A stretch of 63,508 nt of DNA, the filler included, from Atractiella rhizophila (lineage: Eukaryota): assembly GCA_021432655.1 (NCBI GenBank). It is 10 parts of 9 records of this genome, joined end to end, with 100 filler letters (N's around TTAATTAATTAA, not from the genome) between each part and the next. Parts side by side here need not be neighbours in the genome. Positions count along the whole stretch, not along the records: positions 42,088 to 49,167 come from MU272240.1; 9 more parts are not named here. The stretch is one strand, 5' to 3'. A program made the translations under genes and the position numbers. The notes under the pieces are model-generated. The model was not told the DNA's origin. It ran no database searches and was given only the letters and a program-made list of their open reading frames with translations. Positions within the stretch are counted from its first letter, which is position 1. The number at the start of each line of letters is the position of its first letter. Below, piece after piece: positions 1 through 63,508 of the stretch.

Positions 1-807
1 GGGACTACGTCCGAAAATGTTTGGAACGTTTTGGTATGTCGGATGCGAACTCAGTGAACACTCCCTGCGACATAAACGAGAAAGTTTCGAAAGCCTGGGC
101 GCCCCAAACGGAAGAGGAACGTGAGTACATGAAGAGAATACCTTACAGAGAGGCGATAGGTGCTCTAATATACGCTGCTGTGAACACGCGCCCCGATATC
201 TTATTCGCGGTCAACAGGGCGGCCAGATACAGTGCTGATCCTGGCAGGAGGCATTGGGCGAGCGTTCAGAGGATTTTTAGATATCTTATTGGCACTCTTG
301 ACTTTAAACTCACATGGGATGACACAGGTTCCACCAAGGTAGAAGGATTTTTGGATTCTGACCATGCAGCGGATGTAGATACACGTCGCTCAGTCTCTGG
401 CGTAGTATTTCGACTAGGCAGATCGGCGGTCTCTTGGATATCAAAGATGCAGCCCACCGTAGCCATCTCTTCGACGGAGGCAGAATACATCGCGCTCTCA
501 AGTGCAGCTAGGGAGGCGATGTGGTTGAGGGGACTATTGTCGGAACTGGGTTTTCCTCAACAGGGACCGACGACGATAAAAGGGGATAATCAGGGTACAC
601 TTACTTTAGCGAAGCATCCTGCGAACCATGGCCGCCACGAAACATGTTGAGGTGCACTATCATTTTACAAGAGAGAGAGTCGAATCGGGTGAGATAATAC
701 TAACATGGATACCGACGGTACAAATGGCAGCAGACGTTCTCACGAAGGGTATAGGTAGTGTCCAGCACTGGAAGCTATGCTCGATGCTTGGTTTGCTGGA
801 GAATTAG
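1..807 (+). mobile_element. Ty1/copia LTR retrotransposon pol 3' end (RT C-terminus + RNase H), frameshifted, 5'-truncated by window edge
   Basis: ORF 21..650 has copia motifs PYREAIGALIY..TRPDI, DSDHAADVDTRRSVSG, SSTEAEYIALS and GDNQG. One extra C after codons H-G-R (~636) shifts the frame; the shifted frame continues TKHVEVHYHFTRE..QMAADVLTKG..LGLLEN* (TAG 805-807). Confidence 0.93.
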
Positions 808-1010
808 GGGGAGGACTTCATCTTGGGGTTACTGATTTCGGTATTGGTATTCGACAATCTTTCCCTATTTGTTCTTTTATCTGTGTTGATTTCTTTTGAT
901 CAATATTTGCTATAATTTCGCACTCTCCTTCTCTTTCTCTTGGTTCCGCTCATCCTTCTCACTTCCTTTCTCTCTTCGGTTCTCTTTCCTTCTTTCCTCG
1001 GCTGCTGAGT

Positions 1011-1304
1011 GAGGGGGGGTGTGAGAGATATGGCTCTCATTAGGCACTCAGCATGCTTTCGGTGCTTCTACAAGTTGCGGTTAGGGTTAGGGTCTTGCCT
1101 TCTGGATCCACAGCGTTTTGACCACCATCTTTGTGTACGCTGTGGATCCAGGTATGTAGTGTTCTTTGCATTGTACACAGCGTTTTGACCACCATCTTCG
1201 TGTACGCTGTGGATCCAGATCCGGCTCGTTCCAACAGTTCTGTTTGATGCCTCGGCACGCAGTTGTGAGAGTGAGAGAACATGCTGGACCGCTGGTTACT
1301 AACA
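1011..1304 (+). repeat. Polypurine tract (1011-1019) and 3' LTR (~1020-1304) of the copia element
   Basis: Purine run at 1011-1019 is immediately followed by TGTGAG. The segment ends in CTAACA at 1304 (TG...CA with an imperfect terminal inverted repeat, TGTGAG/TGTTAG) and lies ~200 nt after the pol stop. The 5' LTR is not in the window. Confidence 0.75.
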
Positions 1305-1975
1305 CCTTTGACTATTGAGCATCACTTGATTGATTTTGACATCCAGGCGAACCAACGAACGTTCGACTCTCCAGCTTGATGTCTTTCCAAGATTAATTCT
1401 TTTCATTTCATCTTAAAGGCACTGGCTTTTCCTTTAGGGATTGCAGTCTATTTGAAAGTCACAATCCTTAGGTCGTCGACATTGCAAGTTCATGATTTTT
1501 GCTATACCTATTCACATACCGCGCAGCGTCAACAAATGTTAAGCAACTATATGATCGCAAGTAAATATTGTTGTTGTTGTTGTGGTCATATTTCAGAGCT
1601 TTCAGACTATAGTCAACGTAGCTCTACATTTGGGGATATCACATGTGAGAAAATGAAGATGTTAACAGTCCAACAAAGTAATCTTGGAAGTTGAATCAGA
1701 ACCGAGAATATTGCGACGAGAAAGTGTAAAGGATATGAAAAAAAGCCCCCTGTAATCCCCGTTAAAATTTATGTTGGCGTAGAACGAAAGAAGCGGATGG
1801 GGGGTTACTAAATCGCGATGGCTATTGTGTGGTTGGGTTGTATGAGATGGGGATTGACGATGTATTCGGTTCCTCCTTTGCTATAACCTCATGGTACATG
1901 TGTGGTGGTAGATGGTTGTGTTCCTAGGAGCAATACCTTAGATGGGTCAGTGATGAGATTGGATGTAACTCGTTT

Positions 1976-3367
1976 TTAGTCTTCCCACTCATCCCTGAAC
2001 TCTTCTTCCTCCCCTCTACTTTCCGCCATTTGCTTTCGCTTCTCCTTTCTTCTGTCCAAGACTCTTTGTGCCCTTTTGATCCATAGGTTGAATTTCCCAC
2101 TCTTCCGGATGAATTCCCACACTGCTTGCGTTGCCTCCGGTTCGCTTAAAAGGTCCTTCAGGGATCGGAATCGAATGTCTTTCTTCCTGAGCCTGGCCCT
2201 GAGCTTCTTCCTTTCGTCTTCGTGTTCCTCGCATTTGAAAAATAGGTGGGTGACCGTGTCGTTCATTCCACAGAAGTCGCAGTATGGCTCGTCCATGACC
2301 CCGATGCTGTGGAGGTATTGGTTGTTAGAGATGTGTCCGCTGCGGAGTTGTACGAAGATGGATGCTTGAGCTCGTGGCATCTCCTTAAGCATTTCGAAGG
2401 TCTGGTCCGAGGAGAGGTGACGAGATAGCGAGTGGTGGTGTTTGCCGGCAGAGAGTGTCGGGAGTTCGCTGGGTAGGAACCGACTGGTCGTTATTATGGC
2501 CTTCAGCGCGGATGGGCTTTTCGCAATGACGATGTGGCCTGTTGCTGATTCGGGATCCGTCGCGTTGTTGGCCGCCGTGTCCGCTAGCTCGTTGCCTTTG
2601 ACGTTGTTGTGGCCTGGGATCCAATGGAGAGAGATGGAGCTGGTGGGGAAGAGCCTTCGGAATTTGTGTGCCAGCTTGTTGATGTTGAGGATCAAGCCGA
2701 CTCCATGTTTGCATTTCGGTTTCTTCGATAAACTTTTGACTGCGGCCTGAGAATCTGTGAAAATGCGTATAGACGAGATGGTTCCTCTTGAGTTATTGAG
2801 CGCAATCCCCAGTGTCAAGGCTCGATCTATCCCCATTAGTTCCGCTTCGAAGATGGTGTTATCGTCTTGGTTGCTGATCCTGTATCCCGCTTTGTTCTCC
2901 GGTTCCGTCATCGCTAGCCCGCATGCCACTCCATCCTCCGTCCTTGAGCCGTCCGTGAAGATCTAAATTTCATCCTCTTCTTGCTTTAGCTTCTTGAAAT
3001 CTTGCATCACGTCTTCCTTTGAGTCCGCTATGAAGATGTCGAAAGGTGGTGAGTGGCCAGGGTGGGTGGTGAAAGAAGGGATGATTTCGAGGTCCTTGGG
3101 GAAGTTGAGTTTGTCGGAGAGGAGGAGTGAATTGAGAGGAGAGCGGTGTTTCTTGGGTTGAGCAGAGTTGAGTATATTTTTTGCGATCCTGCCCGCTGGG
3201 TTGGAGTCCGGGAGGGAGAGCAGTCTGATCATTGCTCAAGTAATCGTTTTATCGAGGCAAGCCACCACTGGCGGAAGGTTGGAGTCATAGGAGAGAGCCG
3301 TTGTAGGGGTGGTGCGAAAGGCTCCGAGCATGAGTCTTTGAGCGTATCGTTGAACGATTTCCAGCCG
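1976..3367 (-). mobile_element. Tad1-like LINE ORF2 3' part (RT thumb, RNase H, C-terminal Zn finger), pseudogenised
   Basis: GAFRTTPT..L at the RT end; RNase H motifs IFTDGS, FEAELMGI, IFTDSQAA and WIPGHNNVKGNELAD; QLRSGH and CDFC..DTVTHLFFKC. In-frame stops at ~3236 (TGA) and 2963 (TAG). Confidence 0.9.
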
Positions 3368-3467
3368 NNNNNNNNNNNNNNNNNNNNNNNNNNNNNNNNN
3401 NNNNNNNNNNNTTAATTAATTAANNNNNNNNNNNNNNNNNNNNNNNNNNNNNNNNNNNNNNNNNNNN
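3368..3467. other. Artificial contig spacer (N43-44 + TTAATTAATTAA + N44; stops in six frames); first of nine
   Basis: The same 100-nt spacer also occurs at 5776-5875, 13033-13132, 20289-20388, 27537-27636, 34764-34863, 41988-42087, 49168-49267 and 56347-56446. Confidence 0.98.
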
Positions 3468-4033
3468 GCACGTTCGGATGCCTAGGCGTTATCAACATTC
3501 CGAAGGAGAAGCAGACGTCGAAACTACATGCGAGGGGATTGATGGGATATTTTGTTGGGTATTTGGAGGGTGCGAAGGGATGGTTGTTCTGGGTTCCTCA
3601 ATCACGGCGTTTCGTTCAGGCCAAGGAGGTTATGTGGTTTGAGGACCAGTTTTACAAGGATAGGCCGATGGGGGACACCGAGAAACTGGCCAAATGGTCT
3701 CTACACGAATTCATGCCCTCAGATTTCGATATGTTAGCTGATGATGTTTCTGTTCGAATTCCAGGTCCTGAAGCCATAATCCCACCAACAACGCCACCAG
3801 CTGTGGAGCAGCATCTGACTGGGAGTGGAGAAATGCTGATAGATGATGGACCAAGGGTTCAAAGGGGGAGGCGACCCTCGTTTCTCAAGGTGATGAAGCT
3901 GATCCTCCTGATGTTCCTGCTATTCCTCCTACGCGCCAGCGGAGGAAGAGGATACCAGACCATTCGCCTCACCCGTATCCACGACATAACCGGTCACGTC
4001 GAAACCTCCCTCGTATTGACTACAAGGCTTTAG
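3468..4033 (+). mobile_element. Ty1/copia pol fragment, SH3-like region just downstream of integrase
   Basis: Reads RTFGCLGVINIPKEKQTSKLHARGLMGYFVGYLEGAKGWLFW...FVQAKEVMWFE, matching the copia FGC..KL..R..G.FVGY..KGY..S.DV.F.E pattern, then decays. Confidence 0.85.
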
Positions 4034-6986
4034 ACAGTGGCCGTCCGCAACCAATTCTGACTACCTCCCCGCCTATCTCCACAGGGACAGATGATACCGA
4101 ATGTCTAGCGTGAGTGGGGATTGAGTTGCCGATGTGACAAGAGAGGAGTATTACACATCCATCACCAAGACACCGGAGTTTGCATGCCGGCTAACGGGCA
4201 GCTGGGAGATTATTCTTGGTCAGCTTGATACCTTTGGTTTGTTCGCAACTGCCCTTGCTCTGTCTGTTGAGCGTGCTTATAGTGCACGTTTGGGAGTACG
4301 ATAATTTCGCTGGGTTTGACTCTTCCAAGGCCGCTATCCTCCAAGCTGCGGTTCGTCGTCCCTCTGTCTTGTAATCACCTTGTTCACCTTTTACATTAGG
4401 GCCACAAAGAGACATTCCAGCGACGCATCATGCCCTTGCTTGAACACCGCACGTCTCAATTGTGTCAGGAGTTCGCATTTTGGGCATCTTCTCCTCCGAG
4501 AGATTTTGGGGGAATTTATGAAATGCGCACCTACGATCTAGTTCCTGGATCTCTGCTTGAATGGGAGCATGAGTGGTTTGTCTTTGGATTTATGATATTT
4601 TGCTCGAATTGATTATTGACGACAGGCGTCGGGGTCTTGAAGCTAGGAGCCACTTCGTACAACCAGTCGGTGCTTGGTTCTCGCAAGTGGGAAGATTGCA
4701 TCAGGTATATTACTTACCTCTCTTGTGACAGCGATTGACCACTCGCATTTTCTGTTTGTTAGGTCCATCACGTCTGGAATTATGCGTCAATGGAACAGCG
4801 GGATAAGCAGAGGGCTGAGGCATGGAAGATCGATGGGTGGAATGACACAGTCGTCAAGGTAGGCTCTCCTTTGCGCAGTGATAACGAGATAATGTGGTCT
4901 GCAGACTGTCAAGCTGTCGACTAAGATGGAGGCGAGCATCATGCACCCGCTAGATTTCTCCCCGCTGAAGTAGTCCAGCATACAAGGTGGTGTATAAGGA
5001 GCGCTCACAATCGCGAAAGAATATGGTTATTGAATAACTGGAGAGCTGGACAATGTTTGAATCTTGTGTAGATAGTCGTGCTTTGTTGGTGTTCTGCATC
5101 ACAATGACATGTTCTCTCAGCGATCCTACTTCATGCGCAGAATTTCGAAGAATAAGCTCTGTCGTTTCGAAGTTCCTATGTAACGGTAACAATGGAAATG
5201 CATGCCCGAAACCAACGTGCACCTAGCACAAAGGAACGACTGACTATTTACATAACACACAGTTCCTCCAAATGCCGCGTTCAATTTGTCCCACAGTGTC
5301 CCACCGTCTCCTGATTAAAACGAAACGCACTCCAACGACGGTGTAGCTGTTTAGACGCGTTGAAATGGGAAATAGGACACGAGATAGCAGAGGCAGGGGT
5401 CTGCACAGGTGCGTTCTTTCTTCGCAGGATGGATGAGGGTGTGAGATTCTTTTCAAGCCTTGTATCATGTGAGAAAAACGACGAGACGACATATGCAGAA
5501 GAGCCAACAAACAAAGGCATTAGAAAACATACAATACGAATAAGATTGAGCAGAAGCGGCGATGGACAGATGGTATCAACGAGCTCCCTTTGGCAGGGAG
5601 AATAGACAGAGACAGATGCTGCTCCCTTCGATGGGAAATCCACACACAACAAGAATTGCGAATCAGACAAATTCATACAAAGTGGCATATGTTACTTTGA
5701 GAACGACGATCAGTTCAGCAGCCTGTCGAACATGGCGCTACTCCTCCTCCTTCCCGCGACTTCTTCGTCGAAGTCNNNNNNNNNNNNNNNNNNNNNNNNN
5801 NNNNNNNNNNNNNNNNNNNTTAATTAATTAANNNNNNNNNNNNNNNNNNNNNNNNNNNNNNNNNNNNNNNNNNNNATCACAGTCTAATGCCTCGCTGGCT
5901 ACCCATCAAAAGCACACGGCACCAGGCCTGGTAAGTCAGCAGCTGGACAAATGCTTGAATGTTGATGATGAAAACTTGGAAGACAATTGGGGGGGCTAGT
6001 CTTCCATACGAGGTTTTGCCTCTCATTGCCGTAGTGGTGGTCGCATCTACCTTTGGGGTTTATGCAAGCATCAAGCACAGTAAGCTTATTTGAAGATTTC
6101 TCCAAATAACTAGTACCTAACACATTTGCAGTTAAAAGTGATCACGAGCTCAGGCTATCTCATGAGAGTTACACAAATCGACATGACACCATCCTGCCTC
6201 CTAATTGACTAAAAGGGAAAGAGATAGAGCTACTGTTCCGATTTTTCAGGGCTGCGGCCCTTCCTGTTTAGAATGATTCAGATGATTTCAGCACGTAATT
6301 CTAGTTTATATTACAATCCTCATGATACAAGAGCGTTACATGTATTCTCCATGGTTTTACAGCAACATTCAGAGCCACGTAGTGACTGTGCCATGTCATA
6401 GAATATGGAGACTTATCGATCGAGTTCCACTTCCTTCTTTCAAGAAGAAATTGGGAAGAGAATACACGACTAAGATTGTTATTGAGAACGTCGACAAGAT
6501 TCTGCCTATGAGGAAGACCAATCAATTTCTGTCGATGTCGCGCATCCAACTCAGTCAGAGACGTCGTTGGATGCCATTCTCGTTGCCTTAGAATGGTCTC
6601 ACACTTTTCTTTCAATCACCCCAGCACACCGCAGAAGCACTCACTGTGACAAGCAGTAGCATATTTTGCTTCTGCAGGCTCGAGTTTCCCTCGCAGATGT
6701 CGTTAGAACAGAAATTAAACGTGAGTTCTTAAATTCAACTTTTCGCAAGTAATTGGGCAGTGATAACCAGAAGCGAGTTGATTGACGTGGGAAGTGTATA
6801 TAAAAACAATGGGGTCGAGTGCAGGGTCTTCTTCTTCTTCTTGGCGGTTGGTTTACAGAAAAAAAAAATGTAAGCGGATCCGTTTTATCCGCCCAGTGCT
6901 GAAACCTTATGAAAAGGTACCCGGTCCGAAACAAACTGAAAGCGAGTAGACACTAAACACATTACTTTTGAGCAACAAAGAGAACA

Positions 6987-7387
6987 ATGTTGGGGCGACT
7001 GGTTCATTACGGTGTGGATGCTGTTATGCTCACCACAATACTGGCGGGAATCAAGCGCACAAGTGGCTTCCAGTGCGTGTCGGTTTCTTGCTCCGAGTCT
7101 CATGCTGCCAATCAGAAAAATGTGATGAATGTGATGCAACTGTGCCCACCTCCAACGCAGGAAGGCTTCTTCTAATTCTCTCTTCATAGATGCAGAAGTT
7201 TGGACTTGCTTGTTTACTGATTATTTTCTGCATCTCAAGATTGTCGACCAACCCCTTTCCGGAAGGCACCCCTCGAAACTTCGCAAATCAGTACCTTGGA
7301 ATAGGGGAGAAGATATTCGACATGGCATGTGCTGCGAGCTTTACAAGCGGGTGGTTCGAGAAGAGCGAGGGCAAACCTCGGCAGTAA
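6987..7387 (+). CDS. Small DUF1748-type fungal protein (2 exons: 6987-7072, 7240-7387)
   Basis: MLGRLVHYGVDAVMLTTILAGIKRTSGFQ|LSTNPFPEGTPRNFANQYLGIGEKIFDM..SGWFEK. The GTGCGT..CTGAT..AAG intron joins the exons in frame. Confidence 0.8.
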
Positions 7388-8491
7388 TTTCAGGTTGCCG
7401 TTGGTTCGTCATTATCTTCCATGTTTAGTTCTTACTATCATGAACTGATGGTTGTCACTTATTCCGGATAGGGTAACTAGTCGACACCAGTCAGAGCAGC
7501 GTGATCTGTTGGATGTTGTGTATTTCTACATCTATTCTCTCCCGAAACCTTTATCCCAATCGACGTGTCCCTTCGGCAAGGCTTCAATGAAACAGGGAGA
7601 AGGGGAGCCGTGTTCCCGATCCACGATCTTCTTTTTTCTTGTTTTGGTTTGTGGATGGTCCTGAACGCCATCCGTGCACCGTGACTGTCCTATGCGGTTC
7701 ACTTGACCTCATCAAAATCATGAGCCTGGAGCTCATTGGAGGTGCTCTCAATAAGGAAGAAAGCAAAGCAGCCTCGTCCCGTCTCTGCATCGCGAGTGCC
7801 GCTTGAGGCTCGGGAAGCAGGACGCGTATATCCATTCCATCTGTGTTGCACAGCGATTCGGAGTCGCCGCGGGTACGACGAGCCCGTTTGGTTCTCCCTC
7901 CCAGTTGCTCCTATCATTAGGTTTCAATGTTTTGTAGTCTTCATCTCACTCCATATACTCTCGACTTAGATATTTACAACTTGAAGAGAACGACAGAAAA
8001 CTCGTTAATGTGCAGTGATTTGGCATCGTAGGGTCGCGATTCACCGAGAACCGGACTTTCCGGGCAGACGAGAACTTGGAGGCAGGGAAAGGCTGTTCAG
8101 TTGCAGTCAAGCGCGGTAGGCTCATGGCGGGACTTGGAATCGCCCTTCTTCACCGTGCTCCCTCGACGTTGTTGTTTCTGGAATAGAGCAAAGTTGTGAT
8201 TGGAGCGGAGGACGATAGGCAAACAATGCGTGTACGAAAGATCTCCTCCACTTCAGTCTTCAGCAAACATGAATCAACGAGCGAGATTGGTTAACCCTAC
8301 GGATACCATGGCACCGTTCACCCAAGTGTTCGAAGTTCTCGGCTTACTAGTCCTCCGGTTCTTCTCTCCGGTAAGTTAGATCGCTGTTATGACCTGGTTC
8401 ATCTCGATGCATATAAAAGCTCCAGCTCTGACAAGGGTAGTTACAGCAGCAGTAAAGGAACCGATCCGCTAAATTACAACATAGAAACGTC

Positions 8492-9046
8492 ATGTCCTCC
8501 AGAACCGAATCGACCAAATCCAAGCAGCCGTTACCGAGGGGTTCCGCTTGCACGGTGAGCATCAGACCCATCCTTGTAACAAGCAAATGAGATCTCATGA
8601 ATGCTTTTCTAGAACTGCCGTAAGAGGAAGATTGCTTGCAATGGTGATCCTTCCGGATGTGACCAATGCCTCAAGAGCCAAAAAGTCAGGCAATACGCAT
8701 CCGAACCCATTGTCTGCACCTACACCCCAGGCTATTCCAGATCCAATTCGTCATCTGCAGGGGACGCAGAAGATACGAAAATAACTGGTATGGAAGAGAG
8801 AATAGGTCTGTCATCCATCATCACATTCGTAGAACCATTTGCTGATAACTTTGCGAAGCGATACTCGAGATGCAGCTCAGGCAGCAAGAACAACTTCTCA
8901 GAAACATCAATAGCTCGGGATCCAATGACGTTGCCTTACATTATGCGAACCAATTTACCACGGAAGAGATAAGCTTGATGCGCACCGCAGGGATCATCGA
9001 CGCGAGCGGCAACTTATTAGTGGACCCCAAGTTTTTCGCACAGTGA
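8492..9046 (+). CDS. Small Zn(II)2Cys6 + coiled-coil protein, paralog A (exons 8492-8554, 8613-8805, 8859-9046; ~147 aa)
   Basis: Spliced: PLPRGSACT|NCRKRKIACNGDPSGCDQCLKSQKVRQYASEPIVCTY..MEERI|AILEMQLRQQEQLL..DPKFFAQ*. Exon sum 444 nt, in frame. Confidence 0.8.
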
Positions 9047-11201
9047 CTTCCCCTTCTAAACTCGGCGAGAGTATTAATATTTCCTTGTTCCTTATGTGAC
9101 TCCTTGTACTTCCTGTTGTGACAAAAGACGCAAAACACTGTTTCATCACTGTGTTGGACTCTGCGTGAAAACTGCTTTCCCCGTCTCGCAATTGGCTGCT
9201 ATTTTCAAAGAGGCGGCGCTTTTCGGCCTTGGTCGGGCATGTGTAATATTCTGAAAGAGATTTCCTGATACAACGCCAAACCACATCATCCACGAGTCGA
9301 TTTAGCGATTCGGAACATTGATCGAGCGATGCTCTTGCTGTGTTGTCTCCCCGCCGATCACTTTCGCCGAGTTGTTGAACTTGGTTGAACCCAGAAGAAC
9401 GTAAACCAAGGGAATAGACTGATAGCCAGAGTGGCCAGCACTTGAAATCAACTCTGCTCAGACTCCGGGGCCGCGAGGCACAGCCGGCGACCAAAGCAAG
9501 GAGAGAGAGTATATCCTTCACATGGAAGATCGCCCGAACCTTAAACCGAACACTCACTTTTATTCCAAAAGCCTTTGTTGGAGCCAGCAAACATCAGAGG
9601 GAAGCGACGAAAGCGAAGGCGAAGGACAGTACTTCAGGGTGAATGTATACCAGCGAAGAAGTCACTCTGGGCGGAAGGTACATCCACCAAGAGATGCTGA
9701 GGAGAAAGTTGCAATATTTGCCCACCCAACAAGAAACGGGAAGCAAGCCAAGGTGTGTGATTCATGTGATTGGAGAGCATGTCCCCTCCACATTCTCTTT
9801 GCAGCATGAATATGACTGCTGTCGTACATCTTTTGTTCCCTTTTGAAAGATTCTCAATTGCAGCCTGTGCGCGTTTGGCGGGATCCACTTTATCCAAATC
9901 ATCTGTTTCGCACGATTATTCTGTAGGCAGCTGATAGAGTTTGAAACATTTATACTCCCTTACAGCCAGCTCTTCATCTTGCCCTCTTATCCCTCTTCAC
10001 CTTTATATTATTTAAACGGCATGCTACTGCACTTTCGGGAGGATCCATTGGATGGCCCGAAAACTCAGACAAGGACTGTTGAGATTTCAACTATGATCGC
10101 GGGAAAACTCTTATATCCCCCAAAAGGCTTGTCCTTTCAATGGTCGCTCCACTGTGACCGCTTGTATTGGTTCATTTCCCCAAAAGGACAGTGTGAGGGG
10201 AAGATCTGACGAAGCTCTCGCTTCTGTTGTTCCCCTCTTCTTCTCCTGGGAAAATCTTGAGCACGAGCTCTATTCCCAAAATGAATGACGAGCAATGACA
10301 TGAAGCGGGAGTGTAATGCCACTATTCATGTAATAGCTCCAGATTTCACAATAATCGCGGCTCTGAGCGACCTGAGCCTAGGCTGTTAAGTAATGATAGA
10401 TTACATTAGCTCCAATGTCCTTGACAAACGCTTATTACTCACAGACTCAGGGGACAAATTTTGATTGTGGGAGAAATTGTGCTGACTATTCCGTCGCTGT
10501 CGCTCGCCACCCCATGGAACGGCGCGCAATTTATTTTCATTTCAGCAAGTGACATAGTCTACTGTTCACAGCTGTGGGTGTGGGGGAATCGCTTGAGGGG
10601 AGAATTGGTAAGCTGCCGCTCTTTCGTCGCCTTCGCGTTCAAATGACCCCTTCGTGAAAGCACAGAAATGGATTAATGCAGATAAGGTCGCCTGATGGAA
10701 GACCCCGCGATGGAGGACAAGAGCATTTTCAATCCCGATTCACCTGAACGCAGACTATCTCCAACAAATCTCAGATCTCACCTTCTCGATAATCTTAGGC
10801 GTTCAGCACTGTTGACTTTCAACCAATATGATAGAAAGGTTAGTCCTACCACATATGTAAATAAAAAGCCGCCGGGGCGAGGGAATGACTCCATATCCTG
10901 CAGTCGCACTCAATCTAGCCATTTACTGTATCAACAATTCTGGATCTCACGGGTGAAATGAGTTCCAGAAAGTTTTTGGCCCCTCTTTTTTCTGATTCGC
11001 CCTATAAAGTTGGCGGGGTGCAGGATCCCTCGCTTAGTCCTTCCTTTGGACTTTGCAGCCGCTGTTTGCTCGTCATCTTAAATCGCAAGAACAGACGTGC
11101 TCAATCCTATCGGTACGTCCGACTCTTTCCTCTGGCTTTCAGTGCATTGAAGTCATTTTTCTATGCATAGCTGATGGTTCCGCTTATGCCAGAAACAAAA
11201 A

Positions 11202-11830
11202 ATGTCCACTACTCCAGAACCCAAATACAAGCCTCCTTTGCGCAGAGGTGAGGCTTGCACGGTGAGTGAGAGCTGGACTCTTTTCCCCTTTCTCCTATTG
11301 CGTAAAGCTCAGCCGTTATCTTAGAATTGTCGAAAGAGGAAAGTTGCCTGTAACGGGGATCGTTCTGGATGTAATCAATGCCTGAAGAGCCAGAAAGTCC
11401 GAAAATACAGTTGCAGCCCAATCATTTGCAGCTACTCGAGTTACCCCAGGAAATCAAAACCCAAGTTCGCAGAACTCGAAGAAGCAGATCCCGTTGAGCC
11501 CAAGATCGCTCGCTTGGAAGAGCGAATAGGCACGTCGCGTCCTCTCTCTTGTTCCTCAAACCTCGCCGACAGATTTGGCAAGCTGTGCTGGAAACGCAAC
11601 TCATGCGTCAGGAAGAACTCCTCAGAAGTCTCACCACTCCTGGAATGCATTCTTCTTCATCGTCAACCTCAACGCAACCTTCCTTTTCCACCATCGACAA
11701 TCACATCGTTGAAGCGGAGATGAGCGGGATGCATACTACAGCAATAATTGGCTCGTTTAACAGTGCCTCACCAGATCCAGCTTTTCTGACTTTCGTTCCC
11801 TTCTATTGCTCACCTCATTTGTCTTCTTAA
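11202..11830 (+). CDS. Small Zn(II)2Cys6 + coiled-coil protein, paralog B (exons 11202-11261, 11325-11529, 11583-11830; ~170 aa)
   Basis: PLRRGEACT|NCRKRKVACNGDRSGCNQCLKSQKVRKYSCSPIICSY..KIARLEERI|AVLETQLMRQEELL. Second intron is GC-AG. Exon sum 513 nt, in frame. Confidence 0.8.
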
Positions 11831-12755
11831 ATGGTCAAAGTGCATCCTAACCTCGCCACAGCATTGTCATATTTTCATATCCCAGTCTAATTTGTTCACT
11901 CCTATCGAAATGTTAGGTGTATCCATAGCATGCCACAGTTTGCTGATTACAACTCTTGACGCCATCTGGTTGGCTTAATTGTGATTACTGTGTGAGGACC
12001 CACTTGTTTGTGATTACAATGATCAGCTCAGCGATGGTCTTTTCATAGACCATTGAGTGCGAGACAAGAATGTCAGGAAAAAAGTAATTGAAAATAAATA
12101 TCAGCTGATTTGGAGACATGGAGCTAATGATAACTGCAATGCTCAAAGGTCCTGATGTGACGGAGCGAGTTCAAATACTTGCATTCATTCTACCTTGTGC
12201 ATGTGGCGGATTTGAACTTGAAATATCCTAGAGCTCCTGTTCCAATCTCCTCAGAGTCCTCACAAGCCTTGACTAGCTTGACTCCTCATAGCTAAATGGC
12301 CACGAAAGGAGAGGAGCGCGTCAGTGCGCCAGCACGGTCGTGCCCCCGTTCCTAGGGTCAAGTGCCGCGGAAAGCTGAGGAACCATCTCTTTTTGCTACC
12401 AACCTCCCGCGCTTCCGTCTCCTTTAGTTAGGTAGAGTAACAAATTGAATGACATGGTTGTCGTGCCCGTCAACCCGAGCGTTCTCCCAATGCCAGATTG
12501 ATGGCCACGAGAATGGCCCGCTAGATCAGCGGTCTAGGCTAACATTAAGCCTGCCGGTGCCTGCAATTCCTCCAAACCGCCGGCGCGAGGACGAATGGCT
12601 GTTTCACCTAATTTCCCTATGGATTAATCAATTCTTCACACTGATTCTAGAATGAAAGTTCTTCAGGCCCCTCCTTTCTCTTGTGGCGAAGGTTGGGCTT
12701 GCCGTATATATTACGTTCCCGAAGCTAGGATCCTTTCTTAAGATACGAAGCCAAC

Positions 12756-13032
12756 ATGTCTGCGTTGCCAGAACCCAAATACAAGCCTCCTTTACGCAGA
12801 GGTGACGCATGCACGGTCAGTGGTGGCTCTTGTCCCTCTTACCGTCAGCTTATGTGTTGCAGAATTGTCGAAAGAGAAAGATAGCTTGTGACGGAAACCG
12901 ATCCGGATGTAACCAGTGCCTCAAGAGCCAGCACGTCCGAAAGTACAGTTGTAGTCCAATCATTTGCACCTACACGAGTTATGCCAGGAATGAAGAAGTG
13001 GATGCTGTCGAGCCCAAGATCGCTCGCTTGGA
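12756..13032 (+). CDS. Small Zn(II)2Cys6 protein, paralog C (exons 12756-12815, 12863->13032; truncated by contig end)
   Basis: MSALPEPKYKPPLRRGDACT|NCRKRKIACDGNRSGCNQCLKSQHVRKYSCSPIICTY..EPKIARL. Confidence 0.8.
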
Positions 13033-13827
13033 NNNNNNNNNNNNNNNNNNNNNNNNNNNNNNNNNNNNNNNNNNNNTTAATTAATTAANNNNNNNNNNNN
13101 NNNNNNNNNNNNNNNNNNNNNNNNNNNNNNNNACGCGTCGTTCTGTCTCCGAGATCTTCAAAGCTTCACACTTGCGCTCTGCAATTCAGCGGCGCTGCAA
13201 ACTCTCACGACTTCGCAACAGAACCGCAAATTGTCAGCATGTCCTGTCCATGTTTTTGGAACGACGTCTGACCTTCAAAAGCAGAGCCCACTGACCAGTT
13301 CCAAATCTCTATCACTCCTTTAAGACAGCCATGGATTTTTGGATCGAACCACCATCCAGAGTGCGCTCTTGCCTGTCTGGCACTACTGCTTCCGGAAATT
13401 GATGTCCCTGGTGCGTTACTTGCTTCCTTGTGGCACCATTACAGTTTAATTGCCTGACCAAGTGCAGTCCCTCTAACATTCTTTGGCCCTTTTGGGCACC
13501 AGCTGAGAGCCTGGCCGAAAGCGTCGACTGGAACATCCCACAGCAGGAACCTTCGTTGACAGTCAATTCAGCCGACACCATTCGTAAGATCAATTCTTCC
13601 GACACTCAATATTACTCAATTACGGCCAATCAATTACAATATAAAGACGAGTGACTGTCATTCGGTTTCGCGTCGTGCGTGTGGTCGTTTGCGGCCGTGT
13701 CAACAACCCAAAGCAAACGCAACAAGGAACGGGTCTTCGACGGTGTTCTTGATCTCCTCTTCTCCCTTCGTCAGATCCCATCGCACAAAAGCACGCTGAT
13801 CCTTCATCTGCTCTCAACCCGCTGGCG

Positions 13828-14989
13828 ATGGAGGCACCTTCTCCTCTGCTACTGTGGCCGCTCGATGCTGGACATGGGTACGATGGGACTGTCCTAATCG
13901 GCGGCGGCCAGAGGTTTCGCTTGCCGGATGGGTACTCCATTGTGGTAAAGAGACCCATCGAGATCATCGACCTCACTCACGAATCGAGCGATAACGAGGA
14001 ACTAGGCATTAACAAGCCAGAGAGCCTGAAAATGTGCCCAAAAAAGAGGAAGCGAGTGGCCACGTCAGGGAAGAAGTCGGTTTCTCCTCTCTTGCAGAAG
14101 CATTAGGTTGAGCCTTAGCAACAGTTCTGAGGAAGGATGCGAGACAAGGAAGCAAGGTTGTAACCGGACGTTCACGAGGAGCTGTCACTTTTCCCCCGAA
14201 CCAAACGTGCCGACTTCCGTAGCAGATCCACACCCCTTAGAGCTTTCAAACGCGCACATTTTTTCCACCACATCCCCTACACAGGAGTATGTGTCGGGGG
14301 CAGTAACTCTAGAAGATTCCTTTGCTAGATCGAGAATAAGGTGCTCTCCTCCCCACAGCAAGACTTCAACCTTCGACGTGCCCGACTCAAGAACCGACTC
14401 AACCTTCCTTTCATCCCATCGCAATTACTCCAGTAGCCGTGGCTTGCGATCCATCCCCAACACTTGTCCAACTCACACGGTGCCATTTTCCCTCCTTCCT
14501 ATTGCACACCGACCACGTCACTCTCCTGACGTTGTAGATGAGCATATCGACTCGGCTCGCCGAGATATGGTTCATCAAGAGGATCACGATCAAATATTGG
14601 TCGGATCAGGGGGTAGGAAAGACACACTCCCATGCTTCGGCTTGGAGAGAATACAGTCATCTGAAGAGATGCCGCGGTCCGACGCAGTCAAGACCCCTCG
14701 CCACAAGTCAGCTGCTCATGGACTGATAGTCATTGAGGAGGATGGTCACACATGGGTGGGGTATCAAGACAGGTGGTTCAAGAAGGACCCGTGGCTCTCT
14801 TTAGAATGGTACAGAAAAAGGTTAGTGCAGCAGAGGCCTACGACGGGATCGTTGCCGAGGAGGAGGAACAGACCCAAGGAAGTGTTAAACGAAGAAAGCA
14901 GCGGCGACGACAACGAGTACACCTCTACAGACGGGGAGAGTGGTGAACATAGTGAGAGGAGGGAGAGTGATGACGAGCCAATGGAGTAG
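13828..14989 (+). CDS. Hypothetical low-complexity, probably nuclear protein (two adjacent ORFs; exon structure unresolved)
   Basis: ORFs 13828..14106 and 14108..14989 (293 aa), with a SIM-like IEIIDLT, an NLS-like PKKRKR and an acidic C-terminus. No recognised domain. Confidence 0.4.
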
Positions 14990-16205
14990 ACCCTCTCCCT
15001 CTTAGACAAAGCCAGTGTCTCAAGAGACCCATCCTGTACTACTTCATGAATTTTTTTCTTTGATCTTCCCTCCGTGTTGTTTTCCTTCTCTGTACTCCCA
15101 GTTGTGTCTATTTCATGTGTTGTCTCATTTCCAGATGTTGTTTTGGAACAGAAAGTCATGTTGTTTGCTTCTTGCAGGATTTGTTGGGTTGTCTCTCCTT
15201 TCTTTATACATGGTTCATGGTGTACTAATCTTCACCACTTGGTCCCATCTCCTTAGATTTATTGGTATCTTGATCTCGAAAAAGGCAGCATTTCTGAATA
15301 TGTCGACTAGATGCACATAAAACCTTGAATGTTCTGCTTTCTCCATCAATCCTTCTTTGCTGCCAGCTTGTCAAAGTGTTGATGAAATCCTGCACCGTAC
15401 AGCGTCGTCCAGAAACACCATTTCACCTATTCAGCCATTTTAGCACCGGATGCGTTGTCCTGCTTGAACAGGTCAGAACAAAGGAGGGAGCATACTCGTT
15501 CAGCACCAGTGACACCTTTATCCACACACTTTTTCAGCATTATCAAGCCTTCCACAGCATGCAGAAAGCCGTAAAATGTCCATAGATATACGTAAACATT
15601 TCTTTCAGCTCCGTCAGATTGCGCCGTGCTTCAAAGCCGGAGGACGGATTGCTCACGACGATGTGGAGAGTATCAGTTTACTACTGATTTGAGCTATGGA
15701 TGGAAGCGGTGCGGTTTGGAGGAGTAGGATCGTGCCTGCAATGAAGTAATTTGCGGTGACAATCGGCTGCGTCATGGAGGGGAAGGAAAAAGCTGGTGTC
15801 ATTGTCAAGCCCGTGTATATCTAATCGAAAATTGGAAAGTGAAGGAGCTAGAATTTATGCAGAATGTCGACGGGATGCTATTGATGGCCGGCCAAGGGAG
15901 TATAAAAGGACCATCTCCCGGCATCGCAAGAGCATCGGTGTAACTATACGATGCTTTATAAGACCGAGACCTGTGAAGCATGTAAAACTGCAGTCGTCGT
16001 TGCGGATCAGGAGTTAACAAGAAAACTAGGTTCTTATTGCGTACGTCAACACCGGTACTGGTGACTATGTTATGCTAGTACTTGAAAGGACAGCACACTC
16101 GCTAAAGGACGAGGGCGGAAGCCTAAATAGCACAAGATGAAGCTTTCCTGAGCCCAAAAAACAGTCAAGTAGAAGGTAGAAAAATAAATCTAAGAACGTA
16201 CGATA

Positions 16206-17017
16206 TTATTGCTCATCGCCGCTAGAAGATTTCACCGTGTTTGTTTCATCGGTTGACTGCTCATCCTCGCTGGTTGCGTCAGCAGCGGATTCCCCATCTT
16301 GTAACACCTCATCCGTCCAATTGGAATCGACGAACTGTTCGTCAAAGTCCCCTTCAGAGGTCTCTTCAGAGTTTCCTTCAGAGTTTTCTTCAGACGCTTC
16401 AGAGTTGCCTTCAGAATTTTCTTCAGCGAGCTCGGAGGTTTCGGATTGCCCCTCAGAGACCTTCTGGATGTCCGTGTGCTCTTCGAGAATTCTCGTCAGC
16501 GTCAGCAGAGATATGAAACAGCGCGTACTATCATAGTTGAAAGGCAATGGAATCGGGTGTTCTTCGAGCTCAGCTTGAATTCTGAACATGACAATCAGTT
16601 CTCATGTTGCAAGAGCTAGATAGAAGCGGACCTCTTTAGTTGAGGGCTGGCTAGCTGACGCCTACTTCCGATCCAATATTCGATAGTGACAAAATAATCA
16701 TAGATGCCAGGGAAGGAGGTATGGAACACAGGGTTCGAGGGGAGGTCGGGGTGGTGATCGCGCTCAACGAAATAGTATCCAAACATATCGGTGTAAGGCT
16801 TCGGGAGCTTTTTGACTGGTTCAAGGAGTCTTGTTCGCCCTACCGCTCTGCCAGAAGACTCCATGATTGGGATTGCGGAAAGCGTTCTGACGGTAAGCAA
16901 AGGCCTGAAGTGAAATGGCAGATCGATTGAACAGTGTTGGTGTTTTATTGGCGGCGTTAAGCTGAGACCAACTTGTTCTGGTATCCTGCTGTTATTGTTG
17001 AGCGCCATCAACAACAA
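16206..17017 (-). CDS. Hypothetical protein with acidic repetitive C-terminus
   Basis: ORFs 16616..17017 and 16206..16589 on the same strand; duplicated EENSEGNSE unit. Splice structure not resolved. Confidence 0.35.
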
Positions 17018-19130
17018 GATCTCGTTGTTGGCATCAAGGCCATAGTACTTACCACAGGAGAATCGTTTGAGCAGTCACGCAAACCAGGAAACTTCGATTG
17101 ACGAAGGCAAGCTGTGCCCTCCTCGTTTTTGAAGCGAGAAAGCGATTGTTACGGAACAAGGGAGAAAGAAACTAGGTTCCGTATACGTGGAAACTTTGCA
17201 CACATTTTCTTTCTCCCCGCATGTTACCGTTAGCATTTTAATCAGCATTCCAGCATCACCATATCTCTGCGTTTCTGGTAAATAATAGTTGCTGAATGAA
17301 ATCAGCATCCCGCTGCTCTCGACGGTGAAAACATGGGCTCTGAAATGGTTCTTCGCTTCCCTTGAGCAAGCGAAGAGCGCAGTTTGCCTTGAATTCATCT
17401 TGAAGACCAATATAAATCGACTTCAGAGGAGGAAGAGAAGGTGCAGTCCCATCAAGGTTCAATCGAGACTGAGACGGGCTTCTTATTTCTGCCCAAGTTT
17501 TCAAGCAATTTTCCGTTTTAGTATTCTAGAGGCACCTTAAGTAAGACAGTTACAAATGTACGAGATGGTGTCGACGAGACAGGTCCATTAGAGACTTCAC
17601 ATTATGCAGCACACAAGAGCGTTTCAAAAGGATCCAGCGTCTCATCTATTCAAGTACTGGGTCACTGGATACTGACGAATTTCTGGGCTTTAACTGTTTC
17701 TATCAGGCATTTTTCTTCATCTGAAACATGCTAAGTTATATAATAGCCCAGCATGGCACTGCGCGTCTGCATCAATTATGTCCAATCTGTCAATGAGGGT
17801 TTGTTCCCACTTTTGCGATGGGTGTTCGCGAGACGTGACAGTAACTTCAAATCGCAGGGAGTACCAACAAACGACTGGACCTCTGAGGGAAGCCATCATC
17901 AACCAGTCCGATTGATAGGAGTATATATTGTGAACATTGCATGCTTCTCCATCAAAATGCAACAAAACACACCTTCATTTACAATACCTTCAATGTGGAC
18001 GCACATTCAAAGCCTTGCTTTCCTCCCCGTTTCCATTAGTCACAGGTGTGAACGTCAATAAAGGTTTGTTGAGTCAGGACGCTTGATGACACAGTCAGTC
18101 GATTCTCGATTCTCTAAGGTTTTCGGGGAACCACGAGAAGAACGTCGTCTATTATGCTGGATGCTGAAAGTAATGAACCCGAAAGTGAAACTAAATGCTG
18201 AAAAATGCAAAGCGTATCTTCTCACCTATATAACGAACAGAAACATCGAATTGGTTGTTGGTGTGATCTTTTCGGAAGCGACAGTCCATTTTGGCATTCT
18301 GTAGTCGGTAGTAGACCAAAGGAAATTTAGTGTTACATTAATACCTTCAGTTGAATCAATTCTGCCACTGCGACGACCTCGTGGCTCGTAGAGCGTTCGT
18401 AATGTGATACAGGCAACCATCCTTCCTACCTCTAGCTCTCTCCGCACTTGCTCCCTTCAAGCGTTCAACCTAACCTTTCGGACAAGAAGAGCTATAGGAT
18501 ATCCAAGAAACGTGTAAAGGTTGGGAACGAGTCTCCTTGACTTTTAGGTTTCACGAGCTCCTTGGCTAGTTAGTCTTACTAGTTGCTCAAGGCGGTCCAT
18601 GTCATTTTGTCTAGGTGCGCCGCTTCAGTCTGCTGTTATGGGTCTACTGCATAGTAGTGCGACAAATGCTTCAATGCTTTCAGCTGCAGCTTGCAGGGTT
18701 CAGGAGTAACTAGCTCCTCACTCTTGCTCAAATGATGGAAGCAATGAAGTAGTCTGCGGCTGCGCTGCCAGGTTGCGTTGAATGTCTTTGGCTGCTGGAG
18801 TAGCATGAGCTAAACCTTCACTCAGTTCTCATTGCTTGTCATAGAAGATTGCTATACTTGTATGATTTAAATGTAACAAATGGTACTAACACGAAATAAA
18901 CAAAATATCCTGGGGGCATATCCGTCTTCCTGGAAGCTTTACACATTTTCAGCCCTGCTTCTTGACCTGTTCAACACCGTCACATAGCTATTACGAGCGT
19001 CGTACTGCAACTTCCACCGTCATAACCCGTGCTTTCTCTACAGACAGTTGAGATGTGCAGGAAAGTAAGAAGGCGGCGTACCCTTCGGCTCTCCCTAGAG
19101 AGAAATTGAACTTTTGAGCCCGGAATAGGG

Positions 19131-19472
19131 CTAGAAAGGGAGATACATACAATCAAAGTGCCGTTTAAGGCGTCGCCTATCCAAATAATGAGAACCTCGC
19201 ACCAACGTGACATAATGTAAAAACATACGCGCACGAAGGGCATCCGTCACATTTCGGAATGTGACAAAGGCATACCCTCCTGACTTTGTCGCGTCTTCCC
19301 TGCTAGGCATGATCACAGCGTCGCTGAGTGCCCCATAAGGCGCAAAAATTTGACGCAAGGTGTCATGCGACAGAGTGTATGGCAGGTTGCCGACGTGGAG
19401 CTTACAGCTCTGCCTATTCGATGTCAGGCTGCGTCCGGTTGCGTGATTGGAAGCAATGAATACATACTCCAT
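19131..19472 (-). CDS. RRM-domain RNA-binding protein (exon or fragment)
   Basis: RNP2 LHVGNLPY and RNP1 GGYAFVTF with correct spacing (KLHVGNLPYTLSHDTLRQIFAPYG..KSGGYAFVTFRNVTDALRA). Confidence 0.8.
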   Translation of the reverse strand: MEYVFIASNHATGRSLTSNRQSCKLHVGNLPYTLSHDTLRQIFAPYGALSDAVIMPSREDATKSGGYAFVTFRNVTDALRARMFLHYVTLVRGSHYLDRRRLKRHFDCMYLPF

Positions 19473-20388
19473 TTTATCATAAAGAAAGCTTCTGCGGAGG
19501 TCAGGTTTAGAGCCGTTAGGGACTGAAGCAGGATTGTGGAGCCTTTATGTAACTGTCGAAGGAGAATCTTTCTCCGGAACAATAACCTTCTCCCCACTTG
19601 CTTGCGAGGCTCGATGGAATGAACAATCATGCTTGTGTGAACATCCTGAGCTCAATATCGGGCAAAACGACCAGTGAGCTTCGTTGAATTATGGAAACAC
19701 CCTAACTCAGGATACGGGTTAATCATTCCGTCATGGTAAACTGTCCTTCGATAGAAAATGAGGGCAGATGTCACTTTCACAGACTATAATTGGGATTCGA
19801 AACGTTCAGGAAAGGAAATGGTCCCGACTTTCTCATCCTCACCTATCTCAGTGTCAAGCGGCCCAAAGAACCTCATTTCTGCATTTTCGGCCCAAGAAAC
19901 GAATAAAACGGCTACAATCGATGGCTAGCACGACATAGGCGAGCCAGCGAGCCAGAAAAGTGACGAGATGAACCCTACAACCGTCAGTCCACATGGGTTC
20001 GATGTCTGTTTGGATTTCCGATTGACAGCACAGGTAGAAGATCGGGATTGATGGTACAGATGGCGATAAACTCCGGAACCCTGATCTCGTGAGACCTTAC
20101 CTGCTCCAATCAGCGATGGGAGAGTACTAACCTGAGTCTACGACCCCACGGAGTCACTTACCTCCACCGACTCTCCTTTGCAACCCACAAATCAGCGGAT
20201 GTAATACCCTCCTCCCAAAGTCGCGGCTATCCCTCAGAACATTCTTCCGGCTCCGACGCTATCCGTCCCTTGTAGTCCTCGTCGAGGGNNNNNNNNNNNN
20301 NNNNNNNNNNNNNNNNNNNNNNNNNNNNNNNNTTAATTAATTAANNNNNNNNNNNNNNNNNNNNNNNNNNNNNNNNNNNNNNNNNNNN

Positions 20389-20598
20389 GATGAGGAGAAG
20401 ACTGGTCTTTATGGCCTGGCCGCTATCGTGGCAGTGGGATGGCTGATTGGTGGGCCGGGGAAGGAGAAGAAGCATGAGAAGCATAAGAAGCATAAGGAGG
20501 AGGGGAAGGCATTCAAGGAGGAGGAAGTTAAGCCTGTGCCCACCGGGATGAGCGTATCCAAGGATGGGAACAAGGTTGAAATCTCATACAGGAAGTAG
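20389..20598 (+). CDS. 3' end of an unidentified gene (one hydrophobic segment + Lys/Glu-rich tail)
   Basis: Open frame from the contig start: DEEKTGLYGLAAIVAVGWLIGGPGKEKKHEKHKKHKEEG..VEISYRK*. Confidence 0.5.
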   Translation, partial: DEEKTGLYGLAAIVAVGWLIGGPGKEKKHEKHKKHKEEGKAFKEEEVKPVPTGMSVSKDGNKVEISYRK

Positions 20599-21886
20599 AA
20601 GACCCTTGGTGATCTATCACCCTCATTGCGATTGCGTGCGATAGGTTTCCACTTTCCAGAAGTATAGGCTCGCCACTTCAGCCTGCTGCACCTTTCATTT
20701 GATCTCCTACTAGGATTACATTCAAAATGACCCAAATGTTAATAACGTTGACTTCTTTGTAGCTGCCTATCTTCAAGCTTCCAGCTTTTGTCGTGTGTTT
20801 CTTGATTGAAGTTCGAGTTGCTTGAGTTAGAGTTGCTTGCTCGCAGGCCCTTCTACAACGCGGAACTTTAGTCACAGCTAGCCCACTCCCCACGAACGTA
20901 TCCTCCTTTCGACAGCGGGCGATCCAAAGTGTATCGTGTCTGGTTCAGGGTTTCTGGGACAGGAATATCCTTGGCGGATCTGTGACAGTAAGCCATCGGG
21001 AGATCGACAGTGGTTGGTTGAACGTTGTATCGCTGCTTTTTCTGAAGGTGAGTGACTGCATTCTGTCTATTCAGACAACGGCCACCAAGCACCGTGCTTG
21101 TGTTCAGTGTCGTCTATCAGTAGATGACCGAATTCTTGAACCGTAACGTCTTAAAGCTTCTGTCTAATGCCAGGGTGTGTTCCGATAGGCACAAAGACTA
21201 GCCCAAATTTTGAGCTTATGACATATCATGGCTTGGTGCCAAAGATTTGGGAGATATCTTTCATTGAACCGCTTTGGTGCTTTTGTAGATTGATTTTGTG
21301 GAGCAGCAAAAGCCGCTCAGGCGAGAACATCATAATGTTGAATCTTCAAGTGCTGACTTTGCTCCCTTTGCACCTCATGCACCTCTTTCGACCTGCTTCA
21401 TCGCAACTCGCAACTCCCACATTGTACCCCGACTAGACAGTGACTACCTCTATCTGAGGTGAGTTCAAATCATTGACGGCTATGCAGCAGAACCATTGTA
21501 GAAAGCAGTGTTCCTCGCAGTGTTCCTCGTGATTAAAAAGATATTGTAGCCTAACATCCCTCAATGAGTCCCAAGTCGCGAATAAGTGACAGCCTCCGGA
21601 GGCTCCGGAGAGATAATGTAGTTCACTGGCATGACTTCTAGCATGTCGTGGTCTAAGTTTTGAAACATTCCCGTTCCATGTGGCGTGTTTATTTGGCTTT
21701 AAAGAGGAGCTTTGTTCGGCTCTTGAGAGTTGCTTCAGAAACTACTCTCTTTCCTAAAATGATTAATTTGTGACATTACACAGATAACTTCCAAACGTTG
21801 TTGACGAGTTTTCTATCTAGATCACGAATCTGTGACACTGCTCAACTCTTTCCAAATACTGTAGTTTCCAATCTTCCATTCGCAGG

Positions 21887-24800
21887 ATGACAGCACATCG
21901 TAATACCAGCAGTCCTCCTGCAACGGAATATTACCCTCCAATCACATCACCTACCCATACCGTCAAGATCTTTGAAGTTCCAGAGAGCGTAAAGAAGGCG
22001 AGCCCCCGCGGATTGCGCATCCTTTCCATCGATAATGGAGGAATCTGCACCTTCTCCACACTCTACATGCTTGAAGCCATCATGCTTCAAGCTGCCGATC
22101 AGCTTAACGTGCCAGAAACTGAAGAACTGAGGCCATGCGACATATTCGATCTCATATGTGGCGTCTCTACTGGTGGCTGGATCGCTCTCATGCTCGGCAG
22201 ACTGGGAATGACGGTACGTCAATGCATTACGGCATACGGAGACATAGTCAACAAAGTATTTATGGCTCGTACGATACCTGAGATGAACGGTTGTTCATAC
22301 TCGGCAGATCTGCTCGAAGCCAGTTTATTGGCCATCATCCAACACTATTCTCCCGCTTCTGAAGGTCTTCCTTCATCAATCCCGATGAGAGATCCTTTTC
22401 TTGAGGAGAGATGTAGGACGTTTGTCGTATCTACCTACGAGTCCAACATCGTCGTTTCTCTTGAGATGCGAACCTATAGCATTCCGTACGCTAGTCTTTC
22501 TTCCACAGACTGTACAATCTGGCAAGCAGCGAGAGCCACTTCTGCAGCACCTCAATTCTTTCCTCCTATCGAGTTCGATCGCACCAAGTACGTTTCGATC
22601 GGCCATAACAATCCGACTGCACTCGCAGTTGAGGAGGCCAGTCGAATCTGGGGAGAAGGGAGCCAGGTGGCCTGTCTAGTATCTCTTGGTGCTGGAGTCG
22701 CACCATCTATCAAGCTAGGGCAGACTCCACCAGAAATCATGCGCGCTCTGAAGGCAATAGTAGAAGACTGCTCAAAAGTTTCTAATGAGATGAAGATGAA
22801 GATGAAAGGGCGTAAACTTGGACATTGTTATCATCGATTCTCAGTAGATACTCTGGGAAGTTTCAGATGGGAAGAATGGGAGCGTACAAACGACGTGGTT
22901 GGATGCACAAAGGCTTATCTGGAAGCCATGGGTCATGAAACTTATGATGCTGCTAAAACGCTTGTGCAGTGTATGTCATTTATTGGCGTTGGAAATGCCT
23001 TGCTCATCGTACGTTACTTAGGTTGTAATGAACGTGTTGCCATTCGTCGAAAGTTGCCACTACCCTTCCTTCCTGCATGCTATGGAAGACGTAAGGAGAT
23101 CGAGAAGGGAAAAGCTGCGATTCTCAATAATCAACAGCACGTTGCAATTGTCGGCGCAGCAGGAATTGGCAAGTCGACGGTTGCCTTACAGATCTTACAT
23201 GATCAAGACGTCAAAACAGCTTTTCTCAGTACAGTGGCCGAAAAGGAGGAAGATTTTCGTTTTTGGGTACGATGTGACGGATTCCCCACATTTTTGTCTC
23301 TCTCCATTCACCTTTGCTACGACATATTTGCATTGACCCCTCTGCCTGGGAAAGACGAGCTCACAACAGTGCGCGAATACTTCCGGCTGCACAAGTCACT
23401 TTTGATATTGGACAATTTCGAGACTCCCGCACGATCTGACAGCGGAAACCTGCAAGCATTTTTTCAAGCCCTTCTTTCCAGCAATTCCGTTGGGTCCATT
23501 CTCGTTGTTGCCCATCGCGGACATCTAGCTGAACGTGTCGACGTTGCTGAAGTCAGATTTTGCAAGGTGGTGGTGGAGCGCTTAGATGAGCAAACAGCGC
23601 TCAGATTGTTCCGTCATGCCTACGTTGGAGAAGACACGTCTGAGGTGGTTGTCAAACACATTACCGCTAAGCTAGACCTTCATGCTTTGTCGATCAAGCT
23701 GTTTGCTCTCCGCGCTAATGGGGAATCAACAAAGACACTCTCGGCCCTTGCAGAGGAGTGGGAGTCGAAGAAGAGCGCCGTGCTCTGGGATGAAGACAGT
23801 GATGAGACACCGACGCTCGCAAAGTCTATATCCTTCTCGCTCGATTCACCACTTCTCAAGAAGTACAACAATGGCGGTCTTTTTATTCTTGCACTACTTT
23901 CATGGACTCCCGATGGGCTTTCAGCTGAATATGTCGAGGCTATCCACTCCGATAAACTTCATACCGGAGACTGTTACAAAATCGTCACGGCGATCCTAGC
24001 CGTGGGGCTTGCAGAAAATGTAAATAACCGTTTGCGCTTGCTAGCACCCATCCGTGAACACATCAACTACCGAGTCTTGCATTGCAATTCACCGTTCAAG
24101 ATGACAGTCATGTCATCTCTGGAGCCGTTGGTCAAATTGCTTATGAGCAAATGTCAAGAGGACATTGAAAGATTTGAAGTCAAGGGCGAGCGGAATGCAC
24201 TTCTATCATTTCGCGAGGAATATCTCAACCTTGAACACGTCCTGTTGGTGGCGCTGCAGCATTTCGAACACCCGTTGGATGTCCTTTTATTTCTCAGCGG
24301 AATTTGGCCATTTCTTCATGTGAAACATCGCCTCTCTGTCCGATTATTCCAAAAAGGGCTTTCTAGGGCTGAGGACTTCAAAGCCAAAGTGGCCCTCGTC
24401 CCGTCGCCGCGGTCAGAACAATCACTGAAAGCGTGCACTTCTCTGACGGCTGACTTCAGCTTGGCTGTTGGGACAGCACTAATGCAGCAAGGTCATCTGC
24501 AGCAAGCAAAAATCCATATTCAGGATGCCAACAAACTTTTTCTACTTGGGCAAGATCGCCTTGGTCAAGTCCAATGCATTCTCCGTATAGGCGACATCGA
24601 ACAGCTGCGCGGCAGCCATGATGAAGCGTTGAAGGCATTTTTGGACGCAAAGGAACTTTGCGATGCCATTGAAGACCGTCGAGGTCAAGCCCACTGCCTT
24701 CAGAGCATCGGCAAGACCGCAAATCAACGTGGCCAGAGGGACGAAGCGTTGAAGGCCTTCCTGGAAGCGAAGGAGCTGTACATTGCTGTCGAAGACCTTC

Positions 24801-26785
24801 TAGGTCAGGCGCACTGTATTCGGAATGTGGGAGAGGTTCAAAGGGTCCGCAGTCACAATGATGAAGCGTTGAAGGCTTTCTTGGACGCTCAAGAGCTCTA
24901 TGTTGTGGTGGAAGACCGTCAAGGTCGAGCTCACTGCATTTACAACATTGGCGAGATCGAACGGCAACGCGGCCGCAACGATGAAGCATTGAAAGCGTTC
25001 CTGGACGCAAAGGAACTTTTTCTCTCCGTTGAAAACCGTCAAGGTCAAGCGCACTGCATTCGGAGTATTGGCGCGATTGCGAGTCAACGAAGTCAGAAGG
25101 ATAAAGCTCTGAAGGCATTCATGGACGCAAAGGAGGTTTACATCGCTGTTGAAGACCGTCAAGGGGAAGCCGAGTGCATTCGCCACATTGGCGAGATCGC
25201 CAATCAACGCGGCCAGTTGGATCAAGCATTGCATGATTTCCTGGAGGCGAAAGCTCTTTTCATTGCTGTTGGAGATCGTCAATGTCAAGCTAACTGTATT
25301 GTCTGTATCGGCGGGATCGCGAATCAACGTGGCCAGAGGGACGAAGCGCTGAAGGCTTTCCTGGAAGCGAAGGAGCTTTATATCGCTGTTGAACACTATC
25401 GAGGGCAAGCCGACTGCATTCGCAAGATTGGAGAGATCGAACAGAATAGGGGCAACACTGAAAAGGCGTTGAACGCCTTTCTGGAGGCGAAGGAGCTTTA
25501 CATCACTGTCCAACACCGTCAAGGTGAAGCCCATTGCATTCTCAAGATTGGCGAGATCGAACAGCATAGCGGTAACACTGAAAAGGCGTTGAAGGCTTTC
25601 TTAGATGCACAAAGGCTTTACGTCGCCGTTGAATACCTTCAAGGTCAAGCACACTGTATTCGACATGTCGGCCAGATCGATATGCAACGTAGCCGTAAAG
25701 ATGAAGCGTTGAAGGCTTTCCTAGCCGCGAAGGAGCTTTACGTTGCTGTCGAAGACCTTCAAGGTCAGGCGCACTGTATTCGTAATATGGGAGAGATTCA
25801 AAGGCTCCGAGGTCACAATGAAGAAGCGTTGAAGGCTTTCTTGGACGCTCAAGAGCTCTATGTTGTAGTCGAAGACCGTCAAGGTCAAGCGCACTGTATT
25901 CGACATGTCGGCCAGATCGAAATGCAACGTAGCCGTAAAGATGAAGCGTTGAAGGCTTTCCTAGCCGCGAAGGAGCTTTACACTGCTGTCGAAGACCTTC
26001 AGGGTCAGGCGAACTGCATTTACAATATTGGTGTGATCGCAGAAGATCGGGACCAGAGAGATCAAGCGATGAACGCTTTTATAGATGCACAGGAACTTTA
26101 CGTCGCTGTGGGGAACCGTCGAGGTCAAGCGAACTGCATACGGCATATGGGCTGGATCCAAAAGCTACATGGGCCGAATGAAGCAGCATTGAAGGCGTTC
26201 TCGGACGCAAAGGAACTTTGCGTCGCCATTGAAGACCGTGAAGGTCAAGCCCACTGCAATTATGAAATTGGTGTGTACATGGGTCAATGCGGTCAGAGAG
26301 ATGAAGCGGTGCAAGCTTTCCTGGAAGCGAAGGAGCTTTACATCATTGTGGAAAACCGTCAAGGTCAAGCGCATTGCATTCGAAGTATGGGCCGCATCGA
26401 GCAGCAACGGGGGCACAATGAAGAAGCGCTGAAAGCTTACTTAGACGCGCAGGAACTTTACATCGCTATTGGAGACCGTCAAGGGCAAGCAAATTGCATC
26501 CTATCAATAGCTACTACCCACGCCGCTGACCCCCAAACAATTGAATGGTTATTGCTACAAGCAATTGCTCTGCAACAAGGTGAACAAACTGGTTATAATG
26601 AAGCAGTGTGTCGACAACGCCTGGCGTACCTGTTTTTCAATATCCTGAACTACCGTGACGCTAGAGAGCAAATCACTCGAGCTCGTCGCCTCTATTCTGC
26701 CTGCAATTCAGAAGCGCATATCAAGGATTGCGACAATTTGCTTCTCATCATCCAGGAATTCGAGAATGTGAGACCCACCAACTAG
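21887..26785 (+). CDS. Fungal NLR-like STAND protein: patatin-like domain / NB-ARC-type NTPase / TPR repeats
   Basis: 1632-aa ORF. Patatin motifs LRILSIDNGG, FDLICGVSTGG, WQAARATSAAPQFF and LVSLGAG; Walker A GAAGIGKST; Walker B LLILDNFET; C-terminal 40-aa TPR-like repeats. Probable in-frame intron at 22971-23021. Confidence 0.95.
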   Translation: MTAHRNTSSPPATEYYPPITSPTHTVKIFEVPESVKKASPRGLRILSIDNGGICTFSTLYMLEAIMLQAADQLNVPETEELRPCDIFDLICGVSTGGWIALMLGRLGMTVRQCITAYGDIVNKVFMARTIPEMNGCSYSADLLEASLLAIIQHYSPASEGLPSSIPMRDPFLEERCRTFVVSTYESNIVVSLEMRTYSIPYASLSSTDCTIWQAARATSAAPQFFPPIEFDRTKYVSIGHNNPTALAVEEASRIWGEGSQVACLVSLGAGVAPSIKLGQTPPEIMRALKAIVEDCSKVSNEMKMKMKGRKLGHCYHRFSVDTLGSFRWEEWERTNDVVGCTKAYLEAMGHETYDAAKTLVQCMSFIGVGNALLIVRYLGCNERVAIRRKLPLPFLPACYGRRKEIEKGKAAILNNQQHVAIVGAAGIGKSTVALQILHDQDVKTAFLSTVAEKEEDFRFWVRCDGFPTFLSLSIHLCYDIFALTPLPGKDELTTVREYFRLHKSLLILDNFETPARSDSGNLQAFFQALLSSNSVGSILVVAHRGHLAERVDVAEVRFCKVVVERLDEQTALRLFRHAYVGEDTSEVVVKHITAKLDLHALSIKLFALRANGESTKTLSALAEEWESKKSAVLWDEDSDETPTLAKSISFSLDSPLLKKYNNGGLFILALLSWTPDGLSAEYVEAIHSDKLHTGDCYKIVTAILAVGLAENVNNRLRLLAPIREHINYRVLHCNSPFKMTVMSSLEPLVKLLMSKCQEDIERFEVKGERNALLSFREEYLNLEHVLLVALQHFEHPLDVLLFLSGIWPFLHVKHRLSVRLFQKGLSRAEDFKAKVALVPSPRSEQSLKACTSLTADFSLAVGTALMQQGHLQQAKIHIQDANKLFLLGQDRLGQVQCILRIGDIEQLRGSHDEALKAFLDAKELCDAIEDRRGQAHCLQSIGKTANQRGQRDEALKAFLEAKELYIAVEDLLGQAHCIRNVGEVQRVRSHNDEALKAFLDAQELYVVVEDRQGRAHCIYNIGEIERQRGRNDEALKAFLDAKELFLSVENRQGQAHCIRSIGAIASQRSQKDKALKAFMDAKEVYIAVEDRQGEAECIRHIGEIANQRGQLDQALHDFLEAKALFIAVGDRQCQANCIVCIGGIANQRGQRDEALKAFLEAKELYIAVEHYRGQADCIRKIGEIEQNRGNTEKALNAFLEAKELYITVQHRQGEAHCILKIGEIEQHSGNTEKALKAFLDAQRLYVAVEYLQGQAHCIRHVGQIDMQRSRKDEALKAFLAAKELYVAVEDLQGQAHCIRNMGEIQRLRGHNEEALKAFLDAQELYVVVEDRQGQAHCIRHVGQIEMQRSRKDEALKAFLAAKELYTAVEDLQGQANCIYNIGVIAEDRDQRDQAMNAFIDAQELYVAVGNRRGQANCIRHMGWIQKLHGPNEAALKAFSDAKELCVAIEDREGQAHCNYEIGVYMGQCGQRDEAVQAFLEAKELYIIVENRQGQAHCIRSMGRIEQQRGHNEEALKAYLDAQELYIAIGDRQGQANCILSIATTHAADPQTIEWLLLQAIALQQGEQTGYNEAVCRQRLAYLFFNILNYRDAREQITRARRLYSACNSEAHIKDCDNLLLIIQEFENVRPTN
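24497..26536 (+). repeat. About 17 tandem 120-bp (40-aa) TPR-like repeats with high internal conservation
   Basis: Consensus xDEALKAFLDAKELYxAVEDRQGQAHCIRxIGxIxxQRGx with an exact 120-nt period (unit starts 24497, 24617 ... 26417). Confidence 0.95.
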
Positions 26786-27636
26786 CACGGGGAAAAGGTC
26801 CAGGCTGCCACACGCGCTCAGCTGGTTGTGGTGTGTTTCCTCCAGTCGTTGTAAAACACTGTTGATATTTTTTGTAGGAAAGTCGAAGGAGAAACCAAAT
26901 TTGAGAATGTTGACACGTACTTTCTTATTTATAACGTTATCTTCTAAAAGGAGTAGTTGACTGACTTGTTCGTGGCAATCTTCACACATTAGCTTTAGGC
27001 ATCTACTTGTTCCATCCATCAGATCGCCGAGTTGGTCAAAGCAGCCATAAGTTTCATGCACAAGGACGAGATATATGGGAACTCTCGGAGTTCACGTCAA
27101 CTCACACATCTGCTATGTCTTGAAGATAATCTCTAGTCCTCAGGCTCATAGCTGTTAGATCATGGCCAGCATGTCATAATCGGACCGAGAAAGCCTTTCT
27201 TCGTGGCCGCTCTTTTGCTCATTGACCATGCAAATGATATGGAAGTTTGCTGTCAGAGGTAACAGCGAACTGGCGAAACAACAGAGCATAATGAGCGCAA
27301 GAATAGAGCAGCGGGAGCGAGATATCTCGACCCGCCGAAATCGGATTGAAGAGCGTGCCGTGCGCCGCCATAGGCCTGCCGAGTGTGAGACTCGGATATG
27401 ATGAGGAGACGATATAAAAAGAGCTATGACGCTGTCATACTCTTCACCAATTATTACGAGTGCGAGTGACGAGTGCTGAAGATGGCTTCGCTGAATGATA
27501 CGACGAAAACACTGGTCGAGTCGAAGGAACCAACACNNNNNNNNNNNNNNNNNNNNNNNNNNNNNNNNNNNNNNNNNNNNTTAATTAATTAANNNNNNNN
27601 NNNNNNNNNNNNNNNNNNNNNNNNNNNNNNNNNNNN

Positions 27637-29002
27637 TTCTCTTTGAGCTCTGTCGCGGCGTTAACGTCAGAGGAAGCCGGAATTGTCACACTCGAGGCAG
27701 TCCGTCCAAAAAATCGACTAAAGCCTGAAGGAGCAGGTGGTTTCTTGACCGGCTGTGGAGACGATTGTCGCGTTCGTGGAATTGAAATGTGTGTTTTTGG
27801 GGAAGCTATACCGAATGATGGATACTGTGCAGAGAGGGGTGGGACAGAAGAACCGAGCAGCACTCTGTCCAGGGATCAGTCTACACTTCACAGTTGGCTA
27901 CGTTTAAGCAAACCTTTGGTACTCTGAATTGGAGAAATCTTGAACTTTTGAAGTTGACGCAGCAGCATCACCAGTGACGGTCTGGGCACCGATTCCGCAA
28001 CTTGACAGCACCAGCGACTTCCTAAGATATGTTATGCGACTACATTTGAAAATAATAAAACAACTGACTCGGTAATGCCGCCTTTTAAACCGCTCAGGGT
28101 AACCACGTTTTCCTCCTTTGCCTTTCCTTTGGATGATACGTCGACCGCGAGCTCTTCTTTTGACAAGAGGCAGTGGTCTAACAGGAAACTGACTGATACG
28201 TGCTCTGATGAGGGTAAAGGCTCGGTTGGGAGGAGAAGTGTGACCTAGACAGCACATGAGACATGGAGGAATAAACTTGGGTAAAATAGATCCAAAAGCG
28301 CTAATGCCATTCTAGAGCAATGATATTTTACAGAATGATGTTGCCATTTCAATGAACCACTTGTTATCAGGTCTGCGTAGCTTTGAAGTGATGTAGAGTG
28401 TATAAGTACTAGAATTAAGAATATGCCTTTTATAGCGGGAGGTAGACAACAGATTTTGGCTCTCAAAGGCAAATAGAATATACCAGCAGTTCCCTCAACA
28501 AGCTGAGATTGCTCACCTTTCCTCCTTTCAACGCGTCCCACACCCTATCCAGCGCTTCCCGCTCCTCCTTCTGAGTTCCACCTCCGTTAGCTAACCAAAA
28601 CACCATCTCCCAACCCGTCGTTCCCGCCGACAATCCCAAATCCTGTAATTGAGCCTTGAGATTCTGATCCCTCAATCGATCCTGAACATTCTTTCCCTCC
28701 TCCACCTGTCCATGACCAACATTACTGCTCAAGCCGCTCACACTGGTCGTCTGAGGAGGAGCTTTCTTCCGTGTCTGGTAGGTAAGTCCAAGATATTGAG
28801 GCGAGGTGGATGCGGGTGGGAAGGTGGAAGAGGTAGGTGAGGAAGACAGGAGCGGGTGTACTGAGGCGTCTAGAGGCGTCGTGAGTGTGGCTCTGGACTT
28901 GGTCCCAGTGCCTCGAGAAAGCGATGCGACGGGGGAAGAATTGCGAGGCCGTGGTGGTAGTTCTGGAGGCATTTGTAGCTCTTCTGGGAGATCTGACTTC
29001 AT
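27637..29002 (-). CDS. 5' part of a multi-exon gene, truncated by contig end; possibly a basidiomycete VPS9-domain family N-terminus (tentative)
   Basis: MKSDLPEELQMPPELPPRPR..NLKAQLQDLGLSAGTTGWEMVFWL..VWDALKGGK followed by a GTGAGC donor, with further same-strand frames to 27637. Family call is from recollection only; no VPS9 domain is visible. Confidence 0.4.
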
Positions 29003-29276
29003 GGTGATAATAGAAATTACGAGCAATACCAGTAGGTGTGAGAGAAGCAATGGTAATTAAGTTGCCCAAACAATAAATTTGCTGCGGAAAGCAATGTGTG
29101 AAAAAGGTTATACACTTATGGCGCCAGGTTATGGAGGAACCAAACCATTGGTACTGTCTGCTTTTTGCTTGGTAAAAACGAGCAGATTAATTTGTGGACT
29201 GAAATGAAATGCGAAATGGAGCACCTGTGGCTTATGGCAGCAGCAAAAATGTTCCAGTCAGGACGACAAAAATGGA

Positions 29277-29358
29277 GGGTCTTTCCGTGGATCGAACACG
29301 GGGCCTCTCCCAGACAGTTAAACCCTAAGGGAGAATCATACCACTAGACCAAAAGACC
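29277..29358 (-). tRNA. tRNA-Pro(AGG) with 10-nt intron
   Basis: GGTCTTTTGGTCTAGTGGTATGATTCTCCCTTAGGG[tttaactgtc]TGGGAGAGGCCCCGTGTTCGATCCACGGAAAGACCC. Acceptor stem GGTCTTT/AAAGACC, anticodon stem CTCCC/GGGAG, T-loop TTCGATC, downstream T5 terminator. Confidence 0.95.
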
Positions 29359-30916
29359 TTGTTGATGACGTCTTTGGTCACAAAAATTTTATATTCTATA
29401 GTGGCCCCACTGCTAAACTGGTTGTCCTGAGGTCCACTAACCGAAGTGTATTGATTCTTTGATTCTGGGAAGTTCGAGGTTCAAGCAGGTTCAAGTGTTC
29501 TGAAGGTGTCACAGACGGTGTCTTCAACTTAATAAGAGTCCTGCGCAGTAAGTCCTCTTTCCTTCGTCCTTAGACTTCCTCCCCATCAAACATTTGTTTC
29601 CAAATTTGGCACATCGTATGGATTTGTCTCGTTGGGACAGTAACGTGCGCATAAGAAGTCGTTAAGTGATTACGAAGCATTGGTCAGGATCTTTTGGTAT
29701 TTACAGATAATTTGCTGTTCACGCACATCCTCGGGATCGAGTGACTTCGAAGTACTCAGTAGATATTTAGGGCGATCACTGACCAGCGCGTTTGGTGATC
29801 AGGACATGGTTTCTGTTCAAGTTACTATTAAAATAAGCAAGGTAGGTCTCCGAATTCAAAAAGATTAAGCAGTCTGGCATGTTCGCTACAGGAGGCCTCC
29901 AAAACCCCTTCAAGGTCGTCAAACCTCTTACAAACGATCTCCTCTATCTTCCAACACGTCACCGGCGGCGAAAACCAGGTCTTGAACTGTCCGTCCTCCT
30001 TTTCTATCCAAAATATAGTGATTTATCGCAATTACAAATAGGGAAACTCCCATTCAGGACAGCCTCGTTCGAATCCCAACTCTCATTCGATGCTCGTTTC
30101 CCCTCCTCTGCTTCAGCCCAAAAGCCCTTCATCTCCCAGTCTCAAAATGTCCAGACTTCCAACCGTTCGATCGGTTTAACCCCACGATTGTCCATGGCTG
30201 CGAAACAGGCGCGAAAGAACAACCTCAGGCTCCGATCGCCAAAACAGCCTCTCCTTCCTCCTCCTCTTCCTCAAGCCCTCGTCTCTCAGCCGCATACCGC
30301 CTTCACAATAACGGCCCATCCCACGCCAGCTGTAAATCTTACGGCTTTATCCATGGCGGCTAAACAGGCGAGAAGGCAGGCGCTTAGAATGATTTGAGTC
30401 TTGTTGTGTTGCCCTACCCTTCTTTCTTGTGACAGGAAGAGACGTATCTTCTCATAAGCCTCAATCTTGCGCTCGCTTAGTTCTCACCATCCTCTATTTA
30501 TCTTGCCGCTCATTTGTTCACATCTGTTGCAAAGAATGGGAATCCTATGTTCCAATGGAACTGCGTCCTTTCCAGCACCAAATGAGCAGACGTCGGACCT
30601 ATGATTTCGTGTCTCTGCTTGGACATGAATTGTTGGATTGTGAGGCAAACACGTAGTAAAGCATGCGTCGGGAATCGTGGCCATCCTTCCCAATTCCCAA
30701 GCTGACGCAACCTTCAGACGGGCGAAAACATCAACCAGTCAACCACAGTAGTCTGGTCTAAGAAGCAAAAGGCAGAAATCCTGCTTTGCTAACCAGGCGA
30801 CTTAGAATCGTTGATCATTACCGACGGCGATGCACGCATTATTATCATTACCTCTAAGAAGCCTATCAATCAATGTACAAGAAACCCAACTCCGATTTCC
30901 GATTAGACGCAGACCG

Positions 30917-32999
30917 CTAACGAACGATGCTAAACGCTCCATCGGCAAACCATTTGGAATTAGCCTCATCGATCTTCTTCTGTTGCGCTGAAGGGTCGAC
31001 CACTGTCCGACACAATCCATCAGCTTCCATCCTTTCTACTCCTCACAAGGAGAAAATAGAAAGACGCACGTTCAAGTCCCTGTACTGGCGTAAAGACCAG
31101 CGAACTTGCCAGACCACTCGTGGCCGTCCCACTGGGTCCTTTACCCCTCAAAGCCGCTAGACGGTTCTTATTCATCTTGCTCATCTTCGCTGCACCCACC
31201 AACAACCAGTCATCAGCAACATACAGGCAACGCAAAACCATAGGGAAACTAGTAAGGATAAGATATGAGGAAACGAACCTTTGGACCTCGATTCGCCCAT
31301 CCCGGCACGAACGCGACCGCTGGAAGCACCGACCATTCCCATCCCCTTCGTCTCGTCGTACGCTCCCACCTCTTCCTCCTCCTCTCCAAATCGCATCCTG
31401 TTCTGGAGCTTCCTGAGTTCGGTCTGTGCGAATGCTTCCTTTGCCTTCCGCGCTCTGTTCCCACAGCCGTGTCAGTCAGTAAAAGACGATGGCGGTTGGG
31501 ACGGATGGTGGGATGGGATGGGATGGGACGGTGTTGGGGACTGACCGCTTCCCGCCTCTGCGCGCCTTCTTGCCTTCGGCTGGGACGGGTAAGGCTTTGA
31601 TGATCTTGGTTGGTGGTGGAGCGGCCAACTTTTCGATCTTGCTCTCGATATCCTCCAGGAGCTTATACCCGTAGCTTCCTATTCAACACAAAAACAGTGA
31701 AGACGTCAGCACTTTCAGTCCATGCAGTCCACATCACTTCACAGTCAGTCGATAGATAGAGCAAAATAAAACACATGCCATCCTTATACATCCCCTGCGC
31801 GTCCATCCGCACCGCCAACACACATTTCGCCCCCACCGTCCTCTGCACCTTCTGCCTCAACTCTTCCGGCGCTCCTTGGACGACGGGAGACTGATATATG
31901 AAGCCTGTGTGTCGCTTGAGATGAATGGCCGAGAACCCAGCGGCGAGTTTCCTCTGCGCTCCTAACAGGTGGACGTTGCACGCTGGCATCTTTTGCAGGC
32001 CGTGTAGACCGCCTGCTACTCCGAGAAGTTTGGTGGCGATTCGAGGGCCGAGGATGGCTGAGAGGTTGGGAGCGAGGTATTGGAGTCTGGATTCTACGTA
32101 TTCGAGTATCTACGGCACGAAAACAATAAGCTTCTTCAAAGGACAACAATCGGAAGCACGGGACGGAATGAGAGGACGAACAGTGGTCTTTGCCCCGTAG
32201 AGACTCTCCATCATCTCACACGCCTTCACGACCGTCTGCCACGCCTGTTCGCCCAACTGCGGACACACCGTCGTGCTCACTTGCATGGGGACGACCATGG
32301 CCACCGCCGGCTGGGAAGCGATGATGGGTGCGAGCTGTTCCCTCGTCGCGTTCGCGGTTATGTCTGGCGTGTTTCCGAGGAGGAGGATGGTGCGTGAGTA
32401 TTCGAGCGGGTGGGTGACGAGGGATGCGAGGCCGGAGAAACGGGGGGAGTAGTGGTCCCGTGTGAACTGATGGTCCATCCCATTCCATTTTGTTAGCCCA
32501 GGGATGGGTGTTGGAAGGAGATGCGGTGAGGGACGGACCTTGTGCACGAGGATTATCTCGTTGTCTATTTCTACGGCTAGGTTGTTTGCTTGTACTATCA
32601 ATTTGTATTCCACTGAATCCTCGCTTCCCAAATCCGAGTCGGACGGGTCCTTGGCTTTGAATTCTTCGATCCTCTATACCATGCTACAATCAACCCTCTC
32701 CTATCACGATGAAGACGAAGAAAAAGCAAACAACACACCAGCAACACCTCCGTCGTGCTCTTCCGTCCCATCAACTTAGCCACACCCTCCACACCCCTCA
32801 TACTCTTCAAATCCATCTTCCCCACTTCCTCCTCATCCAACTCATCCGCAGGCTTCACCCCTCCCTCAGGCACGAGCATCCCAACGTCCACCTCCTCGTC
32901 TTTGACCAGCGAGGGGTCCACTTTCATCTCCTCCTCGTTCCCAGAAAGACCGCCGTCTGACCCCGAGAGATCTGCGAGGAGCTCGTCCGCGAGAGACAT
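30917..32999 (-). CDS. PRP31: U4/U6 snRNP splicing factor Prp31 (multi-exon)
   Basis: [99 protein letters not shown]; ends ..[16 protein letters not shown]. Confidence 0.95.
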
Positions 33000-33950
33000 C
33001 GTTGGAAAAAGTGAGTAAGGAGGCGACTAAAAGTTGAGGTCGTCGAAGTTCGCCACACAGTCGCGTCGGCAAATGAAACTTTATGAAAGTGGAGCGGCTG
33101 ATTCCGGTGTTGTCCGACGAAACGACGAGCGAGATAGAAGTGCTGATTACGAGTGACTGCTAGAAGTGGACTCGAGTTGCTGACTGGCAAGGGATAGTTA
33201 GGTGAGCTCTTGCTTTGGACTCGGCGAGGAGAAGTGCTGGTTGTCTTCTTCGAAATGCTCAGTCAGCTCAGCAAAATGTTCAACAACAGTCATGATAGTC
33301 GTATGCCTCTACACGATTTCATTACATTATATTGAGAGAATTCTACCTCAAAGGAGTCTTGGCTGCTGGTAGCTGAGAGGTGACAAATCTTCGGCTATTG
33401 CCGGTAGTCTTCTTGAGCGTTGCCTTTTCTTTCATTGTTTCTGCCATGGTTCCCACTCGTTTACCGAATTTCGAGGGAAGTAGCTGAGAAACAACTTTTT
33501 CTCATGCGGTAGATTGAACGTGAAGCTGAAGAATATTCACATTGCCCACATAGAGGACTAAGAATGCTGAAGCATGTGGCGCACAGAATCATTTAATTCT
33601 CGATAATTTGTTGATGCTCAGTGTTTGTGCCAATTGTCTTCTTTATAATGTTCTTTCAACGTGAACAACCCTTGTTGTCCACCGCACCTTGACCAGATGA
33701 AACATTCATATCCTACTTTTGTCAGATCAATCTCTGCCTGTGTTTAGCGGCGACTATCCTCAGCATCGTTTTTAAAAGACTGCTTCCTACCTACGGTCTC
33801 AGAAGAAATTTCCCACGCCTTTTCCTCCTTTTCGCCACTATAAATCTGTCCTCTTCGTCCCTCGTGCGTTTATTTGTGCAGCATTCTGATGTCTCCTGGG
33901 TCTGCTTTCAGGGTTGCACGCATACACATTCCTTAGGACGACGTAACCCA

Positions 33951-34478
33951 ATGGCCGGAGAAAGTTCTACATCGCTACCTCCTGGGATGGTTTTAGGACC
34001 CGATGGTAAACCATGCAAGGTGCGTATCTGCTCATCTCCACGAACCATCCTCAAACAAAGACAGGCCTGCACCTCGCTCAAACAATTCACCGCGCAAGGA
34101 AAGTTCCTAAAAGCTCAAACGACGCAAAAGCCATGTCCACCAGACCTAGACCAACTAGGAAGACACACATGGACCTTCCTCCACTCCACCTGTTCCTACT
34201 TCCCCGAAACGCCGAGCACCGCGCAAAAATCCTCCTTGCTTTCACTCCTCAAAGCGCTTCCGACCCTTTACCCCTGTCATCATTGTGCGGACCATTTGGG
34301 TACCGCAATGAAGGCCAATCCACCGGATGGGGCGGTGGAGATGGGGAGGAAAGGAGTGGAGAGGTGGATGTGCGAGATGCACAACGAAGTCAATGGCAGA
34401 TTAGGGAAACCTATCTTTGATTGTTCAAAGGCGAGCGAAAGGTGGAGGGACGGCTGGAAGGACGGAAGCTGCGATTAG
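33951..34478 (+). CDS. ERV1: Mitochondrial FAD-linked sulfhydryl oxidase Erv1/ALR (intron 34020-34064)
   Basis: GPDGKPCK|ACTS (shuttle CxxC completed by splicing), CPPDLDQLGRHTWTFLH, YPCHHCA, WMCEMHNEVNGRLGKPIFDC, RWRDGWKDGSCD. Confidence 0.95.
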   Translation: MAGESSTSLPPGMVLGPDGKPCKVRICSSPRTILKQRQACTSLKQFTAQGKFLKAQTTQKPCPPDLDQLGRHTWTFLHSTCSYFPETPSTAQKSSLLSLLKALPTLYPCHHCADHLGTAMKANPPDGAVEMGRKGVERWMCEMHNEVNGRLGKPIFDCSKASERWRDGWKDGSCD

Positions 34479-34956
34479 ATCGACTCCTCGACCCGACCCG
34501 TGTAATTAATTTATTCCTACATTGCATTTGCATCGCACAATTCATAATTCTACTCCTACTCTCTCATCCTTTATTTATTGTGTCACCTCGTCGAATTTCC
34601 GTTTCAGGTGCTCTTTGGCCCGTTTCCTCTTTCCATGTCCCTTCCGCTTCGAGCTTTCTCCACCATGTGCCCCACCTCTTTGTACCTCTTCCGTCCCTTC
34701 CTGCTCTGCAGGCATGTCTTCCTTCGCCGCCTCCTCCAATGCTCGCTTTGAATAGACAGTCAGNNNNNNNNNNNNNNNNNNNNNNNNNNNNNNNNNNNNN
34801 NNNNNNNTTAATTAATTAANNNNNNNNNNNNNNNNNNNNNNNNNNNNNNNNNNNNNNNNNNNNGAGAAAGCGTTTCAACAGGATCGATGCACGAAATATG
34901 ACTGATGATATGCGAAAATACTGTCAGTTAAACACTCCATCAAGGAAAAGTTATGA

Positions 34957-36917
34957 TCATTTATCCCCATCTTGAGTTTGCGAGTGATTAGAGGGCCAAT
35001 TAAAATCCGAACGACCGGTCAATAAACCGCCAGTCAAAGCGCTGGCGAAATCAAAGCCTTGCTCCTTTGCGCCTTCGTTTTGAGGATGATGAGAATTGAA
35101 GATGCTAGAGAGGTGTTGTCGCTGCTGAGAGTACATTTCACATCAGCCCTTCATCTTCAATAGGCAGAGAAAGATTCTCACTTCGTTTTCTCTCCGCTCA
35201 TGGACAGAAGCGCCGAACAACAACGCCTCCAGATCATCCGCATGCGTCGTCCCTCCCACCCTCTCCTTCTTGTGCGAAACCTCCGACCCGTGATCCCCAT
35301 CTCGATCTGGTGCCTTCCTCTTCCTCCCTCCACTGCCACTCCCAGATGGCTCCTCCAATCCCGGAGAAGTGGTGAGCAGTCTTGAAAGAGGGGTATCCCT
35401 ATGGTCGCCATTACCGGTCCCGGAGGAGGAAGAAGTAGACAACGCGTTCCTCTCCATTGATTTTTGGTTCTCAGCCCATCCGTTCAACAGCGCGAAATCA
35501 ATGTTAGACCCGCCCCCACTTCCTGCTCCCATACCTATTCCCACTCCACCAGCTAGAGCAGGGAAGCCAGGGATCGGTTGTCCAGCGTGATGATGATTAT
35601 ACGAAGTACCATAGAGACCAGTCAAGTAACCGAGAGAGGTGGCAGCGGCAGCGGCGGCTGCAGCCGATGGCGAGGTGGAGGGAGGCAGGTAGGGGTATCC
35701 TGGAGCGGGATACAATCGTGGATCGTACCCACTAAGAAAGGGAGCACCGTAGTATGCATTCGTGGGAGAGAGATAGGCTTGTGTCATCGAGGCAGGCATG
35801 GGCGGTGGACGTTGCAGCTGCATCGCGGCGACTTGAGAGCTGGTTTGTAAATTTTGTGCTGGCGGTGACTGAGCAGGAGTAAGATCAACCGTGATAGATG
35901 TTGAGGAAAGGATACAGCGATTGCAGGCTAAATATACTCGATGGAAGACAAATGTAAGGCAGAAGAAGGCTTCGATTCATGAGATAGAAATGCTACCTGG
36001 AAACCAACAGAGTCTGCCAATTCGAAGTGAAACGGAATCGTAATGTGTGCAACATGCGAAAAGCAAATGGGTGCCAACGATCGGGAAACTATCTCGCAGG
36101 CCACTAGTGTCACGCATTATGTTTGCTTCTCTTTGCGATTCAATGTAGAACGAACAGTAAAAGGTAAGAGCAGGTAGGCAGGCAAAAATGTCGCAATTTC
36201 ACCACAGTGACGAATAAAGAACGGTTCCCATTCAATTTAACGGATTCAAACCAGCATCAAGAGTACTTCCTTCTCATGGTTGGAGGAGAGAAGAAGTAGT
36301 AGCATTGACTGGATGCCTCAAGGAGGAACTGGTCTGGTCGTGTGACTCAGGATAGGACGAAATCCTCTCTTGCAACCGAAATGGATCTAGCAATAATAAA
36401 CGAGAGAGTAAAGACGCACCTCTTCCCTCTTTTTCTTTTCCCTGACCTCCTCCTCGCTAACCTCTGGTTCCTCTTCTTCCTCCTCTTCCTCATCAGAACT
36501 ATCATCTTTCCTCTTCTTTCCTTTCGACACCTCGACTTTTCCTCCGCCTCCGCCGGTAGCGCCATTCCCACCACCTCCTCCTCCACCGCTAGATTTTCCA
36601 CCCTCAAAGTCCCTTCTCCCCTTCCGTTCCTTCGTCTCACCCTCCCACCCAGTATATCTCAACAAGATTTTGTCCATATCCTCACCAGCCTCTCCCTTTC
36701 CATTCCCACTCGTACCATGCCCATTCACGCAATCCATGGACGAAGCAAACTCGTACAGCTTCCCATTGCCGCTAAACACGATGACGGCGACGTCTGCGTT
36801 GCAGAGGACGCCAAGCTCGTACGCCTTTTTGAAGAGTCCGTTCTTCCTCTTGAGGAAGGTGACGGATCGATTGCGGTCGTCTGGAATCGGTTGGATGAGG
36901 ATCTTTCTTCTTCCCAT
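34957..36917 (-). CDS. MEF2/Rlm1-type MADS-box transcription factor (probable exons 36917-36420, 35868-~35181, ~35124-34957)
   Basis: [49 protein letters not shown] downstream P/Y/A-rich exon and a terminal exon ending [16 protein letters not shown] join in frame. The MADS box is certain; the exon joins are inferred. Confidence 0.85.
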
Positions 36918-37351
36918 CTTCCTTTGCTTCAATCAAAGCAACCGTGGGAAAAACCGTGAAGGGGTGCCCCCCTCCCAAACCGGCGCAAGGGGCCCTTTGG
37001 AAGGGAATTCCGCCCGCTGAAGACGGTCCTGCTGAGCTCAGGGGATCTGCAGGGATCTGGGCAGCTGAGGAGGGCAAGCGAGAGTGGTGGAATAAGAAGA
37101 AGTGAGGGGAGAATGAAAAAAGATGTCCTATTATTAAAAAGCCTATTTGTGTCCGTTCTATTTTCAGACCGACGCTATTCCTGCCGCCGTTCGGCCTCGC
37201 CCTAACCCTAAGACGCCTCGCCGCCGAACTCAGCACGACGCGAAAAGACCAGAAAACACGTTACTCGTTTTGTTTTTGTCGAAGACGTTAATTAAGTGAT
37301 ACAGGCATTAATATATCTCGGTATTAGTATTACGATAGGTGATAAAGGAGG

Positions 37352-40028
<2,677 letters not shown>

Positions 40029-42087
40029 AGAGAACGAAGGACGCCCCCGAAGCGAACCTCTTGCATTCAGCCGGCTTTTTGAGCTAGCGGAGGCGGAGCG
40101 AAGAGTGAGGTCTGTGTATATAAGCACCTTTTCCTTTCAGTTTGGTCGCACACTCCTCAGGCGGTATGGAATTTCAGAGCCCTACGATACCGAAGTTCCC
40201 AGAGGTTTTAGTTGGCAAAGGGGACAAGTGAGGGTTGTTTCGGTGGGTCGGTTCAAACTGCAGTTCCGTTTCTTCGTTTTTGTTCCGCCGCTCTTCAGCA
40301 CTCCAGCGACAAAATCGCAACTGCCAGGGCGTCAACGCAAATAACTCAGATGCAAGTAGATTGTGGAAACTCTTATAGTATTTGACAACAAGTGTTACAG
40401 CAGTTATACTTTTTTTCTATATGGAATAATGCAAGCATTGGCACACTGGTGGTCAAAACAGAATTGCTTCTCCTCGCTCTAGTTGTGCACTCATGAATGT
40501 GTTCCGAGTTGAACAAGCGATCGAAGCCGTGCTCCCAGTCTTCCTTAATAAATTGGAGTTTCATCATTCTCGCTAGAGGACGCGATCAATGGCAGTTGAA
40601 GGATATATATAATGGATTATGAGGCGCCACTTTACTTTCAGTGAAGTTTGGTGAGGGATGACACTGCAAGGTGAAGATAAAGAGCTCTGAAATTCTGTAC
40701 TCTAGGGTCTTTTCGGTATAACGATCCAGCCTGATAGCGAGTCAATCAATGGTTGGAAGGCTTTTAGCGGCTGTCCGCATCCAAACAACTTCAAAGGGCT
40801 TGCGCTTGCGTTGTAAGCAGCAATGTGACGCTTATTTAACTGAACAAAGTCAGCTTTGTGTGGGCCTGGCAATTTCAGCCTCTATTTTGTTGCATCAAAC
40901 TTTCATTTTTGATGGTGAGCTTGTGGTTCATTAATTTCTGTCGCATCCCAGATCTGCTATATTATCGAAAGCGTGAGTGCTTGCTGTTCTAGAAACTGGG
41001 ATTTGACTAATTTAGTGGAATCGACCCACGCGAGCAGATCTCAGCAGATACGTCTGTGCTCAGAAATGCCTAGGTTCAAGCAAGTTGCTTCAGGACTACC
41101 TAGATGGATGCGAGTTGTCAGAACATCTTCCAGAGCTATTACAATGACCTTTGCTTAACATCACACGTGACTTGCTAGAGAAAACTCATGCCCATTTTGC
41201 CAGCTTTCAGGTAAGCGTGGGGGCTGCAACAATATATCATTTCACTGCCATTCAGTAATAATCCTCACACTTAATCGCGAAAGTTCAGATCTTTCAGAGT
41301 GCAGACAGGCACAAGTAGTACTTTCAAGGATCGATATCTGGGAGCACTTCTTGCTCTCCGGCTGAGCAGAAAATATCCTTTCTCCCTTTCATTCTCCCTG
41401 TTCTTCCAGGTGAAACCGATGGGTGCTGCGACGTTTGGGGAACAAACAGCAAAACAGAATTAGGGAACGTGGAGAGGCTCACCTTTTCAAAAGCTTGTTC
41501 GGTGGGGTCCCAGATATCTCATAGAAATGAGCGCCGTGTTTACTGGAGCTTCCTTAGGCTGTGATGTGTGTGTGATAGACTCAGGTTGCGCCTGGATTCC
41601 TCCTGCATCCACCCTTTCCCGCATTGCTGGGTCCAGGTTGACGGTCCGTGTCGGCCGCTCACAGGCCCGTTTCATGTTACTTCCAGGTCTCAAATATTCA
41701 AACGATGCACCTGCTTTGAAGCTGTCCATTCAATTTACCGGAAATTGGCCGTTCTCTGTCTCCCGAGATTGGCAATTTCACCGACAGAAACCTGGGGAGT
41801 GCAAGAAGAAGATCGCGGGGTCATCCATAAAAGGCTTTGCTGCCTTCTTCAGCAGGCGCGACTCTCTCGACGCCCATCAACAAGGTGAGTCTCGCTCGGT
41901 ATTCGGTAAACAACCTAGCCAACGTAATTTTGAAACAGGAAAGTCGACTACCATGGCTTCCGATTCTGTTAGGTCCCCGTCATTGACNNNNNNNNNNNNN
42001 NNNNNNNNNNNNNNNNNNNNNNNNNNNNNNNTTAATTAATTAANNNNNNNNNNNNNNNNNNNNNNNNNNNNNNNNNNNNNNNNNNNN

Positions 42088-43050
42088 AAGTCCGAATCAT
42101 TAGGGATCGGGTTCTCCTGCCTCTTTTCCTTCTTGACTGTTTGACAATCAATCAGGCTTTGAGGAAGAATACGAATCAAAGGACGAACAAGGCACAATTT
42201 CGCCGTTCACGACTTTAGTGGGGAAGTCAGAGTCGTTAGGAATGGGGTTCTCCTGCCTCTTCTCTTTGATGACTGTGTATCAACCAGTCAGTACTGGAGC
42301 AAGACAGACTTTTGAGACGACGAACAAGGCACGATCTCTCCATTCACTACTTTCGTAGGAAAGTCCGAATCATTAGGGATCGGGTTCTCCTGCCTCTTCT
42401 CCTTCTTGACTGTTTATGAAGGGGTTAGGTTTTGAGAAGAACACGAGTCCAAAGACGAACAAGGCACAATCTCTCCGTTCACTACTTTTGTAGGAAAGTC
42501 CGAATCATTAGGGATCGGGTTCTCCTGTCTCTTTTCCTTCTTGACTATCCATCATCCAACAGTCAGTTAGCGAGAGAGAGGCAGAGACGTAGAAAGACCA
42601 ACAAGGTACGATTTCTCCATTCACTACTTTTGTAGGAAAGTCGGAATCATTTGGGATCGGATTCTCCTGCCTCTTTTCCTTCTTGACTATTCATCCACTG
42701 CCAGTCAGTGTGCGACGAAGTGGTAAGCATTGGAAACACGAACAAGGCACGATTTCTCCATTCACTACTTTTGTAGGAAAGTCAGAGTCATTAGGAATCG
42801 GATTCTCCTGTCTCTCTTCCAACACAACGTCCGAATCAACAATCGCCACCCTTCGAACCTTCGTCCTCCTGCCCCTCTTCGCCTTCTTCCCGGACGACCC
42901 AAAGGCAGTGATGACGCCGTTGACGGATTTGGTGGCGAAGTCGCTGTCGTTCGGGAGCGGATTCAGTCCTTGTTCCTGGGGTTGGGGTACGGGGAGGGAG
43001 AAGATTTGGAGTGGGAGGAGAGCGAGGGGGAGGAGGAGTTGGATGTGCAT
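42088..43050 (-). CDS. Secreted Kex2-processed repeat-peptide precursor (KEP), one repeat per exon, 3'-truncated by contig end
   Basis: Exons 43050-42744, 42686-42603, 42544-42461, 42409-42326, 42272-42189 and 42136-<42088; GT-AG introns of 57, 58, 51, 53 and 52 nt. Signal peptide MHIQLLLPLALLPLQIFS; repeat QENPIPNDSDFPTKVVNGEIVPF(K/I)KEKR. Confidence 0.9.
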
Positions 43051-44096
43051 GTTGAGCAGATTGCAGATTAGTTTGTGGAAGGAAGAATGTAGATGGTGAA
43101 AGTCAAGTCGAAGGATGAAGACCTGCTCGGGCGAAAGATGAAGTTCACTGAACGATTGGAGAGAAGCAAAGGAATGTGTTCTGTCAAAGAACGTCAAGAG
43201 GTCTACTCGACAGAGCTGGAGGAAGACAAGAAGCGCAGAGGGAGTGGGCAGAATGAAAGGATGTATATATATTATTCAATGCTTGACCGGGAATCAATTC
43301 ATCATGCTGAGCCTTCGGTGAATACGATGCATGCTCCAGTGGTTCGATGCGTTGCGAAGACGTGAGCTGCGTTTCAGCAATTCATTCTTTCAGTTCCAGG
43401 ACATCATTGCCACGTGCCCAAACACGTCTATGCTGTCCGTACTGCCTGCGTACCTCAATGGTCAGGTGACGTGTGAAGCTGCCACTCTGAAGCGCGAAGT
43501 ACCTTTTTCTCTTTTTCTCCGTGCTATCCACAACAACTGAGCTAATGGCTGCATATCCCGAGCAAGCCGACTCGTGAAACTCGGGTTATCTCGTTAAATC
43601 GTTTGAACGGCACGGGACGCAGCTAGAAAATCAAAAGCAAACAGCAAGGTGAATCGGTACCAACAGCTCGGACTATTACCAGGGGTCCATCGCAATTCTA
43701 GTAGTTGTAACGACTGGTGACAAAAGGATATGTTGATGTGACAGACGTCCCGACTTTCATCCACCTAAGGTTTGCAAAAGCGAAAGCAAAAGCAATGTTC
43801 TGCTAATAAATTTACTTGTTGTCATGTTTTCATATTCCTGCGTGCACACTTCCATCGTTGCACGAAGCACTAACAACTTTGCAAATGTGAACAGATACTC
43901 GAGATGAATTGAAGGTATATTATTTTTTAAGGTCGAAAATTGGAGCTATGTTGATTAGGATCACAAGTGTGCTACAGTACAAGTTTTTTCTGATGAATAC
44001 AATCGGTTACAATATGCTTTTGATAAAGAGACTCGAAATCTATCATAAACTGCAAATGCGACGAATAGACCGAAAGGATCACAATGTACACAATGT

Positions 44097-46139
44097 CTAC
44101 GCCTGAGCGTACTTGCTCCACTTCCTAATCTCAGCACCCTTCTTATAGAAGAAGAACAAGATGGGAATCATGATTGCGCTCAATCCCGCCAGGAGGGAAG
44201 AGCCGCCTCCAACTCCGAGAGTCTTGAAGAGGGCGTGGCCGAAGAGAGGGAAAGCTGCGCCACCGCTCGACCTGAACAAGTCGTTTCCGGCGAGTAGGGA
44301 AGCGGCGTAAAGGGGATAGGACATGGGTAGGTAGACGATACAGGATTGGAAGAGAAGGAAGATGCCGGGGATGTAGAGGGAGGCGGAGGCGGCGATGATG
44401 GGACCCATCCAGTGGACTGAGGGACGAGAGAGCCAACCTATTATCAAATGATCGTTAGCACTTCGTCCTACGCATGAAAATGTGGGAAGACATACCAAAA
44501 AGAAGTAGAGACACTGGAATAAACAAACTTGCGACAAGGGCAACTTGTAGCCTCTCTTCAGGCACGAGAACTCCTGTGCGACGGAACTTGGGTTCGACGT
44601 GATAGTATTGGAAGGCGGCATATCCAGCGAAGGCTAGGAAACAACCGACGGCGATGCCGATGAATGGGAGTCCTTGAAGGCCTAGATTGAAGCCGTAGAT
44701 CTCTCCAAAGACGATTGGGAAGGCTTCAAACCTGCGGAATAATCAGTACTGTGATTCACGAGAGGACACTAGCACCATACCATAAGTAGAAAATGGAATA
44801 AGCCAATGCGATATACACGTTGATGAACAGCACCGCAGGCTCCAGCGCGAGCTGGAAAGGTCTCACGAGGGCTTCGTACAGCACATCCTTCGTTGTGGTG
44901 TTAGCCTGATCGATCTCGCTCTTCGACCTGAGGTTGTTGTTGCCAGTGATCTTTCTCAGCCTCTCGGCGCGCTTAAGGAGGATAGTCGCTGCATTCGTCT
45001 CCGGGAGTATGAAAGACAGAACGAGGAGCGCGAATCCGGAGATCATGAGGAGTTCGTAGAGTGGCCAGCGCCATCCAGCGTTCATAGCCGCGAAACCGCT
45101 GATGACTGGTCCCAAAACCTTTATTTGCCTTGATCAGCATTATTCGAGCAGAGACGTAGCGAGAAAGACGTACAGGTCCAAGGACAGCGCCGACGCTCCA
45201 CAGACCAATCACGTAAGGCATCTTCATCGGTGCCCAGATATCTGCCAAACTCGCTCCTCCCGTCGCAAGAGCTGGTGAGCCAACGAAACCAGTGAGGAAG
45301 CGCATGGCCATGAGGACGCTGTAGTTCGAGGTCGTGACAGCGGGAATCTGGAGGATGACGAAGAGGAAGAGTGTTGCCATGTAGATCGGGTTGCGACCAA
45401 TGGCTGGGACTTCCGACAGCGGTGAAAGAATCATCGGACCTATTCTATCGGTGTAAGGATAATCACACTCTACCTAACGCATAATACGTACCAATACCGT
45501 ATCCGAGGACGAAGAGAGAGAGGCCCAAGATCGCCTTCGTTTGCGAGACATGAAAGTACTCCATGACTCCCGGGATAGATGATGAGCTAATGCATGCCAT
45601 AAGCCACCTATTTCGCAATTGAAGTAGGAGAGAGAGACGCACTAGATTGCACTACCAATGTATACCGAAAATGTGAGCAACATGATGGCCGCAGTCACCA
45701 CGCTCTTCTTCCTGAAGCTCCAATTTTGGGGGTTCTCCTGATCGTCGTCTGCGTACCATCCCACCAAAAAGACATCCTCCTCAGCAACCTTCTCCCCTTC
45801 CTTCCCCTTCTCCAGGTCGCCTACTAAAGTCTCAGTCCTCGATACTGGAAGCTTCTCCTTGCTCGCTGTCCGCGACAGTGCACGGGCGGTCTCGTCCACA
45901 AGGGTATCGTTCCGCTCGATCTCGAGCGTCTTCTTTACCGCTAGTCTTTCCGGGCGAGATGGGGCTTCCGAAACGAGGGTATCTATAGATGCATTATTCG
46001 AAGCTCGGATTGGCCGTTTTTGCAGGAATTTTGAGGGGATTTCGAAGTCTCGTCGCTCTTCGGGATAAGGAAGAAACCGCCCTTTGGAAGCTGCGTGAAT
46101 AAACTGTCCAATTATTGATTCTCGTAGTAGTGCAGACAT
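44097..46139 (-). CDS. MFS multidrug transporter, DHA1 family (Flr1/Caf5/Mdr1-like), multi-exon
   Basis: [104 protein letters not shown]. Confidence 0.93.
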
Positions 46140-48149
46140 TATTGCTTGGGGTTAATCTAAAGTAGAGTCTATACGTCGATGGTTGTTGGCTTAGAATGTG
46201 AGTGGGATTGACGCTCACCTCTCCCTCTTGTAGACCCTTTTAAACGCTCCCTCCGCCTCCACATCCTGAATGAAAAATCTCATAATCCACTAACAATTTT
46301 CTTACCGCCGACGCCCTCGCCGCGCTGAGCCACAAAATTCTCGCTTTGTTGCTGACTGAAAGTGGAGTAATCAATGTCAGAGTTCAACAATCCGGCCTTC
46401 CAGAACACTTATGACGCCAGAGTGAAACCGTCTTCGGCGTCGGCGTTGATTACACCTTCCTCCACCTTCCAGAACTTCTACAATGACGTAACGTTAAGTC
46501 GGTGTTAGCTCCTGCTCCACCACCGCAGGAATAAAGGAAGAGACGGTCTTTCAGCAACTTGGCTTTTTAGCGCGTTATGACCACAGCGATCGTTATGCGA
46601 CAGGCATCTGGACATTCTTGCGGACATTTTTCTTCACCATGATGCGGAGGGTTGTGTTGGACAGTGGATTAAGGTGGCCAGTACGTATATCCGTGATGGA
46701 AAAAGGATGAAAGGAAAGGGATCATTCTAGATAGTGATTTAAAGCTGGAGGACAAGCCAATTTGTCGATACCTTATAAAAGTTGTGTCTGAGTGCAGCAA
46801 TTTCGAAGTAAAGTCAGCATGCGAGGTTCTTGTTGCTGATTTGGCAAAACTCAATCTGGTTAAAGCTTCATCGCGAGTAGCTGGAAACATGACTTGATAA
46901 GTTCAATAAATCTAAATCGGTGCAGGCACACTACCGTCTTATCAATTCCTGGATGCCATTGCTTCTCGTTTCACTTCATTGCAATCAACTGGGACCTTTA
47001 ACGAACGATAGTTGGGAATTATGAAGTTCTCATCGGGTTTTAAAGGACTCTAAACGGCATTGTTGGCATCTTTGAGCGGTGGACTAAGCATTACTTTCTG
47101 TCTTCATACTTCTCCCTCAGTTTCACTCTCTTCAGCTTCAGTTTTCATCCCCTACATCGCTTTCCGGAACCCGAAGATCAGTAGGATCCCTAAAACATTG
47201 TGAATCAAGTGCTGATATTGAAGTAAAACTACTGTCTGCATTGGTCCAGGACGGTAGTCTCCATAATAATTCATGGCATCTTCCACTCGTACCATCTGTC
47301 GAGTTCCTAAACGAAGATATCCAGCAATAAAGGTGGACGCGGACTGTCATATGTGAGGTGTCGACTGTTCTGAAAACGTGCCATCGCAGCATAATCTTCA
47401 TCAAATTCTCGAACTCATTTCTGGCACTTCACCAGCATAACTTGACGCAAATGTCGGGATTGACTGGTACCACGTTGTAGAACTCTGGAGAGTCACGAAT
47501 ACGTTGAAGGACTTCTTCCCTGGTAGGCATTTCGGTAATCTCTATATTTTTTTTGCGTGGAAGAAACCGACAAAAGGCGTCCGCTACCAGCTGTGAGAAG
47601 CTTAGAGCATGGGAAATATCAGGCCAGGTCGGGAGGCTCATATATTCTATCACAGCGAAGCCAATAAGGAGGAGGATCCTCTGGGTCGAACCAGTGCCTC
47701 TAATTAACTGGATTTGCTTGAAGGTCTCTGCTCACTCGGTATCAATTAATAAAGGCCAGGATCAGTTGGTACATTGCTAAGCGTTGCATACTTGCTTCGT
47801 CAATAAGAAGCTTTAAGAGCTTCAGCTCACCTTGTCGGCACAAATACTAGCTGATTAGCCAGCCGCAGCCTCCCGAGTATTATTTCATAATATTTAGTCC
47901 CAAGGCCATAGCGTTCTTTTTGCTACCGCCTTCGAGCGGATTCAAGCGGTCGAGGTCGTCGCTGGTTATCATGACGAAAGGACAGTTGTGAAATGTGAAA
48001 ATCAATCCGAAATGCCATCCGTTCTCTTCGCCACTGGCTGAAGGCAAGAATCAACAGGGATAATAGTAAAAGAAGGGAGGGCCCATTTACATTATACAGC
48101 ACAATAGCTTCACAACAGTTGCGTAGTGTACTCTCTGCTCAATAAATGG

Positions 48150-48836
48150 TCAATCGTAATGCTTCCTCCCCCACTCTTCTGTTCCGTTAGCTTCTGCTCG
48201 CAAATTCACTTTCATGATCCACTCCTTCACATGCACATCTTCCAGTCCAACCCCTCCCAGTTCCAAGATCGGTTTTGGGAGTTCTTTCTCATCGAACGAA
48301 CCTGCCTCCAGGAACAGAGAGGAAGCCGAAGACGCCTCGGAAGAGTAGTAAGGGGAAGAGTAGAAAGTGGCCTCTGAACTCGACAATGGTAAGGAAAAGT
48401 TGCGTCCTTCATCTGTTGGGCGAGGATTATAGTGGAGGAGAGCAGGTGGCAGAGACGGAGAACAGGTGCAGAGTGAGTCTAGATCCAAGGTCGTGTTGGC
48501 GTCGTCATCATCTCCGAGCCTTTTCGCCTTCGCCGTTGGCGTAGAGGCAGCGGAAAAGTCATTGACTTCGTGCTCTGTGATAGAAAGATGCCTAGTGGTT
48601 ATCCTCGGCGTTTCCCTCGAATTCGAAGACACAATAGGTGACGAGTTGCTTCTTTTCTGCTTCGGACGTTTCGACTGCGGCGTTGCCCCCAACAACTCGC
48701 CCTTGTCCCAGCGCTCCCACTCCCAGCTCAGTTCACCGCGCTCCGAGAACGCCTGGAGGGCAGCGAACTTTTTCTTCGCCTGCAAACCGGCCGTCATTAC
48801 CTCGTTGAGGCCAGTGGAGTTCGTCATCATCTTCAA
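48150..48836 (-). CDS. Hypothetical protein, 3' exon (Ser-rich), unidentified
   Basis: 228-aa ORF with coding-like composition; probably continues upstream to the contig end at 49167. No recognisable domain. Confidence 0.4.
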   Translation of the reverse strand: MKMMTNSTGLNEVMTAGLQAKKKFAALQAFSERGELSWEWERWDKGELLGATPQSKRPKQKRSNSSPIVSSNSRETPRITTRHLSITEHEVNDFSAASTPTAKAKRLGDDDDANTTLDLDSLCTCSPSLPPALLHYNPRPTDEGRNFSLPLSSSEATFYSSPYYSSEASSASSLFLEAGSFDEKELPKPILELGGVGLEDVHVKEWIMKVNLRAEANGTEEWGRKHYD

Positions 48837-51379
48837 TAACTAACTCAGCTCCACCGAACTTGATGCCAGAGGAAGCAGCGCACCTTGATCCAATAATTAA
48901 CAATATAAGGTATCTTTGTCTTTTTCTAGCTCTCTAAGCAGGTACAACAGCCGCTTCGTCCAGTTGAAGAACGAATTGTGCACAATGTTCCCTCGGGCGG
49001 GCGGACGCGTCTGGGAAGGGCTTCTAATTTGTCCACAATCGATCAGGAGCTACAAAATCATGTTTAAGGAGGAGAGTAAGAGGATAATGATGGGGTTGAA
49101 TAGAGCTGGAGTTGCTGGACCAGGGAAAACTGATTGGTTGTTCGGAGCCAGAACAACATTGCGTTGCNNNNNNNNNNNNNNNNNNNNNNNNNNNNNNNNN
49201 NNNNNNNNNNNTTAATTAATTAANNNNNNNNNNNNNNNNNNNNNNNNNNNNNNNNNNNNNNNNNNNNTCTAGAAGCAGACTGTGTGAGGATCTTGACAAC
49301 CTTATACTCTGCTGCCTTTGACCTGTTCTAAGTCAGAATATCATAACTAATTCTGTGTGCTGCTCCATACCTCAAATCCCTGCATAACCAGAACGTCGAT
49401 GTAGCCCAAAACCTACCTTTGAAACGATCTGATAATGTGTATTTAAGACTCAGCCAATCCGTGCTGGGTAGCATTGGGGAGGATGATAAGAAGGAAGTGT
49501 TTCTTCGTCAAGCAGAGTGGTCTCTGTATTACTTGGAAACCAGGTGTCAGGAATGCTCGAGGATGTATCATACCCGGTGCACCATAGGAAGCGTTGGCTT
49601 TAGAATTAAGGAGTTCAACGAGGAACTGAGGGAGAATCGTCGCATGATGGCAGCAAGAGCCTGAGACGAGAAGAGTGCAGGGGATCAAATCGAAACCCTA
49701 CTCAGCTGCCCAGCAAACTACAGTTGGTATATCAGAGTCATTACATCAATGATGTCCCTGTCAACAAACCATGCCAAGCGGAAGGCGTAATGTGTTCTGT
49801 CTTCTAAGTTGGACTGCATATGAATCCTTTTCATACTATAGTATTCCTTCGGGTTGCAGTGTTTGAAGCTGTTGAAGCCTCAAGGCTGCAAAATCTCCAG
49901 CTTTGAAATTTTCCAGTTTTAAGCTTCCAAAACTTGACGCTTTTCGTCCCAGCCGTGAAAGAAGAACGGTAAGTTGTGTAAGGTGGCTACATCAAATTTT
50001 AGGCAACCTTCCTTCCGCTGGCACCAACTCTGGGTTCTCGAAGCACAACAACCATCAAGAAGAAAAGCATGGCTAGAGCGTTCAGAGCCACCCCCTTGCA
50101 AAGAGGCAGTTCATCTAGATCGGTGGTACTGGCCCACCACACATTCAGGCCACGGATGGGGGTGAGTGGGTCCCGTTCGCCACGAAGTTTGTATCCACAT
50201 TTCAGACCAAGTGCGTAAAATATTTCACAGGAAGTGCCCAAATGCGAAGATGGCGATGTGCAGGATGAGCGCATTGTTGCTATCGGTTGCCAGTAAATAG
50301 CGCCCACTCTCCTTACCATCTAAGGAGGTATTTTTAAAACAACCTGAGCGGCCTAGTCACCTGACTCAGTCGTGAAAACATTTTTTTTTTTGTGTTTCAA
50401 ATAGTCTTTGCTGTACACAGTTTGAAAGGCGCCTACACGCGTATTCTGGTGGTATACTTAGAATTTTGAAAGGGTTATTGTGGGCGGTGATGTAAGCGCT
50501 CAAAAGTACAGGTGTCTGTCATGGTCAAAACCCGTCATGCTTTTATCTAAGGAAGTGAACCAGCTAACCATGGAACCAGGTCGTGACAACCTCGGTGTAT
50601 CTATTGTGACAAGTGATGATCGATAACAAGTCCAGAATCACGGTGCGGAAACCATCGAAGTTGGGTCAAAGTCAGTTAGCTGCAAGGGAGAGTATTGTGA
50701 AATTCGAGCGTCCAGCTAGAGAATTTCTGGGAGCTCCCCATCTCTCTGGAGAGCCGCGTACTAGAGTGTATTTGCAATGTGGACTGTCTTCCCCTGCTTG
50801 ATCTATCCCTCAGAGTCCTCAGCTCAGAGTGGTACTAGTAAGCGTTGGGCAGTGGAGATCACGTGAATCTCACCCAGCAGCAAAGGGAGAGAAAGATTTA
50901 GTTAGGGCTGGTAGCAAGTAACAATGGAATCAGAGCACAAATCAGAAATCCGAGAAAAGTGTGCCAAACTTGCTGAGCTCAAAGAGGCACGGGCACATTG
51001 AGAAGCAGAGCGACGGGGCTGCAGCCAGTGGCGGTGATGGGTAGGGATGAGCAACGGGGCGGTTACGTGATGGGTATGGGCGCTTCCATAAGTCTCTTCA
51101 CATCTAACAAATGGCGGGTGGGTGTGTCAAGGTGGTTTGCAAAGCTGGGACGCGCGTTGATGTGACGGGTAACAGGTCTAGGACGGGTTTCCACCTCACA
51201 TTATGCAATAAAAATGTTGTCTTTGTGACCTAAAGGTTGGATAGCTAGTGTAAGTTAAGATAAAAGTGTTCTTAGCCACAAAAAAGAACCAAAGAAAAGA
51301 ATAGGATATTTTTGCAATGAAACATTCAAACCGCTTTTAGCCCATCCATGTTCATTTAGCCATCTCAGCCAGAGCTACC

Positions 51380-51990
51380 TTCAGCTCCCTCTTCTTTTGG
51401 CCCCTCTCTAATCGTAACTGAGCCTCGAGGACCATTAAAGGTCGGATGGTATCAGGTTTGACATGAGCACGGCGGATGCCTATTGTATCGCGTGCTCCGC
51501 TGAACATACGTTCGACTGCAACGGAACCTCCTGCCAGTGCATGTAATGGTCAGTTTTGAGAATTTGAACAAAGGGAAGATTTAGTACATGGAGACAAACC
51601 TGGAATAGAAAGAATGTCTCGGGCCATTTGAGACTACTCCTTCATTCCAGTTTTTGACCTCATGCGATAAGTCTCCAATGGATCCTCTGACCAATCAACC
51701 AAAGAAAGACTAAAGCAAAGGTTTTGCTGCAGGTCCTCATCCTCTAGCACTGTCTTTGATTGTTGGCAACCTTCTGCATGAGCTTCGCTGAGTATGATAG
51801 CCTGGCTGCCGGTTCACTCTTCTCTTTGGACGGCTCTGGAGGAGACCAGTTGGAGGAAGGTCGACTTTTGCAAAGATAGTTGACTTTGAAATGTTCGATA
51901 AGGGCCGCTTTACTTGCTTCGATCATGTTCCTGTGTTTGTTGAAGATAGGGTTTGCGAGAAAGTAGTGGTTGAGACGGGGATCAAGTTAG
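51380..51990 (-). mobile_element. hAT transposase C-terminal part with dimerisation domain, degenerate
   Basis: LDPRLNHYF..; MARDILSIPG|GSVAVERMFSGARDTIGIRRAHVKPDTIRPLM matches the hATC motif. Stops and frameshifts present. Candidate TIR TAGGGATGAGCAACGG at 51042. Confidence 0.8.
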
Positions 51991-52439
51991 CGCACAACTG
52001 GAGCTCATGACGGTTCGGTGTCGTGGCAGAAGGGTGAAATTGGGTTTAACCCTGCGAGCGCTGATGGGATGGCCATTGGGAGGTAAAGGACATATTGGGT
52101 CCTGGTCGAGTCCATCTGGATGCTAGTGCCGAGAGCCGTTGAAACGCTGATGCCAAAGTTCAAAATGAAGGGGTGCAAGAGATCCTAACAGAGGAGATTT
52201 CTGGTATAGGAGAGATTATTTGATAGATGGACGAGCTGTGAATAGTCGCAGAGTTGACTAAAATGGCATAACGAGTGGAGGGAGACGTAGAGAAATGGTG
52301 TCAGCCTGGATAAAATGGAAGGGATTGACCCGGAGTGATGTAAACTTCTTGCAGAAGCAAAATATCGAAATTGGCGTGGACAGAAGAAAGGAGTGAGTGG
52401 AAAGTGGCTGGAGATTTTTGTGTGTTGTATTGAAAGACT

Positions 52440-54230
52440 CATAGACGGGCTGGGTTAAAGAAGGATGAAGCGAAGGAGTTTCCTGATGAGAGTTCGATGG
52501 GACTGTTTCCAAGACCAGGATCATCAGTGTTGGTAGACTGGTTGCTGGATGATGCGAGAAAGGGGTTACAGAATGGTGATCGGTTTTGTGTAGGGGAAGG
52601 CAGGATCGGAAGGGGAAGAGGAGGAGGGCTATTTGGAAGTAGGGGAGATGGAGTGGGAAAAGGGAAAGGGATAGAAGAGGAATGAAAAGAAACAGGGGAA
52701 CTTAGCTGGGTAAAAGTGTCTTCGGGAACAGGTGTAATGCTGTCGTTTATTTCAGATAGAATCTGGAAGAACCAACTTGAATTTGATGCGAGACCTGCTT
52801 CGTTCAGGACATTGCTCTCCGAACCTTGCAAAGAGTGTTGTGTTTTGTAGAATTACATAAAGAACACTTAATTGGTCTATAGGAGCAATATTGTGCATCA
52901 TGACATGGAATTGTATTTGCACATAAGATGGAGCATGACTTCGTGAAGTGTGGGCCAGCACAAACCCCACAGGAAACGGGTGCCTTGCATCTCGTGGCGG
53001 TATGACCAGGTTGTTGACACTTAAAGCAACGGAGGACATTTCTGATCGATTTCTCCACCGTATACACTTTCCCGTCGATGACGAGACCGAACTCTATCAG
53101 TGTGTCGGCAGCTGAGGTGTTGTTGAAGACTATGATGAGGGAAGAGTGAGTTTTCACCTTGTCCTGATTGGAGGAGATTGGGTTCTTCTTAGTACAGCAC
53201 CAGGTTAACTTAGAGATGTGGTCGCTGAGATTAAGGTTGAAGGGCCCGATTCGTCTTCGAATCTCTTCTTCAGAGTCGACGTCGAAGAAGGTGGGGACGG
53301 CATGAACTATACCTGGGAAAGCTTTATGCTTGATGGACCATCCGCTCTCGAGGTGGGGAATCCACTGTTCCTGAGTCTCGATCGCGACTTGAACTTCAGC
53401 TGCGTCATAGAAGTGTAGGCGGAGGTCGCCGCTTTTGAGTCGTTGGGCTGCTCTTACTCTGACGTGCGGACTTTGCGAGGGGTCGGACGTGGTAGCACTC
53501 TCTTTCCCTGGTGTCTTTTTATAGACTGGACTTGGGATGTTTCTGGCCATGAAGAGGTCATTGAATATCATGACCAATTTCTGGGGCTCCTCTTTGATAA
53601 GGGTGCACTCCGGAATGGCTCCTTCTTGGAGCAGGTCGTCAGGAGGGGAGGCTGCCACAGGGTCCAGGCGGGCCTTCCAGGTGAGTGTGAGCTGTAGGGC
53701 CTCGTTAGCAGCGCTTTGAGCATGGGGGGAGGAAGGTTTTGGGTGGAAGATGGAGTGGGGGAGGAGAGAAGGTAAGTGCTTAGCATTGGGGGCGCTGTCT
53801 TCGCTCCCAACTAGCCGGATTGACAGATAATGAAAGTGCAGCTACTGCATCTTTCAGGTCTGCCACCTGTCCTTTTAGGCTTGATGGCAGAACCTATTTC
53901 TGCTGGAGAACTGAGTAGATCAGCCAGGTGGTTGACTAGGCTGTCAAGAAAGTCGAACTCCTAGTTCTTGAATGTCATCGATGTTTGATTTCTTTTCAGC
54001 CTGCATGTATCATAGAGGAAGTCTCGTAGGAGCTGTAGGACCTTCACGGGATCGTTGTGGTCGGTTGGGCTGGGGAGGAGGTCGGGTAGGAATCTTTTGG
54101 CTTTCGGTGTCTTGGACAGGAGAGGAGCATTGTTGGCATAGTCCGGGTGCTTTTTGTCCCTGACAGCAGTGGCCCATGTTGATGTAGAATCTACCTCAAC
54201 ATCCAATCTCGCTAGAGCAGGAGTTGGGGA
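52440..54230 (-). mobile_element. LINE (Tad1/Jockey-like) ORF1 gag-like remnant with zinc knuckles
   Basis: ORF 52804..53658: AQRLKSGDLRLHF, IVHAVPTFFDV, SSLIIVF, RCFKCQQPGHTATRC, CGVCAGPHFTKSC, KCSLC. Upstream in-frame remnants with stops; no ORF2 seen. Confidence 0.8.
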
Positions 54231-54399
54231 TGCTAGTTCCTCCCTTCCAGCTTGAGAGCCTGGTGGAACAGGGACCTGGAAGAGGTGGTACGGAGTTTGT
54301 TTGGGTGGAATTTTGGTGGAGTTGTTGGTAGAGGGGAAGAGGTTACTTTGTTTGTTAAAAATTTTTTTACTGAGAGGGTAGATTTTTGCGACGTTGGGT

Positions 54400-56346
54400 C
54401 GTTTTGTTTTTGCTCCACCAGAATTAAGCTGTTACAAACCAACATCTCATCAGTTACTTCACACATATGTTGTAGAACATAACTTCCTCCGCTTGTTCTT
54501 CTTCTTTGATCCATCTATTTTCAGAGGCAATATCTCTGCAATTTCATCGACATCAATTGCGTCAGGCTCTGGCTCCATCCTCAGGTTTTCATCCTCATCC
54601 TGCTCCTTTTGATCTGCTATAAAGAGCTAGCCATCAAATCAACTAAACCATTGGAAAGTAAGGTGGCATGGATGTGTTCTGCTACAGCACAGAGGCAGGC
54701 TTTTTGAGCACACAAAGTCACCTCAGGGACTGAGGAAACTTGCTGGACTCATTTCCAGAGGGTTACGAACGCTTTGAGCCCATCTTGATATCTGATGTTG
54801 ATAGGGGAATGAAGGGCACCTTCCTGAGAATGAGCATGGAAGGTATCATCATTATCTTCTGCCTACGAATCAAGCTGATCCAAAAGAGCGACAGTTTTCT
54901 TCTATAATGCTGACATTTTCTGTGGGACTATTAACATTGATATGGATACTGAGTGAAAATTGACTAGCGTACATCGTCAGCATGCTGTATGCTGAGGGAT
55001 TGTCATGCTAGCAGAGACCAACTTTGATGAATTTGTATCAGGGATTTTGCACAACCTTTAACTCCAATTCAACTAGTAACAGCCAGACTCACTGGCACTT
55101 ACTTGTCCCCCAAATCTTTCTTCTACTGCTACCCACTCAATGCTGTGCCATCCTTATTGTTCCACTTCAACATGTCGTTCAAAGTCATCTGATGTTGAAT
55201 CCTCCTATGGCCTTGTGCAGCCATTTTGAAGTGGAGGATGATGAAGGGGAGTTGGGGGCTTTTATGGGTCGGAGTGTGGGAAATATGTTACATTATTGTT
55301 TCATTTAACTGCAACTCAATGTATTCACACTTCCTGAAGATTAGAGCATCCAAGAGTACTTACTTCCATCTGGCGTGATAGAAGCACGATCAAATTCACT
55401 AGAACTAGTTGGACCAAAGTCCCACCAATGGACTAAACCTTTGAGCAACCTTATGCAGCCTAACTTGCTCCAGCTACTGTACTATACAGATCTTCTCAGT
55501 GGAAGGGTATGGATCGTAAATCGAGGTTGTATCGTATCGTACCGTCATGGGTGGTCAGATACCAAGGACGGTCAGATATGAGAACACATATCATACACAT
55601 ATTCCCTGGTCACGACTGGGACGATCCCCATCCCAAGTTGGTCATAAAAACTTTTCCTAAGAGACATCCTCAGCGAACACTCTAGTCTTATCATTCGGGC
55701 TCTCTATGACCCAGAGAGAGTGGCATTCCCAGCCCCATGTCCACGATATGCATCACCTATTGGAACTGTGAAGCTGATAGCCAATGTTCCAGGCATAGAA
55801 GCTCTGATATGTTCTCCAAATGCTGGAGGATTGGGAAAGGGTTTAATAGGTATACCATGCTCACTAGCAGGTTCAAGGTATTTTTCTTGGCCTTCTGCAT
55901 GAGATGAGTCCCACGTGCCACACACCTTTTTTCCTTCCACTTGTTTGACAACTGTTCGAGTCTCATGGTTGAATCCTCTGATGTATAGAGCATGGAAAGT
56001 CCAGCTGTCGAACTAAGCATCTGACCAGCCGTCGTGGAACTCATTTTCTCTCTGATATGAGTTTTCAAAGAGTTCTGTCCCACTGTCTTCTGCCAAACTA
56101 GAGATGCCAACGAGTAGTACTTGCCAGTACGGGTACCCTTACTCACAAGTATCGATCAGCTTAGAGCCTGATTTGTAACTTGTTGTGATCTTTGACATAG
56201 GTACCCTTGCATTAACTTAGACTCTACTCGTCAACATAATTTTACAGTTTAGGTACATTAGTTGACACAGATGACTTATTATACATTACTTATGGCTTAA
56301 ACACCACTATTACTGTATCTCGGCGCCAGATAGAGCCATTTTGAAT
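54400..56346 (-). pseudogene. Heavily decayed coding remnant, probably the 5'/middle part of the hAT transposase
   Basis: Fragmented same-strand frames with an acidic stretch followed by KRRKL, lying upstream of the hAT C-terminus. Motif support is weak. Confidence 0.3.
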
Positions 56347-59186
56347 NNNNNNNNNNNNNNNNNNNNNNNNNNNNNNNNNNNNNNNNNNNNTTAATTAATT
56401 AANNNNNNNNNNNNNNNNNNNNNNNNNNNNNNNNNNNNNNNNNNNNTACTGGGGGCAAGTTCGCAAATTGTCTGTCATCACAAACAAAGAGGTGCTCTGG
56501 CACCTTGTTTCAGTTTTAACATGTATTGTGGGAGACAAGAGTGATTGAAGGCAGAAATCTGTCAAGGAAGGGTGGATTGAATACATATTGAGCCAGACAG
56601 GATTCAAAATTAATATCGGGTGAAGAGGAAGTCTTAAATCCAATAATCAATAATCGTTGATTGTCGGTTCGCAGCCTTACTTATGTCATCAGTGCCATTC
56701 GTGGGCAGGAGGAGAACTAACCTTGGGTCTCATAGCAAACTTGCAGCCAGTCTGCGCACGGAGTGCCATCTCCACAAAGTTAGGTTCAGTGGAAGTCTGG
56801 TGTACCACCTCTGTTTCGAAATCTGGAGCCTAGAAGAAGAAAAGCATATGTTGTGCTGAATCCTATTGTTGGAGGTACCGATTGATCCATTGTCGTGAGA
56901 TGACAAGCTCCATGCTTATGCTTGGGTGATGACGGCACGATGCCTGCTGAGGGTTGAGATTCATTGCTTAAAGATACGGCAAATCAATACTTGCCCAATT
57001 ATATATGTCTTCGAGATGAAAATGAGAACTACCACCATGTAAGTCATGTCTCGGTCAAAGGGTGCCACATACCTGCAAAATGATAAGCCATATCTTGTGA
57101 AGCCAGGAAGAGGATGAGTTCGAGGATTTGAAGGATTGATGTGAGCAGGTTGGCTCCGATGCCAAATTGGATTAAATGCTTCAGCGATATTTACACTCCC
57201 TACACCTACAATAACCAAGCAAGAAACCTACACACAATATCAGGTCTGTCGTTGCCTGAAGTTATATCAACACGGACCAGACATGGTAGAAGGAGACCGA
57301 CAAGAAGTCAGAGCTTCTCAGATGCTTCTTGAACGCCAGCATGAAAAAGAATGCAAAATGGCAATCGACAAAGGCGTATCCACCAAGCTGCAAGGAAGCA
57401 CCTGTTTCCATCTCACCAAAGTGATTTCAAAAACAAAATAAAGACATGCTAGCAATCGTGGTAGGGATCCATTGGCCGTCTTTGTTTCTTTTTAGACAGT
57501 CCGATCACGCTGCAATGAAAACATGAACACGCACTGGGCCTGGTAATGAAAATGTAACCAGCTTTGTGTCTTCTGAGTTGACTGAATGGGAAGAGAGAAA
57601 TGCTTCACTAAAGAGCGCGGCCACAACATGTGTAATAGACAGCGCGACAACAACGGCGAGACTGATAGACCAGAAGAGGATGTGCTTTGAGCTTTCTCGC
57701 TTCCTCAAATCATGGATTCGGCGAGCATGCAGGATGTGGCTTGTGAAGATGGATCAGAGGGGTAGTCAAGAGTCTAATAAGTGGTGAGGGGGGTATAGAA
57801 TGATGAGAGCAAGACGAACAGGACTATGATCGAGTGATCGGGCCGACTGATCAGCATCACTCAGTCTCCAGTGTATAACAATAATTACAAGGGAACCGAA
57901 CACAAAACCAGGAACGTCATGAAGGAATCAATCGAACCAAATAACCTTCACCATCCTGTCCATATGTCAAAGTTAATCCAATAATGAGTCCATGAAGGGG
58001 AAGTTATGAACGAGTCGGTCACATCGAGTAGTAGCAGGGCAGAATGTTCGAAGGCTTTGAGTTTGAGTTTGTTGTTCTGTTAGAACAGTGTCAGCATCGT
58101 TTCGATTAGTGTGAGAAGTAGACGGAGCACTTGTATGTTGTGGAAACGACGAAGAATTTTGAAACAATAATAAAACTAGTGTTCCAAAGAATGAGGAACA
58201 GCAAAGAGATGAAGGAGGGGAGACCTGAGCAAGTCCTCTTCCCCACAGACTAAAGGAGAGGACAACTGCAATGGCAATAGGCCATATGATTTCTCCATTG
58301 CACACCGGCGTGACCATGAGGAACTCGGTGGTTGTAGAACTGACCATCCTGGACGATATCCTACTGAAGTGTAACTGATGAGCAAGCGAACAGGGGTAAT
58401 TTTCCGCCTATTATGACCTGTCCTTTTTATGCCTTAGAAGTGGTTCGCATCTGGTTCCCGCCAGCCTTACTGAGTGAAGAAGAAGCAATCAGCAGCAGCA
58501 GTTGCAGAGTTGTGCCAACGGCTCTCTGTAGCAATTCTAAGAGCACACTCGCGCGTGACGCTGTTGCCCGAGAGTAGAGTTCGGTTGATTTTGTCGGGCA
58601 AGAGCAGACTTCGGTCTGCTTCACTCACACTGCTCGCCTATTTCTAGTACTCTTTCAAGAAGTTAAGCATGATCCCAACTCAGCAAGCGAAGAACCTGAA
58701 ACTCATCAGTTCACTCGACATTCGACATAGAATTCTGCTTGACTTGAAATGGCGCGAGAAACAAGCGATTGAGCACCATGCAGAGGTGAGGAACTGAGAT
58801 TGTAAGAAGCTGAACGTGACCGAACTTTAATCTCGATGTGAACTCTGCTCTGCCACGACAGAAGTGACAGAACTCTACTCTGGCGCGCCATAAACTGCTT
58901 CTGAACCATTAAAAAGAGCGAAAATCTAAAGTAAATCTGCTCACTCAAATCAATGACGCTCTCTAAACTGGGACCGTCATCCAAGACACCTTGTATCCAC
59001 TTCAGCGTGGCTTTATGTTCTGGTTCCTCAAATGTATAAGAGCCTGTGAGATATCCAGAGTGATCGAAAATTGAGCTCCGGTTGTGTCTTTGGACGAATC
59101 CTCTTCCAGCGTTAATCACCGACCTACCCAATCATGGTCACAATCACATCAAGGCCATCGATCCACCTACAGTCTCAACGGCCAGA

Positions 59187-59264
59187 TTCAAAGACCACCT
59201 TTTCAAAGACCACCTTTTCAAAGACCACCTTTTCAAAGATCACCTTTTCAAAGACCACCTTTTC
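59187..59264 (+). repeat. 15-bp tandem repeat TTCAAAGACCACCTT x5
   Basis: Five copies with one substitution; reads (FKDHL)5 or (FQRPP)5 in overlapping ORFs 59082..59609 and 59084..59302. Confidence 0.95.
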
Positions 59265-60954
59265 CCACCTCAAATCAAATTTCCGCGCCACCACAACAAT
59301 GATATGATCCTACCTCGAGAAAGTATCGACATTAATCGCCCTCTTCCCATTACTCCCACGACATCGTTTTACCAGCAAACTCGAACGCCACCGAGTGCTC
59401 GAACTCCTCCAACACCAAACTCGCGTCTTTCTCCCCGAGAGCGAGATGAGAACTCGAGTGTTCCCCCTGTGCCGCATATTTCGATTCTGGATTCTGACGA
59501 GTACTCTATGAGGACAACTAACATCGAATACATCGCTGCCCGCTCGAGACCGTTAGAGGAGAGGGATTTCTACCCTCAATATCCCCGTTTGCAGCATACA
59601 GTAATATAATCCCCGTTTCCAGTCTACTTTCACTCCTACCCTTCGATCTTCAGCTTATTTGTTGTTTTATCTGCTCCCTTGTTGTTAGTTATTGGCCGTT
59701 TGCTTGAAATATGAGGTCTATCGTGAGGTGCCGTATGGCCAAATAAGACAGGGAATGGGAGGTAGCTATTGCAATGCCAAGCCGCGAGATGGTGGTGTAT
59801 GTGACGCTTCAAACAAGCATATTAACAAACTCATACATATAAAACTGCCTAGAACATGGCACAGTTATTTCCAATAAGAGTGATGAGTCTACAATTTCGT
59901 CAGCATTGGCAAGTGTTCAAAATGGTCCTCATCACACACTGGATGAATGTCGGTCGCTTCTCCCCTCGAACTACTCTTAAATAAATGATGAACGGGATCC
60001 ATCCGAAATGCACGATCGCCTTTGCGACATCAAATGTCTTGTTCAAAGCGTCTAGAGCAAAGGTTTATGTCCATAGAAGTTGACTCAGGGGAACACGTAC
60101 CCTTCACATCTTCAGAAACCATGGCGTGTGCAGGATGACATGAGCCACATATTAATGCCTAATAATTCGAGAACTTACCGTAAATTTGTCGGAGTGAATG
60201 AAAAAGGAAGAACTGTTCTGTTGTTTCGTTGAGGAGGAGAGAAAGTGCCCTCAGGTTCCGATTTACCGCCCTTAAATCACATGACTATCCCCAGCTACCA
60301 CATTGACATTGCTTGTAGAGACTTCCTCTTCTATCACCAGACGTGCATGTCCCAAGATTAGCAATTTGATAACCACAAAGTTTGAATGGTCACCTAAACG
60401 TCATATTCGCGATGATAAAGGAAAGAGTGGTTCCGGCTTGGTAAGCTTCGTGCATCACCTTGCTGACTTGTTTCGCGATGTGTGGGGTTAACACCTTTCC
60501 CGGCCCTGCTACGAGATGTGCACAAAGTAAGCAATTTCTCAGCATGGGGTCAGCTTCATCGTAAAAAGGCAAAGTTACCTTACGAAACTCTGTCACGACC
60601 GGATGATGAAAACGAGCCGGAGGCCTTTGGTTTAATGATCATTTTGGAAACGATGAAATCTCAGTTCTTGGAAGTCGATATCCTAGCTACACCGGCGGGT
60701 GATAGAGCGTATTGGGCTTATTTCTCACTCATCCCCACCTCTCCCTGTTGCTACATACGGGCCCTCTGCTAGCATCAGCTAACTGCGTGGTCGGATACCT
60801 TTTCATTTAGACAGGCATCCTACATTCTACGCAGATGATGAGAAGCGTCCACATTAGATTCGCGGTAAGAACATAAAAGGAGGGAGGCGAGTACTGGTGA
60901 GTTCAAGCGTCCAATAAATCGAATCCGGTTGATTTATAAGAATAGCAGATCCAA

Positions 60955-61868
60955 ATGGTTGACTTTACGCTCTACTCTCACGATGCTGGACCAAATGTAG
61001 GGTCTTTGGGTCTTCTTGACAAGTACAACTGACACAGCATGACGTTTCTAGCCTTGGAAAGTTGCAATCGTCCTGGAATGCTTGGGACTTGATTATCAGC
61101 ATATATATATGGACTTCAAGAAGGGTTTGCGTCCTCTCTGTGTCGTCTAGTTCTGGCTACAATCGCAGACTCAGGGGAGCACAAAGGGCCGGAACACACG
61201 AAACTAAATCCAAACGGACGCGTACCGACGCTGATAGAACACAAAAACAACGACTTTACGATCTGGGAGTCATGTGCTATCATTACTTATCTGGCAGACA
61301 AGTAAGCTCGTCGGTATTGCGCCAGCAACCTTTGTAATGTTTGTAGATATGACACTGAGCGGAAGCTGTCTGCTGCTACTCCCGAGGATAAATTTATTGA
61401 GCTTCAATATCTTTTCTTCCAAGCAAGCGGGCAAGGCCCTTAGTAAGTATTGTAGTTTTAGTCTCAGATACTGTATACTCATGATTGCCATGATGCAGCT
61501 TTGGGCAATTCGGATGGTTCACATTCTTCCATCCGGAGAAGATTACTTCTGCTCAAGAGCGTTACAAGAATGAGATCAATCGTGTATGGAGTGTGCTTGA
61601 GGACATTCTGTCGAAGAAGGAATGGCTCGGCGGATCCAAATGCACTGTCGCTGATCTTTCCTTCATCACTTGGAACGAAATGGTTCGCTTTTTCCTTCTC
61701 CCTCATTCGTCAAGAGCTGAGAATGCCACCTGCTTAAAGGCTATCAACACAAAGGCCATTGATGACCCTGAGAAATATCCGAAGGTCTTTGAATGGCACA
61801 AGAAAATGGTGGAAATGCCTCCCGTGAAAAAGGTATTGGAGGAGAAGGCTGGAAGGCAGAAGCATTGA
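60955..61868 (+). CDS. Glutathione S-transferase, Ure2p-like class (multi-exon)
   Basis: MVDFTLYSHDAGPN|PWKVAIVLECLGLDY.., LNPNGRVPTLIEH..FTIWESCAIITYL, QYLFFQASGQGP, ERYKNEINRVWSVLE, KCTVADLSFITW, YPKVFEWHKKM. Confidence 0.9.
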
Positions 61869-62499
61869 TGGATGCGAATGGAAGATTAAACCAAGAAATG
61901 GGGATTATAACGAGTATTCAAAGGTCCTTTTGCGGAAGGACATGTTCTGCTCAAAGCTGAACTGTTCTTCGTCTCTAGGTCCAGAGTGAATTGAATTGAC
62001 ATCAGAACATCAAGCTCAGTAACCATTGGCTTCTGTTGCCCTAAAGAATAGTCTCGACCGAAAAACAATCACCCCCCAGCGTGAACTGAACGTGAACTGC
62101 GTCAGCAAGAAGGAACGCAACAGGGCTTTTACTCTTCTCCTTTGGGTCTCACTGAATGCGTTCGACCCTTAGGTCAGATCTAGATCTACTCGCCTTGCGG
62201 CCAAGGAAGGATTGAGCTTTCAGCTTGTCAAGCCCAACTTGGTACAAGGGTTTGAGGTTTTAGGTTATAACGGAGTGCCTACAAGTAATCTTGCCAAGTA
62301 ATCTTGCCATCACATGTTCGTGGGATTGGAGATTCCGAGAGCGTTATGAATAATAATAATATCATAGACTTCGGGTCCCTTTCGCAGGCAAGAGCATCAG
62401 TCAGGAATTATGGAGTATCATGTTGTTTGCCTCGTGCTATTTGCAGAAGAACAAAACATGCAATCGACGCACATTCCACAAGAATCCCAAACCAATGGC

Positions 62500-63508
62500 T
62501 CAAAACGGTTCCACGACTGCCGCCTGCTCTCGACCCTGGTTCGTCCTAAGCGAATAATCATCGCCATGCTGTTTTATTTGCACAAACCCATCAGATTTGC
62601 AAGGTAATCGAGAGAGGATGGTGAAGAAAAACACGGACCTGGGTGATGTATCTAAACCACGGCAGCGCTTGATATCCGCTCTTCTCGACGATTTTGAGGT
62701 ATCGAACTTGGATCCCGGATACAGTGAAATATGGAATCTCAAACTTGACACTGATTGGAACACGGTTCTCTAAGTCTTCTGTTGTCCCAAAGAAAAACAA
62801 ACATCAGGTGATGCTGGCGCATTAAACGTTACGACGAACCCCCTTTGACAGATGGAAGCCCGAAATGTGCACGCATGAGGAATTCCATGCTTCCACCCAA
62901 CTGCTTGATCTTCCATACAAAAGCCGACTTTTCAGGCAAGTATTGTACTGTTCCTCCGGCTGCCTGGATCGATGCCAACAATTAGCCAGGGAGAAGATGA
63001 GGTGAAGCGGAACATACGCGGAATCGTGGCGTGTCTGCATCATCGGGGACGGGAATGTGCACTTCAACATTATTTGCCGTCGATCGTCGTTTGAACTGTG
63101 CTCTGACCTGTTGTAACATTAATCAGCTAACACGGCCACAAAAGCCTGCAAGGTAACACGCGGAAGAGGAAAGGCTAACCTTGACAATATATTCTACCCT
63201 TGATCCCTTATGATGTTTAATGCTAGCCTCTGCCCAGATGAGAGGCTTGACTTGCGTATTCAGACGGTAGCTCATGAGCTCGAACTCTCCATCTGGGGGG
63301 ATGAAAGAGATCGTCCGGTCATTCCCGAAACGTGCCAAACGAACACATTGATGGAACTTGACGTCCTCCGTCTCAATGGCTTTGCCTCGAGATGCTACCG
63401 AACAGTACTTATCAGCGTATGGATGAAGGATTAAAGCACTGAGAACGCACTCCGCCCAGTACTTTCGAACATCACTTTATCGTTCAATCCCAGTCGTAGT
63501 TCCGGCAT
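62500..63508 (-). CDS. APM1: Clathrin adaptor AP-1 medium (mu1) subunit, 3' part
   Basis: MPELRLGLNDKVMFE, EDVKFHQCVRLARF..DRTISFIPPDGEFELMSYRL, KPLIWAE, PISVKFEIPYFTVSGIQVRYLKIVEKSGYQALPW.RYITQ|HGDDYSLRT. Confidence 0.93.

Follow-up and report, generated by a model that had tools for sequence, protein, structure and literature searches.

The window analysed here, a stretch of 63,508 nucleotides from Atractiella rhizophila, is a chain of ~ 7-kb contigs joined by linkers of the type N44-TTAATTAATTAA-N44. The fungus, a root endophyte of Populus, is mentioned in the rhizobiome literature. The gene described below, BT69DRAFT_37826, is encoded on the minus strand and runs from an ATG at 43050 to position 42088 in six exons separated by five GT-AG introns. 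A linker of N and TTAATTAATTAA starts at 42087 and, since the contigs of the window are joined by such linkers, 42088 is a true contig end. The visible part represents approximately the 5′ four-fifths of the gene or so, with the remainder beyond the contig. The unit motif had seven matches in the window, all inside BT69DRAFT_37826 and none elsewhere. An MFS transporter gene was located directly upstream on the same strand (MFS_1, 37.4 bits vs. a cut-off of 33.4).

The locus is deposited as a 199-aa hypothetical protein. In a search for longer versions, one of 277 candidates matched. This was the protein already deposited for A. rhizophila, with 100% identity, on a 7080-nt contig. The earlier note had called the gene hidden; a model was in fact already deposited, but its 3′ end is wrong and reads into intron 5 as CSSFDSYSSSKPD, followed by a stop. 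When we attempted to rebuild the 199-aa model from the contig, it was equivalent to losing one 137-nt period. None of the 89 equivalent cut positions for this loss had GT..AG ends, and no combination of whole exons reproduced the model.

Tandem Repeats Finder reported one array at 42088-42820, with a period of 142, 5.3 copies, 78% matches and a score of 720. The coding part of exon 1 comprises 307 nt (43050-42744) and is followed by four exons of 84 nt each and by 49 nt of a sixth at the contig end. Within exon 1, the signal-like peptide is encoded at 43050-42997, the dipeptides LP-VP-QP at 42996-42979, a divergent unit 1 with GSSGKKAKR at 42978-42874, and a 21-aa linker GRRTKVRRVAIVDSDVVLEER at 42873-42811. 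The remaining stretch, 42810-42744, encodes the first canonical unit and stops at the first base of its Phe codon. Exons 2 (42603-42686), 3 (42461-42544) and 4 (42326-42409) each encode (F)KKEKR and a peptide unit. Exon 5 (42189-42272) encodes (F)IKEKR and a peptide unit, and the first 49 nt of exon 6 (42088-42136) encode (F)KKEKRQENPIPNDSD before the contig end cuts it. The introns are 57, 58, 51, 53 and 52 nt long, start with GTTCGT or GTTGGT, end with AG, and each contain a CTRAY-like branch site. GTTCGT is combined with CTGAC in introns 1 (42687-42743) and 4 (42273-42325), with CTAAC in intron 3 (42410-42460), and with CTGAT in intron 5 (42137-42188), while intron 2 (42545-42602) has GTTGGT and CTAACTGAC. 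Retention of intron 1 leads to an in-frame stop. All introns are in phase 1, i.e., each exon ends with T and the next opens with TC, so that a Phe codon is split T|TC. The earlier note had described five short GT-AG introns, a Phe codon split at every junction, and a last copy cut by the contig end. This gene structure was correct: all described elements are present on the minus strand, the split codon is true of all five introns, and the sixth unit stops after QENPIPNDSD. Two features had been missed, the 21-aa linker between unit 1 and the first canonical unit, and the EER, instead of KR, that precedes the latter.

The gene is expressed and spliced. The RNA evidence came from contigs of four runs, of which X6 (a root metatranscriptome library), X1 and X12 (both soil) are recorded as RNA, and X2 is only guessed to be RNA. 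As assembled contigs, these data carry no expression level and no strand, and DNA can occur in RNA libraries. The contigs are joined exactly at the intron borders. The joints skip exactly 42273-42325, 42410-42460 and 42545-42602, i.e., introns 4, 3 and 2. The joint 42544/42603 in X1 skips 58 nt with plus-strand ends CT..AC, the joint 42409/42461, also in X1, skips 51 nt, and the joint 42272/42326 in X6 and X2 skips 53 nt. The exon-1 donor at 42744 was also seen used, in a joint 42409/42744 and a loose end at 42744, and the X1 record 2 piece, which covers exon 2, ends at 42686, the acceptor border of intron 1. Exons 3 and 4 are supported by both the sequence and the RNA contigs, and exon 5 is present whole in X6 record 15, flanked by exon 4 and another repeat exon. 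Contigs from X6 and X12 join 42189 to a repeat-exon start (a step that goes back 356), and the exon-5 donor is therefore used as well. The stretch 42088-42175 was without RNA-contig cover, the exon-6 letters having been placed on the near-identical exon 3. One RNA contig, read by hand, hints at a different continuation past the 3′ end of the contig. From the X12 contig, a spacer SKR is predicted past the sixth canonical unit, and then a sequence that opens with QVP. We also considered exon skipping for the joint 42409/42744, which skips 334 nt. This is unproven, as the short side has only 20 letters and differs from the exon-2 start in one base, and, given six other differences in the same contig, a strain variant is an equally good explanation.

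The transcript starts near 43216. The 5′ ends of the RNA pieces were at 43209 (X1), 43200 (X6), 43216 (X12) and 43214 (X2), and no RNA-contig cover was present above 43231 in any of the four runs. The loose ends at 43214 and 43216 consist of what we take to be sequencing-adaptor letters. The 5′ UTR on the minus strand thus spans 43051-43216, as RNA contigs end at 43200-43216. A TATA-like stretch, TAATATATATAC, read directly at 43262-43274 on the same strand, lies ~ 50 nt upstream of the RNA 5′ ends and is a putative promoter element.

The spliced product consists of MHIQLLLPLALLPLQIFS, LPVPQP, QEQGLNPLPNDSDFATKSVNGVITAF-GSSGKKAKR, GRRTKVRRVAIVDSDVVLEER, five complete QENPIPNDSDFPTKVVNGEIVPF(K/I)KEKR units, and a cut sixth. 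The five complete units are 28 aa long and each ends with KR; the divergent unit 1 ends with KKAKR. Gln directly follows KR at all five internal junctions, and EER-Q precedes the first canonical unit. The KR and the following Gln are invariant in all five complete units, which show 7-20% synonymous divergence. Among the five 84-nt units, 20 of the 21 variable DNA columns are at codon position 3, and the pairwise differences comprise 97 synonymous and 8 non-synonymous ones, all eight of which trace to one K-to-I change in the spacer. Intron identity among the repeats is only 45-73%. Strong purifying selection acts on the unit at the amino-acid level.

At the N-terminus, a hydrophobic stretch, IQLLLPLALLPLQIF, follows M-H and aligns with the canonical signal peptides of relatives. 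The His is the only possible positive residue, and the region is Pro-rich. Targeting to the ER is thus suggested by the N-terminal hydrophobicity and by this alignment. According to Umemura 2020 (PMC7329392, in the part available to us), a Kex2-processed repeat protein (KEP) has a signal peptide and at least three tandem repeats of at least 8 aa between KR, KK, RK or RR, none longer than 100 aa. The Atractiella precursor has the architecture claimed for it earlier, a signal-like N-terminus with KR-bounded tandem repeats, and more than the minimum of three dibasic-bounded repeats of at least 8 aa, none above 100 aa. No Pfam family was found for the precursor, and a PDB profile search gave no matches at E ≤ 1. 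The AlphaFold2 model, based on a 19-sequence alignment, has low overall confidence (mean pLDDT 59.1, pTM 0.17) and no global fold. It predicts strands at 93-96 and 99-102, with counterparts at the equivalent position of every later unit, where TKVV and EIVP flank an NG turn. The 10-residue blocks holding these strands have mean pLDDT of 71-79. The β-hairpin guessed previously agrees with this model of modest confidence.

Sequence comparisons show homology between the Atractiella unit and those of a known family of basidiomycete KEPs. In the single-sequence search (phmmer, query P0001), P0004 was found at E = 3.4e-11, one of two matches among 8000 scored candidates. A profile of P0001 and P0004 then matched 25 of 8000 scored proteins at E ≤ 0.01. 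All 23 new relatives contain two to seven units of the type IPAE.AVKS.NG.IVPY between dibasic sites, and the KR-Q junction recurs in most of them. An HMM built from 81 distinct units of the 23 relatives, with Atractiella left out, gave 16.1 bits for the Atractiella unit and 17.3 bits for unit 1; none of 20,000 composition-preserving shuffles of each unit reached these scores. Against 1973 six-frame ORFs of the window, the five best matches of the unit HMM were all in BT69DRAFT_37826 (E from 6e-6 to 0.055), and the next had E = 3. BLASTP against P0016 gave E = 5e-12 and 42% identity over 101 aa, with VVLEERQ/VVVEERQ before the first unit. The pairwise match to Tricholoma matsutake, the only named relative among the matches, was weak (E = 7e-5, 24% identity). 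Most of the 18 aligned relatives have a pro-region RDV.VLGVR.IP, which is absent from the Atractiella protein, where the divergent unit takes its place. This region may not be defining for the family, as the Tricholoma protein P0024 fits it poorly too. Another feature considered for the family is a protein end at the aromatic residue of the last unit; in Atractiella this end lies beyond the contig. P0026 hints at differing intron positions within the family.

Several other candidates were rejected. The exon-1 protein, searched against 1.84 billion representatives, had three matches at E ≤ 0.001, namely itself and two repeat proteins judged unrelated on reading, P0002 (810 aa, a multi-frame-looking repeat) and P0003 (a different, Arg-rich repeat). 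In a scan of metagenome contigs, 186 stretches fitted the pattern and one (L001) passed tblastn; it looks like an ordinary protein without repeats, with only KEKRQENP in common, and was judged a chance match. Pfam hits in the relatives were regarded as noise, since DUF7330 was sub-threshold or repeat-summed and DUF2188 had no single passing stretch. A literature text search for sequence words of the Atractiella unit found no occurrence, and the sequence of the Coprinopsis peptide occurred in a single paper. Judged by title or abstract, none of the papers retrieved for Kex2 and repeats in exons deals with KEP gene structure.

The closest characterised member is KEP 497993 from Coprinopsis cinerea, for which at least 13 agaricomycete homologs are reported in the accessible part of PMC9769878 (Microbiol Spectr 2022). 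Like the Atractiella precursor, it has a signal peptide (signal-like in Atractiella), tandem units at dibasic sites, and Gln after KR. We compared the motifs by eye, using only the Coprinopsis peptide as printed in PMC9769878. Coprinopsis Q-IPAE-LPTKSINGNIEPY and Atractiella QENPIPNDSDFPTKVVNGEIVPF have in common IP, an acidic pair, PTK, NG, I, P and an aromatic end. The relatives P0004-P0027, including that from T. matsutake, have the same unit type as KEP 497993 and match the Atractiella unit via the independent HMM. There are also differences. Atractiella belongs to Pucciniomycotina, whereas KEP 497993 and its homologs are from Agaricomycetes. Two additional residues and an N-D-S sequon set the Atractiella unit apart from all relatives, and the unit ends with Phe instead of Tyr, as in two of the 23 relatives (P0012 and P0013). 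Its spacer is KKEKR, compared to one residue and KR in the KEP 497993 type, and its unit 1 is linked to the signal peptide by X-Pro dipeptides, unlike in that type. The earlier note had not recognised the core as any characterised peptide. However, the core falls in the basidiomycete KEP family with units of the type Q..IPAE.AVKS.NG.IVPY, and KEP 497993, of the same family, has already been studied by peptidomics and knockout (PMC9769878, as far as available to us). The gene is therefore a new, divergent Pucciniomycotina member of a known KEP family. Overall, we consider it likely (probability of about 0.8) that BT69DRAFT_37826, an expressed gene with units homologous to those of the basidiomycete family that includes KEP 497993, encodes a repeat protein that is processed by Kex2.

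The processing that we propose follows the yeast α-factor pathway and the peptidomics of the Coprinopsis relative. The N-terminal ~ 18 residues would target the precursor to the ER. There, or later in the secretory route, KR and the single Arg in EER would each be cleaved on their C-terminal side by a Kex2-type protease, and a Kex1-type carboxypeptidase would trim the basic tail. A Ste13-type dipeptidyl aminopeptidase may remove LP-VP-QP from unit 1. The exposed N-terminal Gln would cyclise to pyroglutamate, as had been suggested earlier; this modification was demonstrated for the Coprinopsis relative (PMC9769878, available part). The precursor is thus expected to yield a single divergent peptide, together with six or more copies of pyroGlu-ENPIPNDSDFPTKVVNGEIVPF that may retain up to KKE at their C-terminus. 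All of them would probably form a short NG-turn hairpin, possibly with an N-glycan on NDS, and would be released outside the hypha. In C. cinerea, according to the same part of PMC9769878, pyro-QIPAELPTKSINGNIEPY and a K-ending form were detected and were lost in the kep 497993 knockout, and both C-terminal trimming and cleavage after a single Arg were observed.

The α-factor route, as outlined in the available part of PMC6339444, comprises an ER signal, Kex2 cleavage at KR, Kex1 trimming of the tail, Ste13 removal of X-Ala/X-Pro, and several copies of one peptide in each precursor. The processing proposed for Atractiella would work in the same manner as that of MF-α1 and the ascomycete α-type precursors. 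A feature search of a protein atlas placed an MF_alpha cluster among the nearest (0.81-0.86), and all scores, being below 0.9, are leads only. Pfam MF_alpha and MF_alpha_N were not found for the exon-1 protein (E ≤ 0.1), nor for P0001 and 11 relatives (E ≤ 1). The Atractiella peptide is ~ 2 × as long as α-factor, which has 13 residues. Moreover, the X-Pro dipeptides occur in Atractiella only once, behind the signal peptide, and do not follow each KR. Basidiomycete mating is described in PMC6339444 (available part) as using lipopeptide a-type pheromones.

It is very unlikely that the precursor stays an intact repeat protein, secreted or retained, with KR sites that are incidental in a charged spacer. 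Processing is predicted here from the sequence, and the KKEKR spacer is longer and more charged than the one residue and KR of the relatives, which would suit an unprocessed protein. The conservation of KR-Gln despite synonymous divergence, the recurrence of the junction in most relatives, and the absence of a global fold in the AlphaFold2 model argue against it. So does the Coprinopsis member, which is processed at KR-Q-type junctions in both the native host and Pichia (PMC9769878, available part). Also very unlikely is a RiPP precursor, ustiloxin/dikaritin-like or of a new class, with a repeated core that would be cyclised or modified in another way by the products of neighbouring genes past the end of the contig. 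UstA and other ustiloxin-type precursors also combine a signal peptide with many KR-separated repeats (PMC7329392, available part). Furthermore, the MFS transporter gene lies directly upstream, and only one half of the neighbourhood can be seen, the contig ending on the 3′ side. Nevertheless, dikaritin cores are short and contain Tyr, and the same part of PMC7329392 reports cyclisation via Tyr and DUF3328 genes at a mean distance of ~ 3 genes, whereas the Atractiella unit is 23-26 aa long and has no Tyr, Cys or Trp. On the 7-kb contig, 31 stop-to-stop ORFs with a minimum length of 70 aa (7, six of them neighbours, and 24 further ones) gave matches to MFS_1 only and none to a DUF3328 (UstYa), tyrosinase, methyltransferase or peptidase family, the 3′ side lying beyond the contig. 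The related Coprinopsis peptides were detected in linear form and matched to synthetic standards, and pyroglutamate is the only modification named in the available part of PMC9769878. The RiPP option raised earlier thus found no support.

Two further alternatives accept Kex2 cleavage and concern the fate of the peptides. The Rep1 peptides of Ustilago maydis stay on the wall. Rep1, also a KEP of a basidiomycete, is cleaved by Kex2 to yield a large number of similar peptides (PMC7329392, available part), and the Atractiella precursor has the same architecture. By analogy, the hairpin peptides could assemble on the hyphal surface, with a role in hydrophobicity or attachment, and not diffuse. The predicted β-hairpin in each unit could favour self-assembly, and the long peptides of the related KEP in C. 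cinerea were found mainly in premature fruiting-body caps and not in culture supernatant. However, apart from VV and IVPF, the Atractiella unit has an acidic, polar composition (D, E, N, S, K), and mycelium and fruiting bodies of the Coprinopsis knockout were normal, so far as the available part of PMC9769878 describes them; we find such a structural role quite unlikely. A plant-directed effector, released in the root apoplast and acting on a plant receptor or defence component, is unlikely as well, if somewhat less so. The endophytic habit of A. rhizophila and the spliced-form contigs in the root metatranscriptome library (X6) and in soil (X1, X12) fit this explanation, although presence in a root library means that the fungus is present and not that the gene is induced in planta. 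The authors of PMC9769878 suggest, in the part available, a role towards the biotic environment; yet the family also occurs in the coprophilous saprotroph C. cinerea and in cultivated wood-decay mushrooms (same source), as well as in ectomycorrhizal Tricholoma. Moreover, the unit motif is conserved across subphyla, unlike host-specific effectors.

With regard to function, we infer a conserved extracellular basidiomycete peptide that would have a conserved target, as a self- or community-signal, instead of being a fast-evolving, host-specific effector. It is the wide conservation of the family that argues for a conserved target. A tentative extension, which we hold to be possible but not likely, is that the unit is one form of an ancient peptide that predates the split of Pucciniomycotina and Agaricomycotina, and that strong purifying selection reflects its role as a hormone-like secreted signal recognised by a conserved receptor. 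A root endophyte would then produce this signal in roots and the rhizosphere. The symmetric phase-1 exons, with one peptide each, would serve as cassettes whose gain, loss or skipping tunes the dose. We must also note that signalling lacks positive support, because the Coprinopsis knockout was without phenotype and the synthetic peptides were without antibacterial activity on five strains, as reported in the available part of PMC9769878.

The exon-intron cassette is in any case a clean example of peptide copy-number change with the frame kept: because the exons are symmetric and in phase 1, units can be duplicated or lost without a frame break. In draft assemblies, KEP genes with one repeat per exon can be wrongly modelled or cut short, and proteome-based KEP surveys may in consequence under-count them. 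Atractiella was absent from the text and supplement tables of two large KEP surveys, in which Puccinia was present in both supplements and Ustilago in the one tried. KEPs occur widely in fungal genomes but, to our knowledge, the peptide product is known for very few of them, and a function outside mating for almost none. A KEP family with mass-spectrometric evidence from mushrooms, one of only a few, now reaches a Pucciniomycotina root endophyte, and Atractiella offers a second, distant species in which to seek a phenotype.

The Kex2-processed repeat protein (KEP) gene of Atractiella rhizophila comprises, as far as the contig reaches, six exons on the minus strand, running from the ATG at 43050 to the contig end at 42088 (307 nt, four exons of 84 nt and a 49-nt stump). 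The five introns (57, 58, 51, 53 and 52 nt) begin with GTTCGT or GTTGGT, contain a branch-like CTGAC, CTAAC or CTGAT and end with AG. A Phe codon is split T/TC at every exon junction, so all introns are in phase 1, and each exon carries one peptide unit. Retention of four of the five introns brings an in-frame stop, and that of intron 2 a frame shift. Tandem Repeats Finder returned one array in the gene (42088-42820; period 142, 5.3 copies, 78% matches, score 720). The spliced product has a hydrophobic N-terminus, MHIQLLLPLALLPLQIFS, then LP-VP-QP, the divergent unit 1 (QEQGLNPLPNDSDFATKSVNGVITAF) and GSSGKKAKR. A linker, GRRTKVRRVAIVDSDVVLEER (42811-42873), absent from the earlier note, connects unit 1 to the canonical units, of which five are complete (QENPIPNDSDFPTKVVNGEIVPF plus KKEKR, the spacer being IKEKR in one); the sixth ends after QENPIPNDSD, cut by the contig end.

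Soil and root metatranscriptome libraries were among the public sequencing runs in which between one quarter and one third of the sampled words occurred. The gene was compared with contigs of four runs, three of them RNA on record (X1, X6 and X12) and one RNA by guess (X2); being assembled contigs and not reads, these report the presence of the spliced form in RNA libraries, not its level or strand. Exact joints were found at intron 4 (42272/42326; X6 and X2), intron 3 (42409/42461; X1) and intron 2 (42544/42603; X1), each with CT..AC on the plus strand, that is GT..AG on the gene strand. In X6 and X2 contigs, the exon-1 donor at 42744 leads into the beginning of a repeat exon, and loose contig ends at 42744, 42603, 42544 and 42409 read as the adjoining exon ends. 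The exon-5 donor at 42189 was joined (X6 and X12) to an exon that aligned, with 7-8 differences, to the nearly identical exon 3, meaning that intron 5 is spliced and that the gene extends past the contig end. On the 5′ side, the RNA contigs end at 43200-43216, with no cover above 43231, and two of these ends carry letters that we take to be sequencing-adaptor sequence; a TATA-like element (43262-43274, minus, i.e. the gene strand) was read in the sequence upstream of them. The earlier note had read the spliced gene correctly, and the KEP gene is real and expressed.

The RNA contigs differ from the window by single bases at 42775, 42793, 42961, 42979, 42988 and 43051, and those of X12 and X2 lack one nucleotide of the 5′ UTR at 43158; the pattern resembles strain variation within one species across the soil and root samples. 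At the loose end of one X12 contig (42466; depth 5.6, 7 differences), 27 letters read by hand gave the sixth unit ending in VPF, followed by SKR and QVP. As a lead only, this suggests that the spacer and sequence change after six canonical units, possibly giving a different C-terminal peptide. The Coprinopsis relative likewise yields a second peptide starting with QVP, according to the part of the report consulted (PMC9769878).

The gene had been described as hidden, which holds only in part because a 199-aa model is already deposited. Exon 1 as query of the ‘longer’ protein search had one match among 277 candidates: at 100% identity, the hypothetical protein BT69DRAFT_37826 (P0001) of A. rhizophila, a species in the class Atractiellomycetes (Basidiomycota, Pucciniomycotina). 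Compared with the contig, this model misses one canonical unit and the IKEKR spacer, and its C-terminus is a read-through into intron 5 (CSSFDSYSSSKPD, then stop). No combination of whole exons of the contig reproduces it; it equals the contig minus one 137-nt period, and all 89 equivalent positions for the cut lack GT..AG ends. Since the RNA joints use the donor at 42189, the deposited C-terminus is a contig-end artefact.

The five 84-nt units have 21 variable columns, 20 of them at third codon positions; assuming equal odds for the three positions, our own arithmetic gives a binomial chance of ~4e-9 for at least 20 of 21 changes at one position. Pairwise differences were 97 synonymous versus 8 non-synonymous, and all 8 trace to the single K-to-I change in the spacer. 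The units are 80-93% identical in DNA, yet their 23-residue core is identical throughout; the introns are mutually only 45-73% identical. This third-position bias marks selection on the amino-acid sequence of the peptide.

When 1.84 billion representatives were searched with the exon-1 protein, three matched at E ≤ 0.001, namely the protein itself and two repeat proteins judged unrelated. P0002, an 810-aa predicted protein, matched the linker-unit junction at E 7e-13; it has a multi-frame repeat (words such as SERQSQPIPVDTDWF), was judged a translated DNA repeat and was rejected as a relative. With the deposited protein as query, a search covering proteins of 109-349 aa gave two matches among 8000 scored, including P0004 (226 aa; E 3.4e-11, 44% identity over 54% of the query). 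The two were combined into a profile, which matched 25 proteins at E ≤ 0.01 among 8000 scored, mostly from ~1-kb contigs and with one named species, Tricholoma matsutake. All 23 new relatives have 2-7 units between dibasic sites (98 units by pattern; consensus DQQIPAEIAVKSDNGVIVPY), and those with the N-terminus present begin with a signal-like stretch. Because this profile included the Atractiella protein, an independent HMM was built solely from 81 distinct units of the 23 relatives. With this HMM, the canonical unit of Atractiella scored 16.1 bits, against a maximum of 14.1 bits in 20,000 composition-preserving shuffles of it; for unit 1, the score was 17.3 bits and the maximum over 20,000 such shuffles 12.9 bits. 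In neither case did any shuffle (0/20,000) attain the observed score. Among 1973 six-frame ORFs of the window, only those of the KEP gene matched (five best, E 6e-6 to 0.055; next E 3). Judged by sequence, the Atractiella protein belongs to the relatives' family at the level of the unit.

BLASTP of P0001 against the relative P0016 gave E 5e-12, with VVLEERQ facing VVVEERQ just before the first canonical unit; against the T. matsutake protein, the pairwise E was only 7e-5. The V-(V/L)-EERQ or VEERQ word at this place is common to Atractiella and five of the 23 relatives (P0016, P0018-P0021), suggesting that their first unit is released at a single Arg and not at a dibasic site. A cut after a single Arg was also observed for the Coprinopsis cinerea KEP, as stated in the part of PMC9769878 consulted. 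In a 19-sequence alignment, made without six of the 25 proteins (P0011, P0014, P0022, P0023, P0025 and P0026) that carry long extensions on the 5′ side or resemble genomic read-through, most of the relatives share a pro-region, RDV.VLGVR.IP, which the Atractiella protein lacks. The Atractiella unit has two extra residues (PNDSDF versus PAEI), an NDS sequon absent from the aligned relatives, and a longer spacer. P0026 and P0025 resemble translations of unspliced genomic DNA. The in-frame units of P0026 are set apart by stretches that include a frame-shifted unit copy, and before each in-frame unit come letters whose codons would contain a CTGAC branch site and an AG. This hints at exons of one unit each in other species too, where the intron would follow KRQ instead of splitting the aromatic codon.

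The core had been taken for an unrecognised peptide, which was not borne out: the unit falls in a family with the characterised KEP 497993 of C. cinerea. By eye, from the printed peptide (PMC9769878, Microbiol Spectr 2022), the Coprinopsis unit fits the consensus of the relatives and has in common with the Atractiella unit IP, an acidic pair, PTK, NG, I, P and an aromatic end. As far as the consulted part of that report goes, Pichia expressing this KEP produced pyro-QIPAELPTKSINGNIEPYKV along with forms shortened at the C-terminus. Native C. cinerea gave pyro-QIPAELPTKSINGNIEPY and a form ending in K, both matched to synthetic standards and present mainly in premature fruiting-body caps, as well as pyro-QVPVDEPA in supernatant and mycelium. 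All three peptides were lost in the kep knockout, whose growth and fruiting were normal; five bacterial strains exposed to synthetic peptides showed no inhibition, and at least 13 homologs were listed in agaricomycetes (PMC9769878). Within the literature searched, four typical unit words had no match and the Coprinopsis peptide string occurred in PMC9769878 only. Atractiella was absent from the text and the examined supplement tables of two large KEP surveys, whose full supplements may be larger; as a control, both supplements contained Puccinia, and the single one checked for Ustilago contained it as well. The gene is a divergent, newly found KEP, and another member of its family has already been characterised.

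The window is a chain of ~7-kb contigs, with nine joints between separate contigs (3368-3467, 5776-5875, 13033-13132, 20289-20388, 27537-27636, 34764-34863, 41988-42087, 49168-49267 and 56347-56446). Each joint consists of 44 N, TTAATTAATTAA and 44 N, which puts stops in all six frames; the window is several molecules, and features near the joints are cut because a contig ends there. From 5876 onward, the contigs are ordered by falling size (7157, 7156, 7148, 7127, 7124, 7080 and 7079 nt). The KEP gene lies at the low end of contig 42088-49167. Directly upstream on the same (minus) strand is a multi-exon MFS transporter gene (~44097-46151) with MFS_1 matches of 37.4 bits at 44973-45473 and 27.6 bits at 44756-45133. 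A Ser-rich 229-aa open frame without a Pfam match lies at 48150-48839 (minus).

By analogy with alpha-factor (PMC6339444, in the part consulted) and the Coprinopsis data, the precursor would enter the ER, Kex2 would cut after KR and after the Arg of EER, and Kex1 would trim the tail, leaving at most KKE. A Ste13-type enzyme could strip LP, VP and QP stepwise from unit 1, leaving an N-terminal Gln as in the other units, and pyroglutamate would form on the released peptides. The beta-hairpin guessed in the earlier note agrees, as weak evidence, with an AlphaFold2 model from the 19-sequence alignment: overall confidence was low (mean pLDDT 59.1, pTM 0.17), and every canonical unit showed the same hairpin of TKVV, NG turn and EIVP (10-residue blocks, mean pLDDT 71-79).

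If the gene encoded a RiPP precursor instead of a plain Kex2-released peptide, tailoring genes might be expected nearby, and the neighbourhood downstream does lie beyond the contig end. Against this reading, the Atractiella unit has no Tyr, the related peptides are linear, and neither DUF3328 nor any other tailoring family was found in the 31 ORFs of the contig, where MFS_1 was the sole family. We give low odds to a repeat protein that stays unprocessed and to wall-bound, repellent-like peptides. A plant-directed effector is also improbable, as the wide conservation of the family across lifestyles speaks for a conserved target and makes a host-specific effector less likely. With low confidence, the mature product may be a secreted signal-like peptide.

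The analysis adds a Pucciniomycotina member to this family and a corrected gene model for BT69DRAFT_37826. Also new here are the strength of purifying selection on the unit and its organisation as a cassette of symmetric phase-1 exons, one peptide each.

Follow-up and report, generated by a model that had tools for sequence, protein, structure and literature searches.

Tandem 84-nt exons carrying an identical peptide in a probable Kex2-processed repeat protein gene of Atractiella rhizophila

Introduction

How can one gene carry the same 23-residue peptide in exon after exon while the DNA around each copy has drifted, and what kind of product would such a gene make? The question is raised by a locus of Atractiella rhizophila, a root-associated fungus. 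Kex2-processed repeat proteins (KEPs; Le Marquer 2019, Umemura 2020, Vogt 2022), of which the Saccharomyces cerevisiae alpha-factor precursor (MFalpha1) is the archetype, are common in fungi and, to our knowledge, almost none has a known function. We consider it highly probable that the locus is a KEP gene of A. rhizophila, that its product is a signalling or recognition peptide, and that its array stems from old exon-plus-intron duplications that were never homogenised. The KEP family to which it belongs has already been described; what is unusual is that every peptide copy has one small exon of its own and that the DNA around the identical peptide has drifted.

Results

Gene structure and contig boundary

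On the minus strand, positions 42088–43050 of the window (the whole 63,508-nt stretch of DNA analysed) hold a 307-nt exon 1, four 84-nt exons of phase 1-1 and a partial sixth exon of 49 nt. The features are as follows, with sequencing runs denoted X1 (DNA) and X3, X4 and X11 (RNA).

43051–43209, minus strand: probable 5′ untranslated region; RNA contigs end at 43209 (X4) and 43200 (X11), the DNA contig of X1 continues
43050–42744, minus strand: exon 1, coding part, 307 nt; ATG at 43050; RNA contig cover in X3, X4 and X11
~42901–42978, minus strand: degenerate first core QEQGLNPLPNDSDFATKSVNGVITAF, within exon 1
42744–42813, minus strand: first perfect core, at the 3′ end of exon 1
42687–42743, minus strand: intron 1, 57 nt, GT..AG; joint 42686>42744 in X3 (2 contigs, depth 4675); RNA depth zero in bin 42703–42743
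42686–42603, minus strand: exon 2 (E2), 84 nt, phase 1-1
42545–42602, minus strand: intron 2, 58 nt, GTTGGT...TAG; joint 42544>42603 in X3 (depth 6779) and X4
42544–42461, minus strand: exon 3 (E3), 84 nt, phase 1-1
42410–42460, minus strand: intron 3, 51 nt, GT..AG; joint 42409>42461 in X4; zero depth in X3, X4 and X11
42409–42326, minus strand: exon 4 (E4), 84 nt, phase 1-1
42273–42325, minus strand: intron 4, 53 nt, GT..AG; joint 42272>42326 in X3 and X11
42272–42189, minus strand: exon 5 (E5), 84 nt, phase 1-1; silent sites the most diverged of all copies; spacer IKEKR
42137–42188, minus strand: intron 5, 52 nt, GTTCGT...CAG; joint 42136>42189 in X3 (2 contigs, depth 7881)
42136–42088, minus strand: exon 6 (E6), truncated at the contig end to its first 49 nt, KKEKR-QENPIPNDSD...
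41988–42087, no strand: artificial linker N44-TTAATTAATTAA-N44

The product of exon 1 begins with a hydrophobic N-terminus of ~19 residues (a putative signal peptide). A degenerate core comes next, then a basic pro-region in which KR, RR and RR sites occur, and finally the first perfect core. This last is the fifth complete core of the array and lies inside the final 84 nt of the exon (42827–42744). The codon split at the exon joints is T/TC, encoding Phe. All five introns are GT..AG, with the donor GTTCGT in four and GTTGGT in one, and each contains a CTRAY branch-like motif 15–22 nt from its acceptor. The visible part of E6 differs by 1 nt from the matching part of E3 and likewise from that of E4. 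Tandem Repeats Finder (TRF) reports a single array at 42088–42820 (period 142, 5.3 copies, 78% matches, score 720).

An array at 42088–42800 was described in the initial annotation. The array itself is borne out, whereas its boundary at 42088 is not biological: a 7,080-bp contig begins there, after the linker between contigs that are unrelated, and what lies to the left of the linker is no part of the gene. Since the array stops at the end of this short unplaced contig, the gene has at least six perfect copies, its 3′ end lies beyond the contig, and at most the 5′ two-thirds of the gene is visible. Searching all six frames of the entire window for the motif returned no other copies of it. The window, a string of unplaced contigs, contains nine identical linkers, and its blocks from position 5876 onward measure 7157, 7156, 7148, 7127, 7124, 7080, 7079 and at least 7062 nt (the last running to the window end); the contig that carries the deposited protein measures exactly 7080 bp.

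Transcription and splicing

All five predicted introns are spliced in RNA contigs from three runs (X3, X4 and X11), a segment devoid of RNA cover being counted only if a contig joins across it. The contig introns have CT..AC ends on the plus strand, so the minus strand is the sense strand. In DNA run X1, by contrast, contigs tile exon, intron and exon without joints: one set covers partial E6, intron 5, E5, intron 4, E4, intron 3 and E3, another covers E3, intron 2, E2, intron 1 and exon 1, with 0–3 differences. X1 is possibly the assembly's own sample. The evidence comes from these four runs; X5–X24, which have shares of 0.26–0.35 and many organism labels, are left aside as evidence of habitat or expression. 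An X11 RNA contig runs through E4 and E5 and then continues for 77 nt into a further E3-like exon. The gene is therefore real and transcribed. Upstream, the stops of RNA contigs from two studies hint weakly at a 5′ untranslated region at 43051–43209; a TATA-like stretch, TATATATA, lies beyond it at ~43263–43272.

Could the array be an artefact of assembly, or a recent slippage repeat? Its position, right where a short unplaced contig stops, might suggest so, as might the summed DNA word depth of X1, which is uneven over the array (165 to 1207, against 192 upstream), although we do not take the word depth of a run as a measure of copy number or expression level. Against this, the X1 DNA contigs tile the array, and RNA contigs of the three other runs show the same splice joints and the same silent differences specific to each copy. 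Slippage of recent date is excluded by the copies themselves, which differ from one another at 5–19 of 84 nt. We regard this explanation as having almost no probability: that the array exists only as an artefact is already refuted, and the artefactual truncation affects only the 3′ end and the number of copies.

Silent divergence, introns and the origin of the array

Among the five complete cores, 16 of 66 core columns vary, and all 16 are third-position and silent. The probability that a base change placed at random in the core is silent is 0.22–0.27, and the chance of all 16 columns being silent is thus P = 3.5e-11 to 6.5e-10. Non-synonymous core differences are zero in 10 of 10 pairs, while synonymous differences number 3–15 per 14.7 synonymous sites; core dN is thus 0, and dS ranges from 0.24 up to saturation. 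E5 has diverged furthest, differing from the other copies in 10–15 of 22 codons, where full synonymous randomisation predicts 13.9. In the E2–E6 units the sole amino-acid change is K to I in the E5 spacer (FIKEKR versus FKKEKR). The pattern extends to contigs of the other runs, in which all 17 coding differences are silent (21 rows less 3 intronic and 1 in the 5′ untranslated region). These data support purifying selection on the peptide as the force that keeps the cores identical.

Intron pairs are mostly unrelated in appearance, 8 of 10 being no more alike than their best shuffle. Introns 3 and 5 are 73% identical, above all 200 shuffles (maximum 0.65). The diverged silent sites argue against recent gene conversion or slippage, either of which would have homogenised them too. 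We propose that the array grew by tandem duplication of a ~137-nt unit, comprising one exon and one phase-1 intron that interrupts the terminal Phe codon; the duplications would be old, with no homogenisation since, and purifying selection alone would hold the peptides identical.

The initial annotation had anticipated most of this picture. Its four complete internal exons of exactly 84 nt and phase 1-1 are E2–E5 on the minus-strand reading; its invariant core with third-position differences, and the K-to-I spacer change as the only amino-acid difference, both stand, the latter among units E2–E6. The pairwise dN/dS comparison that it proposed as a check is the one given above. It had described introns that differ in length and sequence, the third and fifth resembling each other, and they do indeed range from 51 to 58 nt, the third and fifth being 73% identical. 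Its inference of an old exon-plus-intron tandem duplication under purifying selection, as opposed to recent slippage, agrees with the zero core dN, the synonymous saturation of E5, the shuffle-like introns and the distances between copies, and the artefact that it had envisaged reads revealing is contradicted by DNA and RNA contigs that reproduce the array.

Exon symmetry and the deposited gene model

The internal exons being all 84 nt and of phase 1-1, any subset of them can be joined in frame. Regulated skipping of such cassette exons would yield transcripts with varying numbers of peptides, a form of dose control that the initial annotation had raised. RNA contigs do join the end of exon 1 to a 20-nt start of E4 type, at a depth of 3367 in X3 compared with 4675 for the joint of exon 1 to E2, and the same joint occurs in X11; moreover, the gene is deposited as an A. 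rhizophila hypothetical protein with a 199-aa model that is one unit shorter than the DNA. However, the 20-nt side of the joint is a single silent base from the start of E2 (GAA versus GAG), other sites in X3 likewise come in two variants (at 42871 the other base accounts for 18899 of 27154 depth), and X11 has no E2-type words. The joint would therefore be fully explained by an allele or strain with the E4-type word at the start of its second exon, and contigs from a k-mer graph are in any case unable to phase repeats. Nor does the deposited model testify to skipping: it is a collapsed model that reads wrongly through intron 5 to a stop, and none of the 85 formal solutions that would yield it from the contig DNA uses canonical GT..AG splicing throughout. 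We thus consider regulated skipping unlikely; exon symmetry permits it in principle, whereas the only skipping-like joint is equally explained by one silent polymorphism.

A KEP-like precursor and its proposed processing

The repeat unit is 28 residues long and consists of the core QENPIPNDSDFPTKVVNGEIVPF and the spacer KKEKR. In the visible gene the core occurs five times complete and identical and once more cut short, after a first copy that is degenerate. Residues 1–19 (MHIQLLLPLALLPLQIFSL) have a mean Kyte-Doolittle hydropathy of 1.7–2.0 and are followed by a polar stretch with negative values, hydropathy being the only measure by which the N-terminus was judged. In the RNA-supported reading, KR or RR sites occur at residues 58, 61, 66, 107, 135, 163, 191 and 219. 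Of the six perfect cores, all but the first directly follow EKR; the first comes after EER, which is not dibasic. In the resulting pattern, ...EKR/QENP...IVPF/KKEKR, Gln comes first after the cleavage site and Phe last before the basic residues. The core is acidic (net charge −3) and proline-rich, with no Cys, Tyr or Trp.

On this basis, the putative signal peptide would direct the precursor into the secretory pathway, where a Kex2-type protease would cut after each ...EKR, a Kex1-type carboxypeptidase would trim the basic tail, and the new N-terminal Gln would cyclise to pyroglutamate. If secretion, cleavage and cyclisation proceed in this way, six or more identical linear peptides of ~23–26 residues would be secreted per mRNA, with repeat number setting the dose. 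If KK is not cut as well, Kex1 trimming of the spacer KKEKR would stop at ...FKKE.

Such an arrangement resembles that of alpha-factor, whose signal peptide, pro-region and tandem peptides freed by Kex2, Kex1 and an aminopeptidase are described, with multiple copies as a means of dose, in the available text of PMC6339444. The A. rhizophila gene shares the pro-region and the tandem identical peptides and has a putative signal peptide, but bears no sequence relation to alpha-factor and lacks X-Ala or X-Pro Ste13 spacers. The deposited A. rhizophila protein (P0001) has no Pfam family, and MF_alpha and MF_alpha_N gave no match to it at E≤1.

The same architecture would also suit the precursor of a heavily modified RiPP, of dikaritin/ustiloxin type or another class, the cores of which are altered by nearby tailoring enzymes. 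Fungal RiPP precursors such as the ustiloxin precursor UstA are likewise Kex2-cut repeat proteins (PMC7329392, PMC6339444, parts of both), with many near-identical cores, and an MFS transporter gene lies ~1 kb upstream on the same strand. Yet Pfam scans of 10 frames of the 7,080-bp contig (9 listed ORFs of at least 80 aa plus exon 1, only one flank of the gene, 6 kb long, being visible) found only MFS_1, and neither DUF3328/UstYa nor a tyrosinase, methyltransferase or P450. The core differs from those of UstA and the dikaritins in having no Tyr, besides lacking Trp and Cys, and the related peptides of Coprinopsis cinerea are linear, with pyroglutamate as the sole modification according to the text available of PMC9769878. 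A tailored RiPP is accordingly very improbable, and we retain the linear KEP peptide as the preferred product.

Relationship to C. cinerea KEP 497993

An exhaustive phmmer search of 1.84 billion proteins yielded 10 proteins at E≤1e-3, the query included. Five of these (P0005 and P0007–P0010) are, by reading, secreted repeat precursors with dibasic sites following a core of the type ..P-A/E-E..TK..NG.I.P-Y/F; E values were 5e-5 for P0005, 1.5e-4 for P0007 and 8e-4 for P0009 (Somion occarium, Polyporales). Four others (P0002, P0003, P0004 and P0006) are different repeat proteins, unrelated or doubtful by eye, and were set aside. A profile search added P0011–P0015, with Somion occarium and Mrakia frigida (BDY24DRAFT_374215) as named sources; a PF20953 label on P0011 is spurious, as it sums repeats of which no single stretch passes. 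BLASTP of agaricomycete-type relatives against P0001 gave E = 9e-18, 2e-11 and 3e-9.

The published reference point is C. cinerea KEP 497993, whose peptide pyro-QIPAELPTKSINGNIEPY(K) was detected by MS both in C. cinerea and after Pichia expression (Vogt et al. 2022, PMC9769878). The available portion of that paper reports that the peptides disappear in the C. cinerea kep knockout, that the knockout has no phenotype and a function was not found, that synthetic peptides have no antibacterial activity, and that at least 13 agaricomycete homologues exist, with conservation given as 'among agaricomycetes'. By eye, the A. rhizophila core and QIPAELPTKSINGNIEPY have IP, PTK, NG, I, P and the terminal aromatic in common. 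The precursors are alike in being repeat proteins, secreted or predicted to be so, with the motif Q..IP.(E/D)..PTK..NG.I.P(Y/F) followed by basic residues. Both have Gln as the first core residue behind the known or predicted cleavage site, and both would give a linear, acidic peptide of ~18–23 residues. Judged by sequence, the A. rhizophila gene is a member of the 497993 motif family, the link running through the published peptide and the agaricomycete-type relatives and not through the 497993 precursor.

The differences are equally clear. A. rhizophila belongs to Pucciniomycotina, not to the agaricomycetes; its core is longer, with a QEN start and a two-residue insertion (NDSD versus AE); its copies are all identical; and each repeat is its own 84-nt exon. 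In the available text of PMC9769878, introns are mentioned only in that KEP cDNAs were amplified as 'intron-less' sequences, and the accessible parts of three KEP papers contain no mention that we found of one 84-nt phase 1-1 exon per peptide. Neither 'Atractiell' nor core words occur in the supplementary files, possibly incomplete, of the KEP catalogues PMC7329392 and PMC6339444, and the part of the fruiting-body review PMC10282164 at hand has no KEP passage that we could find.

Other searches yielded leads at most. All ESM Atlas matches scored below 0.9, an MF_alpha cluster ranking fourth at 0.81, and a near-length protein search with exon 1 returned 2 candidates, none of which scored. Scanning metagenome contigs with the single protein confirmed 1 locus of 186 pattern matches (L001), which we rejected: it encodes a bacterial ExbD/TolR-like protein that has only the word KEKRQENP in common.

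Discussion

Every residue of the core is constrained and its motif is kept across Basidiomycota, which favours a specific extracellular signalling or recognition peptide over an antimicrobial one; judged purely from this conservation, extracellular signalling or recognition is most likely the role of the A. rhizophila peptide. The constraint is unusually clean, with silent sites diverged up to saturation and zero amino-acid change in 22 codons, and such silent-only divergence is what one would expect if the peptide is a ligand whose recognition involves its entire length.

Repeat proteins cut by Kex2 also include Rep1, which gives the repellents of the basidiomycete Ustilago maydis. By analogy, the cleaved A. 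rhizophila units might be wall-associated structural peptides that coat the hyphal surface instead of serving as a diffusible signal. The very high word depth in X3 (up to ~71,000) would fit a bulk product, depth being a poor expression measure, but the A. rhizophila peptide is short, acidic and proline-rich, and its C. cinerea relatives were extracted from tissue as soluble peptides (PMC9769878, in the text available). We hold a structural role to be very unlikely and maintain that of a signalling or recognition peptide. Mimicry of a plant hormone was considered and dropped, as no likeness is visible by eye beyond the tripeptide PIP and the family is present in saprotrophs; PIP aside, we know of no plant peptide hormone that resembles the core.

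The only KEP family with MS proof in mushrooms is now found in Pucciniomycotina as well, and P0007 extends it to a tremellomycete yeast. The family therefore probably arose before the basidiomycete subphyla diverged, and this points to an endogenous role that has been conserved. A bolder version of the signalling reading would combine an ancient, Basidiomycota-wide peptide hormone, all 23 residues of which are read by a conserved receptor, with cassette exons in A. rhizophila whose copy number is set by splicing or unequal exchange, divergence between the copies being favoured. Were it true, the saturated silent-site and intron divergence would protect an array of identical peptides from recombinational collapse, and the number of peptides per transcript or allele could be adjusted, for example in root colonisation. 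We think this combination unlikely as a whole. One 84-nt phase 1-1 exon per peptide nevertheless makes copy-number tuning via splicing or unequal exchange directly testable.

A parallel exists in insects. Ant hymenoptaecin and bee apidaecin precursors carry tandem identical peptides that begin with Gln and lie between dibasic sites, an arrangement read as response amplification in the accessible part of PMC3415428. They are unrelated in sequence and kingdom, and the only intron of the ant gene lies in its pro-region, all repeats sharing one exon, unlike the exon per repeat of A. rhizophila. According to the same portion of that source, insect multipeptide genes too are broken or mis-modelled in short-read assemblies. 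As short-read assemblies and gene models truncate or collapse genes of this kind, KEP surveys on predicted proteomes will undercount or miscount them.

Exon–intron organization of the repeat gene

Tandem Repeats Finder detects one array, at 42088–42820 (period 142, 5.3 copies, 78% matches, score 720), located in a minus-strand gene (exons E1–E6, introns I1–I5) that encodes a repeated 23-residue peptide, hereafter the core.

Features of the repeat gene and its contig
43050, minus: ATG of the repeat gene
43050–42744, minus: exon 1, 307 nt; its last 84 nt hold a fifth complete core, with a degenerate copy further upstream
42686–42603, minus: exon 2, 84 nt
42544–42461, minus: exon 3, 84 nt
42409–42326, minus: exon 4, 84 nt
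42272–42189, minus: exon 5, 84 nt, spacer IKEKR
42136–42088, minus: exon 6, first 49 nt only, the rest cut by the contig end
42088–49167: contig carrying the repeat gene, 7,080 bp; the matching deposited protein sits on a 7,080-bp contig

All five introns (57, 58, 51, 53 and 52 nt) are GT..AG, with the donor GTTCGT in four and GTTGGT in one, and each has a CTRAY motif 15–22 nt from the acceptor. Each interrupts a TTC (Phe) codon in phase 1, and every internal exon therefore encodes one peptide unit, which opens with the final residue of one core, continues with the spacer KKEKR and ends with residues 1–22 of the core that follows, QENPIPNDSDFPTKVVNGEIVP(F). The initial annotation's description of the array, with four symmetric 84-nt internal exons and a single K-to-I change in the spacer, is correct in every detail that could be checked: all four exons are exactly 84 nt, and exon 5 encodes IKEKR where the other internal exons encode KKEKR.

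The 63.5-kb window contains nine identical artificial linkers, N44-TTAATTAATTAA-N44, at 3368–56446. From 5876 onwards the blocks measure 7157, 7156, 7148, 7127, 7124, 7080 and 7079 nt, followed by a last one of at least 7062 nt; a 2,308-nt block stands ahead of this descending series. The window is a chain of separate contigs, in the pattern of unplaced ones ordered by size, and not one chromosome stretch. Features spanning any linker are artificial. Since block 42088–49167 is one contig, position 42088 is a contig end and the DNA to its left is unrelated; the repeats proposed to start there are present, but the position has no biological boundary. Over its 49 nt the exon 6 stub is one base away from exon 3 and likewise from exon 4, so that its words are common to them; a short-read graph has to branch at these words, where the contig ends. 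A contig from the public run X11 covers exons 4 and 5 and then 77 nt of another exon 3-like exon (8 differences), indicating that the array continues beyond the contig end.

Transcription and splicing of the array

We compared four public runs (X1, X3, X4 and X11) with 42088–43300. X1 is DNA-like, its contigs crossing exon–intron borders without joints, in the assembled order and with 0–3 differences per piece; it is possibly the assembly's own sample and is therefore weak as independent support. X3, X4 (soil metatranscriptome) and X11 (root metatranscriptome) are RNA-like. Their contigs contain joints at all five predicted introns (42136>42189, 42272>42326, 42409>42461, 42544>42603 and 42686>42744), and RNA depth is zero in the two bins lying wholly within introns 1 and 3, demonstrating that the gene is transcribed and spliced as read. 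With DNA contigs tiling the array and RNA contigs joining across every intron, an assembly artefact is dismissed as the source of the array. Transcription and splicing are seen in one culture-type run and two environmental RNA samples. The joint ends, CT..AC on the plus strand and thus GT..AG on the minus strand, fix minus as the sense strand; the long plus-strand frames that also cross the array are therefore by-products of its repetition. The RNA-supported reading comprises one degenerate, five complete and one cut core, with an open 3′ end.

The suggestion that symmetric exons might be dropped from some transcripts is possible in principle. In RNA contigs, exon 1 is joined at its end to a 20-nt word that matches the opening of exon 4 exactly; the depth of this joint in X3 is 3367, versus 4675 for E1>E2, and it is the sole exon 1 joint in X11. 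However, a single silent base separates this word from the opening of exon 2, two variants are present elsewhere in X3 as well, and exon-2-type words are wholly absent from X11. The joint is explained at least as well by allelic or strain variation in sequence or copy number as by skipping, and short k-mer contigs do not discriminate between the two.

The deposited 199-aa protein P0001 (‘hypothetical protein BT69DRAFT_37826 [Atractiella rhizophila]’) departs from this reading. It is one repeat short, with only four cores, lacks the IKEKR spacer, with K in place of the I of exon 5, and runs through intron 5 to a stop, whereas the RNA has intron 5 spliced out. None of 85 formal single-intron solutions yields P0001 from the locus DNA with a canonical GT..AG splice, and no exon subset of its size equals it, the K/I residue being different. 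P0001 cannot be derived from the locus DNA with canonical splice sites.

Silent divergence under an invariant peptide

Across the five complete cores, 16 of the 66 nucleotide columns are variable (minimum 18 changes), and all 16 variants are silent and in third positions. Nei–Gojobori counts give no non-synonymous difference in any of the ten pairs against 3–15 synonymous differences per 14.7 sites. As a random core change would be silent with probability 0.22 under equal rates or 0.27 with transitions favoured threefold, the chance of 16 silent columns out of 16 is 3.5e-11 to 6.5e-10. Exon 5 differs from the other copies in 10–15 of 22 codons, close to the 13.9 expected from a random synonymous draw, and so retains no DNA-level likeness beyond what the peptide demands.

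The introns were said to differ in length and sequence, with introns 3 and 5 alike, and both points hold. Lengths range from 51 to 58 nt and pairwise identities from 56 to 73% (global alignment); I3/I5 (0.73, shuffle maximum 0.65) and I1/I2 (0.68, shuffle maximum 0.63) exceed all 200 shuffles, while two of the other eight pairs tie with the shuffle maximum and six fall below it. The absence of non-synonymous change in the cores, the near-random silent sites of exon 5 and the diverged introns support the proposed old duplication under strong purifying selection.

There are 21 differences between other runs and the assembly in 42088–43300: three in intron 2, one a single base 5′ of the ATG and 17 coding. 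All 17 coding differences are silent and in third positions; selection for this exact peptide, as well as selection on exon 1, is therefore also visible between alleles or strains. Purifying selection on a repeated peptide has left a textbook-clean mark on the repeat gene. In exon 1, X1 has six silent differences from the assembly and X11 five, one of them common to both; X11 also carries the change just 5′ of the ATG, and at 42871 X3 has both variants. It seems that two alleles, nuclei or strains are circulating whose silent sites have diverged fairly deeply.

A pucciniomycete KEP gene

The repeat protein has no Pfam family match. It is laid out like a Kex2-processed repeat protein (KEP): a hydrophobic N-terminus (putative signal peptide), a basic pro-region containing KR, RR and RR sites, and identical units. 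EKR precedes five of the six perfect cores and EER the first. An exhaustive search with phmmer through 1.84 billion proteins gave ten matches at E≤1e-3, query included. By eye, five (P0005 and P0007–P0010) are small secreted repeat precursors with cores of the form ..P-A/E-E-x-P/A-T-K-x-x-N/A-G-x-I-x-P/A-Y/F and basic pairs behind them; P0009 comes from Somion occarium (Polyporales) and P0007 from Mrakia frigida (Tremellomycetes). A profile of six sequences recovered five further relatives, P0011–P0015. Pairwise BLASTP of relatives against P0001 gave 9e-18 (44% identity over 107 residues), 2e-11 and 3e-9, with units in register.

Vogt et al. 2022 (PMC9769878) describe the C. cinerea KEP 497993, whose pyro-QIPAELPTKSINGNIEPY and +K forms were seen by mass spectrometry in Pichia and C. 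cinerea, and which has at least 13 agaricomycete homologues. Aligned by eye, the Atractiella core and this peptide have IP, PTK, NG, I, P and a terminal aromatic residue in common. Given this common motif and the phmmer and BLASTP matches, the gene of Atractiella rhizophila (Atractiellomycetes, Pucciniomycotina) is assigned on sequence grounds to the 497993-like KEP family. This KEP gene of a known family is real and expressed, and the assembly truncates it.

The other four phmmer matches are different repeat proteins by eye and were left out of the family. P0003 (796 aa) has about 17 repeats of ...VPVPSAMVNGKIVPVA.PEEL... without dibasic sites and has the word VNG.IVP in common with the KEP family; it may be related to the family distantly, as a non-processed protein, or resemble it by chance.

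Both the KEP kind and the 497993-like family are already known. ‘Atractiell’ has no occurrence in the available main texts and supplements of the KEP catalogues PMC6339444 and PMC7329392, nor ‘intron’ or ‘exon’ in their main texts; the single intron mention in the available text of PMC9769878 concerns cDNA used for intron-less sequences. The accessible KEP literature that we searched yielded no discussion of introns between repeats, and accessible print no 497993-like member outside Agaricomycetes. One symmetric exon per peptide is an unusual gene structure: the insect analogue ant hymenoptaecin (PMC3415428) has all its repeats in one exon, whereas the Atractiella gene has one exon per repeat.

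Predicted processing and role of the peptide

By analogy with C. cinerea data and textbook alpha-factor processing, the precursor would be secreted through its putative signal peptide and cut by a Kex2-type protease after each EKR. Trimming of C-terminal basic residues would leave F, FK, FKK or FKKE as the mature end, and the N-terminal Gln would become pyroglutamate, so that each transcript may release at least six identical acidic peptides. The core has a net charge of –3 and contains no Cys, Tyr or Trp.

The complete invariance of 22–23 residues while silent sites are saturated, and a motif kept in two basidiomycete subphyla, suggest that a specific partner recognizes the peptide over its whole length; for this reason a signalling or recognition role is favoured over an antimicrobial or structural one. 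For the C. cinerea 497993 peptides, PMC9769878 reports no antibacterial activity of synthetic forms, and loss of the peptides with normal growth and fruiting in the kep knockout.

Genomic neighbourhood

A dikaritin-type RiPP precursor would be expected to have tailoring genes nearby. No DUF3328/UstYa or other tailoring gene lies on the contig, which covers only 6 kb of flanking DNA, all on one side; this speaks against such a precursor. Minus-strand frames at 44097–46151, some 1 kb upstream of the ATG, encode an MFS transporter (MFS_1 at 1.9e-9 and 1.7e-6), its gene split by short introns and with no evidence of a functional tie to the peptide. Further minus-strand frames at 47138–47731 (96+100 aa) and 48150–48839 (229 aa) lack a Pfam match at E≤0.01; the latter is Ser- and basic-rich.
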